64,000 nt of DNA, taken from NCBI GenBank assembly GCA_030167865.1, contig JALAGF010000415.1, positions 1 through 64,000 of the forward strand, in the 5' to 3' direction. This stretch comes from Craspedostauros australis (Eukaryota). The notes beneath the pieces were generated by a model, which was not told where the DNA came from, searched no databases, and worked only from the letters and a program-made list of their open reading frames with translations. Positions 1 to 64,000 of this stretch are shown here, piece by piece. Positions within the stretch are counted from its first letter, which is position 1; each line of letters starts with the position of its first letter. Position numbers and translations under genes: made by a program.

Positions 1-372
1 GATGATCATGGGTGCTGAAGGGAGGGCAGCATGGTGCCATCGAGAATTTTTCGCACCCACCACCTGACAGACAGCAAGCCAAAATGACATTAAAAATAAA
101 GTTCATACAATTGTAACTTCGATATTCAGAATAAGCGATAGCCAAGCGTCCGAATGCACTGTCTAGTTTTAATTTTAAACGATGTGTTGTTGAGATATAG
201 CATCATAAGCAGTTGTTTGGATGGTTTTGGGTGTGCTCTATTTTAGTCTACTTTATCACGACTCATCACGAGTAAAACTCCACAACTAGTGCTATCGTGA
301 CCCATTTTACATTCTCTGCAGGTCGTACCTGCGGATCATCTCTCCTGATCGCCACCATCACCATCACCATCA

Positions 373-2220
373 TCACAAGGCGCTGGCCAAAATCTTGATC
401 TGCCGCTTGATTTCATCCCTCCGACTTTCGTCATGTACTGACGCGAACGAACGGATGAAACGGATTAACGACGCGATGAGCCCACGGTGCTTGGCGAGCA
501 ATCGTCGGTTGCATGGGTTCTTGGCCAGCTGCATGACAGTGTCGACCGCGACGGAAACGCTTGCAACGTCCGACCCGCTGGCAATCGATTCCACCAGAAC
601 ATCCAGCACCTTGCCGCGTCGGCATAGCTTGAGGGAATTGGCGTCATCGGCCAGCAATGCCTGGACGGCGCGAACGGTGAAGGCCGACGTATGCTGCATG
701 CGGTCGATGTCGGACGCAGCCCAGCACATTGCGTCGATGAATCCAGGGTGTTCGATGAAGCGGATCGCATCGGGCTGGTGTTGCGCGATGAAAGCAACCA
801 GCTGGATCGTCGATTCCACGATATCAGGTCCACTGACGTCTATGCATTGACGCAGCACGCCGATACACAGCTCCGTCCCGATGAATTGCATGCGATGGTG
901 CTGGGCATGCGTTTGAAGCAGATCGATACTCAGGATCGGTACGACATCGAATGATGCATTCGATTGGTTCGCATGCAAGCGTCTTGATAGATGTGAGATC
1001 CAGATGTCACCAATTCGACCAACAGCAATAGCCTTGTTCAATCGGCTGCGACCAAGAAGGATGTACAGGCAGGCGATGCACGTCCAAGAGGAGAAAGTGG
1101 ATTGATCGGCACGGGTACCTCCGTTTCTTGTCAGATCGACCAAGGATGTTAGCAGCGAGGCACCTCCGCACGCTGGCGCTGGTGCGTGCAAAGGCGCCTG
1201 CTGTCCTGACGGCGGCAGTTCGAAACTGCATTGTGCTGCAATGCCCGTGCGCATATCCGCGTGCTGATTGTCAGACGCGTTGTCGAGGATATTCATTTGC
1301 TCGATTTGTCGAATCCAATCATGTCGGTTGTTTCGAAATTTTATGCAACGATGCAAGGTCCTGTGCGATGCGTGACCTTCACCTGGCAAAACGCCATGAT
1401 TCCGCACAACAAGTCTTTCCATGGCATCCAGCACTGCAGTTGCGAGCTCGCAGCATGCACCTTCAATCTGTTGGGCCTGCTGGACTTGTGCGAGGCTATC
1501 AGCATTTCGAGTGTTGCCGTTTTGCGTGTTGCCATTCTCAGTGTTTGCACTCGCACCATCACTTCTTCTCGACGGCACATGCGCAGGCGCAGGCACGAGC
1601 ATTGGTGTTCGCGTCATTGCTTGCATCGCGGCGAGCATAGTTTGGCATGCATCGTGCCATTGAAACCAGAATGGCTGCATCATCTGTCGACCGTCGCTGC
1701 TGATGCCACCGTCCATCTGGAATAGAAGCTTGAGATTGATGAGAATCTGCAGCTCGATATCGTGCATCATCCTGATGCCAAGGCCGAGGAGAAGGAGTCT
1801 GTGCAATTTCCTCACGGATCTTGGGCTGAGCTGCCTCTGTTTGCCAGTCTTCCCCTTCTCTCGGAACACCGTCGCCGCGTGTTGTAGGAGGATCAGTAGC
1901 TTGCGTCGTTCGTTGTTCATGTCGGAATCGCGTAACTTCCTGTGGTTGATGATCCTTCCCATCTGACGAAATAGACCTTGCAACCATGCAGGATCTGGTT
2001 GGGAGACGATGTTGCTACCAGCATGATCGACAGCCGATCTGAACGGTTGTCTCGTCTTCACTGGTGAAATGGATGCGCCCATGGGATGGTTGGCATAATC
2101 AAACTGACTAAAACCACCACGAATGGCGACACCTGTCGACCATTGCAATTGCGATTGTGTTTGCGATTGCCTTCGCGACGGAAGCTCCAGTTTCCTCTTC
2201 TTTGTGATGTAGCTCCGCAT
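373..2220 (-). CDS. Hypothetical protein with C-terminal armadillo/HEAT-like helical repeats
   Basis: Long ORF (373..2274; first ATG at 2220, MRSY...). The C-terminal amphipathic helices (VLDVLVESI...AVDTVMQLAKNPCNRRLLAKHRGLIASLIRF) resemble ARM-like repeats. 5' end uncertain. Confidence 0.6.
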   Translation of the reverse strand: MRSYITKKRKLELPSRRQSQTQSQLQWSTGVAIRGGFSQFDYANHPMGASISPVKTRQPFRSAVDHAGSNIVSQPDPAWLQGLFRQMGRIINHRKLRDSDMNNERRKLLILLQHAATVFREKGKTGKQRQLSPRSVRKLHRLLLLGLGIRMMHDIELQILINLKLLFQMDGGISSDGRQMMQPFWFQWHDACQTMLAAMQAMTRTPMLVPAPAHVPSRRSDGASANTENGNTQNGNTRNADSLAQVQQAQQIEGACCELATAVLDAMERLVVRNHGVLPGEGHASHRTLHRCIKFRNNRHDWIRQIEQMNILDNASDNQHADMRTGIAAQCSFELPPSGQQAPLHAPAPACGGASLLTSLVDLTRNGGTRADQSTFSSWTCIACLYILLGRSRLNKAIAVGRIGDIWISHLSRRLHANQSNASFDVVPILSIDLLQTHAQHHRMQFIGTELCIGVLRQCIDVSGPDIVESTIQLVAFIAQHQPDAIRFIEHPGFIDAMCWAASDIDRMQHTSAFTVRAVQALLADDANSLKLCRRGKVLDVLVESIASGSDVASVSVAVDTVMQLAKNPCNRRLLAKHRGLIASLIRFIRSFASVHDESRRDEIKRQIKILASAL

Positions 2221-2875
2221 GTCGTCAATTGATGATGGAACTGGTGATAGGATGACGAATGAGGGGGGTGTCACAGCTATTTAGCATCAACACTGCCATT
2301 GATTGTTTGTGATCTTTGTGGCAAATGCATGTAGCGTCGTCGAAGTGTTGAAGTGTTGAAGAGTTGAATGTAATGAAGATCTGTATGGAGCATGACGGCC
2401 ACATCTTCAGTTCTGAACCTGGCTCCATGATCGGCATCGGTGTCAATGTTGGCATCACACAATCGAGAATTGTTGTTGTTGTTGCGTTTGTTCTTGCGAT
2501 GATTGTCTTCACCAAAAATGACGCGGAATTTTCTGGGACTCGCCAAATTTGTGTGTGCATCCGCCTATTTTTCGAAATGAGATTGATCAACGCCGCACTA
2601 ACGCTCACAAGTTCAGTTCGTGACCCATGCGACTATTCTTTCATTTGAAAGGCCATATATATAGATTATAGACATCTACCGCAACTTTTGAGAGATATCA
2701 ACAACAACAAATCACGAAAGATCGTCGCGCAAACAAGAACGGAACAGAAATCGAAGGTGGTTCAATAAACAGACCAGACCAGCCAACTGCACTCCCCAAT
2801 ACTCTACTCTACTCAATACAACACAATACTTGTACTACGTCACATCACGATACGATCATCAGCATCAGCATAAGC

Positions 2876-3814
2876 ATGTACAGATATGGTTCATCTGCCC
2901 GGGCGGGTGTTGGCAAGAGAGGTCATGGCGGTCGAGACTACAAGCCTCCGCCAGAAAGGAGAGATCCCAATTCGACGCCGCCGCCGCTGAAGCAGTGCGG
3001 TTGTTTGCTGGAGCTGCATATTGAAGAGTACGGATCTGTAGCCCCACAAGGGCGTGCGCATCATGCCTTTGGAGGAAGGCGAGTCGTGGAGGATATGGAA
3101 CGGCACATCCGATCAAACTTTTGCGTCCATCTCATCCTGCCAGGCAGGAAGCAGACAGGGCCCGTTGCTGTGGTCGGGCGGACCCACCGAGAGGCCGTGC
3201 CAGCAGCGCTGTATCTGATGCAGATTCTGAGCAGCAATCCAAGGAATTCAGAAGCGGCACGATCGCACGTGAATGGCAACTCCGCCGCCCTTTTCCCAAT
3301 TGCAGGCCGTGTCTTCCTAGACACCAAGCGCCCGGATCGTCATCTCTCCGGAGCATGGCAGAGATCGGATGAAGCTGCGAATCGATCGCAGTGGCTCTTC
3401 ACGAGCATCGAGCACAGCGCGGCACCATCACATGCACATGCACATCCGCAACAATCATGGAGCGCCTTGTCATGTTCGCTGCGTCTATTTGCGTCGGGCA
3501 GCGATGAAGTATCGACCACCGACGATAGTGATGGCAACGGAGACGGCGACGGCGAGAATACGAGTGATGGCAACAGCAGTGGGGCAGCCAGCGAAGGCGA
3601 AGATCACAGTAAGGATCTTCCTGATCCGAGATTACAAAGTGCTGCCGCGCTGAAAACATGCATGGGCAATGTCGTATTCCGGTTGGGAAAGGAATGCGTT
3701 TCCAAACTCGACTTGTTCTTTCACGGTGACTTTGCATTCTGCGTCGGCGACTCGCAACAGTCTCAAAGGATCCACGATGAAATCAAGACGATGCTGCAGT
3801 CCGCGAGGTCGTAG
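2876..3814 (+). CDS. Hypothetical protein, 312 aa
   Basis: ATG-initiated ORF with globular-looking segments and an acidic linker, divergent from the upstream gene across an AT-rich spacer. No family recognised. Confidence 0.6.
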   Translation: MYRYGSSARAGVGKRGHGGRDYKPPPERRDPNSTPPPLKQCGCLLELHIEEYGSVAPQGRAHHAFGGRRVVEDMERHIRSNFCVHLILPGRKQTGPVAVVGRTHREAVPAALYLMQILSSNPRNSEAARSHVNGNSAALFPIAGRVFLDTKRPDRHLSGAWQRSDEAANRSQWLFTSIEHSAAPSHAHAHPQQSWSALSCSLRLFASGSDEVSTTDDSDGNGDGDGENTSDGNSSGAASEGEDHSKDLPDPRLQSAAALKTCMGNVVFRLGKECVSKLDLFFHGDFAFCVGDSQQSQRIHDEIKTMLQSARS

Positions 3815-4096
3815 CATGAAGCTTGCGATTGGAGTGTGGCGATTGCCAGTAGCTCCTGCAATATTGGAACACCTCTGGGGGAAATACTGCACAACGCAGA
3901 TGCGGATGACTGACTACATGCATGACTCATCCCAAAGATGAAATGCAGAGACGTCGGAAATTGGACGAGAAGGATTGAGGTTGAAGTAATTTAGCTGGCT
4001 AAGATTCGATGCTTGCCGCCGCTCAACGTAATCATTGCGTGATAGAGGAGTATTATCGGTCCTCGTAGATTGTTGGACTTTGCCGTATGCGCGAAA

Positions 4097-4633
4097 TCAT
4101 ACCCTCCTCTTATTTTTGAGCACATGATACAGAGCTACCGCCAACGTGCCCAGAATGACGGCCGTGACGCAATGAGTCCTCCGCGTCTCTGCTCGCCGCC
4201 GCAGCTGCGCTTGTTCGGCACCTTTCTCGAAGCAATATCGCACCGGCAGGATGACATCCATGGCCTCCTGGATCAATTCCGAGTCGACCTTCATATCCTC
4301 CAACGTGCCACGAAAATGTTGCATGACGATATCGAAATGCCCCGCGTTGAGTCCCTCGTCAAAGAGCCGCGTGTGCCGATTGAGCACGAGCCGTTCCACG
4401 TCGAAGTCTTGCGGGACGTGCGTGAAGGCGATGCTCATGAGGTTGAGGTAGTGCCATTTGAGGATGGAGAGATCGGCGTTGCGGAAGAAGATGTTGAGGC
4501 GCTCGTCCTGGACCTGCCGATCGTAGAACGTCTCGACTGCCTTGGCCAGCACCTCCTTTCCGCCCAGCTTGCTGAGCATGATAGTCTTGCGTCGGTTGGC
4601 GCCGAAATGCAGAATGTCGGTACTTGCGGACAT
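4097..4633 (-). CDS. Group I truncated (2/2) hemoglobin with C-terminal hydrophobic tail
   Basis: KLGG..V..AVETFY (B9-B10 FY), DERLNIFF (CD1 Phe), proximal His in NRHTRL, GLNAGHFDIV..HF..TL. Likely start MSASTD at 4633. Confidence 0.88.
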   Translation of the reverse strand: MSASTDILHFGANRRKTIMLSKLGGKEVLAKAVETFYDRQVQDERLNIFFRNADLSILKWHYLNLMSIAFTHVPQDFDVERLVLNRHTRLFDEGLNAGHFDIVMQHFRGTLEDMKVDSELIQEAMDVILPVRYCFEKGAEQAQLRRRAETRRTHCVTAVILGTLAVALYHVLKNKRRV

Positions 4634-5288
4634 GGTTGCGGTGGATGTACGTAAAATAATATGTGTTCGAGTGGAGCGTGGAGTCCTGGTGTCGTGATTG
4701 CGAATGTGGCTGTGGTTGTGTAACGATCGATAGATGGAGGGATGGAGTGAATGAATGATGTTTGTGATGTCGAGGGACGAAGGAGAGGATGCGATGGTGG
4801 CGATGTTGTGTGGAGTGGTTTCTGTAGGGACACTTCCGCAATGTTGGTGTGTCGGAGATGAACGAGAAGCCATTTGTCAATGAGTTCGCTTTCAGAAGTG
4901 ACGCAATCATTTCACTTCCAGTCTCGCTTCGACTAATATGATCAAGTTCATTCCCGGTTCCGGAATTGTTCTTCTTGTGTGTGTCGTGGAAGAAGAATGT
5001 CGCCCAAGAAGAAAACGTGAACGGGCGAAGTGTCAAGAAACAGATGACGATGAAGAACAACACACGTGTAGTTGCAACAGAGAGGCAGAGGCAGCGCTCC
5101 TGTCCACGTTCGACGCCACTACCGTTTCGGGCACCTCTCTGCAGGCACTCGCATGACCCAACTCCCAAACAGGCACACAATGGAGCAGAAGCAAGAAAGA
5201 GAACAAAAGAAGAGGAGGCTGCTATACCATTGACGCATTATACCATACACGGTCGTACCATACAAAGCGGCTGCTCTAATCTGCACTC

Positions 5289-5345
5289 TGCACGTACCAT
5301 TGCACGTACCATTGCACGTACCATTGCACGCACCATTGCACGTAC
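5289..5345. repeat. 12-bp tandem repeat (TGCACGTACCAT) x ~4.7
   Basis: Direct reading: units at 5289, 5301, 5313, 5325 (one mismatch) and a partial unit at 5337. Confidence 0.95.
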
Positions 5346-5380
5346 GCGTACACACACATACGCACAGTCGCACTCGCACA

Positions 5381-6517
5381 ATGCCCAAAGAGGCGAACAT
5401 GAGATCAAGACAGACGACGATGCGACGCCCCAAGATGATGGCAGCGATGATGACCCAGATCCTCATCTGCGCCATCCCTTCGAAGTGCCTCGGCTTCGCC
5501 AATGCCCGTCCCTTCATCGCGGGCGGCATCCGCCATCCATCGCTGGTCGCGAGTTCCGTGATGATCCGGTTCAAGCAAGGAACGCGCAGCAAGCACAGAG
5601 CTCGAAAACCACTTTCGACGAGCGCGGAAGACTCTCAGGAGGAGGGTTCGTTGGCATCCACGAGCACGAGAGGCAGCGGTGTCGGCGTCTCGCAAATGAC
5701 GCAAGTGCGGGATGTGCCGCAGATCGATGAGAAAGGCAGTTCGGGAAGTCCTGCGACGCGACAGACCTCGGAAGATCGTTTGAAGAAGCTTGCTTCAAGA
5801 TCGGCCTTGGCAGTTGCCGTGGCGGGACTCATAGTTTACCGCAAACCAGTGCTCGCATTCCTCAACTACGTTCGCAGCGATTGGCTGTACGCCACGTTGG
5901 GACGACTGGAATCGGCCGGACCTGTGGGACTGCTCGTCTACGGAGTAGCCTTCTTCCTGTGGGAGTGCACGCTGGGCATCACGACGCCAGTCGAGACTGC
6001 GGCAGGCATCGCCTTTGGTTCCACGAAGGCCATCCTCGCGACCGGCACGGCCAAGTTCCTGGGCGCGATCACGTCCTTCCTCATCGGCCGGTACTACCTG
6101 CACGACAAGGTCGAACCCTTCGTCCGCGAACAGGAACTCCTGCAGCTCGTGCAAGCCTCCATGCAAGAGACGCCGTTCCGCGTCGCATTGCTGCTGCGAT
6201 TTGCGCCGCTGCCGGAATTCGTCAAGAACTACGGCATCGCCGTGCTGCCATTGCCGCTGCGGACCTTCGCCCTCACGACCTTCTTGCATGGCATTCCCTT
6301 CACGTGTTTGTGGTCCAGCTTGGGCGGTGAGACGGCCCGCGTCATGAAGGGCGCGAGCCCTTCGAAGTCTCTCAAGGTGCTCATGGCCGCGGCGTTTTGG
6401 ATCGGGATCGGCGCGCAGATGGGCATGGCGTATTGGATCAAGACGTTGCGGGATAAGCAGGTGGAGCAGCGGTCTTCGACGAGCGATGTGGATGCGGTTC
6501 ATGCGCAAACGTTTTGA
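5381..6517 (+). CDS. DedA/VTT (TVP38/TMEM64, SNARE-associated) membrane protein, possibly plastid-targeted
   Basis: TPVETAAGIAFG...FLGAITSFLIGRY...LLLRFAPLPEFVKNYG motifs and several TM helices. N-terminal hydrophobic stretch followed by CLG-F. The start could be any of several ATGs from 5381 onward. Confidence 0.82.
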   Translation: MPKEANMRSRQTTMRRPKMMAAMMTQILICAIPSKCLGFANARPFIAGGIRHPSLVASSVMIRFKQGTRSKHRARKPLSTSAEDSQEEGSLASTSTRGSGVGVSQMTQVRDVPQIDEKGSSGSPATRQTSEDRLKKLASRSALAVAVAGLIVYRKPVLAFLNYVRSDWLYATLGRLESAGPVGLLVYGVAFFLWECTLGITTPVETAAGIAFGSTKAILATGTAKFLGAITSFLIGRYYLHDKVEPFVREQELLQLVQASMQETPFRVALLLRFAPLPEFVKNYGIAVLPLPLRTFALTTFLHGIPFTCLWSSLGGETARVMKGASPSKSLKVLMAAAFWIGIGAQMGMAYWIKTLRDKQVEQRSSTSDVDAVHAQTF

Positions 6518-6805
6518 GGTTGGGCATTTTGTGCAACCTGAATACGCGTGCGTGATTACACATACTGTTGTGATCGCATTGCAAGCAGAGCCTCCGGATG
6601 TGTCCCTGTAGTAGACATAACTGTTAAAAAAGAGTACCATGTACATTTGCAAGTGCTCAAAATCGCGTATTCTCTCACGAAGAGAAGTGTACGAGCTACT
6701 CTCCTCATTTTTGTGTGTTGGAAGTCGACTTGTAGAATTGGGAGTTGGATCCGACGTGTGTGAGTTGAGACAATCTATTCCACGTTTGAAACAAACATCT
6801 CCCCT

Positions 6806-7891
6806 TTACACATCCAACTGCGTGACGCTCCATGGATCGTCGATGTCCGTGCCTGGGATGATCGAGTTCGCGGTGCTGCCGATGCCCGTCGCCTGGAGAT
6901 TGAATGCGAACGACACCCGTGTCAACGATTCGTGCTGGACCATCGGAACTCCATGCAATAACCACGATGGGAATAGCACGACCTGACCTTCTTGTGGATG
7001 CATTGCGACGTCGCCGTCCTCGTTGATGTACTGCAAACTTTCATCATGGTTGCATCGCTCACGCCATGCAGTGTCCGTTAGTCGCTGCGGTCTGCGAAAC
7101 ACCAAGGGAGCGCTGCCTTCCGGAACTCGGGCGTAGTACACTCCGGATACCAACGCATCCGTGTGCACATGATCACCATGATACGCGCCTGCTCCACGTT
7201 GAATGGCTGCCCACATGCAGATATCCAGCATCGATGAAGCATTGTCATACGTCCTATCATCTGGATCGTCTCCAGCGCTCGACAATACCCGAGACAGCGT
7301 CGACTCGAAACCGTATTGTGTCGAAGCATGCTGCTGCTGCGGAGGGCTGATTCCATCCTGCTGACCATCGCCATCGGAACGGAAGGCGTGAGGGTACATC
7401 ATACCCGCAACCTGCTTGGATCTTTGCGTGCCTACATGATGAAGATATGTGGCACACAGCAGCGGCAGCACGTTCTGCTCCAATTGCATGGCGGAGTCGG
7501 ACTGCGCCAGCTGCGACAGGGCCATGCGATATCCACGAATGCGCTGATACTCGAAGAAGTAATCATTGTTCGTGACTACGTCGCCAGCGGTATGGTTGGC
7601 ACCTGTTACTGCAATGCCTTGGTATTTGGTCGTCTGCGGATGTTGAGCTGTTGGCTTCGAATCAGCAAGTGGGGACGCTGACGACGGGCGCTGCCGTTTC
7701 CTTCGGCGGCCTGCGGCTGCTGACGATGGCGGCGACGATGCACGATGCGTCTCGAGGTACTGATCAAAGCCTCGCACCGCCGCATCCGCCAATGTGCCGT
7801 TGGCATCCGTAGACACGATGCCAGACTTGATGAGGTTGGTGGTGGCGACGGGCGCAACGCCCCAAAGGGACCGGAATCCGATGGAATTCAT
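6806..7891 (-). CDS. 2OG-Fe(II) oxygenase (TIGR02466-like)
   Basis: HxH motif YHGDHVH...VSGVYY, PQEGQVVLFPSWLLHGVP, RVSFAFN. First ATG at 7891. Confidence 0.85.
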   Translation of the reverse strand: MNSIGFRSLWGVAPVATTNLIKSGIVSTDANGTLADAAVRGFDQYLETHRASSPPSSAAAGRRRKRQRPSSASPLADSKPTAQHPQTTKYQGIAVTGANHTAGDVVTNNDYFFEYQRIRGYRMALSQLAQSDSAMQLEQNVLPLLCATYLHHVGTQRSKQVAGMMYPHAFRSDGDGQQDGISPPQQQHASTQYGFESTLSRVLSSAGDDPDDRTYDNASSMLDICMWAAIQRGAGAYHGDHVHTDALVSGVYYARVPEGSAPLVFRRPQRLTDTAWRERCNHDESLQYINEDGDVAMHPQEGQVVLFPSWLLHGVPMVQHESLTRVSFAFNLQATGIGSTANSIIPGTDIDDPWSVTQLDV

Positions 7892-8491
7892 CCTCGTGGA
7901 TTGTGCGTCAGCGTCGCGATCGTTGTCAACTCTGTTCCTTGCGATCCTCTGTGGATTTGACGACCACTCGACCCAATCCAACCATCGACCCTCCTCTTGC
8001 TCTCTTGGTGCTCTTGACGCCCACACCAAGCAACTCCATCCCTGATGGGTCTGCCGAGAAAGGCAGAGAAGTTGATGTTCTCATCTTGCAGTCGAACTGG
8101 TCAAATAGATACGATTTTGGGCTGATTGTGTCACGAAGAAAGAAACAAAGACAAAAAGTTCGGGCCGCGAAGTCATCGCGCATCCAAAACCGTTCCGCAC
8201 GAACATCAACACCAGAAACTGCGCAGAGGGAAGGAAGGTGGCCATGGGGAGCGACACATCGGCCGCCCACGACAAGTGCACCGGTCCGAGTGCTCACACC
8301 ATGCGACGACCTCCGACTACATACCAGTACTTCCTCGCACCCTTCGTGTAATCTAGCGTCAACTAGTCTTCTCCACTTTCGACCAACGCTCGAAGTCCCA
8401 CCCATAATTGCAGCACGGCGCACGGGTAGCGGCAGGACCTCCATTCCGCACGAAAGGACAACACCCAACCCTCCCTCCGCAGCGCGCCAAG

Positions 8492-9742
8492 ATGGAGTCC
8501 AGCGACAATGCGTACGAGGTGCTGGGGCTGGAGGCCTCGGCCACGTCCACCCAAATCAAGAAGGCCTACCGGACGATGGCGTTGAAGTTCCATCCCGATC
8601 GCCAATCGACGGAAGAGGACAAGAAGAAGTGCCAGCACGTCTTCGCCAAGCTGTCGCACGCCTACGAGATCCTGTCCGATGACGAGGAGCGCGAGCGGTA
8701 TGACAAGAAGCTGAAGGAGGCGGAGAAGCCCGCGGCCAAGCCAAAGAAGGCGCCATTCCCCCAACCGTCGAAGACGCCCGCCGCAGCCAAGACGGCGACT
8801 CCGCCATCATCGTCGTCGTCTCCTTCCAAATCAAAATCGGGAGGCGGCACCAGCCCCAAGCCCGCGAAGCAAAAGAAGAAGGTGCCGAAAAGCCAGACAA
8901 TGTCGAAGCAGACACCCCAGGTGGAAAAGTCATGGCAGGAACGCACGGATGACAATGCGGCCAAAGAATGGGGCTTCGCGCTTGGCACAAACAACGACAA
9001 TCCGCTCTTGATGAACGGTGCCGGCTACGACTACACGCCGACCAAGGGATTCCACGATCCGTACGAAGTCTTCAAGAAGGTCTTCCGTGAGGAGTTCGGC
9101 GAGGACTACAAGCCCGGCCTGTCGACAAAGGAGAGCAAGGCGGCCCGCAACCGTCCCAACGCGGGGCGTGGTCAGGTGACGCTGTACGAGCACGACGACA
9201 ATTCGAAGATGGTCAAGTCCGACAAGAAGAACGGTGACAAGAAGAAGAAGATGGCACCCAACAACCCAAGCGCCGGTTGGGATGAGCCTGACAACCGCCC
9301 GGTTGCCATGAGGATGGAGACCAGACAGAACGTACTGCCCAACAACCAGATAGAGACCATCACGACGACCTACATCACCCGCCCTGACGGGAAGGTCGAG
9401 ACGGTCGTCAAGTCTTCTGTCGATGGCAGCGACCACAATCCTTTGTTGGCGAAGAAGAAAAATGCCAACAGCAGCGACGACAAGAAAGGGAAGTCGCAAT
9501 CCGGAAACAGCAAGGCACTTGTGTCGGCGAACCCAGCAATGAACACCTCGAAGAACAAGCAGAAAAAGAGCACGGACATTGTCATCAAGAAGACCAAGCC
9601 CAACAAGAAGGGCAACAGCGACAACAACACCAACTCGACTGCCCTCGTCCCAGTTTCGGACAGTGATACTGAAGGTGAACAAAACAAGAACAAACGTGCC
9701 AGCGGATTCCTGGGAAGGTTCTTTGGCAAGAAGAAGGAGTGA
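8492..9742 (+). CDS. DnaJ/Hsp40 J-domain protein with Lys-rich low-complexity C-terminus
   Basis: YEVLGL...IKKAYRTMALKFHPD...AYEILSD..R..YD J-domain with HPD; later FHDPYEVFKKVFREEF segment. Confidence 0.92.
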   Translation: MESSDNAYEVLGLEASATSTQIKKAYRTMALKFHPDRQSTEEDKKKCQHVFAKLSHAYEILSDDEERERYDKKLKEAEKPAAKPKKAPFPQPSKTPAAAKTATPPSSSSSPSKSKSGGGTSPKPAKQKKKVPKSQTMSKQTPQVEKSWQERTDDNAAKEWGFALGTNNDNPLLMNGAGYDYTPTKGFHDPYEVFKKVFREEFGEDYKPGLSTKESKAARNRPNAGRGQVTLYEHDDNSKMVKSDKKNGDKKKKMAPNNPSAGWDEPDNRPVAMRMETRQNVLPNNQIETITTTYITRPDGKVETVVKSSVDGSDHNPLLAKKKNANSSDDKKGKSQSGNSKALVSANPAMNTSKNKQKKSTDIVIKKTKPNKKGNSDNNTNSTALVPVSDSDTEGEQNKNKRASGFLGRFFGKKKE

Positions 9743-10043
9743 CGCAGCGAACAGGTTGCACCGTCGCTGTCATCCATCTCCTTCCTCCTCTTCGCTATGC
9801 TCGGCCATGATACCATACGATATGGGCTCGTGCGAAAGTCCTTCAGCGCCTTCTCTACAATATCATATTCTACGAAGGATGCATATCCATCGCTCTTGAT
9901 GACTGCGTGGGGCAGTTGGCCTGCACACGCATCGAACGCAAGCATAGCTCGTACGAGTTTGGCGGATTGTGAGTCCAGCCGAAATGCAATGCGAGAGAAG
10001 CAGAATACTCAAGGAATAAGTATACGAGTAGCACAAGCATAGT

Positions 10044-10116
10044 ATGCATGGTTGATGCGTGGCTTGCAGTAATGGCATGCATGATTGATGCGTGGCTTGC
10101 AGTAATGGCATGCATG
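10044..10116. repeat. 33-bp tandem duplication (x ~2.2)
   Basis: ATGCATG(G/A)TTGATGCGTGGCTTGCAGTAATGGC at 10044 and 10077, followed by ATGCATG. Confidence 0.9.
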
Positions 10117-10503
10117 CTCCAATCTCCCGTCTAGGGAGAGCATGTGCGTATTTATAACTCTCTCCAGAATGCAGTTCCAGTACATAGTCGAGGACTCCTC
10201 GATAGAGTACAGGATTGTTGTGCGATTGGTTGGCAAAACACCATGCGAGTACTATTGCCAATAGCAGGTGTCACTATCTCTGGCTGCCTGTACATACTCG
10301 TGTTAGTACGACCTACTCGGTTGCGCTTCTGGATGCCGTTCCATTCATCTTCCTCATTCGGTTGAGTCGCCTGGTTGTGAGGGTGTTGATCTTCTGGTTC
10401 CTATTTGTGCCGCCACCATCACACAGCCCACCAAATCCAACCAAATCACAACGCATCACAACGCATCACATCAAGAAGAAGAAGAAATACGCAGACCATT
10501 GCG

Positions 10504-11028
10504 ATGAGGTCGCTTCGTTCGGCAACCTTGCATCTGATCTCTGCATGGCTATTCCTGCTTGCATTGACGCAGACAGCAACCAGTTTCGTCCCCCATCCAT
10601 CACTGTGCCATTCAGCCAGGCATGTGGATTTTCTTCAAACCGCACCATCACCAACAGCAGCATCAACAGCGACGACGACGACGAAGACAGCAACAACAAC
10701 GACAATAACGAGGACATCGAGATACCCACGACAAAGTCGCCTGTTCATCGGCACGGGATTTTCATTCAACGATGGAGAGCAGGTGCTGATCTCTGTCCAG
10801 AAGCCGCTGGGTATCATTCTCGAACAAGATAGCGACGATGGGGCCATCCTCGTGACCGAAGTGGATCCTTCTGGATCGGCCGCAAACGCTGGTGTTCAGG
10901 TCGGTGATGTGCTCATGGCGGTGCAGAACGCATCCACCGAGAATGCAGATCTGGATGATGTCCTGGAATTTATGGGTCAGGCACCAAGGGTGATCAATCT
11001 GCGGTTTCTGCGCTTTGAGCCGGAGTGA
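10504..11028 (+). CDS. Single PDZ-domain protein with bipartite (signal + transit) plastid-targeting presequence
   Basis: Signal peptide ending ATS-FVP (ASAF-type), Thr-rich transit, then KPLGIILE...VTEVDPSGSAANAGVQVGDVLMAV PDZ fold. Confidence 0.85.
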   Translation: MRSLRSATLHLISAWLFLLALTQTATSFVPHPSLCHSARHVDFLQTAPSPTAASTATTTTKTATTTTITRTSRYPRQSRLFIGTGFSFNDGEQVLISVQKPLGIILEQDSDDGAILVTEVDPSGSAANAGVQVGDVLMAVQNASTENADLDDVLEFMGQAPRVINLRFLRFEPE

Positions 11029-12298
11029 ACATGGTGATTCTCTGTGGGTGGAGGTACAAGTGCTGGTCGCACACGAAGACGAAGACGACAAAGAAGAGCG
11101 CGCAGAAACGAAACAGAGATTCTGGAAACAGTCACATGCAGATAATGTGTTGCCCACACCAATTTCCAATATGTATGTGCAATAGAATAGAGTACCTGCA
11201 CAGTATGATACTCTCTCTCTCTCTCTCTTGTGTTGAGTACGAGCTATTCTCTCCATGATAGAGATATCGCAGTCCTCGAACGAGCTATTCCTCGTGCATA
11301 AAAACTGCTTCACAAGTGTTGGGAGGTCTGGTACCATGCGTATGCTAAGGGATCGCCAGGGGATTGTCTATTCCGCAAGACAATCGAGCTGGTGATCGGA
11401 AGTCTCAACATCTCGAAGACGACGCGTTCATGTACTCGTGCGTCAGAAGCGGCATCGTGTTGCACCCATGTGGGTCGAGCAATGCTGCCTGTCGATGCTG
11501 TGATGGATCGGACGGGAATGCCTGCGAGTACTCGTGCCGTTACAAGAACACTCTGAAGCATTACTCATCGTACTACAGTATGATACTGAAATATTACGTC
11601 GACACTACACGAGAACGGACAGGAGGAGGGAGAAGATGGCGAAACCATGACTGTAACGGCACTCGAATCGAGTTTCTACACTAATTCGCGTAATAGTAGT
11701 ACAGCGCCGCGCTACTCCCACAAAATTTTCAAAACGCGGTGGGAAGGAAGTTTCGAGCCATCAAAATTTCGAAGTCGCAACCGCGCGCCAAAAATGAATC
11801 CTCCCCGTTGGCGGGCGACTCAATTCGGTTTGGCGCGAGACGTTATTACACAGTTATAATCGATCGTGCGAACTTTCTTTTACATGGGTCCTGTTGATCG
11901 ATCTTTCGACTAGAACGAATGAAAGATGGCCATCCAAGACCAGAACCAAGAAAAACGGCATCAAGCCGAAAAAGTGAGAGGCTCCAACAGGATGAGCAAT
12001 CGACAATGGCGATGATGCGGAGCCAAGCGGCGCGTTGATGCCGTATGTTGCTCTGCTCAGAGTACTCGTATGTACGGTATTGGAACAGTGCTCCTCAAGA
12101 GACCAGGCTACGAGTATTGAGTTACGAAGATTCCTGATTGGACCCTGTCTATTGCGCCGCCAAGGTATCCCACGAGCACATTCAAGCGCTCGAACAACCG
12201 AACTGAGCCAAGCCACCGCCAACCCATCCATCCATCCATCCATCCAAAAGGACGTCCGCCCTTCCGTTTCGACTTGTTCGTAAGGTTGAGAAGACACG

Positions 12299-13345
12299 AT
12301 GGCGAACACTACAGATGCGTTCGTGTCGTCCATCCAAGGCTCTGACCCTCAGAACCTGATGGAGTACATTACAAGGCAAAAGATCTACAACAACCGGTTT
12401 TGGAAGGAGGAATGCTTCGGACTCTCGGCGGTGGACGTTCTGGAGAAGGCCGCAACGTCCATCAAGTGCATCGGCGGCACATTTGGCGGCAATCAGCAAC
12501 CGACGAAGTTCCTTTGCCTCGTGCTCAAGCTGCTGCAGCTGCAACCGGAATCGGAGGTGATATTGGAATTCATACGACAAGACGAACTCAAGTACGTCCG
12601 GGCGTTGGGCTTGTTCTACCTGCGATTGACCGGCCGGCCAGTGGAGATCCACGAGGAGTTCGAGCCGCTGTACAGCGACTACTCCAAGCTGCGATACAGA
12701 GGATTCAGCGAATGGAAGTTGATGCACATGGATGAGCTGGTTCATGATCTACTGACATCGAGCCGCGTTTGTGGAATTGCGCTGCCGAGGTTGCCCATGC
12801 GCACAACGCTTCAGGAAGAAGGGCATCTGGATGAGGGCCCAAGAGAAACGAAGCTCCACGCCAGTATCCAAGCGGCAGGAGGTCTGGATGAGTATCTCGA
12901 GTACCTGGTGCAATCCACCGAGAACGAAGCGGCAATAGAGCTATGGAACGATCGGCATCCGGACCGAACATACAAATCGAAAAAGCGATCAAAGCATGAC
13001 GCGACTGCCAACGAAAACGAGCAGGGCAGCGCACGCGGTGGCATGGGCGATAATGAGGCTGAAGATGAAGATCATAACCAAAGGTTTCGCAGCCGCTATG
13101 ACGGTAAAAGTTCCGACAAGTCGTCAGAAAAACGCAAAACGAAATCGAAGGATGAGAAACCAAAGAAGAAGGCCAAGTACGGGACGCTATTCAAGACAAA
13201 GAAGGGCACAGAGAACTCGAAATCGGGACGCGCATCCAGCGAAGGACGCGCAAAGAAGGGTGAAGGCGAAAGCAACGAAGCGGAACAGTCGGTGAACTAC
13301 TGGAATGCACAACGAGAGAGGCTCGGACTTGGAAAGCTCAAATGA
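12299..13345 (+). CDS. PRP38: Pre-mRNA splicing factor PRP38
   Basis: MANTTD...GSDPQNLMEYITRQKIY...FWKEECFGL...PTKFLCLVLKLLQLQP...KYVRALG.FYLRL...DYSKLR; C-terminal YWNAQRERLGL. Confidence 0.95.
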   Translation: MANTTDAFVSSIQGSDPQNLMEYITRQKIYNNRFWKEECFGLSAVDVLEKAATSIKCIGGTFGGNQQPTKFLCLVLKLLQLQPESEVILEFIRQDELKYVRALGLFYLRLTGRPVEIHEEFEPLYSDYSKLRYRGFSEWKLMHMDELVHDLLTSSRVCGIALPRLPMRTTLQEEGHLDEGPRETKLHASIQAAGGLDEYLEYLVQSTENEAAIELWNDRHPDRTYKSKKRSKHDATANENEQGSARGGMGDNEAEDEDHNQRFRSRYDGKSSDKSSEKRKTKSKDEKPKKKAKYGTLFKTKKGTENSKSGRASSEGRAKKGEGESNEAEQSVNYWNAQRERLGLGKLK

Positions 13346-14008
13346 ATGCATGTCACATGTTGTGAGAATATTGAGGTTGGCACGAGTACCAAATGATACA
13401 TACTTCATATGCATGATAATCCGACTATACAGGCATACGGAGGATATACCACTCGTAGTATCTGCCCGACTTGATCACTACAATAGTCTCTACTGGCTCC
13501 CCAGAAAGAGACACGCAGAGTGCTCTTGACCGTGGTGTTGGTACCACATTATTCGAGCTGCATACCATACATACGTATTGGTCGCGAGGGAGGGGGGGAA
13601 GGGGGTCCATGGAGGACGGACACCGGAAGGTGGCTGCGACGTCTAGCCTCCCCCCGGAGGGAGGATTGCACATCGCAGGTCTGAAGTGTGAATAGTAACC
13701 AGAAGCGGCAACATCGCAGCAATGCAGTTGGGAGTATCGGCGCTGTGTGCTTGTCGCACTCATACTAGCACTCTGATGGATCGGGGGACGGTATTATTCT
13801 TGTTATCCATTTATGTCTTGAATTAACTTATTGTACACTTTACATCAAAGTTGATAGTTGCGGCATCGTTCTGGGAGCCTCGCGATCAGCTCAAAGAATT
13901 AGCACAGCACGGCCGTCGAAGCAGTCGCACCCAACTCGGGTCGCTACTCCCGAAACGAAGGTCAATCGAGCTCGCCGCTTGCTTCAGTTCCAACCTCATG
14001 GAAACCGG

Positions 14009-17000
14009 CTAGCGCTTGGAGCCGTTTCCCTTGCCCTTTCCGCTGGCGGAAGGTGGGCTCGGTCTCTGTGGGAGGTGTGGCGTGATTGGGTTGCTTGGGC
14101 CCGAGGGCGATGATGGTGCGCTTGGTCCAGAGGGTCCGGTTGGTCCGCTCTTGTTACCCTTACCCTTTCCGCTTGGGCCCGATGGTCCACTTGGTCCGGA
14201 AGGTCCGCTTGGTCCAGTGGGTTCGCTTGGGCAGTCAATCTGGACATAGTATGTGATGCAGTCGCTATCGTCGCCGCTTGAGCCGCCCTTGCCCTTGCCG
14301 TTGCCGCTTCCAGTGCACTCGGTGACCTTCTTCAGGCAGTTACCTGGGCCGGATGGTCCGCTTGGTGTAGATGGCCCGCTTGGTGTAGATGGTCCGCTTG
14401 GTGTGGATGGTCCTGGGCAGAAGCACTTGGTGACACAGTTCTCTCCGTCGCTGTCGCACACAACTCCTTCGAAAGTGCAGCCGCTGGGGCATGATCCTGG
14501 CCCACTTGGTCCAGATGGGCCAGATGGTCCGCTTGGTCCTGATGGTCCGCTTGGTCCTGATGGGCCGGTTGGTCCGCTTGGTCCAGATGGGCCGGTTGGT
14601 CCGCTCTTGTTGCCCTTGCCCTTTCCACTTGGTCCTGATGGGCCGGATGGTCCGGAAGGTCCACTTGGTCCGGAAGGTCCGCTTGGGCCTGATGGTCCAG
14701 ATGGTCCGCTTGGTCCAGAGGGGCCGGTGGGTCCGCTCTTGTTTCCCTTGCCCTTTCCGCTTGGTCCAGATGGTCCGCTTGGCCCGGATGGTCCGCTTGG
14801 CCCGGATGGTCCGCTTGGCGTAGATGGTCCTGGGCAAAAGCACTTGGTGACACAGTTCTCTCCGTCGCTGTCGCAGACAACGCCTTCGAAAGTGCAGCCG
14901 CTAGGGCATGATCCTGGCCCACTTGGTCCTGACGGTCCGCTTGGTCCAGAAGGTCCGCTTGGTCCAGAGGGGCCGGTGGGTCCGCTCTTGTTTCCCTTGC
15001 CCTTGCCGCTTGGTCCGGATGGTCCACTTGGCCCGGATGGTCCGCTTGGTGTGGATGGTCCTGGGCAGAAGCACTTGGTGACACAGTTCTCTCCGTCGCT
15101 GTCGCAGACAACGCCTTCGAAAGTGCAGCCGCTGGGGCATGATCCTGGTCCAGATGGTCCACTTGGTCCAGAGGGGCCTGACGGTCCGCTTGGTCCAGAG
15201 GGGCCGGTTGGTCCGCTCTTATTGCCCTTGCCCTTTCCGCTTGGCCCGGATGGTCCGGAGGGGCCGGTTGGTCCGCTCTTGTTGCCCTTTCCGCTTGGTC
15301 CAGATGGCCCGGATGGACCGCTTGGGGTAGATGGGCCGCTGCAGATATCCTCGCATCGGCAAGATCCGTTGTAGAAGTAGCAATCAAGGCATGGGTCGGT
15401 GGTTGTGCATGTGATGCCGGATGGTCCGCTTGGGCTGGTTGGTCCACTCTTGCTTCCCTTTCCGCCGGACCCGCTCTTGTCGCTCTTGCTTCCCTTTGCG
15501 CTGGGTCCACTCTTGTTACCCTTACCACTCGGTCCAGATGGTCCGCTTGGGCCTGATGGTCCGCTTGGGCCTGATGGTCCGCTTGGGCCTGATGGTCCGC
15601 TTGGGCCTGATGGTCCGGATGGAGGGCAGGCGACTGGAACATTGACAAGGACACAATCGTCGCTGTTGCTGCTCTTGTTACCCTTTCCGGAGCTTGATGA
15701 GGTGCATCTGAGCTCCTGCACGAAGCAGCCGCCGCTTGGTCCGGATGGCCCGCTTGGTCCGGATGGGCCAGATGGAGCGCATGGCTCGGTGATGATGATG
15801 GTCACGCAAGTCTCTCCGGAAGTTCCTCCCTTGTTACCCTTACCCTTTCCAGATGGTCCGTTTGGTGTACACTGTTCGACTTCGCGCTGGCAGAGGTTCG
15901 GTCCGCTTGGTCCAGATGGGCCGGATGGTCCCGAGGGTCCGCTTGGTCCAGAGGGGCCGGTTGGTCCACTCTTGTTGCCCTTTCCGCTTGGGCTGCTTGG
16001 CCCGGATGGTCCACTTGGTCCGGAGGGGCCGGTGGGTCCGCTCTTGTTTCCCTTGCCCTTTCCGCTTGGCCCAGATGGTCCAGATGGTCCGCTTGGCCCG
16101 GATGGTCCGCTTGGTCCGGAAGGTCCTGGGCAGAAGCACTTGGAAACACAGTTCTCTCCGTCGCTGTCGCAGACAACGCCTTCGAAAGTGCAGCCACTGG
16201 GGCACGATCCTGGTCCACTTGGTCCAGACGGTCCGCTTGGTCCAGATGGGCCGGATGGTCCGCTTGGCCCAGACGGGCCGGTTGGTCCGCTCTTGTTACC
16301 CTTGCCCTTTCCGCTTGGTCCAGATGGGCCGGATGGTCCACTTGGCCCGGAGGGTCCGCTTGGTCCAGATGGCCCGCTTGGGCCTGATGGTCCTGATGGT
16401 CCAGATGGTCCGCTTGGTCCAGAGGGGCCGGTGGGTCCAGATGGTCCGCTTGGTCCAGAGGGGCCGGTGGGTCCGCTCTTGTTTCCCTTGCCCTTTCCGC
16501 TTGGGCCTGATGGTCCGCTTGGTCCGGATGGTCCGCTTGGCGTAGATGGTCCTGGGCAAAAGCACTTGGTGACACAGTTCTCTCCGTCGCTGTCGCAGAC
16601 AACGCCTTCGAAAGTGCAACCGCTGGGGCATGATCCTGGCCCAGATGGTCCTGACGGCCCGCTTGGTCCAGAAGGTCCGCTTGGTCCAGAAGGTCCGCTT
16701 GGTCCAGACGGGCCGGTGGGTCCGCTCTTATTGCCCTTGCCCTTTCCGCTTGGCCCGGATGGTCCGGAAGGTCCGCTTGGCCCGGATGGTCCGGATGGTC
16801 CGCTTGGCCCGGAAGGTCCTGGGCAGAAGCACTTGGTGACACAGTTCTCTCCGTCGCTGTCGCACACAAGACCTTCGAAAGTGCAGCCACTGGGGCATGA
16901 TCCTGGTCCACTTGGTCCTGACGGTCCGCTTGGTCCAGATGGGCCGGATGGTCCGCTTGGTCCAGAAGGTCCACTTGGTCCAGATGGGCCGGTTGGTCCG

Positions 17001-18466
17001 CTCTTGTTACCCTTGCCCTTTCCACTTGGTCCTGATGGGCCGGATGGTCCACTTGGGCCTGATGGTCCGCTTGGTCCACTTGGTCCGCTTGGTCCAGAGG
17101 GGCCTGACGGTCCGCTTGGTCCAGAGGGGCCGGTTGGTCCGCTCTTATTGCCCTTGCCCTTTCCGCTTGGCCCGGATGGTCCGGAAGGTCCGCTTGGCCC
17201 GGATGGTCCGGAAGGTCCTGGGCAGAAGCACTTGGTGACACAGTTCTCTCCGTCGCTGTCGCACACAAGTCCTTCGAAGGTGCATCCACTGGGGCATGAT
17301 CCTGGTCCACTTGGTCCTGACGGTCCGCTTGGTCCAGATGGGCCGGTTGGTCCGCTTGGTCCAGACGGGCCGGTTGGTCCGCTCTTGTTGCCCTTTCCAC
17401 TTGGTCCGGAAGGTCCGGATGGTCCACTTGGTCCAGATGGTCCAGAAGGTCCGCTTGGCCCAGATGGAGGGCATGGCTCGGTGATGATGATAGTCTCACA
17501 AGTCACTCCAGAAGATCCTCCTTTGTTGCCCTTGCCCTTTCCAGATGGTCCAGTTGGGGTGCAGTTCTGGATCTCGCGTTGGCAGAGGGCTGGTCCTGAT
17601 GGACCGGATGGCCCGCTTGGTCCAGAAGGTCCACTTGGTCCAGATGGGCCGGTTGGTCCGCTCTTGTTACCCTTTCCACTTGGTCCGCTTGGCCCGGAAG
17701 GTCCGCTTGGTCCTGATGGCCCGCTTGGTCCAGATGGAGGGCATGGCTCGGTGATGATGATAGTCTCGCAAGTTACTCCAGAAGATCCTCCTTTGTTGCC
17801 CTTGCCCTTTCCAGATGGTCCAGTTGGGGTGCAGTTCTTGATCTCGCGTTGGCAGAGGGCTGGTCCTGATGGACCAGATGGCCCGCTTGGTCCGGATGGT
17901 CCGCTCTTGTTGCCCTTTCCGCTTGGTCCAGAAGGTCCGCTTGGTCCAGATGGGCCGGTTGGTCCGCTCTTGTTACCCTTTCCACTTGGTCCGCTTGGCC
18001 CAGAAGGTCCGGATGGTCCAGAAGGTCCGCTTGGTCCAGAAGGTCCGGATGGTCCAGATGGAGGGCATGGAACTGGGACCATGACAGTGACACAGTCTTC
18101 GTTGCTACTGTCGGACTTGTTGCCCTTGCCCTTGCCTTTTCCGCTGGATGGAGTGCAGGTTGTCTTTGGCTCCATGCACATACCTGGGCCAGAAGGAGAC
18201 GATGGTTCGCACTCGTCAACGCAAGAGCAGTCCTGTGCGGACTTGTTGCCCTTGCCCTTTCCTCCAGTGCAGGAGCACTTGTAGCAGTTGCTGTAGTAGT
18301 CCCAGTCGTCGCCGCTGCCCGAACCGCTCTTGAGGTTGCGCACAGCACGCTGCACGTTCTCATCGGTGTCTTCGTACTGCGTTCCGATTGGGAACCTGAC
18401 GGTTTCGGTCTCTGCTCTGACTGCAACCGCAGCGAGCAAGAGTGGGATCAGACTAAAGACCTTCAT
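14009..18466 (-). CDS. Large secreted modular protein: (Gly-Pro-Ser)n runs, KGKGNK motifs and Cys-rich modules; putative extracellular matrix/frustule/adhesive protein
   Basis: Uninterrupted 1485-aa ORF from ATG 18466. Signal peptide [21 protein letters not shown] site (RNL, 18332-18340), many GPS triplets, 7 copies of a 6-Cys module and 6 copies of a 4-Cys module. Confidence 0.9.
14090..18065. repeat. Coding minisatellite: 9/18-bp units (GGA CCA AGC / GGA CCA TCN on the minus strand) with larger duplicated blocks
   Basis: Direct reading; the ~90-bp Cys-module sequence recurs near-identically seven times. Confidence 0.95.
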
Positions 18467-21004
18467 CTTGCCGAGCTGTCCGTTGTCTTTTCGATGCTTT
18501 GTTGTTTGTAAAGAACGATTCAATCTGTGATGGGATGAAGTTCGTCCCGATTTGTTGCATTAGGTTCAGTCGAAATGAAAATGTGATTGTATTGGTTGTG
18601 TCGGTGTCGTCCAGCGCGCGAGTGCAGGTTTCACGTTCATGTCCATGTGTATTCGAATGTCGGTGTTGGCGGGGTGGGTGGGTGCGCGTTTGGAGAAGTT
18701 GGGCAAGTTGGAGGGAACCGGTTCAAAAATTGAGATGGGGGTGGGGATCAAGATTCATGTATTGCCATTTGGGCGCCAAAGAAGCATCACAGAGCCGTCA
18801 TGGATTCGTCCATCAGCCAACAACACCGCAGCAGCAGAGCCTCCGGCTTTGGAAGCCGCCCACCACCGCGACGACGTGTCCATCGATGGTTCCAGTTGCA
18901 AGTCACCGGCGCATGTCCTGCCCTCCTTCTCGCGCGCATCATGGTCTCAGGGACTTGATGTTCGTTTTGATGACGGCAAGGCAGCTGGTGTTGCTTCTGG
19001 TGTCCACGGAGGTCATTGCAGTTGTCCTTGGTGGTGGCGTCATCAGTGTTGTTGGTCTTGCTGCTGCTCTTGGCGCTGGAGAGATGGCGATGGACGCCGA
19101 CAGATGGATCATGCCATGGCCCAAGTGTCGGTGCTGCGCTTCGCCTTGGTTGCTGCCTTTCCTCACGTTGTGTAGTGTCGTACCTGTCCGGAAAGATGAT
19201 TGGAATGTTGCTGGTTGCTCCAGAAGTCGCTTTCGCCGTTTATGAGATGATGGGGGCTGTGCGTTTGGTGTTCAGCCTCTGTTGTGTTGTGTGATTGTGA
19301 GCACATGGAGATCATTTCATGATCTCTCACAAAGTTGGGGGGAAACCAAGAGCAAAGCGCAGTGCGCACTGTGGACAAACTCTGTCCTTGGTGGTGCTCG
19401 TCCACCCTTCGAGCCCTCCCATACTTGCACGACCTCCGTTGGACCAAGTGTTCCATTCGTTGGATGAAATTTTTGTTTGTTCGTCGGCTGCACAAGAATG
19501 AAAAACAGACCCATGTGGAAGCAGTCAGGCAGGGGCATTCTTTTGAAAATGGACGGTTATTCTCAGAGTCACTGTGCTAGTTAATAGGTAACGGCTGGTC
19601 CTTGCGACTTTCATATCATTTCCGTTTCTCGACGTTCGCTCCACGCAGCAGTCGGTTCACTATGAAGGACTCTTGGCTACTAAAGTCGCAGTTTCACCGC
19701 AATTCTGTTCAGCGGAGTGCACCATGCGAGAATGTCCGTGCGCACCCGCCCTGACCTGCGTTTTTTGGCCATAATTTTGACATGCAAGCCTGATCACAGC
19801 CGTAACCACCACACCTCTGTGACGGTCCCCACATACTCGCAACGATGTCGCTCAGAGTGCGCAACCCCAACATTGGAGGTTGAGAGGGACGGCAGTCTTG
19901 CCGTTTCGCCATGAATCTTTTCTTCTAACGGCAGTGTGGGACAATGAGAAGCAGGTGCCCAGCTCAGAACAGCATCGCACACTCCGTTGACACAGCCAAC
20001 GGCAATGCTCATTGGAGTCAAACAGAACTTCTGGTCGTGCCGACCAGCTGCGCGCAGTATGGCGCTGCGCACCAGTTAGAGTATGGTAACGCCTGTCGCT
20101 GCTTGGTTCTTGTTTCGTTCGTGTGAAGAGAAACGCCGAGCACCAGAGAACCCCAACACGCTGGGCGAAGCGCCCAACACGGCACTGACAGGTCGGAGAT
20201 AGGCACAATCGGCACAACAACGGGAACGCTTGCAAGAATCGCCTGTTTGCCGCCACTAATCATCGCTTCTCTCTTCCTCCCTTGGTTCCTCGCCTTTTTT
20301 TTTTTCTTGCGTTTCGCCCACTATCGCTGCGTGAGTGGTTGCCGTTCGTTGGACATTCGTGGACGTTCGTTGGAAGATGCTCCCATCTCACGGGATCGAG
20401 GCATTCACGAACGACTAGATTCCCACCGAGCGTTTGTGGAGAAGAGATGCGCGTGATGTGTGGTGGCAGAGCCTCGCAGGGCCATTCACGTGCCGACCCA
20501 TCAAAAGACGGTGGTGATGGGTTCTTGAGGTGCCCGCACTCGTACCTGCGCGCAGGGCGTTCTCTGGTGCAGTACTTGGTTCCTTCTCGCCTCCCTTTCT
20601 TCCTTCTCTCTTGTCTTCATGGTAACGTCTCTCTCCTCTTGTGATCGGCTGTTGGTGGGCAGCGATGACACCTCTTTCGCATCTCATTGGAGTGAAGATG
20701 GAGGCAGTACCAGCAGCCGCATCAATCGGATAGTATGTGTGGTAACAGCCGTATCTAGCAGCAGCAACAGTCGCGACAGGAACAACAATGACTGCAACGG
20801 CAGAATCACCATCTTCCTGACTCGCGCGACCTGCAAATGTGCGATGCTTCACTCTCAGAGACGGTGACCGCCTGCTCTTCCGCACCATCACTGATGTCTC
20901 CATGCTGATGCAATGCAACATCAAACCTGAGCGATCTCGCGATCAATTTTGGTACTACTATTGGTGGAGAGGCATCGTTGCAGCAACTTCCACCGCGGCC
21001 GATC

Positions 21005-21580
21005 ATGGAATCGAGGCTTCTGCTCTCCAAACTCACGCCGATGAAGCCCATCCTCTGCATCGTTACACGTGCGGACGGGCAGATCGGCAGCGCGCTGAGC
21101 GATGCGTATTTGGGATACGCGACGCCGTTGCAAACTGTGATGGTGCCATCGGGCCCGCTGTCGGTGGAAGATGCAGCCCCATCGTCAAGGATGACGGAAC
21201 CTCAGGAGGTGTCTCCGCGAATTGTGGCATCCATCGAGCCCATCATTCAAGAGCATCGGCCGGGAGCAATCGCATTCGGCCTTCCGCTGAAACGCTACGG
21301 CAAGCAGCCGCATTTGCAATCGGCGAAAAACTGCGAGGCCACCCTATTTTGCGGACAGAAACTACTTCGTCACGATTGGTCAGTGCCACTGAGATGCACG
21401 ATTGAGACGCAGCTTTCTTTGGCAGAAGCGAGAAAGCGGAAGGAGACGGAATGGGAAATGTGGGAGGAGATCGATCTGTCTTCCGACGATTGCGCGGATG
21501 ATCCATCCATCGCCGCGGCTATATCCTTGAACGCCTGGCTATGGGAACATTGTGGTGGATGGCGCAACACGTTTGGTTGA
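21005..21580 (+). CDS. YqgF/RuvX-like (RNase H-fold) protein, divergent active site
   Basis: Pattern ILCI...IGSALSD...ATPL...IIQEHRPGAIAFGLPL...ETQLSLAEA...DDPSIAAAISLNAWL matches the YqgF secondary-structure order. First ATG at 21005. Confidence 0.7.
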   Translation: MESRLLLSKLTPMKPILCIVTRADGQIGSALSDAYLGYATPLQTVMVPSGPLSVEDAAPSSRMTEPQEVSPRIVASIEPIIQEHRPGAIAFGLPLKRYGKQPHLQSAKNCEATLFCGQKLLRHDWSVPLRCTIETQLSLAEARKRKETEWEMWEEIDLSSDDCADDPSIAAAISLNAWLWEHCGGWRNTFG

Positions 21581-22885
21581 GACCGCAGCAGCGGGCGGTG
21601 ACTCACGTCGCATGAACACTCTTGTCGAATAGATTACAGCAGCTTGACTCTTCCATGCTCGGCACCACCACCAGCATCAGCAGCAGCAACGAGCACTCCA
21701 TAATCTTCCGTGAGGGTAGTGCCACAATAAAATAGAGCAGAGTACCATGCATAGAGTTGAGCCGATTACTCTTGGTTAGTATGGAGTAGCATCCATGCTT
21801 TGGAGAGAGAGAGAGAGAGGGCTTGGCATGGCATGGATTGGACAGCGAACACGAGAGTATTTGCATGGTGGTGTCGGGGCACATAGTAATAGAAGTAAAA
21901 CTTCGATTGAGAGGGCCTGGGTGAACTGAAGTAAGAGCCAAGAGAGGAGCGGCATCCAATGTGACGCACTACAGAATCCATACGACTAGTGATTTCCCTC
22001 CGGTACATGGCCTACGTGAGACGTCTCGGTGAGAGGCGCGGCATCATATCATACCAACATGCTCGTACCAAAGATACCTCTTTGCTGGTACTGTGATCCA
22101 TGCCACATGAGCTGTCGTGACATGTTGAAGGACAATCCTCCTCTGATCCACACCAACCGATTAACCGTTGAAGAGCGACATCCGATAAGTGTTGGCGAGA
22201 GCTTTGCAACGGAGTTGCGTGTAGTCCCCGCATTCTGCTGAATGGAATGGGAACGAAGACGACAGACGTCGAGCAAATGCGCGGACTGGAGTAGGCAGAG
22301 AACAGAGCGGGGTTCTCTGCTTGCAAGTGATCCTTTGTGGAGCAACGTTGAAACGATAGTTGATGATATGGGGATAGACAGACAAGGAGGATAACAGTAT
22401 TTCTATCGTGAGTAGAGTATGAGTACTCGTATGTAGATCACTAGTCGTGGTATAGATTGATTACAGACTTGGTTGAAGAATTAGATTGGGAGCGCATGAG
22501 TAGGTATGGAACAGATATCAGCCGGGTAGTGTTGATGCCGCTTCCGCTGCACGCCGCCGAGGACCGTGGTAGCCAAGAGACAAGGTTCAACCCGGCCACA
22601 CGAGAAGAGAACCAGATCAGCGCCGCTTCTCCATGAACGTGACGATGAAGGGTCTGTCTCTCTCTTCAGGGTACCAACAGAGAGTACTCGTATCGCGATG
22701 GATGAGAGGTGGCGACCAGGACAGGATCGCCAATGCGTCCTGTAGTCCGCGTTCTTCAGGGAGGGGGCATAATGATAGAGAGCATGCCAGAGTCCGGGCG
22801 CAGAGATGCGGCAGTCCTCTTACGGCCGTATATTGAGCGCAGAGGTGACGCATTGGTGGATGTGCACGATTCGTCTGCTGCAGCG

Positions 22886-23338
22886 TCACTGTTGCTGTTG
22901 TCGCTGTTGCTGTCTGGCAAGTTCAACAGCGGGTGGCGCGTCAATTGATGGCTGGTTGGAGGAATGCAGACTCTCGCTGCTTGTGCACGCGGCGTCATCC
23001 GAGGCGATGTCGATTGCCTCTTGGAGGATGGACATGAGGTCCACCACTTGCTCGTGCTCCGAACGGACTTCACGGCGGCCCATCTCGCTCGATGTGCTGG
23101 AGCTGTTGAGGTAGGATGGACATACGTGGTCTACCAATGATGATCCGCGCGAAGCTGACAAGGCCAGGATCGCGGGATTCATACCTGATAGCGTCGTGGT
23201 ACGGCGTTGCGTCGTCATCGCCAGCCTCAGGCCAAGATCTACTGAGCGGCGACGCTCTTGCCGTTGCATCCACGAAAGCTGTCGAGGACCGCTTGCTCGT
23301 GTCACCAGTTGCGGTTTGGAGTGATTGTTGGCTGTCAT
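22886..23338 (-). CDS. Small hypothetical protein, 150 aa
   Basis: ATG-initiated ORF with Ser/Gln-rich composition and a helical segment (VVDLMSILQEAIDIAS). No family recognised. Confidence 0.35.
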   Translation of the reverse strand: MTANNHSKPQLVTRASGPRQLSWMQRQERRRSVDLGLRLAMTTQRRTTTLSGMNPAILALSASRGSSLVDHVCPSYLNSSSTSSEMGRREVRSEHEQVVDLMSILQEAIDIASDDAACTSSESLHSSNQPSIDAPPAVELARQQQRQQQQ

Positions 23339-26323
23339 TGCTTCGTTGAGTTATTTCTTGCTGTTCCTGTTGTTACGATTGCTGTCGTGACGGTTGCTGT
23401 TGTTACGATTGCTGTTTCCGTTTCTGTTGTTGCTCCTTGCAGTTTTATGGTGTGATGCCTAATGGTCCTGAAGGAAGCGAGTTGAAGTGTGGTGATCCAC
23501 AAGAACACAAGAACGAAGGAAGTGGTTGGATACGATCGATAGTACGGTGTACGCCACACATGTAGGCCCACCTCTTTTGTTAATGCTGCTGTTGTCCAAC
23601 TACCGCAGAGGATGGTGTGGTATGGTACCCTGATGTCGATGTTCCTTCGTGTGGCGTGTCAAGGTTTGTGTTGCACAGCGCCAGATGTGCGAGTTCTGTA
23701 CCTTGTCAGTTGGGTAGGAAGCGCGAGGGGTGACTCTCCTCGGGGTTCGGAAGCGCCAGAGGCCAGAGGGGAACAAGGTAGTGAATTTGTGAGAGGAGCG
23801 AGGAATCTTGTGGCGATCGGAAACGCTTTGTGCGAAGCAGAAACACGCAGCGTCGCAATCGACAACAAAGACGATTGTACGTGCGCAACCATCCATAGAT
23901 GTTGTTGTCATTGCTGGCTTCGACAAAGTGTCAAGACTCCTCTCTTGGGACGGAAACAGGAGAGCTTCCTTGGGTTCTTGGCCGTTGCGTCTCGCCACAC
24001 AGGTACAATCGAAGGCGGGCAGTGACAGACGGTTGGGTGGGATATGCACATGGAAAAGTCAGAAACCGCAACACATGGCAACAGCAAAGCCCCTCAGAGC
24101 GAAATCGCCTACTATACCTTTGGGGTCTCGTTTGCGGCTGGGGCAGTGGTTCAGCCCGGCCATTCGGGAGTGGATGGGAGCAAGCATCTCCAACATGGCC
24201 CGCAAGGAGAGTGAACCCACGCAACTTGGAGCAGGGAACGTACCAAACCGGCACTGTGAGGAACATGGGATGGCACGATGCCAGCAGAGCGAAGGAAGAC
24301 GGAATAGGGTGCTCTGGTGCCACCTCGCACGAACTAATTGATTGATGCATTGGACCAGCGTTCTTCGCACAGAGAAGAGTTTGCGTGTGCCGGCACCACC
24401 AGTCGCTATTTTGTGGAAGCAACAGAACTTGATCTTCTGTGATGCAGAAGACTTGCGTGTTTGTTCGAAATGCTCATCACAAGTGACCATGTCAGTTTGC
24501 GACCAAAACATTATGTATCAGTCTTGAGGTGACACGCCTCGAAAGCGTAACTGCTGGAAGCGTCAGAAAATAAGTCGTTTGTGCGCACGTCAACGAACCA
24601 CAGCACGCAATTCTTACCCCTCAACGCCAACAGTGACGTGTCCTACATCGCACGTCCGCATACTCGTGATTGACATTTGCGACGAACGCCGAACCCATTC
24701 AGAAGCTGCGCGAACCAATCGCGGGCGAGGACGTCATCGCGCGTGGCGCCATGGAAGATGGAGGCGAGGTTGTCACAAGAGTGAAGGCAACAAACACGCA
24801 CGAGTACTCTGCCACCAACAGAGGGACAATCCGAACCGTCGCATTCACAGACTCTCTGTACCTTGGTGTTTGCATCGCGTGAGTAGCATCAGGTTTGGCG
24901 CTGCTGGTACATCGGCTGCATGGCGCAATTCTGTTAGTAGTCTGCGTGCCAAAGTTGGCCGTCGAAAGACGACTCTTTTCTGTGGCCTGCACAACCACAG
25001 CACCATACCAATACGGGAGGCTCCTCTCTCCACTTGCGTAGGCATTGCTGTATGACCCCGTTCAGATGGTTCGTTGCTGGACCGAGCTCATTGCGTTTGG
25101 ACATGCTTCGGTGTGTGTTGAATAGTACGCGGCCCTCATCAATACTCTACCAGACCTTCGTCCTTTCCACGGAGGAACTTATTCTTTCATCGCTTTTGCG
25201 AAATCATCAGTCCACAGGAGTGCTGACAACATCCAAAAGACAGCAGGCGTGATCGGTAAGGTTGGGAGGTGCTACCGAGTATAGAGCATGGTATGCGCGC
25301 ATGTATGGTACCATACCTACCATACGTACTCGTGGATCAGCAGCGTCGATTACGTACCATACGCTCGCAGCGACATGCGATACTTACGTCCACCCTCCCG
25401 ATCAAGAAGGCCAGGTAGCAAAGTTGGTGACACAAACTTTGGCCAAAAGAACTATCCCTCAAACCGCGTCTCGTCCGTGATCAAAGTGCCCCATTGCTTC
25501 GCTTTTCTTTGGGCGCCACATGGAGCACGCCTGGTGAAAGTTGTTCCGAGAGGCAGTGATCTCTGGCGACCATTGCCCGTGGCAATACCGAGTGAACCAC
25601 CCTTCTCTTTCCACATTGCCCACTCCGCATCCTGTTGGGCATGGGTGCGAGCCAACACGATACTCACGTCAAACCATACCACACCCACCACCTCCCGCAA
25701 GTTGGGCAACGGTCTCTTCGCACAGAATATAGATTTCTGCGTCGACGGCCCTTTTGTGCCCAAATCACACATCACTCACCTCCGGAGGAACAAGTTCGGA
25801 TTGGTGTCTCCCCCCCAGTCCATCCCTCCCAATGTCGAACTTTGGTGTCGACCCTTGTCTTCGTCATCACCATCGTCACCTTCGCTTGTTGCGATGACAG
25901 GCGCTCAAGCGCAAGGTGTCATCGCATTGGTGGACGCAGTCGTGAGTCCCACCCACTTCGGCCGCGGGACCCATTTTAGTCGCTTTAGTCGTACATGGAC
26001 CGTCTCCAAAGTATCAAAGGTGTCGAGGACGATCGCCAAAAGGCACACAAATAGCGAGCGCGCGAAGACGAGTTCACGGCACGGCTGAATCTGGTGTCAC
26101 ATTTTCACGATGGCGACATGCGCAACTCGGTAAACACAACCGCTGCTGTCCACGATGTTGGCAGTTTTGCGATCGTGGGCAGTCCTGCATCGCATTCCAT
26201 CACAATCGCCGAAGGTGTTCATGTTGAGGCAGAGGGGGGAAAGAGAGAAAGGGAGATCGTATTCATCACAGGAGCCTTGAGGAGGATACCCATCGCATGC
26301 TGCACGGCATCAAGTGGACAAGG

Positions 26324-26400
26324 CAACAACAAGAACAAGAACAAGAACAACAACAACAACAACAACAGCAATAACAGGAACAATAACAGGAACAACAACG
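26324..26400. repeat. (AAC)n-type microsatellite upstream of the SAP-domain gene
   Basis: Imperfect AAC/AAG/AAT triplet run read directly. Confidence 0.85.
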
Positions 26401-26466
26401 ACGATTTGCAAGATCCATCAGGAGTTCATTGCAATTGCTCGACACACAAACGAATCAGCCGCAACA

Positions 26467-28635
26467 ATGTTCCGAAGTCCTTCTGCTCCCGACGCAGATG
26501 ATAATCGAGACAAAGCAGACAGCACAGCGACGGACGAGCATCAGCCCACATCAGTGGCGTCGACGATGTCACTGTTGGGATTCGCGAGAGCCACAGGAGC
26601 AGCGCGCAACGGCAGCAACATCGACGACGACGACAACAACAGACCAACTACGCCGATTGGTGCCATGGCCAGCGCGGACATGACACCTCAGAAGAGTGAT
26701 GAGATCATGATTGTTGAAGGGAGCTTGTCGTATGACAACGTGATCCATTCGCCCAACGTTGCTACTGGGCAAAGTTGTGCGGGTGGCAGCAACGAGACGA
26801 TGTCCGACCCCTCGGCGGTCCTGGCGAATCTTGCTGATTCTGATCTCGCGGATATCGGCGATCTGATTGTGGCAGGGGAGATGGAGAGCTTGGATGCTAT
26901 GGGGAGGAACAGCGAGCTGACCATGGATGATCATGGCGGTCATGGCGCTGGCGCACGCAACCTCTTGGAGAGCCGGCACGATGTCACCGTTCTCATGGAG
27001 GTGAGCCAGCGGATTGAGTTGCAAGACATGCACAATGCACGTCAGAATCACCGGCCTCCCATTGATGATGTTCATTCCACCCACCCTAGCATCGACGGTC
27101 ACAGCGACGGGGATGGAAATGGAGATGAGAATGAGAATCACAGTGAGAAGCACGACGCCGCCAAGCCTGACAGTATCGTCTCACATGCTCATGATGAGAA
27201 TCTTGCTACGCCGCCTTCAGGAACAGCCGCCGGCTCATGGAAAACCACAATTCTTTGCCTGGTGTTGTTGGTAGTGGCGGTAGGCATATGCACGTGCGCA
27301 CACAGATTCATGAATGCAAACACCGTGTCACCAGCAGCACCGCAGTGGGCAGATATGGTGGATTCGATACCAACAACCACCACCAGAACAGTACCAACAA
27401 CGGCGTCAATGTTCACGGAATTAACAAATGAAGAACAAGCGGACGAAGAAACAACGGCAACAGCAGCAGCAGCAGCAGGAATCGCAGCTGCACCATCTGG
27501 AACCGTGAAAGAAGCGATGGCCGACGAACCAACCTTGCCAGCATTATCTTCGTTGGAAGAAACAGAGCAAGCAGCGCCATCCCCGGATCTTCTGCCCGCG
27601 GAACCTGTGCCGAGCACGACACCACCAGAGCTACCAGAGCTACCATCCGTGGAACCAGAATCAGCAGCAGCAGCAGCACCACCACCACCACCACCACCGC
27701 CACCACAGACGATGACTGGAACACCATCGTCACCACCATACCCGACTGGGTCGGCCACGGCAGCATCTGCGCCGGCACTAGCCCCAGTACCAGTACTAGT
27801 ACCAGAAACAGTGATGATAATGGATTCTACCCCACCAACACAGCTCCTCCCTAATCGCAGTCCCTCCATCTTGCAAGATATGCCGCCACCGGTCGGGCAC
27901 TTCGCGGAATCATCAGATGCAGGAGCAGTAGCACCAGCAGAAGACAATAATGGTTTCGTCACGTTCGCACAAAACACAACAGCATTCACAACGGCAGAAT
28001 CAATGCACAAGGACAACAAAGAGAAGACCGACAACTCCATCTTTACGCTGGAGCGTTCGACTGAGCAACGGATCTACGCCAAGGTCAGGGATGTCGTTGC
28101 GATTGACGTGTCTGAAAAGTCGAAACAGACCATAACGATCTCTCATGTTCAGAAGTTCATCGACAAGATGAAGCAGGCGTGCTTGGTGGTCGCGATGTTC
28201 CTGGTGCTCTCCACCCTCCTGTTCCGCACGTTGATCGGGTCGAAGACGGTGGCGCAAACCAGCAACCAGCAGCCCGTCCCTGTCAGCAGCCCAACTCAAT
28301 CCTCCGGAGACGAGACGGACGAGCGTCGTAAGGCCACCGACCCTCACAGCGTGATCGACTTGACGGACGATGGACACGCCGATTGGGATTTGAAGGCGTA
28401 CAACAGCCTCACGGTCACCGATCTTCGGGGTTTCCTGCGCTGCAGAGACTGTCCGACCGCTGGGCGCAAAGCAATTCTCGTCCATCGACTTGTGCAAGCG
28501 TACGTAACCGAGCTTGAAGCTCTGCGTGTCAAGGATCTTCGACCCCTCCTGAAGAAGAAGGGTTGCAAGCAGACTGGCAAGAAGGATGAGCTCATCCAAA
28601 GATTGGTGGAACTCGGCCCGAAGTCGTCGTTGTGA
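26467..28635 (+). CDS. Two-TM membrane protein with C-terminal tandem SAP domains
   Basis: TM1 ILCLVLLVVAVGICTCA, Pro/Thr/Ala-rich middle, TM2 ACLVVAMFLVLSTLLF; SAP1 LTVTDLRGFLRCRDCPTAGRKAILVHRL and SAP2 LRVKDLRPLLKKKGCKQTGKKDELIQRL. First ATG at 26467. Confidence 0.8.
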   Translation: MFRSPSAPDADDNRDKADSTATDEHQPTSVASTMSLLGFARATGAARNGSNIDDDDNNRPTTPIGAMASADMTPQKSDEIMIVEGSLSYDNVIHSPNVATGQSCAGGSNETMSDPSAVLANLADSDLADIGDLIVAGEMESLDAMGRNSELTMDDHGGHGAGARNLLESRHDVTVLMEVSQRIELQDMHNARQNHRPPIDDVHSTHPSIDGHSDGDGNGDENENHSEKHDAAKPDSIVSHAHDENLATPPSGTAAGSWKTTILCLVLLVVAVGICTCAHRFMNANTVSPAAPQWADMVDSIPTTTTRTVPTTASMFTELTNEEQADEETTATAAAAAGIAAAPSGTVKEAMADEPTLPALSSLEETEQAAPSPDLLPAEPVPSTTPPELPELPSVEPESAAAAAPPPPPPPPPQTMTGTPSSPPYPTGSATAASAPALAPVPVLVPETVMIMDSTPPTQLLPNRSPSILQDMPPPVGHFAESSDAGAVAPAEDNNGFVTFAQNTTAFTTAESMHKDNKEKTDNSIFTLERSTEQRIYAKVRDVVAIDVSEKSKQTITISHVQKFIDKMKQACLVVAMFLVLSTLLFRTLIGSKTVAQTSNQQPVPVSSPTQSSGDETDERRKATDPHSVIDLTDDGHADWDLKAYNSLTVTDLRGFLRCRDCPTAGRKAILVHRLVQAYVTELEALRVKDLRPLLKKKGCKQTGKKDELIQRLVELGPKSSL

Positions 28636-28650
28636 GGAAAGGCCGCACCA

Positions 28651-28689
28651 CACTGCACTGCACTGCACCCCACTGCACTGCACTGCACT
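28651..28689. repeat. (CACTG)n pentanucleotide repeat just 3' of the SAP gene
   Basis: CACTG units with one interruption, read directly. Confidence 0.9.
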
Positions 28690-29223
28690 CAAGAGAGTAC
28701 TCACACATCCATGCCGTTCCGAATGGGGAACTGATGAGAACAGCGCATTGTCCGAACACAATGGATGCGATGCGCCAAGCCCCTATCGATGTACCATACT
28801 CCATAATATAGTTTTTTGGCGGAGAGCATGCGAGAACAACAACAGATCGAAGTCGATCTGTCAATTACACGGGACGAAAGGCGAATACGTTGCTGGCGAG
28901 AGTGTTTGGTATGGGCGCAATCATGCTCTCCAGAGTATTGTTAAAACAGGATAACCACAATAACCAATGATTGAATGCACAAACGAATGAATGGACATTT
29001 TGACGCAACTATCCAACAATACAGCTTTCGCCATACGGTGTGTGCACAACTAAACAACAAAAAGTCGATACTTGTTCAAGTAATCAGGAGAGTGGAGTTG
29101 TGAACTTTTTGACGAGAACGTACTGCTCCAGAGGAATTATGAGTGGACTCATTCATTCATTCATTCATTGATCCATTGATCCATTCATCGATCCATCTCT
29201 AGCTCTAGCTCGTCTGCAAAGCT

Positions 29224-31590
29224 TCACTGAGACCCAGCGGCGGCAATCCGAGAATCCTTGCGACCATCCCGTTTGCGATTGCGCTTCGTGACGTGATGGT
29301 ACAGGTACACCAAGCTCTGCGGCGTGACGCCGCTGATCTGAGATGCATCCGCGAAGGTCGTCGGCCTCACATCGCGCAGCTTCTCGAGCTCTTCGGAGCT
29401 GAAGGTGGGGAAGTTGCTGTGCTCGTACTCGACGTCGGGAGGGATACGCATGCCCTGGGCCTTCCGCCAGCTCTCCATGTCCCTGTGCTGTCGCTCCGCG
29501 TAGGATTGGTACTTGACCGCCGCCTCCACCGTGTCGAACACCGATTGCGGCGATGGTGTGAGCGGTGGAGCGCCGTCCATCTCGCTGGATCCTTCCTTCT
29601 CTGCTTCGGCACGTCGCTCCTGATCGACGGCGATCATGATGTCCTCGACATCCTTGAGGGTGACTTTGGGCATGTTGAGCACCTCCTCCGCGGTCTTCTT
29701 GATGCCGCTCTTCTTGCCCATGTTGGCGCCACCCATAAGATCTGTCCCACCGCGCGCGGCCCATTCCACGACCTTCATGTCGAAGGTCTTCAGTTTGGCG
29801 ACGCGATCGTCGATGAGGAATTCGCGTGCATCGAGGGCGGCGAGACGTTCCTCATCCCGCACGAGACCGTACTCCTTGCCCTTGCGTGTGAGGCGCAGAT
29901 CGGCATTGTCGGCGCGCAGACTGATGCGGTATTCTGCGCGTGACGTGAACATACGGTAAGGCTCCGACGTGCCGCGCGTGACGAGATCGTCCACAAGAAC
30001 CCCGATGTAGCCTTCGTCACGGCCGATGCAGAATGGCTCGGGCTTCTTTTCTCCGCTCGCATCTGCGATGGCGCAGCGACCGGCGTTGGCGCCCGCCACG
30101 ATGCCTTGCGCCGCGGCTTCTTCGTAGCCGGTCGTTCCACAAATCTGACCGGCAAGGTAGAGACCTTCGATGCTCTTCGTTTCGAGGGTGTGCGTGAGCG
30201 ATGTGGGGTTGACGAAATCGTACTCCACGTCGTATCCCGGTCTCACGATCTCCACCTCTTCCAATCCCAGCATGCTGCGGAGGATCTTGAGCTGGACGTC
30301 CTCCGGATACGGCCCGCTCATGCCGTTGGGGTAGACGATGTCCGTGTTGAGACCTTCCGGTTCGAGGAAGCAGTTGTGACCCGTGCGTTCCGGGAATCTC
30401 TGCACCTTCTTGAAGATGGAGGGACAGTACCGCGGACCGTTGCCGGCCCCGTCCATGCCGTCGTAGATTGGCAAGAGGTGCTCATTGTCCATGACCAGCT
30501 TGTGCGTGGCTTCGTTGGTCGCGGTCTGGTGGCACGTGATGAGGGTGTTCTTGGCCACGAGCGGCGGTTGTTCACCGTTGAACTGAAGGAGGTGCGAAAA
30601 CGGCGTGGCTGGGTTCTCGGATGGCTGCGGCTTGAGGATATCCCAGTTGATCGTCGTGCCGTCGATGCGAGCTGGCGTTCCCGTCTTGAGGCGAGCCAGA
30701 GGAAACTGATACTTGGCAAGCGTCTGCGCGAGGCCGACCGACGGTGGTTCCACCTCCTCGCTGTCGCGCAGATGACGACCGCCGCTATACCTCTCATGAC
30801 CCAGCATGAGGACGCCGCGCAGGAACGTGCCTGTCGTGATGACCACGGTCCGCGCGGTGATCTCGTGCGTCGTCCCGTCGGCCTTCTCGACGGCGACACC
30901 GCGGATGTTGGCAACGGGCTTGGTGGTTTGCGATGCATCGATGATGAGATCCGACGACGACAGCTGATCGAGCAAGAGATCCTGCGCGCTGGCCTCCACG
31001 AGGGAGAGGTTGTCGTAGTTGCGCAGCGTCTTCTGCATGGCCTCCTTGTACAAGTCGCGGTCCATCTGCGCACGCGGTCCACGCACGGCGGGGCCCTTGC
31101 GTTGGTTGAGGATCCGGAAATGGATGCCGGCCTCATCCGCCACCTTGCCCATCAATCCATCCAGGGCGTCGATCTCGCGCACGAGATGTCCCTTGCCAAT
31201 GCCTCCGATGCTGGGGTTGCAGCTGAGCTCTCCGATGGTGTCCAACCGCTGCGTGACGAGGGCCGTGCGTGCTCCCGTTCGTGCGGCCGCCGCCGCTGCG
31301 TCGCACCCCGCGTGTCCGCCGCCGATGACGATGACGTCGTAATCCGCGCTGTCCTGACTGGAAGATCCGCCGACGAATCTCGCCGTCTGCGATCGTCGTG
31401 GCAGCGGCGTTCTGAGCGATGCGGCGTGGTGCGCAAATGCCGAGACGCCGCGCGGTCGCAGCATCGAGACCGCAGTTGTGGCCGTGGTCGTGGCCGTCGC
31501 TGCGACGAAGAACATGACGAGCGCTGCGGTGGCCATTGAACAGTTGCCGGTCACAGAAAAACTCGATCGTCGTCCTCGTGGACACTTCAT
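29224..31590 (-). CDS. mnmG: tRNA uridine-5-carboxymethylaminomethyl modification enzyme MnmG/GidA (MTO1), organelle-targeted
   Basis: YDVIVIGGGHAGC, SCNPSIGGIGKGHLVREIDALDG, GPAVRGPRAQMDR, RLKTGTPAR, GPRYCPS, LAGQICGTTGYEEAAAQG, EPYRMFTSRAEYR. Start at ATG 31590 or 31536. Confidence 0.96.
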   Translation of the reverse strand: MKCPRGRRSSFSVTGNCSMATAALVMFFVAATATTTATTAVSMLRPRGVSAFAHHAASLRTPLPRRSQTARFVGGSSSQDSADYDVIVIGGGHAGCDAAAAAARTGARTALVTQRLDTIGELSCNPSIGGIGKGHLVREIDALDGLMGKVADEAGIHFRILNQRKGPAVRGPRAQMDRDLYKEAMQKTLRNYDNLSLVEASAQDLLLDQLSSSDLIIDASQTTKPVANIRGVAVEKADGTTHEITARTVVITTGTFLRGVLMLGHERYSGGRHLRDSEEVEPPSVGLAQTLAKYQFPLARLKTGTPARIDGTTINWDILKPQPSENPATPFSHLLQFNGEQPPLVAKNTLITCHQTATNEATHKLVMDNEHLLPIYDGMDGAGNGPRYCPSIFKKVQRFPERTGHNCFLEPEGLNTDIVYPNGMSGPYPEDVQLKILRSMLGLEEVEIVRPGYDVEYDFVNPTSLTHTLETKSIEGLYLAGQICGTTGYEEAAAQGIVAGANAGRCAIADASGEKKPEPFCIGRDEGYIGVLVDDLVTRGTSEPYRMFTSRAEYRISLRADNADLRLTRKGKEYGLVRDEERLAALDAREFLIDDRVAKLKTFDMKVVEWAARGGTDLMGGANMGKKSGIKKTAEEVLNMPKVTLKDVEDIMIAVDQERRAEAEKEGSSEMDGAPPLTPSPQSVFDTVEAAVKYQSYAERQHRDMESWRKAQGMRIPPDVEYEHSNFPTFSSEELEKLRDVRPTTFADASQISGVTPQSLVYLYHHVTKRNRKRDGRKDSRIAAAGSQ

Positions 31591-33259
31591 CGAACGTTCG
31601 GAGAGCGGTATAGCAATGCTGTGGAGCAAGCGGCAGCACCCAAAACAAATCAGACCGAGGTGTGGATGGGGCTTCTGTGCGCGACGAGTCAGGCTTCAAC
31701 GAATGAGGTCGAAGGGGGGATGTGTCTTTGATTCACAGTGGGCGATGGCCCCAGGTGTGAACAGGAGGGCGGCCACAAACTCCTCCCAGCGATGAGGTGA
31801 TCGGGACATGTTGATGTGGCAGAACCCACAGAATTGCGACATCAACGTGTGTGTTTGCGTTTTCTTTCTTCTTTGCGTCATTTCGTGGTTGGTTTCCACC
31901 AGAACGGACAGACGGACATACCCCAGACAACTACACCAGTCGTGCATAGTTTGCAACGAATGAAAAAGGATTCTTCATCACAACACTGCGGAAAGGCGGG
32001 TGTCGCCAATGACATGGAGAGCCGAGCATCCAGCATGCTCCTGCCTCAACCCACTGCGCTGCTGGCGATGAACACCGATTATCCATCTAGAGTCCTTCCA
32101 GGCAGCGTCTTGTGCGTCTCCCCTCGCAAAGCGCGATGCAACAGAGACGCAGGATTCTCGAGCTCATTCATCATTGGGACGCATGGTGCGGAGCGCCAAT
32201 GTTTGGATGCTGGTACTGACGCGGTATCCGTGTATAGTATTGTACTAGTAGTAGTACAGCCAACCACCTCCAAGCAAGATGGCGTCATCCAGCCGCCTAA
32301 ATCGCTCATCTTTGTCCTTGATCACATGAGCTGTTGCCGATGGCTGTAGAACCTGAGGCGCGGCTCCATTGTCCCCGTTCACCCGCTTTCTCCGTCAACA
32401 TGGAGAGTGTGACAAGAACAGGAGAGGGTCTATGGCACAATACCCGGAGCGAATATTTGCAGAGTGCAGAGTGGCAGGTTGCGCTTTGTCTTGTGAAGGA
32501 TCGATGCCATCCAGAGCGGATGCGGTCTCACCTGCGCGCTTTGGTCGGAAGATGCGACGCCACCACAAGCCCAAATTCACTCTGAACCATGTCCTGCCCA
32601 AGGAGGGCATTGCTTTGTGTGTGCATTTCTGCCATGTGCATCGCTCCTTTTTGTGGGAATGAAAGGTCTTGCGGATGGGATTGGTCATTTGATGCGAAAG
32701 TGTGGCGACGAGGGTCCCAGCATCCTTCTTTGGTCGGGCAAAGAAGAGAGAAAGAGAAAGGACAGCAGGCATGTGCGCTTCAGGAAGTGGGCCATCGTCC
32801 TGTGCATTCGAATCTGTTTCCGTGCACAAGAGGACACATGGTCCCAGCCTGTGTCCATGCAAGATGAGTGTTCTGGTGCACGTGCACGATTGAATACAGT
32901 GGTACGCACACGGAAGAAAGAATTGGGCGAGAGATACGTGAAAATGGAAACCAAGTTTCCTTTGTTCTTGGTGTTATCCCCTTCTAATTCGCATTGCGTA
33001 TGAGCGCTTTATGGTATGGTATGTGTACTTGGCGTGCGATCGCCTAATGTCATGGTTTCTTTTGAGACGACCTTGCTTGCAGGGCCTATCTTGTTCCGGC
33101 CGGTGCCTTTGATGCATCCGATGTCCCTTGCGATGGCTTTGGTTTCGTGCACGACGAAACTGTCTCTCTCTCTCTTTCGCATAGTACCATGCAAGCCGTC
33201 TACTATAGTGCTCTGCTTCGTTGTTGTTGCCTCACGGCTCAACAATGCGGGTGCGTTCT

Positions 33260-34753
33260 TCACGTCTGGGTCCGATCGTGGGAATGATTGCGATCGCCAT
33301 TCAAGGACATTTGCTCAAGGCGGTACCATTCCGTATCATCTTGGTTGCTCCAGGTCGCATGCCCCCAGTCCTCCATGGTCATGGGGGATGATTGAGGAGC
33401 TCCGTTGTTGCAGGTGCTGTTGCCTGGATTCATGCCGGCTTTGGCGCTTGTACTGTTGTTGTTGTTGTAGGTGCCATCGCCGCTGAGATGGATGCTGTGT
33501 GCCAAGGCATCGCTGCGTTCGGCGGACAACGAGAATGTGGACTTGATCGGCTGCGGGCTGAGGAAGGGCATGATGGAGTGCTCGCTTTGGGAAGGCAGCG
33601 CGGTGTTGTTCGATCTTGCGGTTTGCTTGCATGGTTCCCGCATCCTGGGTTGTGTGGTGGCAGAGCATGAGGAAGACGAAAATAGGTTTGGAGCAAACAT
33701 CCAAGGCGTCGTCTCGATGGCGTTCGCGGAGGAAGACCTCTGCTTGTGCTTGCGGATGACGAATGAGTTGCGGCGCTGGTATCGTCTCCTCTTGTTGGTC
33801 GGTCGTGGCTGCGTGGTGATGCTGGCAGTCGGGATGACGATCAAGGGCGATACGGATGATGACGATGACGAGTTGCGTGGTGTTGCGATGGTAGTGGCAT
33901 TGGGCGCATCGCAGGAAGCTGCCGTGGTTGCACTGGTCGCGCTGGTGATGCTCGTGGCGATGCTGCAGTCGCTGGAGCGGTTGCCGTCTTGATCCGCAGC
34001 AGAGGGCGCCATGGCCAGCTTCATCAATGCGCTGTGCTTCGGCTGGCGCTTGCTGGCGGTGCTTCCATCCCGCTCGCTGCTCTTGATGGCCTGGCTGAGC
34101 TTCTCCATCAGCAGCAGGTCCTCTCCCGCGGAGTCCGAAGCTCGCGAGATGACTCCGTGAGTGGTGTGTCGCCCCCAATCGCCAGCTGCATCGCGCGGGC
34201 GATTGGTGTCGCGGACGCTCCTTCGGAGAGTGCTGTGGCTGTGGCTGGATGCTGCCATGAGGTCCATGTCGATGTTCATGTCGATGTTCATCTGCATGTT
34301 CATGTGCATGTCCTGACAGTCGCCGCTGTGTTCGCGATTCGCAGCATCTTGGCGAGACTCGGTGCGGATGGTGATGCTGGAGCCGCTTTGGAACGCGGAC
34401 GCGCGCTCGCAGCCCAACCTCTCCACCAGGAGCGGGAGCTTGGGCGCTGCCGTCATGGACTTGTCCTTCTTGCTGTAGCAGTGGCCTTTGGAGTAGACAT
34501 ACGGCTTGCCCGAAGCCTTGTTTGCGAAGCCGTGCTTGCCTCCGAAGTACTTTGAGCTTCTGGACGAGGTGGGCGATAGGAGCGACAGCGGAGGTCTTCG
34601 CGGTGGTGCCTGGCTTCCTCCCATCGTCATCGTCGTCATCGTCGTCGTTGTTGCTGATGGTGGTGTCGCCGTTGCCGAGGTTGCGGATGGGTCGATTGGA
34701 GCAAGGGCAGCATGCGGAACATGCGGAGGCGAGTTCTCGCCTGGACTCACCAT
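33260..34753 (-). CDS. Ser/Thr-rich low-complexity hypothetical protein
   Basis: ORF 33260..34852; likely start MVSPG at 34753; contains KRRRYQRRNSFVI. Confidence 0.6.
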   Translation of the reverse strand: MVSPGENSPPHVPHAALAPIDPSATSATATPPSATTTTMTTMTMGGSQAPPRRPPLSLLSPTSSRSSKYFGGKHGFANKASGKPYVYSKGHCYSKKDKSMTAAPKLPLLVERLGCERASAFQSGSSITIRTESRQDAANREHSGDCQDMHMNMQMNIDMNIDMDLMAASSHSHSTLRRSVRDTNRPRDAAGDWGRHTTHGVISRASDSAGEDLLLMEKLSQAIKSSERDGSTASKRQPKHSALMKLAMAPSAADQDGNRSSDCSIATSITSATSATTAASCDAPNATTIATPRNSSSSSSVSPLIVIPTASITTQPRPTNKRRRYQRRNSFVIRKHKQRSSSANAIETTPWMFAPNLFSSSSCSATTQPRMREPCKQTARSNNTALPSQSEHSIMPFLSPQPIKSTFSLSAERSDALAHSIHLSGDGTYNNNNSTSAKAGMNPGNSTCNNGAPQSSPMTMEDWGHATWSNQDDTEWYRLEQMSLNGDRNHSHDRTQT

Positions 34754-34797
34754 CGTGCTTGTGTCAGTATCGCTGTGCGCGTGGATGCTGGTGATAT

Positions 34798-34850
34798 GGC
34801 TCTGATTCAGGCTCTGATTCAGGCTCTGATTCAGGCTCTGATTCAGGCTC
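34798..34850. repeat. 12-bp tandem repeat (GGCTCTGATTCA) x ~4.4
   Basis: Direct reading. Encodes SLNQ x4 if ATG 34852 is used, otherwise 5' UTR/promoter. Confidence 0.95.
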
Positions 34851-37800
34851 ATGGTGATGATGTTCGTTCTTGGTGTCGTCTTGGCGTGATCTTGCTCTTG
34901 GTGTAGTCCTTGGTGGCGCTTTCAAGTCTAATAGTCGTGCTATACGAATATGTATTGTTCTTACACCATGCAAACTGGAAGGGATCAGTGGACTCGACTT
35001 CACTTCACTTCGCTTGACTTGGCTTGGCTTGGCTTCAGTTTACTTGTGCTCACTCGTCTCTCTTCACCTCGCGTTGCCTCTCTCTTGTCTTGCATCAGTC
35101 GTTTCTGTTGCTTCTGTTGCTTCTGTTGGCGATCGTGGGCGATGGCTGATCTGGGGAGTGATGGTTGGTGGTGAGAGAAAGTTGTGGTGCCTCTCCGCCA
35201 CTTCTTTCTGTTCTGTTCTGTCTCCTCTCCTCTCTCCCTTTGCGTTCTGTTGCGCTATCTGGCGTCGCGCTCGTGTTGTGCTGCGTCGTTTGGGTATGGG
35301 GTTGTCGTGCGTTTGTGTTGGGTCTGTTCTGCCTTTGCTTTGTGTCCTTTCTTGTTCGCAAGCAAGGGCGTCCACTGCGCAAGCAGGAAGGACAAGGGTG
35401 TGAAGCCTCCGCACACCAAGAACGCTGGCGTCTTGGCCCTGCTATTTTTCCCCTCTCCCCGCGTTGCTGTCTTAACGGTCACAATGCGGATTCGAAAAAT
35501 GATCACTGGACCAAGCACGAAGCTCCTCCGCGTTGTACCCCACCCTCTTGTGTCCAAACAATGTCAACGACTCTCTGTCCCAATCGTGGTATTCTTCGTC
35601 GGTGTTTCGTCATGGGACCACATCGCATTCCGCGTCCATCAGCATTTTTCCGTGGTTTGTGTGTGCTGCCTGTTTGTACTCATGTAACGGTTCTTGTCGA
35701 ACCAACGAAGTTTCCTGCCACTTAACACAATCCGCGAATCGGAAGGTGGAAGGATATGCCCTTCTTTGTCTCCCACAGACACTGAGAATGGCCGTTGGGC
35801 CTGATGCGTACGATTCGCCACTTCTTGCGATTGACACGGCCAGTTTACAACCTCACTTCACGTCCAACCGCGCACCGTGTTCATGTGTGTGGCATCGTGG
35901 CGCAGAGAATTGGCGATGGCAGGTACGGAAATTTGGCGTTGCTCCCAGCCACAAGTATCCGATGGCTGACACGACTTGCACAGCCTCCGAAGCTCCTCCC
36001 ACGCTCCGATCCGAAAAAGGGGTTCTGCCTCCGGGTTGATCCACCTGCGTGGCCAAACAACGGCAGGGTAGGTGGTGACACTTCAACGCTCCAGCATTTC
36101 CGGACTTCCGTACTTTCACGCTTCAACATCTTCAATCCAATCAACTCCAATCCAATCCAGTCAAAAGAATCAGAGAGCAGGCCTATTGCTCCATTCAACA
36201 TCGCATTCGTCATGGATCATCACCATCGCCCCATCACCAGCCCACATCATGCCCTACGCCAAACGTTCGCGTACCAAACAAACTCACGATTCACAATCAA
36301 CATCAATCAAACCCAACCAAAATTTGGTGGATACGTAACGGTCCAATCCCTTGGGCAGTTCAAAGATCATATTTCGACGCTGCTTCGTCTTCAACTACTC
36401 TGCTCACCTCCACTCTACTCTGCTTCACTCTGCTCGACTCCGCAGCGTGCCAAGCCAACATGCTTGAATTGGCACCCTCTCGTGGTCCATTCTCGTTGAA
36501 CCCATACAACCACTCATGCAGCATGTTCATGGTGCAGCTCATCCCACGTATGATTGCACTTCCTCCCTGTGCGCGTTGTGGCGAACGACGCAATCCGAAC
36601 TTCCTTCACAACACTGTTCATTCATCTCCCTCGTCCTCACTCACTCACTCACTCACTCAGCCGACAACCAGACCCACATCTTGCTGATGGCATTGTGCAA
36701 GGGAGTATCATCGAAAGATATCTGCCGTCATGCCTACTCGTGAGCATTTATGCTCATGCCAGGATGTATCATGTCCGTGCATTCCTGCCAGAATCAAGAA
36801 GAACAAGCATCACTTCACTCCCATGTCCTCTTCTTATCTACTCTCACCATATATGAAGAGTCCTTCGTGCCGCTGATTCCGTCACCCATCCAATGCGCTT
36901 TGCCTTTCGAACTCCTTGTTCCAAGTCTCATGCTCGTTACTCATGTTATATATTAACTCGCACAGCCGTAGAATTTTATGTAGGAGTAGCACACACTCCA
37001 TCTCACTTCACCGATGCGATCTGTTGGTCCATGCACTTCGCGTTTGTCTCCTTCCTTCTCGCATCATCGCTGCTGATGCCGGCGAAGACATCCATCTAGG
37101 AACAAGTAGCATACTCTACATGGTGCATGATTGCAAATACCACACATTTGAGTCGGCACCACACGAGACGCACGCAGCATCGTCACCCATGACTTCGCAG
37201 AAAGGTTCAGGAGATGCAGGATAGATCGTAATCGTGAATGCTATCCTCCACAATGTTCCCGTCTTCCCTCCTGCCACACCGAACGATTGCAACTCGGAGC
37301 GAGGAACGCTTCACCATGATCGGTTCCTGGAGGCTTGGTATTCTATCCGAGAGGAAGCCAGACATGCAAAGCAAGAATGCAAATATGAGTATTGACGCGC
37401 TTCGTCGGCGACGTCCCAGGCATTGACATCCCATGCTAGTACCATAACCACAACACAGCACGTCTACCGTCGCATTTCCATCCAACAACCATTCAAACAG
37501 AGGAAGCGGATGGCTGATGGACCAATCCGCCCTTGCCCAGCCTTTGATGCACAAGCCTTGGAAAGAACAGAGGCCTCCTCCACCCACGTCATTGGAGACA
37601 AATGCGTTGGACTGAGACACGAACATGCCAAAGCAATTATTCTGCCATGGACGAACTGCTCGCGGTGTTGTCAGAAATACCATGGATGGCGTCGTTTCCC
37701 TCCATTCTGAGGACCGATGAAACCATCGTCATCTTCATCTTCATCCGTCAAGCACAACCTAATCACCAACGTTGCTGGAGAAGTTCGGAGAACGCGAAGA

Positions 37801-38725
37801 CCTCCAGTGGCGTGCTTTTCTCCCTCGCAACTGTGATGGTACTGGCACCAAGACTGCGACAGTGAGGGACCCACCCAAGATGTCGACTTGGCTCCGGAGC
37901 AAGAGCAAACGACCAAGGGTGACAAGGGCACGAAAGCAATATTCCAAGTCAATCCACCATTCTTTGCCATGCTTCAACTTGAGTTGCGGGACGTAATGGT
38001 AATAGTCGCACGCATAGATCGTACTAACAAGATCGTCGTCTTCTCCGATCCAAGGACATGACAACAAGTAGCCTCAAACAGACGCGACAACGCCCCCTCC
38101 CCAACAAGGTTGGTTGTGATGTTTCCCTGGATTCGTTGAAAACGCGTCTATTGGGTGGGTGCATCCCCACACTACGTAAGGATGTTGATGTTGATGTTTG
38201 ATGTTGTTGGACGTGCAAAGTACGACCACGGCTGCTCCACAGCGTTCTTGGTGATTGATCGGAGATGTTGGCGATTGGAGAAAAAAGTGCACTCGTCGTC
38301 TTCGCATTTACGATATATTAATATATTCACCCCGACTTACTTTGTCGGACAACAATAGCACGATGGATAATAACGAACCAATTGAGTGTGTTAAACGTCC
38401 GTCCCGGTTAGGTGACTTTGTTCGATTTGCAAAGATACCATTTGGAGTCGTATGAATCGCCCATCACCAGCAAAAAGAACGCAACAACGTCAGAAAGATG
38501 CGATCACGACACCCCAACCATGTGATGACGCAACGAGCGCGGCACGGTTACGAAGATCTCCGACACACCGAGATACACCGGCTCTGACCACCAGAAGATG
38601 AGCAACAACATCATAGACTGGCAATCGTAAACACATCGCAGTCGTCACAAGCAATAGCAGCGGACACGACAACGACGACGACAAAATAGAAGTAGAGGAC
38701 CCCGCTGTACTGGTGCTACACAGCG

Positions 38726-39923
38726 ATGATGAAGACCGCATACCCGATGTGGCCATCGCTTGCCCTGCTGGTGCTTTGCTGGGCGTCAATCCAGGTCGTG
38801 CATGGCTTCTCCACCAACCATGACAGAAGCGTCGCCAGTCGACGGGAGGCAGCGCTGTTCATGAGCTCCAGCTCTGGCAACACCAAGAAGGGAAAAGTGC
38901 TGGTGCTCGGAGGCACTGGCTTCGTCGGACAAACTGTCTGCCGCAGAGCCAGCCTGGAGGGCTACAGCGTCACAAGCCTATCGAGACGCGGTCTGCCACC
39001 ATCAGCAGCTGACAGCAAGTCATCGTCTTCCTCCAACACCGACTATCGCATCGGCGACGCTCGCAAGGTGGAACCGATCCGCAATATCCTCAACGAAGGC
39101 GGATACGTTGGTACGTGCAGCCATTCCACCTTACTGCTGCCCCCTCATCAATATCCACGCATCCTTATATCCACCTATTCACTCACCCACTCACCCACTT
39201 CCCCACTCACCTTTCGATTCTGTCGGTCATCGTTCAATGATACGCTCCCTATTCCACTATACTCGCGAAAATGACGAACCCAATGACTGACCCACTCCTC
39301 CATTCAACCACATTCCATCCAACACAGCTGTCATTCATTGCATCGGACTGTTATTCGACGACGCCTCCGGTCTGGGAACGTACAATCGGTTCGTGTCCGG
39401 CTCCGGATCCGTGCCCGACACGAACTCGACATACGAAACGATCACGCAACTGACTGGACTCAACGCGATCGAAGCGACGTCGGAGTATATCGCGAGCAAC
39501 CCTTCCATCGATGCCAAGGATTTTCCATTCATTTTCGTGTCGGCAGCCGAGGTTGGATGGAAGGAGGGCAGTTTTGGAAGCGCCATGCAGGGTGGCGACG
39601 TGATGGAGAAGTTCCTGGCACCGGAATGGCTGAGGCGGTACCTCGCGGCGAAGCGTGCGGTGGAAGAGAAGCTGTATCAGGAACTCAGCGCGGGTCGTTT
39701 GCGTCCCGTCATTCTGCGGCCATCTCTGGTGTACAGTCTGGATCGTCCTGCCAGCTACCTGCCGGTGGGAGCTTTCTTCATTGGCAATCGAGTTGGCTTG
39801 CCGTTCGTTGACCGGCCGGTCACCGTTCAGGCCTTGTCCAATGCGATGATTCGATCCATATCTCGGCAGAACGTCAGCGGCATCCAACGTTACACCGAGA
39901 TCGATGAGCTGAACGGCAGATAG
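38726..39923 (+). CDS. NAD(P)-binding Rossmann (atypical SDR/epimerase-like) protein, 2 exons, probable plastid targeting
   Basis: VLVLGGTGFVGQ.VC, SLSRRG, FVSAA, YLAAK, LRPSLVY. Intron 39111 (GTACGT)..39327 (CAG) joins ...GGYV-A-VIHCIGLLFD in frame. Signal peptide ending VHG-F. Confidence 0.88.
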
Positions 39924-40299
39924 AGCCATGTCTTTTTTTGCTTTCATTTCGAGAGAAGCACCGCTCCTCCTTCATGATGCAGATCCTCACAGCAACAATT
40001 AGACAATCGCTTTTATGCTTGCCCTCGTGCTACGAGTACTCCCTGCTTGTTGTGAACTCTACTCAGCAATGTTGAACTTTTAGTTGTTTCGTCTTCTTAA
40101 AGTTGGTTCATGTAAAGGTACCACGTATTTATCATGCAATCTTTTGGTTTTCATTATTTTGTTTTGGTTGTCTGCGTGGGGATGTACTTGCGTGGATGGA
40201 CAGGTGGCTGGTTGCTTTGTGCATTCCACTCCACTCCATCATATCATGGAGTATCCCACTCCATGCGTCTCATACTCGGAGTGCATCCGAGATCATATC

Positions 40300-42907
40300 T
40301 TAAAATGGATCGTCGACGACCTTCTTGCAGCTCGTGCAACATGCAGGCTTTTCGCACACAAATCCAGGCTGCCCGTTTCGTGCGCAGGTGGCAATGAAAC
40401 GGGACAGCTTTCCATTTTGGCGCAAATCGCAAATCGACAAAGGCGCGGCTCCCGTGAATCTGTTGCCATTGATGGCCATCGTCTCCAGGTTGGCCCATTT
40501 GCCCAAGGCATCTGGAAGCGTTCCTGTGAACTGGTTGTCCTGCACCTGGAATCGAGTGAGATTCCACAGCTGACCCAATTCGCTCGGGATGTTGCCGGTG
40601 AGCTTGTTGTCATTGAGGGCCAGAAAGACTGTATATTTGCCCAAAGCCATGAGAGTGTTGCATTTTGTTGTTGGATGGTGCGTTGGTGTCAGCGAAGCAA
40701 ATGCAAGGGGAGAGAGAGAGAGAAAAGTCAGTACTTGACGATAAACGACGCGGTCGCAGAAACATGTACTTGCGCATGCAGTTGATGGCTGCCAATCGAA
40801 TGAAATCAGTGAAGCCATGACCGATCCAACAAATCAGTCGATGAAGCGAGGAGCTCTTTGCCACGTGTGCAGCAGTGTGCGCAACATATCGCCAACGAAG
40901 CCAAACTTACACAAATTCGAAAGCTTGCCGATCTCGGAAATGAGCGGCCCCTGGAAGTTGCTGAAACCAAAGTCGATACGTTCGAGACTGGTCATAAGCG
41001 CGATCTCGGTTGGGATGAAACCGCCCAAACCAGATCCTGAGAGGCGGAAATCGCGCAGGTTCCACAGCAGCCCAAACTGGGACGGCACGGCGCCTCGCAT
41101 CAAGTTGTCCTGCAGACGCAAGGTCTCAAGAGAATCCATGCGTCCAAACTCGGATGGCAAGGGACCCGAAAATGAGTTTCCTGCCAGGGTGAGGTATTTG
41201 AGCTTCTTCATGTTGCCCCATGCCGCTGGCAGGTGGTTTCGAAAGAGGTTGAAGCCGAGATTCAGGTCTGTCAAAGCAGTGAGGTTGCCGACTTCGCTGA
41301 CGACGGATCCGAACATGAAGTTGGTTTCTAGGCGAAGACTTTCGAGCTTGCTTGCCAAACCGACCTCGGTGGGGATCCTTCCTGTCAACCGATTTGAGTA
41401 CAAGCGCAGCTCCTGCAGGCGTGGCATTGAGAAGAAGTGCGTCGGGATGGTTCCGGTCAGATGGTTACGGGTGAGGGAAATCGCCGCCAGGCCCACAACC
41501 CTGGTGATTTCGGTTGGAATCTGTGATTGTGTTGACGTTGACGTTGGTGGAGGCGGAGACAGATGGATGAAGGTGGATAGAAGGCGGCGGCGAATGATTC
41601 AGAGTGTAAGCGCGATGAACATGGGTTGGTAAAGAGGATGATTGGCAAGCGCACCACCAAACAAGCAAACTGAACGACAAACAAACAAGCAGACGGGTGA
41701 CACTTACCAGACCGAATATATTGTTGGTGTCGACTGACAGGGAGTTGATGGCATCGCGGTTGTTGCACTGCACGCCCAACCAAAGACATTCGTTGAGGTC
41801 GGTCAACCAACCGTCGGTGTAATCCCAGACAGTTCCGTTGAGCGCGAAGTACAAGGAGGCCAAAGAGAAGCGCTGGCGGATCTCACCGGCGTCGCGGTTG
41901 TCGCCCGATGCGAGCCAGATGAGACCGAGGTTGTTGGGTTCGCAGGACTGGGCGTCCAGGGTGTAGTTGGCGTCATCGATGTATATCTTGGGGAATAGAC
42001 GTTGGACGATGAGCTCTCGCATCTGGAGGACGTCGCGTGGGAGGGTGGTGATCTTTTGGAAGCAGAAGCACTGGTCGAAGACGTGCGGGAATCCGTCCTG
42101 GTCGGCCATGTCGCAGTTGTTGTCGACGGGCGCCATGGTGGAGGTGATGATGCCGGGAGCGATGACGATGTCGTCATCGTAGTAGAAGTCGTCGTCCGTG
42201 TCGTCGATGAAGGGCGCGAAGGTGGGCGCTGGGGTGGGCTTGACCTTGTCGTCGTCGTCGGTGAGGGCCAGGAGGAAGACGATGAGCACGATGATCCAGA
42301 TGAGGAGGCAGCACAGGAGGAGCAGGCAGCAGCACCAGGCGCGGCGGCGTCTCGCGCGGCGCTTGCGCTCCTCCTCGTCCATGACCTCCTCGAAGGCGGG
42401 CTCGTCCTTGGGCATGGACTCTCTGGAGACGAAGCTGCGCTGCGACTCGCCGTAGTAGCTGGAGTCCATGTTCCGCGGCACGGGGTTGCCATTCTCGTCG
42501 TACTCCGTGGGTGCCTCGCTGAACTCGTCGCTGCGCATGGAGGGATCGTGCCTGTCGTCGTAGCCCTGTCCGTCGTAGCCGTCGTTGTAGCCGCCAGCGG
42601 CGCCGGAGGCGTCATCGCGGTAGCCGCTGTGGCGGGACGAGGCGTTGGACTGGGAGTGCATGTCGTCGTCCGGGCGGCCGCTCATGTAGGATTGGTCGTC
42701 GTAGGGTTGCTGCGACTCGTCGTAGCTGCGCGTGCTCTGGGCGCCATCGTCCATGTAGCTCTGCTGGTCGTAGGTCTGGTCATCGTCGGTGTACTGGGTG
42801 TTGTCGTCTCCGCGGTAGGAGTCCTGGCCCTGCGCCTGGCTGCCTCCGTAGTACGACGGATCGTCCTGGTAGTAGCTGTCGTTGGAGGAGGAGTAGCGGG
42901 ACGACAT
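40300..42907 (-). CDS. Type II single-pass LRR receptor-like protein (no kinase), 3 exons
   Basis: Exons 42907-41708, 41520-40911 and 40628-40300; introns GTAAG..CAG join in frame (NIFGL|IPTEI; SNL-F-FLALNDNKLTG). Acidic N-terminus, RRRR, CCC + TM, PT stalk, ECLWLGVQC cap, plant-type LxxNxLtGxIPxE repeats, C-terminal Cys cap. Confidence 0.88.
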
Positions 42908-43774
42908 CTTGCCTTGCTCTCTCTCCAGTGGAGTTCTCTATTGTATTATGGTTTCCTGGTGGTATCCAGTTGGTGTCCGGATGGCGCCCTGGGGGAGTAT
43001 GGGAGCGCTCGTCCAGAGGTTGAGATGGGAGCGAAGGTCGCGATCCGTTGTGGGTGCTGAGCGGGCCTTTCTGCACAATCAAATCGAAGCGCGTGCTGCG
43101 GTGCGGTGCCTCTTGGTGTCTTTGCAGCTCTGCTCTCTGCTCCCTTGTCGCTGTGTCGCCGTGTCCGTTCAAGATGGGAATGAGAAGAGATGAATGTGCC
43201 TTTTCTCGCGAGGAGCGGCCAGTTTTGTCGGTCATGTGTTGCCATTCGGCGCGCTGCGCGGATCGCCACCTCTGTTGCGCGCGCACAAACTGCACACCAA
43301 GAATCCAGCCAAGCCCAGCACACGAACGCAAAAGAGAGCGAAGACGCGACATCGCAAAAAGACCGAGAAAATTGCACCCACACAAGACCCGAATACCATA
43401 AGTAATGTGTCCCAGATATGTCACATGCGATACCGAAAAGTCATGGCATGACCGCCGCCAAAATCTTCACGGAATTTGGTGGGATGCGGAAACGATTGGA
43501 ATCTATCCGTGAATGACATGCATGCTTCATGGCACTCACGGTATCTTGCGCCACATAAAGGTACTTTGGTAGGCCTGGATTTCAGTTGTGAGAAATTCGT
43601 GTGAACCGTGTGTTGATCGGCTGCAGAGAGACAGGAAGCAGAGAGCCTCCAACAACAAACAAGCAAGATGGCGGACGGCAATCAAGAACAAGGAGCACCG
43701 CATACCTTACTCTCGTACGAGTGTGCCCCAGCCGTTCAAGTACTGCCACTCCTGCATCGAGTGCATCAAGGATC

Positions 43775-44638
43775 ATGGCGCACGACGACAGCGAAGCATC
43801 GTCGCAAGACATCAAGTCGCAGTTTCTGCTGGCGGTCGACCAACTCGGCGAGGATGGCAAGATCTCGAGCAATGCGCAGGTGCTGCTGCGCGACCTGACC
43901 AATGACAGGGACGATTCCTTCTTCCATGCGGTGGTGTATTCGCTGTCGCAGGCCAAGGCGCCCGGATCATTCGCCATTCATCATTGGGATGACATCCTCC
44001 AAACCAAGATCGATTCTCTGCTGCGCACGATGTACGCCGCGTGTCCCTATCAGGAGGCAGCCGACGCGTCAGCTTGGGATCGTTCCATGGGCGATCGCGT
44101 CGACGATGACAACTTCGTCTACGGCGAGGTCGAATTCGAAAGCTTCCTCCAGATACTGGGTCACGTCCTGCCGACGCAGGGTGTATTCTATGACTTGGGC
44201 AGCGGCACGGGCAAGGCGGTGTACACGGCGCGGTTGCTGCGGGATTTCGAGCGCTGCGTTGGCGTGGAGCTGCTGCCGGGCCTTCATGCTTTGGCGCGAT
44301 CCGTGGAAGCGATCTACCGCGACGATCTGCGGGATCGGCTGCCGCAGAATCACGTGGAGTTCGTCTGCGAGGATCTCACCATGTACGACTGGTCCGACGG
44401 CACGGCGGTGTTCTGCCATTCGACGTGCTTTGGCAAGGAGGTTCTGCAGACGATCTTTGATCAGGGTCGCATGCTGGCGCCTGGTGCGTACTTGATCACA
44501 TTCAAGACGAGCGGCGTGGATACCTCCGGATTTCGGCTCATCAAGACCATGCAATGTGAAATGACGTGGGGCGAAACCGATGTCTTCATCTTTCAGAGAC
44601 TCCGCGAGACTGACGGCGACGAAGTTTCAGTCAATTGA
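43775..44638 (+). CDS. Class I SAM-dependent methyltransferase, DOT1-like domain
   Basis: FVYGEV, FYDLGSGTGKAV, CVGVELL, FCHSTCF, MTWG motifs. Likely start MAHDD at 43775. Confidence 0.82.
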   Translation: MAHDDSEASSQDIKSQFLLAVDQLGEDGKISSNAQVLLRDLTNDRDDSFFHAVVYSLSQAKAPGSFAIHHWDDILQTKIDSLLRTMYAACPYQEAADASAWDRSMGDRVDDDNFVYGEVEFESFLQILGHVLPTQGVFYDLGSGTGKAVYTARLLRDFERCVGVELLPGLHALARSVEAIYRDDLRDRLPQNHVEFVCEDLTMYDWSDGTAVFCHSTCFGKEVLQTIFDQGRMLAPGAYLITFKTSGVDTSGFRLIKTMQCEMTWGETDVFIFQRLRETDGDEVSVN

Positions 44639-46249
44639 TGGCACAGGGCGAAGTGATGGATACACAAGCCACGAGGGGAAGTTCGTTGGCGGTGTGATGT
44701 GGTACAACACCGTACGAGCGACACCTCCGTGAGCAACGCCCCTACCTCTCGATGGCGATGGGTGTGCCAATGAGAGGTTGTTGGTGTTGCGCGTGCGGCA
44801 CAGGTTTAGATACGCTTCGGCAGAAAACTGAGCTTTGTCATTCAGTCATTGGAAAGGTGTTCGCGGATCAATGGGCGGATACAAGCTGACTTCGTGGCGC
44901 GCGCTGGCGGGGTTGTGAGTATAGTACCACGGCAGCCAGTAATGTCACATCCTACCGTTCATGGACGGCAGTCGCAACGGGGATTATGATGCCACGCCCT
45001 ATCTTTGGAACCCATACAGATGTTTGGCATCAGTATCGAAAGCAGATGCCCGTGGCGCGGGTGAAAACAAAGGCTGTTCCATTGATTTTCTGGTCCTCAT
45101 TCACACCGCCCTGCGCTTGTCTGCATCGGTACCAAAGGGTGACGGGGCGCCGCGCACTGAATAACCGAGCACAGTACGTCCAGAGCAGCCAACAATGGAC
45201 AGAGAGACGGACCCGAGGCGAGGTAAAGTGAAGTGAAACGCTGCGGCAGCTCCAACATCATGTTGCATGAGGATAGTATCGTGCATACCATACCATACCA
45301 TACACATCTGCTGTGCTGCGGATACTGGGTATCATCACAGCTTGTGCTTGTATTGGTGCGGGAGTATCACGACTACAGCCCCTCCCACGAATGAGCAAAA
45401 CGAAGATTCGGATCAGGGGGAGAAGACTACGATGATCGTCATGATGACCATGGCGGCGATGACAGAACCCCTGCGAAGCGAGGTTCCTTGGCGGACAAAG
45501 CGGCGCCGCGAAACGCTCACTTTTTGATTCAAAGGACCAAACCAAGAAACGCAGTCTCGGGGCACAAAACAGGAACAACTGCGATGGTCTTGATGACGAT
45601 GACGGCGAAGATGACCGACGGCTGCGCCGGCTTTGATGCACTCAGCTTCGCTCTTCAAAGCCAAGGAGAGGAAGAACGAATCGAGCGAAAAGAAAGGCAC
45701 ATGAGATACGACTACCCAATACGACTGCAAGTGAAAGGATGAGGCCGTGACCCTACGTGTTGGATCGAATTTATACTCCTTCGAACGTGATTAGCCAAGA
45801 GTGATCTCGACGTACAATACTGCTCTGGAGAGGGAGGGAGAGACCTTCAAATAAAGACGGGCGTGTATCACAACCACCTCCCAAGTTGTCAATAGCACCG
45901 CACGCGACCGAACGGAGCGACGGAGCCTCTACAGAGAGAGAGAGAGAGAGAGCAGAAGTAACAAGGAAGACTGCCATCGCCATCGCCGCCACCCGCGCAA
46001 GCGATAGCACCAGGAGCGCCCAAACACTGTCACCATCAACAGCACCAACAACAGCACCATCCTCTCACTCCGCAATCCACGATCATCATTCTCATAAAAA
46101 CACGATTGTGAGACCCTTCGCTGCCAACAACAACGTCGCGTCAAGAACACGCCATCCTTCATCGCACAAGAGCGACGCAATCGCAGCGTAACACAAGAAC
46201 AACGGGGGGCATCTCCGCTACACCACACCACACCATCTCCATCTCCATC

Positions 46250-48418
46250 ATGTCAGGTAAGATGAATGCGCTGAATTCCTCGGCTTGAATCGATCAGAGC
46301 GATGGGTGCATGAATGATGGCTGAGTGTGCAAGTTGTGTAACATTTGTATTCTATGATAGAATACATGGCGCTGAATCCAAGATCATATAATGTAAAACT
46401 ATACTATTATATTATAGATGCCGTCGGATTGTTCATCACTTGTTGATCATTGATTGCTCCCCTCCCGGCTCACTCAAGAAGATGTCTCACCTTCATACCT
46501 CTTCGCTACTTGATCCATTGCTATCCGCACTTTGCCAAACCATGGTCCATGCTACCTACTTCTGTCCACGCTACTGTCCACTCTCCTCTCCTCGCTGCTC
46601 CACCTCGTTCATCGACCCGCAGCTTCGGCATGGAAAAAGACTGCAAGCAAGTCGCTTTTGCTTGCATCCATCGCTCTTCCAGTCGTTCTTCCCATGTTGC
46701 CCACAGCGATGACTACTGACGACGATGGAGCCCAAGGTCATTCGTCCCCATACTCATCCGCCTCCTGCAATTGGACGTCGGCCCGGATACTGCTCTTCCT
46801 GTTCGCAGCTCTGCTTTTCGTTTCGGAACGAATTGATCGCCGCAGACGCGTGGAGGCAGGTGCCAGAGGCAGACCGCTTTGCGTCAACCCGTTTCAGACT
46901 GGGAGCATCGTGGACAGCCTGGGACTCGCAGCGCTCGGGCATATCTGGTTCCTACTCATATCACCCCGCGTCCCTCACACCAACCGACCCGACCTCATGG
47001 AGATCTTCGCGAAGTCCCGCGACGAGGCCAACGAAGAAGGCTACTCTGCCTCCTTGGTGTGGTTGATGCATCCCATGAATCCGTTGTCATCGGCGATGAT
47101 CGTTGTCAACGACCCGTCACTCGTAATGGAGCTATTATCACGCAAGTCCTTTGGCAAATGGAAGAAGGGCTTGGGCTACAGGGTCGCCGCCCCGTTGGTC
47201 GGTCATAATTCCGTCTTGACCGCCCAGGATAATGATCGCTGGAGGCACCAACGCCGCATCTTGCTGGCGGGCTTCAGCAAGAGCGTGCTGCTCATCGCGC
47301 ACAAGACCATCTACCAATCGGTCGCGAGATTGACTGCCAGGTGGTACAAGAACTCGACGGCAGGCAGCACGACCCAAATCGAGATGCTGCGCGAGATGCA
47401 GAAGCTCAGCATCGAGATCATCGGGAAGGTCGCATTTTCGTACGACTTCAAATCCTGCGCTGCCGAAGACGCGCCCTTCGCGAATGACTTCCATCTCATC
47501 CTCAAAACGCTGACGACGCGCGCCCGCGGGTCGTACATCTTCGCGTGGGCCCCGACGCCTGAGAACTTGCGATTCAACAAGGCCATGGCCAACCTGGACG
47601 CCATCGTGACCGACATCATCGAGCAGAAGAAGGTCAAGCAACAAGAGGCGATCAAAGACGGCGCGCAGGAAGAAACGGCCACGGTGCGCAACAAGGCATC
47701 CAACGCGGATGTTGTCGATTTGCTGCTGTCGGAGGATGGCACCGATGACGGCATGACTTCGCAGCAGATACTCGACAACATCAAGACTCTCTTCTTCGCT
47801 GGTCATGACACTACCGCATCGGCCATTGCATGGTCTTTCTACCTCCTGTCCACACACCCTGAGGCAGAGCGCAAGCTGCTGGCCGAATTCAAATCGTTGG
47901 ACGACATGGACTTGGAAGAAGGCGGCGAGCAGGAGTACGAAGAACTCGAACGTCTCCCATACCTCAACGCAGTTGTGAAGGAGACGCTGCGTCTCTACCC
48001 CAGCGCTTCGCTGTCACGGCAGCCGGTGTCGAAGCGCGGAGAACAGCTTGGTAACATCGACGTCCCGTACGGCGATGACGTCTACGTCGTTCCCATGCTG
48101 ATCCATCGCGATCCAAGAAATTGGGACCAACCGGACGCGTTCCTTCCAGAACGGTGGCTGGATCCGAAGAAGCTGCTGGACGCCAAGGGCAGAACGCCGG
48201 AGCAAAGAGGGATCTACATTCCGTTCTCGTTGGGCATGCGGAGCTGCCTCGGTCGGATGCTGGCGCTCGTGGAGCTCCGTACATCACTGAAGGCGATACT
48301 GCAGAACTACAAGTTCGAGCTGGCAAAGAATGAAGATGGAGTTGTGGAACATCCCAGACCAGTGGTCTACCTCACCATCTGCTCCAACCGAATGGTAATG
48401 AAAGTCACTCGACGTTGA
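46250..48418 (+). CDS. Cytochrome P450
   Basis: I-helix FFAGHDTT, ETLR, PERW, heme motif PFSLGMRSCLG, N-terminal TM. Start is either a micro-exon at 46250-46256 spliced to 46707, or ATG 46709. Confidence 0.93.
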
Positions 48419-48960
48419 AGTGATCCGCGCTGAACACTTGGACCCAAGAACTGCCCTCGCATCGCTTCATTGATGCGGTAAACACATAATAGAACACTAC
48501 GGAGATGATAATGGCGTGCGTGCGATCATTCTCGACGCCATGAAAGCCTCTCATGAACAAGAGCATTCAGTTTTGTAATACGAGTACTCATTTCGCCATT
48601 GTAGGTAGTCCCGATAGCAATTTCCGCACCGCGGCGACTTTGACAGCGCACTGCAATGCATTCAACCATCCAGACTGTGTCGTCACACTCCCGCATGAGC
48701 CCCAGGATGAATGGATCAGTTGGATTGAGCGAGTGAGCATACTGATACATGTAATCCTAATCTTTCTGGAGCAGAGTACTCTAATTAGGAACCAATGCGT
48801 CTTCGATGGTTGCCGCACTGGTTGCGATTGGTCCTGTGTGCTGGTATCGATCTCCTCTCCAACGAAGTACGACTATCTCCCTGTCTCCCCTACAAATGTA
48901 TGACACCTAAATAAAATGCACCCGCAATGATGATCACGGGACTTTCCTTGTGCCATTCTT

Positions 48961-50640
48961 TCAGATGTTGAAAACAGAGATGTCGAGGTCACCACCAAGG
49001 GGAGGTTGTCCCAGATCATCGAGCCAGCTATCTTCTCCAGTCGCATCAAAGCCCAGCCCGAGATTTTCTTGGGTGCTTGACGCCATGCCACGATCGCTGT
49101 CGTCATAATGATCATCGATTCGCACGGCGATACGCTTGCCGCGCGTTCTCGATGTCCCCCGTTCACTGTTGTTCTCGTTCACGGCCCTCTTTCTGGCTCT
49201 TTCGCGTTTGGTCTTTGCCCTGTTTGCACCACCAGCGTTTTGCCTTGCGGCCTTCTTCCGTTCCAACGCGTCGCCGCCATTCTGCTTGACCGTCGGAATT
49301 CGTCGATGGCTGCGGAAGGTCTGCGCCACCTTCTTGCGCGCATCTTCATCCTCGACCTCGATCCAAGCGCCTGCATCAAATTTGAGGAATCGGCCGGAGA
49401 TGGATTTGATGTTGGCAACCAACGATGACGTGATCTTCGTCTTTTCATGCTTCGAGGAGGAGTCGTAGACCTCGCGTCGTTCGTCGATCATCGTATTCAA
49501 ACGCAAATTGCCAGCATGGCCGGCGTTGCTGCGTCCGTACAGAACATCGGCCTTGGTGGGCACGATGATGTTCGATGCCAAACTTGCGCGCCGTGGCTGT
49601 GGGCTATGGTGAGATGAGGATCCTTCGGAGTTGTGAGACGTTGTCGTCTGGATGCTCGCGGCATCCTCAACTTTTATGAGACGATGCTCCTGCATCGCCG
49701 ACTCCTCCAATTGCCGTTGCGTGTCGACCCATTCCAAATGGCGCGTCGTGTTCAATGTGCCATCGATGGTGATGGGAATGGTCGACGTCGGGATGCCGTA
49801 CGTCATGAGCTGATAGCGCACCTCGAGGTGGGAACCAACGTGATCTCGTATGCGAACGTGCATATGATCTGCGCAGACCTTGCGGGCCAGCATGGTGACT
49901 GGGCGGAACGCGGCGCTGCCGAAGCAGTGATGCACCGCGACGATGCGCGCGGCCGACGACCTCATCTTGGCGAAGCCTTGGATGACGACTTGTGGCTCGA
50001 ATTTCTTTTCCATCTTTGCCAGATCGCCGACGGCGTAGGGTATGATCACCATCCCCTTGCGTTGGGTTTCTTCATCCTGCAGCGCCTTCCAGACGATGTA
50101 GTCTATCGCCTTCAAGTGATTGCGAACGTACTTGTAGCGTTCGTTGATGACGGAGATGAACACGATGGCCCTGCCTCCCTGATCCCGCTGGGGCAGGAGC
50201 TGCACGTGCGAGTTTCGGAGGCAAGCTAGATCATCCTCATCCAAGTCGCTCTGCGTGATGTCCTTGGCCACCCTATCCGCTCCGTAGTACTTGACCTTGT
50301 AATCGAGGTGAGCGAGGAAGCGCCTGGTCGATTCTGGCACATCAAAGTGGCAACACCTGAGGAACATGAGCAGGATACGGCGACTGGTGGTCCATTCCGC
50401 ATCCATCTTCATCGCGATATGGTAGCCGTGCTTGGAGTGTTCGGAGGCGGACTCGATCTCGTGTGCCATTTGCTCGAGGTGGTCCTGGATCATTTCATCT
50501 GTTTCCTTGACTGTCTTCGAGATGCCGTGCACATCCTGGTACACTTGCTCCCGTTCCCTGACGGAGAGCTTGTTCATGGCCTTGGCAAGCAGCGCGTTAG
50601 TCTCCCGCTCTGAGATGGTGGGTACCTTGGACAACGGCAT
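48961..50640 (-). CDS. Diatom-type protein with N-terminal CRAL-TRIO-like region and C-terminal DUF6824 domain
   Basis: LLMFLRC..FD, LPQRDQGGRAI, RIRDHVGS..E..YQLMTYGIP; DUF6824-like PTKADVLYGR...HAGNLR...GRFLK....WIEV.DEDARKKVAQTFR. Likely start MPLSK at 50640. Confidence 0.82.
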   Translation of the reverse strand: MPLSKVPTISERETNALLAKAMNKLSVREREQVYQDVHGISKTVKETDEMIQDHLEQMAHEIESASEHSKHGYHIAMKMDAEWTTSRRILLMFLRCCHFDVPESTRRFLAHLDYKVKYYGADRVAKDITQSDLDEDDLACLRNSHVQLLPQRDQGGRAIVFISVINERYKYVRNHLKAIDYIVWKALQDEETQRKGMVIIPYAVGDLAKMEKKFEPQVVIQGFAKMRSSAARIVAVHHCFGSAAFRPVTMLARKVCADHMHVRIRDHVGSHLEVRYQLMTYGIPTSTIPITIDGTLNTTRHLEWVDTQRQLEESAMQEHRLIKVEDAASIQTTTSHNSEGSSSHHSPQPRRASLASNIIVPTKADVLYGRSNAGHAGNLRLNTMIDERREVYDSSSKHEKTKITSSLVANIKSISGRFLKFDAGAWIEVEDEDARKKVAQTFRSHRRIPTVKQNGGDALERKKAARQNAGGANRAKTKRERARKRAVNENNSERGTSRTRGKRIAVRIDDHYDDSDRGMASSTQENLGLGFDATGEDSWLDDLGQPPLGGDLDISVFNI

Positions 50641-52295
50641 CGTGTCGGTAGGTGTGCGTGCACGTTGGCAATGATCACGTCGGTATAGCAGTACTCGATG
50701 CGCAGATCTGTACGCAAGTAAATGTGGAGGTTGGTGTGGAGAGACGCAGAGAGAGAGAAAGAGAGAGGAGAGAGAGAGAGAGGGAGGAATGACTGCTTCT
50801 CCCACGACCACCTGTGCTAGTATTGATGCGAGTATTGATGTGAGTCTGTGCAATTTCGGTTCCAGCAGCGCGCCAATATGCCCTCAAGGCTGATGCCAGG
50901 TTGCGCTTCGAGATGTGTTGTTGGTGTTGTTGATGGTGTCGTTGATGGTAATAATGGTATTAATGGTGTTGTGAGTGTTGGAAGTATGGTGCAGAGTATG
51001 GTGTTGAGTACTATTCTACTATGGTATGGTACGAATATGTCTGGTGACGATGGTGATGATGATGATGAACAGGTCAGAGACTGTAGGAGATACGCGTACT
51101 ATGCTCGAAGTGCTGGTTATCCTTGGGGAAGTTCAACGAGGTTGGGTGCGGGTTGCAGTGGTTGTGATCTTCCTCGTCCTTTGTATGTGCTTTGCCGTGG
51201 ACGGTGCTGTTGATCATGCCCCGTGAAGGAGTACGACTACGGGCGCCTGGATTCGCACAGAACCGGAACTCAACGTGACACCGGCGACGACTTTCTGGCT
51301 CCGAAACGCGTTTGTCACAACAAAACTGCAAGACGAGTTCCGTCATTATTGTGCCGTTAACGACGACACGTGGCCAATCGGCTCGTCGCTGCGACACATG
51401 TCGTCGCGAAGCTGGAACTTTTTGGCCGTTCTCATATTCTCTTTCGGGGAATTGCCCAATCACGAACAGCTTCATGGACACGCGAAATAAATGGGACGTT
51501 CTGGTATGTCAGGCAGCGGAGGGCGGTACATTCGCAAGCCCGACAAGACACTCTATTCGTGGCTTGTGCTCTACACCATACAACTCTGTACCGTGCCACG
51601 CTGAACCGTACTACTACGACTCTGTACCACACCCAAAGGAACATCAAACGAAGATCACCGATCAGGGCCATCCCAGACGGCCCGCATCGTACCTTGCAAC
51701 GAAGAGGGCACGCGAAGCACTCAACTCTTCATCGACGACGCAGCAAAGAGCGGAGTATCCACTTCTGCACAGATGGTATCCTGGATACAAACTGATCGTC
51801 ACTCGAACAGTCATCCTGGTAGTGGGTAGTCGCAGCGATGTGTGTCCAGAGTACGAAGAATTGTCGGTTCCGAAAGCGCCTCGTGTCCATCGATCTCGAC
51901 GGTACTCCATGATGAGCCTCTCAAGATCGCTGATGTAGCGCGATCTCCTACCAAAATGGAACCGGAAAAAACATGGTTTGTGAAGGCATCAACCAAGACA
52001 GGACAGAATGTCTGCATGGAAGCGCCTTGGCGAAACTGCACGCTACGAATCGCTTCGCCTCGCTGCTAATTACGTGGAGGGCTCAGGTCGTCTGTTTGTG
52101 CACGTTCCGCGGACATTGCAGGCTATTACTCTGCTTTACTCAACCAGTGCGCATAAAGATACATTGCTTTGTGTTTCACCTGCTGCAGTGGTGCACACTT
52201 GAGGATGCTTCCATGATGATATTCTATTATACGGTACTTTACACTACAATTGAGATCAGGTTGAAGTGCAAGTGATAGATTCGCCCCTTGATAGA

Positions 52296-54401
52296 TTAGG
52301 ACGATGGCGCGCCGCACATAGCGCAGTTTGGCTGACGATAACGATGGGTGAATGTGCAGATGGAGCAAGACCAACCAAACGGAGGCTTTTGGGATCGGTT
52401 GCGACGTTTTTTGGGACGGCTTGGGGATGTTTCTCTGCTCATGACGCCGTCCGAGGACGTGTGCAGACCCGCATCTGGTACGATGACGACTTCACCAGTT
52501 CGTGGCATCAGCGCATGATCCGAGATGACATCGTCCATGTCAATCGTAATCGGGTGCATCACTCTCTCTTCTGCAGTGGCGATGGACAATGGCGCTGCTG
52601 GTGTTTGGCTGGTGTGGAAAGCGGCACTGGTCATCTCAATTGAATGCGGAGGTTTCTGGAAGGTGGACATCGATAACTGCGGCCCTTTGCGTTTCTGGGA
52701 ACGTCGGACGTTGTTGATCATCAGATGTGGCTCGGCCACTGTGGTATTGGGAGATATGCGCTTGTGGTTGTTGGCGCATGGGTGGACGGATGTCCTCACG
52801 GGCATCGAGAGGGACGACATTTGCGTCACTGGAGCAAAGTGCGACCGACCAGCGCCGCTGCGCTTGGTCTTGTTGTTGAGGTACGGATTGACTAGCTTTT
52901 GCGGAGTTCCGCTTGTTGCAGGAGACATTCTGATGTGGTGGCGCGCAACTCGTGGTGGCGATGCAAGCGACTTCGCCGGAGACGCAGCCACAAACACAGA
53001 ATTGCTGTTGGCTTGTGATGTGCTCATTGTGCGGTGCTTGATGTATGGATTGGCGGACGATGCCAAACCACCATGTTGCGCAGACATGGTTGTCACTGTC
53101 GGAGATGCGGGTGCACCAGTCGCTACCCGTGCATGGATTGCCCCATCTTGATCTCGTCCGTCGATTTGATGCGGTGCACCCGCGGGTTGTGTGCTCGTGG
53201 CCTTGTTTAATTTCGTGGTTGTACTTTGATTTGGACCAGACTGCGAATGGTGCTGCTCGAGGCACGGCTTGTCATCGCTATCATTGCCGTCGTCGCCAGC
53301 AACGGCCTCATACTCAAGGAGCAACGAACGGATCGATTGGGGCATGGCATTCGCAACGGTATCGGTATCAGCAGCGTCACCACCAGACATGCCCACTTGC
53401 CGAAGATGCTGTTCCTCAGCTTCCTCTTTGATCCTGGCACGCTGGACGAAGCGGCATAGCGAATGCACGCGAGATTTCGACGGTTGCGAGGAGGATACGA
53501 TATCTGCAATGCGTAGAACCATCCAGAAACGTGATGACGCCGGTCTTTGCTGTTCATCTTGGCTCTCACGCAGCGCGGCCTGCTGGATCAAGTCCGACCA
53601 TTGCTGCGATGTGAAGGGACCGCGCTTGGCTCGCTTGGCGCACGCCTGTTTGTTGGTTTGGTTGGTGCGGCGCGACGTTCTGCTTCTCTTCACAGATGCG
53701 GCAGACTTCTCCAACACCAACTTCCGCAGCTGCGCCGCCGTCTTCGGCTGGACCTTCTCGTCCCAGTTGGCCTGCACGTAGAGCGAGTACTGCGTGTATC
53801 GGCGTTGGCATTCCTTTTCGGATGGCGCCGTTGGGAGGTTGGCGTCGCTGAGGAGCTTGTGCAGCTGGTTGCGCTTGAGCAGCTTGAAGGAGACCTTGGG
53901 AAGCACGTGCGGTCGCACCACGGAGCTTGCCGCATCGACGGACTGCGCGCGTGACTGCCGTTGCTGATACTGCGAGACCCTTCGTTGCAGGTCGATGTTG
54001 GGCTCCCACGCGTTCGTGGACGGCAGCAGCTGACGGCAGATGGCGCACTCGCGTCGCTTGTTGCAGATGCGCTGCGTCAAGGAGGCGTGGATGTGCTGGC
54101 GGATGCACATGGAGCAGAAGGAGTGCCCGCATGGTGCCAATGTCACGGCCGCGAAGAAGTGCTCTTGGCACAACGGACAGCGCAGATCATCATCGGCAGG
54201 CTCATTCGTGGCGCCTGCAGCATCGCCTCCGTCCCTTGGCTGCGTGAGCTGCGAAACCTCCCTGATCTTCATCGGCTGTTCATCGGCCGTTGACGCCTCC
54301 GTCTGTCCCATCGTTGGCGTTGCTGCTGCATCATGCATGCCTGGACGCGTATGTTCGTGCGAGCATTCGTCGTCGTTGCGGAGCCTCTCTGGCGGATTCA
54401 T
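52296..54401 (-). CDS. RAD18: RAD18-like E3 ligase (C3HC4 RING + SAP) with C-terminal RanBP2/NZF zinc finger
   Basis: LRCPLC...CGHSFCSMCIR...CAICR RING; LPKVSFKLLK..QLHKLL...LPT...RRY...ANWD matches the Rad18 SAP region; WSCSICTF......CAMCG at the C-terminus. Start uncertain (54401 likely; ORF extends to 54671). Confidence 0.78.
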   Translation of the reverse strand: MNPPERLRNDDECSHEHTRPGMHDAAATPTMGQTEASTADEQPMKIREVSQLTQPRDGGDAAGATNEPADDDLRCPLCQEHFFAAVTLAPCGHSFCSMCIRQHIHASLTQRICNKRRECAICRQLLPSTNAWEPNIDLQRRVSQYQQRQSRAQSVDAASSVVRPHVLPKVSFKLLKRNQLHKLLSDANLPTAPSEKECQRRYTQYSLYVQANWDEKVQPKTAAQLRKLVLEKSAASVKRSRTSRRTNQTNKQACAKRAKRGPFTSQQWSDLIQQAALRESQDEQQRPASSRFWMVLRIADIVSSSQPSKSRVHSLCRFVQRARIKEEAEEQHLRQVGMSGGDAADTDTVANAMPQSIRSLLLEYEAVAGDDGNDSDDKPCLEQHHSQSGPNQSTTTKLNKATSTQPAGAPHQIDGRDQDGAIHARVATGAPASPTVTTMSAQHGGLASSANPYIKHRTMSTSQANSNSVFVAASPAKSLASPPRVARHHIRMSPATSGTPQKLVNPYLNNKTKRSGAGRSHFAPVTQMSSLSMPVRTSVHPCANNHKRISPNTTVAEPHLMINNVRRSQKRKGPQLSMSTFQKPPHSIEMTSAAFHTSQTPAAPLSIATAEERVMHPITIDMDDVISDHALMPRTGEVVIVPDAGLHTSSDGVMSRETSPSRPKKRRNRSQKPPFGWSCSICTFTHRYRQPNCAMCGAPSS

Positions 54402-55590
54402 GTTGTTGGCGTTGGAATGGTCGTATTGACAGAGAGAGAGATGAACGCCTCGCGTGTTCCAATTTGGGTTCTGATGGTTTGGTTCACGTGTTGGTGGCCA
54501 CGATCGCCAGTACTGTTGCTGCTTTTGCCGTTGGTGTTGTTGTTGGCGATCGCCATCGTTGTCGTTGTGTCGTCGAAACTTCACGCCGAACTCAGCGCGC
54601 CAGTTCTGAACATATACCAAACATATAGTATATTTGGTACCGGCCGGTATTCTACCGTAGTATCTGTTCATACGGACGAGATACTACATGTGACTATTGG
54701 AAGCATGAATGAACCCGGAGAATCCGATCGGAATGTCTGTGACAAAAATGAGCGCCAAAAAGTGGCATTCGGCGAACGATGCGACATCAAAGAGATGACC
54801 GCGATGACGAGAGACGACAGGGACAACAAAGACCTGCGATCCGTATTCCACAGGCATCGTTGCAGCTGACGAACGGGGGAAGGACAACAGCCCTTCACGG
54901 GTTCCACCCAACAGGAACGAAGAGCAGAGAGAGGGCACCCACGCAGCAACATGCTTCGTTGTTCTTGTCATTCGACACCGAAATTGAACAGCGCGGGTGA
55001 GTATCCACAAGCGGAGACGGAGGCAACAGTAACAGTAACAGGAACAACAACGGCAACAAGGGAATTGCATCATCCATCTCCTCCAGATAAAGGCGAGAGG
55101 CAAGAAAGAGAGAGAGAGAGAGAGATAGAGAGAAGACGACACTGAGCAAGAATCGATTCAAAGAGGAGCCAAGAGAGAACAAGACGAAAGGACAGGGCGG
55201 CGCTTGCGGAGATTGCACACGCTGCTGCATTCGTGTCAAGCCAAGCCAAACCAATACAGCGCGTGCTTTCGATCAGTCTTGGAACAGTTCCACGATCTGA
55301 TGTCGGAGGTAGGCGCCAAAGTTCCGCAATCACACCAATAGCTTGCAGAGAGGCCATCACAGCTCTTCCACTTTCTGCAAACCTTCCCAACCAACTACAA
55401 GGCACAAAACAGAACAGAGCAGCTCAGGCAGTCCTGATCTCCACCTCTCTGCGTTCCTGCTCTTTTTGCCGCTCGACGCTTGGCGAGTCTCTTGCTTCAG
55501 TCCGAGTCGCGTGTGCCGAGACTACACCATTCATCACAACATCAACATCAACGGCAACATCATAGCATCCATCTGAAAGCGCAAGAAGCC

Positions 55591-58500
55591 ATGGATGAGG
55601 AAGCACACGGCGGTGGCCATGCCCCCAGTTCCTCAGCAGAGCAGCAGCAACAGCAACAGAAGAAGAAGGGCTCCAGATCCGGCTCAAAGACGCGAAAGAA
55701 GTCGCGGAAGAGCAGCTCCTCCACACCCCAGACGGACGAACACAGCATGATGAGCGACCCGCAAGCGACGCAGGGCGACGACCGCGACGCCCTCTCGCAC
55801 ACTCCCAACGAAGCTGACGCGGACAGCACCCTCCTTCAATCACCGGTGTCCCCATCCTCCAGAGCGAACGGATCCAAATCGTCGCACTCCTCGAGGAACA
55901 GAAGGAAGACCAGAAAGACGAGCACCAACGACACCGACGGCAAGCCAAAGTCAAAATCGAAACGAAGGACCACCAGGTCGGCTGTACTTGATGCTGACGG
56001 CGCCAGCAAGGGCGGCATGAGCAACAGCGGCAGCGCCAACGGCAGCAGAGGACGCAGATCTCACAAAAGCCCAAAGCGCTCGGCCAAGACCAACGGCCAA
56101 CTCAGTCCCAAGAAGCCGCGCAAGTCTGCGGCCTCCGCCCAAACCAACGGCAACAATGGCGACGCGACCTCCCTCGCGTCATCCAAACCCATGTCGGTGT
56201 CCCCCTTGCCGTCTCCCTCGCCGGCCAAGTCCAACCCACGCGGTCGGCAACTTCCAGAGGGATTGAAGCTCATCACGGTGCCTTCCCAGGAGAACATCGA
56301 CCTCAACTACGACAACGACAGCGACAGCGACGAACTTGAATATCCTTCCCGAACGCCCCGCGGATTGGGCAGAACAGATGGTAAGAATGAACAGCAGGGA
56401 CAGCAACAGCGACGGCGACAAGCAGAGACAATGATAGACACACATACGACGATACAGACACAGCCAGAGACAGCGACAGCGACAGCGATAGATAGACAGG
56501 GAGAGAGACAGGCAGACGCACACACACTGACACCCAACATGACACATGCGCATCCACATGCACAGACAAATATAAGTACAGATGCACAGATACAGCCACC
56601 AATACAAAGGCGAAAGCAGGAACCGAGAGAAGACCATGAACAGGAGCAAAGTTCGGAACCACCTCGTGCACATGCAAGCAAACCGCAGGAGCTGCACTTC
56701 GACTCGTCGGCAACAGACACTACGAGACCAGCATCCATATCGACATCCATATCAGCATCCATAGTGACATCCATAGTGGCATCGCCTGCCATCAACCATC
56801 GCACCACCAACACCAGCACCACTCGCATCACGATGACAGGGCAGGTTCTGGAAATCCACGGTCCTGCACCGCTGCCACAGCGCAGGTTTTCGCAGGAGCA
56901 AACACCACCACGACCACAATCACGCTCGCTATCGCAAACGCAAACACTACCAAGGACACAACAACATCATCAACAGCAAAACGGTCACAGCCAGAAAAGT
57001 AAGACAGACATCATGTGCAACATTGAAGACAGCGACAACCATCATGATGGCCTTGGTATTGGCAACAACGACGTCAATGCCAGCGCCAGTGCCAATGATG
57101 CTGGCAGGAACAAAGACCACCCAGCAATGTCACCAGTCAACCACACCAACTTCGTACACATTCCACTTCCGCGACTCCCTTCCCCTCCTTCCACAAAACC
57201 GCCTCATAATGGACACAACGGGCGTCCCCCTCCACCTTCACGCCCACCACCACTACCTCACCAACATCAGCAGCAGCAGCAGCAGAAGCCACACCACCTT
57301 CCTCCGACTTCGACTCCAACTCCATCTTCTCCTTTCAAACACACGACAATCTCATCGACACATGCGGCTCAATCTCAACCAACCGCAAGCAATCAACCAC
57401 CATCGTCACCGCCATGTCCGTTGCCATTCAACATGCAACCACGCAGCGCCAGCGAACGGGTTACATCACAGAAGACATCCATCGCAAACGCATCCGACAG
57501 CTCGAGCACACACCAGTCCTTGTCGGTACGATCCGTGCATGTCACGAATCACCAGAAGTACAGAGCCAAGTACAGCGCCATACCGCACTCCAGTTATCAC
57601 TGCCCCGAGCCCTACGCGGATGACGACTATCCGCTGGCAGCTGGGCAACACATGCACACCTTCTTGCAGCATTCGGCTGGTGCGGGCGATAGCGACCGCA
57701 TTGGCGGCAACGACGGCGAAGACAATGACGACGACTGCGATGACGAGGAGCTGGAGGAAGAGTCGATGGCTGTGTCCTCCATACACCATTCTTTCACCGA
57801 TGGTGGCACGACCAGCGCTGGTGAAACCATCAGCAGCGGGAGTAGCAGTGGCAGCTTCAGTGAAGATTACGCGATCACTGATAGTGACAGCAGCTACGAC
57901 AGCGGCGTGGACACTGCCACAGGCACTGGCACGGGTACCGATACTGCCGCCAGCATGCTTGGCAGCGCATACTCCCAAAGTGGAACTGGGACCGATAGCG
58001 ATAGCGACAGCAATGTCGGTACTGACGCTGACACTGATACCGAGGCTGGCGCCGATTCTGAGACAGGCGCTGACACGACGTCGCGAGGTGATGACCGCAA
58101 GAGTCATGGTGGCAGCCAAAGCAACAGCAGCGACGGTAGCAGCAGCGATAGCGATGAGGATGTTTCTGTGGACTTCATGGCCAAATCGCAATCACGGTCC
58201 ATCTCCAGATCACGCTCTGGACGTCTTCGTGGCAACGACCAAGGCTACGGCCAAACCCCATCCCTGGATGAGGAGGAAAGCATGTCATCATCGTTCAACA
58301 CTGCTCTGTTCGCCAAGGCCATTCATACCGACTACGATCACGTTGATCGTAAATCGCGCTTTGATCCCACAGCTGGGTACAACTCGTTCTCGTCCTTCTC
58401 GCAATTTGCCGCGGCAGACGACAGCCATTCGAAACCTCTCATACATTTCATGCCTCTCTCTCCTTCTGCCACTTCTATCACAAAACGCAACACCGGTCAC

Positions 58501-61127
58501 GACCGCGATCCTTTCTCTTCTCCTGTTCCTGTTCCGGTTCCTTCTCCAACAACCCCCTCTCCTGACGGCCTTCCCCAATACACTCCCCTGCCTGTATTCC
58601 CATCATCGCTCGACTCACCCGCAGGGATGAAGGAATTGTCCACCGAGGCACCGCATTCGCGTGCAAAGGACGATCTGTCCGATGGGTCAGACGAGGACAG
58701 CTTCTTCGATGGCAACGACAATGACGATCCCAACGACTATCGGAAACCATCCACCGGATATCCCGAGGACGACGATGACATGTACAGCCAGGCCAAGTGC
58801 AGGAATGACTATTACAACGTGGACGACGATGATGAAGATGGCGCCATTGCCGACGAAGACAGCGTGGAAAAACACCTCGGCACAGCCGGAGTCGACGACA
58901 ACTCCGAAGGTCAAGAACGTGAATTTCAGTCCGAACAAGCTCGCCTGTCCTTCTCCACCAAAGGTTCGCAGACCAAAATCCTCAAGCACAGCCAGGGCAG
59001 AGGCGCGTACCACGACGAGGAGGACGGCGATTTGTACAGCTACGACAGCCGCGATGAAGATGATATCGAGGAACAAGACCGCTACCAACGACGCAAGCGG
59101 TTCTTTGAGATTGTCTTCGCCGTGGTGTGCTGTTGCTGCCTGACGATCATCGGCATCGTGCTGGCTGTCGTCTTCATCACCCGTGACAATGATGACGATG
59201 GCGCGCCAGCAACATCGCCGCCAACGCCACAACCAACTCGGGCACCGATCGCGTTCGTTGATGATGTCGACGACGACTTCATCTTCCAACCATTGCTGTT
59301 TGCCCCGGCGATGATCACAACGTTCATGGCACCTGCTGACGGAGACTGTGACAACACCAACCAGGAGGGCTTTCCAAACGTCCTCGATCAATGTGCTTGC
59401 AACGGGAGGATCAGCGTTTTGCCCATCGACGTGGTTCAGATGCGCGCTTTGCTTTTGCAGATCTTGTCACCGCTCTTCTACCCTCCGCTCGAAGGCACCA
59501 ACTCTACCAACAGCACAGATCCAGCTTCCACATTCCCGCATGAGGTTACATCCTGCGACGCAGCCAACCTTGCCATGGTGTGGCTCGCATCAGGCGACAT
59601 GCGAGACTCCGGGCATCTGCGACAACGTTACGCATTAGCAGTCATGTATTTCGCCATGCAGGGTCTGCGCGACAGACGATGGGTGTACTCGGACGGATGG
59701 CTGTCGGACTTGAACGAATGCCTTTGGCTTGGTGTGCAGTGCAACAACCAAGACGTCGTGAATTCATTGGCGCTGGAGAGCAACAACGTTTACGGAACCG
59801 TGAGTGCCCATGCGTTGCTTTGATCGTGGTTGATTGACAGTATATCATGGGATACTGCGCTCGTATTTGTGGCGAAGTGCGAAGTGCTTGTTGTGCTTTC
59901 AATTGTGAGCACAGAAACTGTAGTGCGGGTGGAGTATGGCATTCCATGATACTAGTATGCCAGGGTATGCAATGCATCAACGGTTGCACATTGGTCTTGC
60001 CTTGTACAGGAACAACACGGCACTGCACGTCTCACTTACTTCCCCAATGTGCGACTTGCTGTACCTCAACGACTACACCTTCCTTTCCAATCCTCTTCAT
60101 GCGTCACACGTATCCATGCTCCTCCCTTTTCGCCAACATCATCGTGGTGGGCAACAATCCATGTCATGACGGCACACAGTTACCAACAGAGATTTCCAAA
60201 CTGGAAGGCATCGCAGCCATATCATTATCTCGCAACCAACTCAGCGGCAACTTCCCAACGGAAATTTACTCGCTGCCTCGGCTGAGAGAGCTGCGTTTAT
60301 ATTCCAACCGCCTGAGAGGCAGGTTGCCGTCTGAAATCGGACATGCCACAGCGCTGCAGAGCTTGCTGATCTACACCAATACATTCACCGCTCGACTTCC
60401 ATCCGAATTGGGACGTCTGACCAAGCTGACCCATCTGGACCTTGGGGATAACCTCTTCAAGAATGCGATCCCCAGCGAGCTGGGCAAGCTGACGGAGCTC
60501 CAAATTCTCTCGCTGTTCCGCAACCAATTCAGCGGCGCGTTGCCGAGCGAAATCGGCGCACTGACGAATCTCCAGAACGTCTCGCTGTCGAAGAACACCG
60601 GGTTGGTTGGCGAGATCCCCACCACGATTGGAAACTGCAAGGCTTTGCTGAATTGGCAAATCGATGAGACTGGCGTCGGTGGTCCGCTCCCCACCGAGAT
60701 GGGACAGTTGTCTGAACTGTACGAGCTGGTCCTCAAGGACAGCAACTTCCGAGGCACGTTGCCAACCGAGTGGGGCAGCATGCTCGGCCTCCACCTGTTA
60801 ACTCTGTCGGACAACGAGGAGCTCACTGGAGACCTGCCCAGCGAGCTTGGGGAGCTCACGAACTTGGTCCGCATCATCGCCGAAAACACAAAATTCAGCG
60901 GTGAACTGCCGAAGGAGCTCGGTAACTTGAAGCAGCTCGAGACCCTGAATATTCGACGAACCAGCGTGGCCGGGTCAGTCCCATCGGAGATCTGCGCGTT
61001 GCGCACGGAGGCCAAGCTCGAAAGGTTCCTAGCGCCATGCGAAAGCGGAATCAACAGCATCTTGCAGTGCGAGGTCCCAGCATGCTGTACTAGCTGCAGA
61101 AACCGGCCTGAAAATGCCTTTCGGTGA
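55591..61127 (+). CDS. Type II single-pass LRR receptor-like protein with very long disordered N-terminus, at least 2 exons
   Basis: Exon 55591-59799, intron 59800 (GTGAGT)..60179 (CAG), exon 60180-61127 (VYGT|LPTEISK). RRKR + CCCC + TM, PT stalk, ECLWLGVQC cap, LRRs, C-terminal ACCTSC. Clear paralog of 40300-42907. Confidence 0.87.
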
Positions 61128-61914
61128 TAAGGACGCGCTCGTCCGTTGTTTAAGGGCGCTGGCTGCCATCCCACTCGTGCATCAGGAGAGGACGTGAAAT
61201 CGTTGGATTCGATATGAGCGGAGAGATGACCAAGTGAACGAAGAGACAGAGAGAAAGGAAACCAAGGGTCCGAGTTTGCGGCAAACGAATCTCTAGAGAG
61301 AGTGCGTCATGTGCGTACTCGTGGTTCAGAGCAACGTGATAGAAGACGGCACGAGACGAAGACCTAGGTGCGAGTATTGGTAGTGTGTGACCAAAGCAAG
61401 CAGTCGCATGGTGCAAGCAACGACCAGGCTCAGACTGATGCATAGTATGGACGTTTCATCTGTCTCGCTCTGTATGGCGCGCATCTCGATCGCGATTTCT
61501 GGGTCCTGTCTGTGCAAGCATTATACGAGTGTAGATAAAGTGCGCTTTCTCGTCTGCACCAAGTACGTGTATTCGTGCCACAGTCGCTCGTAGACTACTG
61601 TAGAGAGAGAGAGCACCACAACATGCTCGCGATCATTGATGCGAGTTCCCCATTCGATTGGACACCACAATCCGACGCATACGTAAGTCTGTTCGCCAGT
61701 ACCCCATGCTTGACGTCCTGTTCTTGGTTCCATCTGTTTTACTTGTACGTATTATGTGTAGTGATTGCCAGTAAAACCGTTAATTTCATGTTGATGTTCT
61801 ATTATATAATATAGATGGTAGGTACGGTGCTATGCACCATGTCTTTCTATGTGCTACCTGTTGTGTACGGCGGGTGCTCATGGAGCAGCAGCCGGCTAGG
61901 TCCACGTCCTCTCT

Positions 61915-64000
61915 TTATGCGGCGACGATGTCCTGAGGTGTCGCTGCTGTAGAATGCGCCACGCTCTCGTAGTCCAGCATGGGCTGGATGGGTTGGTCGT
62001 CGCCTGTATCGTAAACCAGCACCTTGCCATTGTCGGTGATTTCTGGTCCATAGTCACTGTCGTTGTCGTCGTCATCGCCCACACCACCATGCTTCTTCAT
62101 CCGCGGGCCGTCCAAAGCACGCATGGCGCTGCTTGATTGTTGGTTGGCATCCTCGGAGGATGCACTCCTGACGACTGACTGGACGCAGTTCTTGGATGCT
62201 CGAGGCGGTGGACGGCCCATCAGGCCGCGCAAAGCCCAGCGGAAGGTGTCGGTGAACAGGACCGGCACGGGACGCACCACCACGTGAAGATCATCGTCGA
62301 CATCAATCTCAATGTTGCTGCTAGTTTCGCTGGAGGAATCTTGAAGGAGGAGACCTTGGCTGGAGGCGATCTCGTCGTCCAGAGTCTTTCGCTCCAGCTC
62401 ATCCTGATCTCGGAAGAATTGGTTGACTGCCTTCATGACGAACGTGTTGAGGAGCGCCAGCAAGACAGCGCCGGCTGCCAAGACGTACGATCCGTTTTCG
62501 ATTCGAGATTCGATGCTGAAACATTGCGCGTCTTCCGATTTCAGGATGCCGACGTAAACCAGCTGGTTGAAGGTGGGTTCGAGGCTCTCGCAGTACGAGT
62601 TGATCATGAACTCGGATACCTGCCCCAGCTGCCAGCTCGCGACGAAGATGGCGATCAGGTACACCTCGGCGTACTGCCATGCCTGGAGCATCTCGATCAA
62701 GATGGCCATGCGCCAACGGAGCTTGGGCGCGACGGGAAGAACCCATTGGACCAGCAGCGCGATGGCCTGCAATACTGGAACGACGAGCACGGAGAAGACC
62801 AGAAGCGCCGAAAGCGTTCCGAGGCCGATGAGATCGCTTGTGCCGCCGAGGAACTCGGCTTGTTCCATGAGGAGCTCCACGATGGTGAAGACCGTGTGAT
62901 CAGTGTTTGCTTCAGTAAAGCCCTGGCCGGACTCGACGGCAACACCCACCATACCAAGCAATTCCAGCGAGAACGAGGGCATCAAGCATCCCCAGACCAC
63001 GAGCACGCACAGTGCGGCTGCCGTGACGGAGACCACCACGCTGACCCCGCGTCGTGGGACGAGCTTCTCCCGCTCACCTCGATGAGGACGGGTGAAGGTG
63101 TGCGTGGCCAGCTGAGTTCGTTTCGCCTTCATGTCCATCAGTGCGGGGGTGCTGGATTGCTCACCTCCCAAACATTCTTGGTCTCCCACAATGTCACCCA
63201 GCTTGTCTCGTTCTGCCTTGTACTTCTTCGTGGCCACATCGACGATCTTGCGATGGTAATGGATGATGAAATGCGAGCTGACCTGGGAAATCAGCTGCGC
63301 GATCATGTTGGCGTAGAGACCCCAGAGCGGGACCACGAGCAAGTCCAGAGAGTAGAAGCCGTTGGGGAGGAAGGCGACGTCCGGGCTTTGGACGGACACT
63401 CTGAACGCCGCGAGCGAGATGACCAGAACGAAGATATCCACCATGGACCACTTGCCGAGGCAATCCAGCCACACGAGGATCGACCCGCGTCGGGAAACGG
63501 GGACTCTGCTCGGTGGGAGGAACCACAGGGCAAGCGTAATGAGCTGCTTGGAGTACGGCCACAGACCAGAGAAGAGGAAGATCATCACGGCCAACTCGCG
63601 ACCACCGGCGTTCCAAATGTCAATGGTTGACTTGGCCATGCTGAATTCGAAGAACTGCTCGACGCTGAACGATTCGCCAGCGAGCTTGCCCTGGATGTTG
63701 ACAGTGGCTCCCAGGCTAAGATGCCCGCTCAGGAAGAAGCCAATGTTGCCGAGAATGATCAGAGGCATCGAGATGCGCAGCCACAGAGGCAGGATGGGAC
63801 TCGTGAAGAGCGAGTGTGTGGTTTCGTTCAGCTCGTCGTCCATGTCACGTTGTCGGCGCTGCATGCGAAGGATGCGATCGACTTTGCTCTTCGAGAGGGT
63901 GCGCAGCCATCGTCTGTGCCGCCGTCTCACGATGCACCTGATGGTGCACATGAGGAAAGCTACGATTGCGACAAGCGACAGACATGTTGCACCGACGGCC
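61915..64000 (-). CDS. Multi-pass membrane protein with two PqiA (paraquat-inducible protein A)-like domains; 5' end outside the window
   Basis: IFLFSGLWPYSK...LGKWSMVDIFV and LVFSVLVVP...LQAWQYAEVY segments. The frame stays open to the window edge (AVGATCLSLVAIVAFL precedes ATG 63951). Confidence 0.8.
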   Translation of the reverse strand, partial: AVGATCLSLVAIVAFLMCTIRCIVRRRHRRWLRTLSKSKVDRILRMQRRQRDMDDELNETTHSLFTSPILPLWLRISMPLIILGNIGFFLSGHLSLGATVNIQGKLAGESFSVEQFFEFSMAKSTIDIWNAGGRELAVMIFLFSGLWPYSKQLITLALWFLPPSRVPVSRRGSILVWLDCLGKWSMVDIFVLVISLAAFRVSVQSPDVAFLPNGFYSLDLLVVPLWGLYANMIAQLISQVSSHFIIHYHRKIVDVATKKYKAERDKLGDIVGDQECLGGEQSSTPALMDMKAKRTQLATHTFTRPHRGEREKLVPRRGVSVVVSVTAAALCVLVVWGCLMPSFSLELLGMVGVAVESGQGFTEANTDHTVFTIVELLMEQAEFLGGTSDLIGLGTLSALLVFSVLVVPVLQAIALLVQWVLPVAPKLRWRMAILIEMLQAWQYAEVYLIAIFVASWQLGQVSEFMINSYCESLEPTFNQLVYVGILKSEDAQCFSIESRIENGSYVLAAGAVLLALLNTFVMKAVNQFFRDQDELERKTLDDEIASSQGLLLQDSSSETSSNIEIDVDDDLHVVVRPVPVLFTDTFRWALRGLMGRPPPRASKNCVQSVVRSASSEDANQQSSSAMRALDGPRMKKHGGVGDDDDNDSDYGPEITDNGKVLVYDTGDDQPIQPMLDYESVAHSTAATPQDIVAA

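Follow-up and report, generated by a model that had tools for sequence, protein, structure and literature searches.

The locus and its reading frame

The DNA analysed here, referred to as the window, spans 64,000 nucleotides of contig JALAGF010000415.1 from the diatom Craspedostauros australis (assembly GCA_030167865.1). Its minus strand contains an uninterrupted single-exon open reading frame (ORF) of 1485 aa, which begins at the first ATG of the open frame, with an in-frame stop 31 codons upstream (Table 1). Its sequence features mark the ORF as a genuine gene, encoding a large protein predicted to be secreted. Its neighbours in the window include eukaryotic housekeeping genes, and the PRP38 neighbour is an exact match to an MMETSP-sourced protein. 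The window also contains a Pfam match to DUF6824, which is, to our knowledge, restricted to diatoms. Taken by themselves, these neighbours offer slim evidence that the source, a marine protist, is a diatom.

Table 1. Features of the gene and its predicted protein (window positions)
Feature	Positions	Strand	Basis
Whole coding sequence, 1485 aa + stop, single exon	14009..18466	-	ORF call; first ATG in open frame
Signal-peptide-like N-terminus, residues 1-18 (MK, 14 hydrophobic residues, VRA)	18413..18466	-	sequence and hydropathy maximum
Acidic stretch, residues 19-45, ending in RNL (18332-18340); candidate propeptide	18332..18412	-	sequence; putative cleavage
N-terminal 6-Cys module, spacing 2-1-13-1-3, GKGKGNKS embedded	18209..18286	-	sequence
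Module B copy 1 (4 Cys, spacing 6-20-8, Lys motif in loop)	18065..18178	-	module B alignment
Module B copy 2	17741..17854	-	module B alignment
Module B copy 3	17471..17584	-	module B alignment
Module A copy 1 (6 Cys, spacing 3-6-6-3-1)	17222..17296	-	module A alignment
Module A copy 2	16823..16897	-	module A alignment
Module A copy 3	16556..16630	-	module A alignment
Longest unbroken Gly-X-Y run, 19 triplets, residues 665-721, 57 aa	16304..16474	-	sequence
Module A copy 4	16130..16204	-	module A alignment
Module B copy 4	15779..15892	-	module B alignment; predicted beta-hairpin
Module B copy 5 (divergent, spacing 6-16-8)	15626..15727	-	module B alignment; predicted beta-hairpin
Lys/Ser/Gly-rich spacer, residues 987-1010; sole part with KGSK (two motifs), highest Lys density	15437..15508	-	sequence
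Module C, single copy (6 Cys, spacing 5-2-6-1-3)	15341..15409	-	predicted hairpin, pLDDT 84-87 per block
Module A copy 5	15065..15139	-	module A alignment
Module A copy 6	14834..14908	-	module A alignment
Module A copy 7	14417..14491	-	module A alignment; predicted beta-hairpin, pLDDT 82-86 per 10-residue block
Module B copy 6 (divergent, spacing 6-18-8)	14231..14338	-	module B alignment; predicted beta-hairpin
Hydrophilic Pro/Ser-rich C-terminal tail, residues 1450-1485, ending [10 protein letters not shown]; no anchor	14012..14119	-	sequence and hydropathy

Tandem Repeats Finder returned 53 rows of arrays for the locus, and other frames are long as well; plus-strand ORFs of 956 aa and 372 aa likewise read G-P-X. 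The exact protein was not found in a collection of 15 billion proteins. These observations would suit a non-genic reading, in which a GC-rich minisatellite is by chance open in several frames. However, only the minus-strand frame starts at an ATG with a signal-like peptide and stays open over the whole 4.46 kb, and the variation among its repeats is overwhelmingly synonymous. The seven copies of cysteine module A gave pS 0.256 and pN 0.013 (ratio 0.05), with 95 synonymous versus 16 non-synonymous codon differences across the 21 pairs, and three close copies of module B gave pS 0.318 and pN 0.065. Among 216 GP[ST] units, codon positions 1, 2, 4, and 5 were invariant and positions 3, 6, and 9 varied; the 32 distinct 9-mers differed solely by third-position changes and by the choice between AGY and TCN codons for Ser (85 and 112 codons, respectively). 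On the antisense reading, these differences alter the residue at the third position (L/D/E/V). Because pS lies far above pN among the module copies, the minus-strand frame is coding and under selection. The repeat design is far from chance, and the minisatellite reading, contradicted by the ratio of 0.05 in module A, is hardly credible.

Codon usage in the gene (AAG 97%, AAC 91%, GAC 85%) is more strongly biased than in 10 neighbouring ORFs; CCG, TCG, and ACG account for 4, 2, and 5% in the gene and for 29, 28, and 38% in those ORFs. Such a bias would be compatible with a highly expressed native gene, or it could reflect repeat-driven composition.

Architecture of the predicted protein

By inspection and hydropathy, residues 1-18 ([18 protein letters not shown]) resemble a signal peptide, and the top 19-residue hydropathy windows all begin at residues 1-5. 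The following stretch, residues 19-45, holds six D/E and three K/R and ends in RNL (residues 43-45), the sole R-x-L in the protein. A hydropathy scan of the 1485 aa revealed no second hydrophobic segment. The C-terminus is hydrophilic and, therefore, carries no transmembrane (TM) or GPI-like tail. An earlier sequence-only reading had proposed a signal peptide, an acidic propeptide ending in RNL, and no TM anchor; the first and last are in agreement with our data, as are the acidic stretch and its RNL, and that stretch is a candidate propeptide.

The composition is dominated by Gly (25.1%), Ser (21.2%), Pro (20.3%), and Thr (5.0%), together 71.5%, with 6.0% Lys and only one Trp and eight Tyr residues. 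The dipeptide PS occurs 240 times, but SP only five and TP 12 times, which is why the plant-type Ser-Pro/Thr-Pro hydroxylation context is considered absent.

Gly-X-Y runs of at least three triplets number 31, with 3-19 triplets each, and cover 741 of the 1485 aa (50%). Five of them have at least 12 triplets and 26 are shorter. GP[STA] runs sum to 218 triplets (654 aa, 44%), while GP[ST] runs, with a period of 3 (PSG), reach 18 units at most. The Gly register breaks at every Lys motif and every Cys module. GKGKGNKS has eight residues and, therefore, displaces the register by two; GKGNKS preserves the length, yet Asn occupies a Gly position. The approximately 1440 aa of strict Gly-X-Y register described previously were thus overstated. 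Pfam Collagen (PF01391) matched six stretches at 103.5 bits (cut-off 27.2), a score that is largely compositional, and no other family was detected in the Pfam scan of the protein. Most GPS-rich stretches fell below pLDDT 50 in AF2 single-sequence models. The closest solved sequence was BclA (1wck; E 1.6e-08), with the alignment confined to its GPT repeats.

The Cys modules are joined by 30 short Gly-Pro-Ser/Thr runs, which are subdivided by 24 strict (GK)nGNK[SG] motifs, the punctuation that had been described earlier. Twenty-one of the 24 contain an N-K-S sequon, a feature absent from the earlier description, and these account for 21 of the 25 N-x-S/T sequons in the protein. An N-glycosylation sequon may, on this sequence pattern, be the real reason for the Lys motif. 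KxxK occurs 27 times, in 24 cases as KGNK, and KGSK only twice (residues 991 and 1003, eight residues apart). No 14-residue window has at least five Lys, i.e., there is no pentalysine cluster (five Lys within 12-14 residues).

All 78 Cys lie inside 15 modules of three spacing types (A, 3-6-6-3-1; B, 6-20-8; C, 5-2-6-1-3) and the N-terminal module, which bears out the discrete Cys-rich modules reported before. The number of Cys is even in every module (six in A, four in B, six in C), and module A directly adjoins Gly-X-Y runs. AF2 single-sequence models predicted a two-strand hairpin in every module modelled (A copy 7; B copies 4, 5, and 6; C), with mean pLDDT of 82-87 in the 10-residue blocks with the hairpin for A and C, and 50-78 for B. 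Word-based, exhaustive-profile, metagenome, PDB, and Atlas searches with the Cys modules returned no relatives, consistent with the earlier statement that no characterised match was known. When five pieces (residues 19-137, residues 1322-1417, module C, and a single copy each of modules A and B) were scanned for domains at low stringency, all matches were below threshold and none was to CAA. The protein has no detectable relatives.

Comparison with diatom glycoproteins, collagens, and biosilica proteins

The reading that we prefer, with roughly an even chance of being right, is a lineage-restricted, secreted, disulfide-stapled, heavily glycosylated structural protein of the extracellular matrix or cell coat. 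It could reside in a frustule coat or in secreted mucilage, neither being favoured. The signal-like N-terminus would lead to ER entry, and the acidic stretch might be removed at RNL. The Cys modules would form disulfide-stapled knots acting as rigid nodes or cross-linking points, and the GPS runs would serve as extended, polyproline-II-like spacers. Adjacent Pro and Ser residues are likely (di)hydroxylation and O-glycosylation sites, in line with the PTS-rich glycoproteins of diatom walls and adhesives, and the Lys motifs could offer N-glycan sites (N-K-S) together with cationic patches able to bind anionic polysaccharide or silica. The resulting polymer would be extended, coated with glycans, and open to disulfide cross-linking, in the manner of mucins or hydroxyproline-rich glycoproteins. 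Of the processed, cross-linkable, fibrous, zwitterionic polymer suggested by the sequence-only reading, a secreted, possibly processed, modular, and disulfide-cross-linkable chain agrees with the sequence; the zwitterionic character does not, with 95 K+R versus 63 D+E after RNL.

By their published descriptions, CaFAP1, CaTrailin4, Ca5609, and CaTrailin3 of Craspedostauros australis are likewise secreted, very repetitive, and modular, with Cys-rich parts alternating with Pro/Ser/Thr/Gly-rich ones. CaFAP1 is described as similar to mucin-like proteins in its alternation of PTS-rich with Cys-rich domains, and CaTrailin3 as having repeats with six conserved Cys (bioRxiv 10.1101/2023.03.06.531300). 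The same source gives Ser 22, Gly 18, Thr 12, and dihydroxyproline 17% (sum 69%) for crude adhesive material, and the P+T+S+G content found here compares with 69-78% for Ca5609, CaTrailin4, and that material. With its signal-like N-terminus and alternating Cys-rich and P/S/G-rich parts, the protein falls among mucin-like or PTS-rich proteins (a parallel drawn earlier as well), a descriptive class and not a homology family. In contrast to these diatom glycoproteins, it is strictly tripeptide-based, Ser-rich, and Thr-poor. CAA (PF20597), GDPH, and vWA were absent from the Pfam scan and from the low-stringency scan of the five pieces; we know of no Pfam model for GDPH.

TLP-4-type glycofibrils share linear repeats with Pro directly beside Ser/Thr, and glycans are described on their dihydroxyproline and adjacent Ser/Thr; such repeats have been linked to diatom proteins and adhesive trails (PMC11725842). 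Their period is 4, with more than 600 aa of consecutive repeats in that paper's representatives, whereas the present protein has period 3, at most 18 units, no long P[ST]xx or [ST]Pxx tetrapeptide array, and additional Cys modules and Lys motifs. Against the preferred reading, the PTS-rich diatom comparators are Thr-rich or tetrapeptide-periodic, while the strict tripeptide here, with Gly at each third residue, is the exact collagen signature; the Collagen score, the absence of the plant-type SP/TP context, and the absence of CAA and GDPH also count against it.

A true collagen-like protein, or 'poly-minicollagen', is unlikely, though it stands next in probability. Three chains would associate, each GPS run forming a short triple helix; the Cys modules would set the register as knots and join the chains as disulfide nodes, the Lys motifs would add flexible or kinked breaks, and a covalently networked fibre or sheet would result. 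Gly at every third position in runs that make up half of the protein, the Collagen match, and the BclA alignment argue for this. However, Lys motifs disturb the register, and no known trimerisation domain was recognisable in the Pfam scan or the low-stringency scan of the five pieces. Animal Pro 4-hydroxylation takes place in the context X-Pro-Gly, which is missing here, where Pro is followed by Ser and not Gly. In favour of the collagen-like reading, bacterial collagen-like proteins are described as preferring Pro in position X and Thr in position Y and as folding without hydroxyproline, and BclA, which is glycosylated, shares near-homopolymeric Gly-Pro-hydroxy-amino-acid triplets, (GPT)n (PMC8968730). 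In BclA, a single unbroken collagen-like region is accompanied by a stable C-terminal domain; the present protein lacks such a domain, carries Ser and not Thr at Y, and has its runs split up by Lys motifs and Cys modules.

Cnidarian minicollagens also have short Gly-X-Y runs bounded by 6-Cys domains, a charged N-terminal propeptide, and a design that implies disulfide polymerisation; by the same account, they need just 12-16 triplets, in one central run with polyproline flanks, and carry the Cys pattern CX3CX3CX3CX3CC (PMC4863159). Five of the 31 runs here reach 12 triplets, and module A adjoins runs directly, but 26 runs fall short and the protein has no polyproline stretch. The minicollagen Cys pattern is absent because of the spacing of module A (and of B and C), and the chain is long, with many runs, in an unrelated lineage. 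On this comparison, the minicollagen design previously seen in the protein is an analogy and not membership. In a bolder form, slightly less probable still, the gene would encode a new-plan collagen outside animals, bacteria, and viruses, in which about 30 short (Gly-Pro-Ser)n triple helices per diatom chain, set between disulfide knots unrelated to minicollagen domains, build a covalent extracellular network, maybe interfacing with silica through the Lys/N-glycan motifs.

The probability is smaller again that the protein belongs to the silaffin/cingulin functional class, with RNL processing, polyamine-alkylated Lys, and phosphorylated Ser, and templates or coats silica. Silaffins, cingulins, and frustulins have been described as processed at RXL sites and as having clusters of KXXK (PMC4557024). 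Signal peptide, RXL site, KxxK, and high Ser are common to silaffins, silaffin-like proteins, cingulins, and the present protein, and sequence conservation is not expected in this class (PMC4557024, PMC5501833). The single RNL after the acidic stretch and the K/S/G-rich stretch at residues 987-1010 also fit. A published silaffin-like screen, however, looks not only for an ER signal peptide, present here by inspection and hydropathy, and RXL (one site here), but also for a pentalysine cluster and for repeated K[SG][SG]K motifs separated by 1-6 residues (PMC5501833); for the latter our regex test was negative, the two KGSK lying too far apart. Cingulins alternate KXXK regions with Trp- or Tyr-rich regions (PMC4557024), and both residues are too rare here for such domains. 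The silaffin-like character claimed for the Lys motifs is further weakened by the missing pentalysine cluster, the modest overall Lys content, and the prevalence of KGNK, mostly followed by Ser as a sequon. The silaffin-like screening literature uses a threshold of K >= 10 with S >= 18 per 100 residues, reached by only 20 of 1386 windows. Unlike these proteins, half of the chain is in collagen register and its Cys are gathered in modules.

Significance for diatom walls and mucilages

Diatom walls and mucilages hold hydroxylated-proline-rich, Gly/Ser-rich material, and few of the protein backbones are known. At present, the protein stands as one more orphan secreted repeat protein. The gene provides a concrete, cloneable, and unusually regular candidate backbone, in which the GPS runs, the N-K-S/Lys motif, and the two kinds of Cys hairpin are separately testable. 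If the GPS runs are triple-helical, a protist would have arrived by convergence at a minicollagen-like solution, and the protein would be a useful building block in materials; if the runs are glycan-coated monomers, it would widen the repeat-glycoprotein idea to a tripeptide period.

Coding status and ends of the GPS gene

The GPS gene, named for the Gly-Pro-Ser runs of its product, begins at the first ATG of the open frame, with a stop codon 31 codons upstream. The encoded GPS protein consists largely of Gly (25.1%), Ser (21.2%), Pro (20.3%), Lys (6.0%), Cys (5.3%), and Thr (5.0%), with small Cys-rich modules strung on runs of GP[ST] triplets.

Codon-level variation identified the ORF as a real gene. 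Positions 1, 2, 4, and 5 of the coding unit were fixed in all 216 GP[ST] units, and positions 3, 6, and 9 were variable; Ser was encoded by AGY 85 times and by TCN 112 times, and 32 distinct 9-mers were present. Comparison of the seven copies of module A (21 pairs) gave 95 synonymous vs 16 non-synonymous codon differences (pS 0.256, pN 0.013, ratio 0.05), and three close copies of module B gave pS 0.318 and pN 0.065. That the locus is a non-coding repeat is hardly credible, contradicted as it is by these pN/pS values and by the wobble-confined variation of the GP[ST] units. Two long antisense ORFs were rejected as genes, since they are the GPS codons read in reverse complement; their variable third residue arises from wobble positions of the sense strand, and neither has a start with a signal peptide. 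In sequencing run X1, which is RNA only by guess, one 665-letter contig matched positions 13800–14450 with zero differences; eight short pieces fell within the GPS gene repeats, with no cover over other parts.

Features of the GPS gene, its modules, and the surrounding window
Feature	Position	Strand	Description
GPS gene	14009–18466	−	uninterrupted ORF, 1485 aa
N-terminal module			1 copy; 6 Cys
Module A			7 copies; 6 Cys, spacing 3-6-6-3-1; 95–100% identity to first copy (alignment)
Module A, Toxin_29 match	17204–17317	−	below cut-off
Module B			6 copies; 4 Cys, spacing 6-20-8 (two divergent: 6-16-8, 6-18-8); Lys motif in loop (alignment)
Module C			1 copy; 6 Cys, spacing 5-2-6-1-3
Antisense ORF	14256–15374	+	372 aa; Gly-Pro-X repeats
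Antisense ORF	15414–18284	+	956 aa; Gly-Pro-X repeats
Globin-like ORF	4097–4873	−	258 aa; marginal PF01152 bacterial-like globin match, 23 bits vs cut-off 21
Oxygenase ORF	6806–7891	−	361 aa; PF13759 putative 2OG-Fe(II) oxygenase, 72.5 bits
Gene-poor stretch	18560–25280		~6.7 kb upstream of the GPS gene
First TM ORF	41465–42907	−	no Pfam match
Second TM ORF	55591–59823	+	no Pfam match
LRR ORF	59847–61127	+	begins 24 bases after the second TM ORF

Residues 1–18 (MK, 14 hydrophobic residues, VRA) resemble a signal peptide by inspection and hydropathy. Strongly hydrophobic 19-residue windows start only at residues 1–5, so the GPS protein has no membrane anchor, and its C-terminus is hydrophilic. 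Residues 19–45 are acidic (6 D/E, 3 K/R) and end in RNL (residues 43–45), the sole R-x-L in the protein. Hydropathy and sequence agree with the sequence-only reading on the signal peptide, the short acidic stretch to RNL, and the missing transmembrane anchor; from these features we infer secretion and cleavage at RNL.

Codon bias in the GPS gene (AAG 97%, AAC 91%, GAC 85%) exceeds that of ten neighbouring ORFs, which would fit high expression. NCG codons are scarce (CCG 4%, TCG 2%, ACG 5% vs 29, 28, and 38% in the neighbours), and GC3 is 0.50 vs 0.57–0.79 in the same ten ORFs. The NCG avoidance and low GC3 could stem from selection on translation, from bias driven by the repeats, or from a different history of the gene.

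Gly-X-Y runs, Lys motifs, and Cys modules

GP[STA] triplets form 30 runs of 3–18 triplets each, totalling 218 triplets or 654 aa (44% of the GPS protein), and Gly-X-Y triplets of any kind form 31 runs of 3–19 triplets (741 aa, 50%). An earlier description of ~1440 aa of Gly-Pro-Ser in strict register was thus overstated, while its account of runs punctuated by Lys motifs and Cys modules holds. Specifically, 24 strict (GK)nGNK[SG] motifs interrupt the runs: 12 GKGKGNKS, 8 GKGNKS, 3 GKGKGNKG, and one form of 10 residues. The 8-residue motif displaces Gly by two positions in the register, and the 6-residue motif preserves the length and places Asn at a Gly position. GPT follows 16 of the 24 motifs. 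After RNL, the protein carries 95 K+R vs 63 D+E and is therefore net cationic, rather than the "zwitterionic" polymer initially proposed. An N-K-S sequon, previously missed, is contained in 21 of the 24 motifs, and the Lys motif may therefore matter for N-glycosylation no less than for its lysines; these represent 21 of the 25 N-x-S/T sequons in the protein.

All 78 Cys residues are located inside modules, each with an even Cys count, and disulfides are predicted. A two-strand hairpin appeared in the single-sequence AF2 models of A copy 7, B copies 4–6, and C, the full set modelled. Averaged over ten-residue blocks, pLDDT was 82–87 where the block included a module A or C hairpin and 50–78 where it included one of module B; the GPS-rich stretches were mostly <50. 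These models are shallow and only suggestive of a hairpin fold. In a low-stringency Pfam search, module A matched PF08116 Toxin_29, which comprises small cystine-rich peptides of spiders, at 17.4 bits (E 0.0044 for one protein) where the cut-off is 25. Membership was rejected at this sub-threshold score, and the match probably reflects Cys spacing only, a likeness to small cystine-knot peptides.

Database relatives and genomic neighbourhood

Pfam returned only Collagen for the GPS protein (103.5 bits vs cut-off 27.2). Of 8000 proteins scored in a full-length word search, 591 reached E <= 0.001; the best match reached 249 bits, the top ten showed 30–42% identity over 19–58% of the query, and all 120 listed matches carried PF01391. 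These matches were rejected as relatives, since they are compositional and collagen-like. With the C-terminal 164 aa at "near" lengths, nine matches were obtained, and the six inspected align over GP[ST] runs only. A PDB sequence search returned collagen-like peptides and BclA only, over the GPS part.

The exact GPS protein is absent from a 15-billion-protein collection, in which the neighbouring PRP38 is present (JGI, UniRef, and MMETSP sources). Residues 1322–1417 (one module A and one module B) gave no match in a word search at "longer" lengths, a weak test. An exhaustive search of 1.84 billion representatives with a profile of the six module B copies alone gave zero matches at E <= 0.001; at 45 positions, the profile is short for such a library. 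Metagenome scans with module A (150 pattern matches) and residues 19–137 (72 pattern matches) produced no confirmed match, two ESM Atlas queries gave no usable match, and Foldseek with a 96-residue model (mean pLDDT 64.6) returned nothing at E <= 0.001. "Orphan" here means that these searches did not find relatives; they do not exclude their existence. No diatom protein with Gly-Pro-Ser collagen-register runs was found in CC-licensed PMC papers and bioRxiv full text, so the proposed absence of a characterised counterpart is borne out within open-access papers and preprints.

The neighbours of the GPS gene are ordinary eukaryotic genes by Pfam: PRP38, DnaJ, a SAP-domain protein, MnmG/GidA, P450, a RING protein, LRR proteins, PqiA, and a DUF6824 protein. 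A probable diatom origin would be compatible with these neighbours and with the MMETSP match of PRP38. To our knowledge, DUF6824 is restricted to diatoms; a literature search on this restriction found nothing in CC-licensed PMC papers and bioRxiv. The oxygenase ORF, which also has a weak sub-threshold match to 2OG-FeII_Oxy_3, lies ~6 kb from the GPS gene with two unrelated genes between; its closeness to a gene for a secreted, Pro-rich product is suggestive of a possible link at most. The gene-poor stretch contains zero ATG-started ORFs of at least 250 aa and only short stop-to-stop frames, which is unusual compared with the remainder of the window. By eye, the two TM ORFs have in common a transmembrane stretch and, after it, a conserved region with Cys that ends ...NECLWLGVQCNN...; the first, and the second together with the adjacent LRR ORF, resemble paralogous genes of the LRR receptor-like type, and a short intron may split one of them.

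Collagen, biosilica, and glycoprotein readings

Within the runs, both the Gly register and the Pfam score are those of a collagen, and the nearest solved sequence is BclA, via GPT repeats only. However, fewer than 12 triplets are present in 26 of the 31 runs, each run terminates in a break, and a trimerisation domain could not be recognised, which makes a true multi-segment collagen, or "poly-minicollagen", unlikely. A triple helix of the GPS runs would be chemically plausible, because bacterial collagen-like proteins, which prefer Pro in the X position and Thr in the Y position, fold without hydroxyproline (extract of PMC8968730). A minicollagen combines 12–16 Gly-X-Y triplets with flanking polyproline and domains of the pattern CX3CX3CX3CX3CC (extract of PMC4863159). 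This Cys pattern and polyproline are both absent from the GPS protein, leaving the suggested minicollagen design as an analogy only.

Membership in the silaffin functional class, as a biosilica matrix protein, is a poorer prospect, and we consider it quite improbable. The signal-like peptide and RXL of the silaffin-like reading stand, but its lysine signature does not: the silaffin-like screen uses repeated K[SG][SG]K spaced 1–6 residues (extract of PMC5501833), whereas the GPS protein has two KGSK, 8 residues apart, and no pentalysine cluster. In fact, 24 of its 27 KxxK are KGNK. Trp and Tyr are too scarce for a cingulin, as defined in the extract of PMC4557024. Of the three specific analogies, two do not hold up against their defining features.

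A further comparison is with diatom adhesive material. In the excerpted bioRxiv 10.1101/2023.03.06.531300, PTS-rich domains alternate with Cys-rich ones in CaFAP1, CaTrailin3 has six-Cys repeats, and crude adhesive material contains Ser 22, Gly 18, Thr 12, and dihydroxyproline 17%. The GPS protein (P+T+S+G 71.5%) has in common with diatom mucin-like and adhesive glycoproteins the alternation of Cys-rich and PTSG-rich parts, but none of the CAA, GDPH, and vWA domains of diatom adhesive proteins. TLP-4 glycofibrils carry glycans on dihydroxyproline and adjacent Ser/Thr, in tetrapeptide repeats of a kind connected with diatoms by that paper (extract of PMC11725842); Pro-Ser adjacency is extreme in the GPS protein (240 PS dipeptides), but its runs are short and of period three.

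The reading we favour, with about even confidence, is that the GPS protein could be a glycoprotein of the matrix or coat, secreted, stapled by disulfides, and heavily glycosylated. The knotted hairpins of the Cys modules would serve as nodes, the GPS runs as extended spacers, probably hydroxylated and O-glycosylated, and the Lys/N-K-S motifs as N-glycan sites and cationic patches; all of these modifications are predicted from sequence. The glycoprotein, collagen, and biosilica readings are mutually compatible. The GPS protein is a real finding with an unusual architecture, and it is of an already known kind, the secreted diatom proteins that alternate Cys-rich with Pro/Ser/Gly-rich parts.
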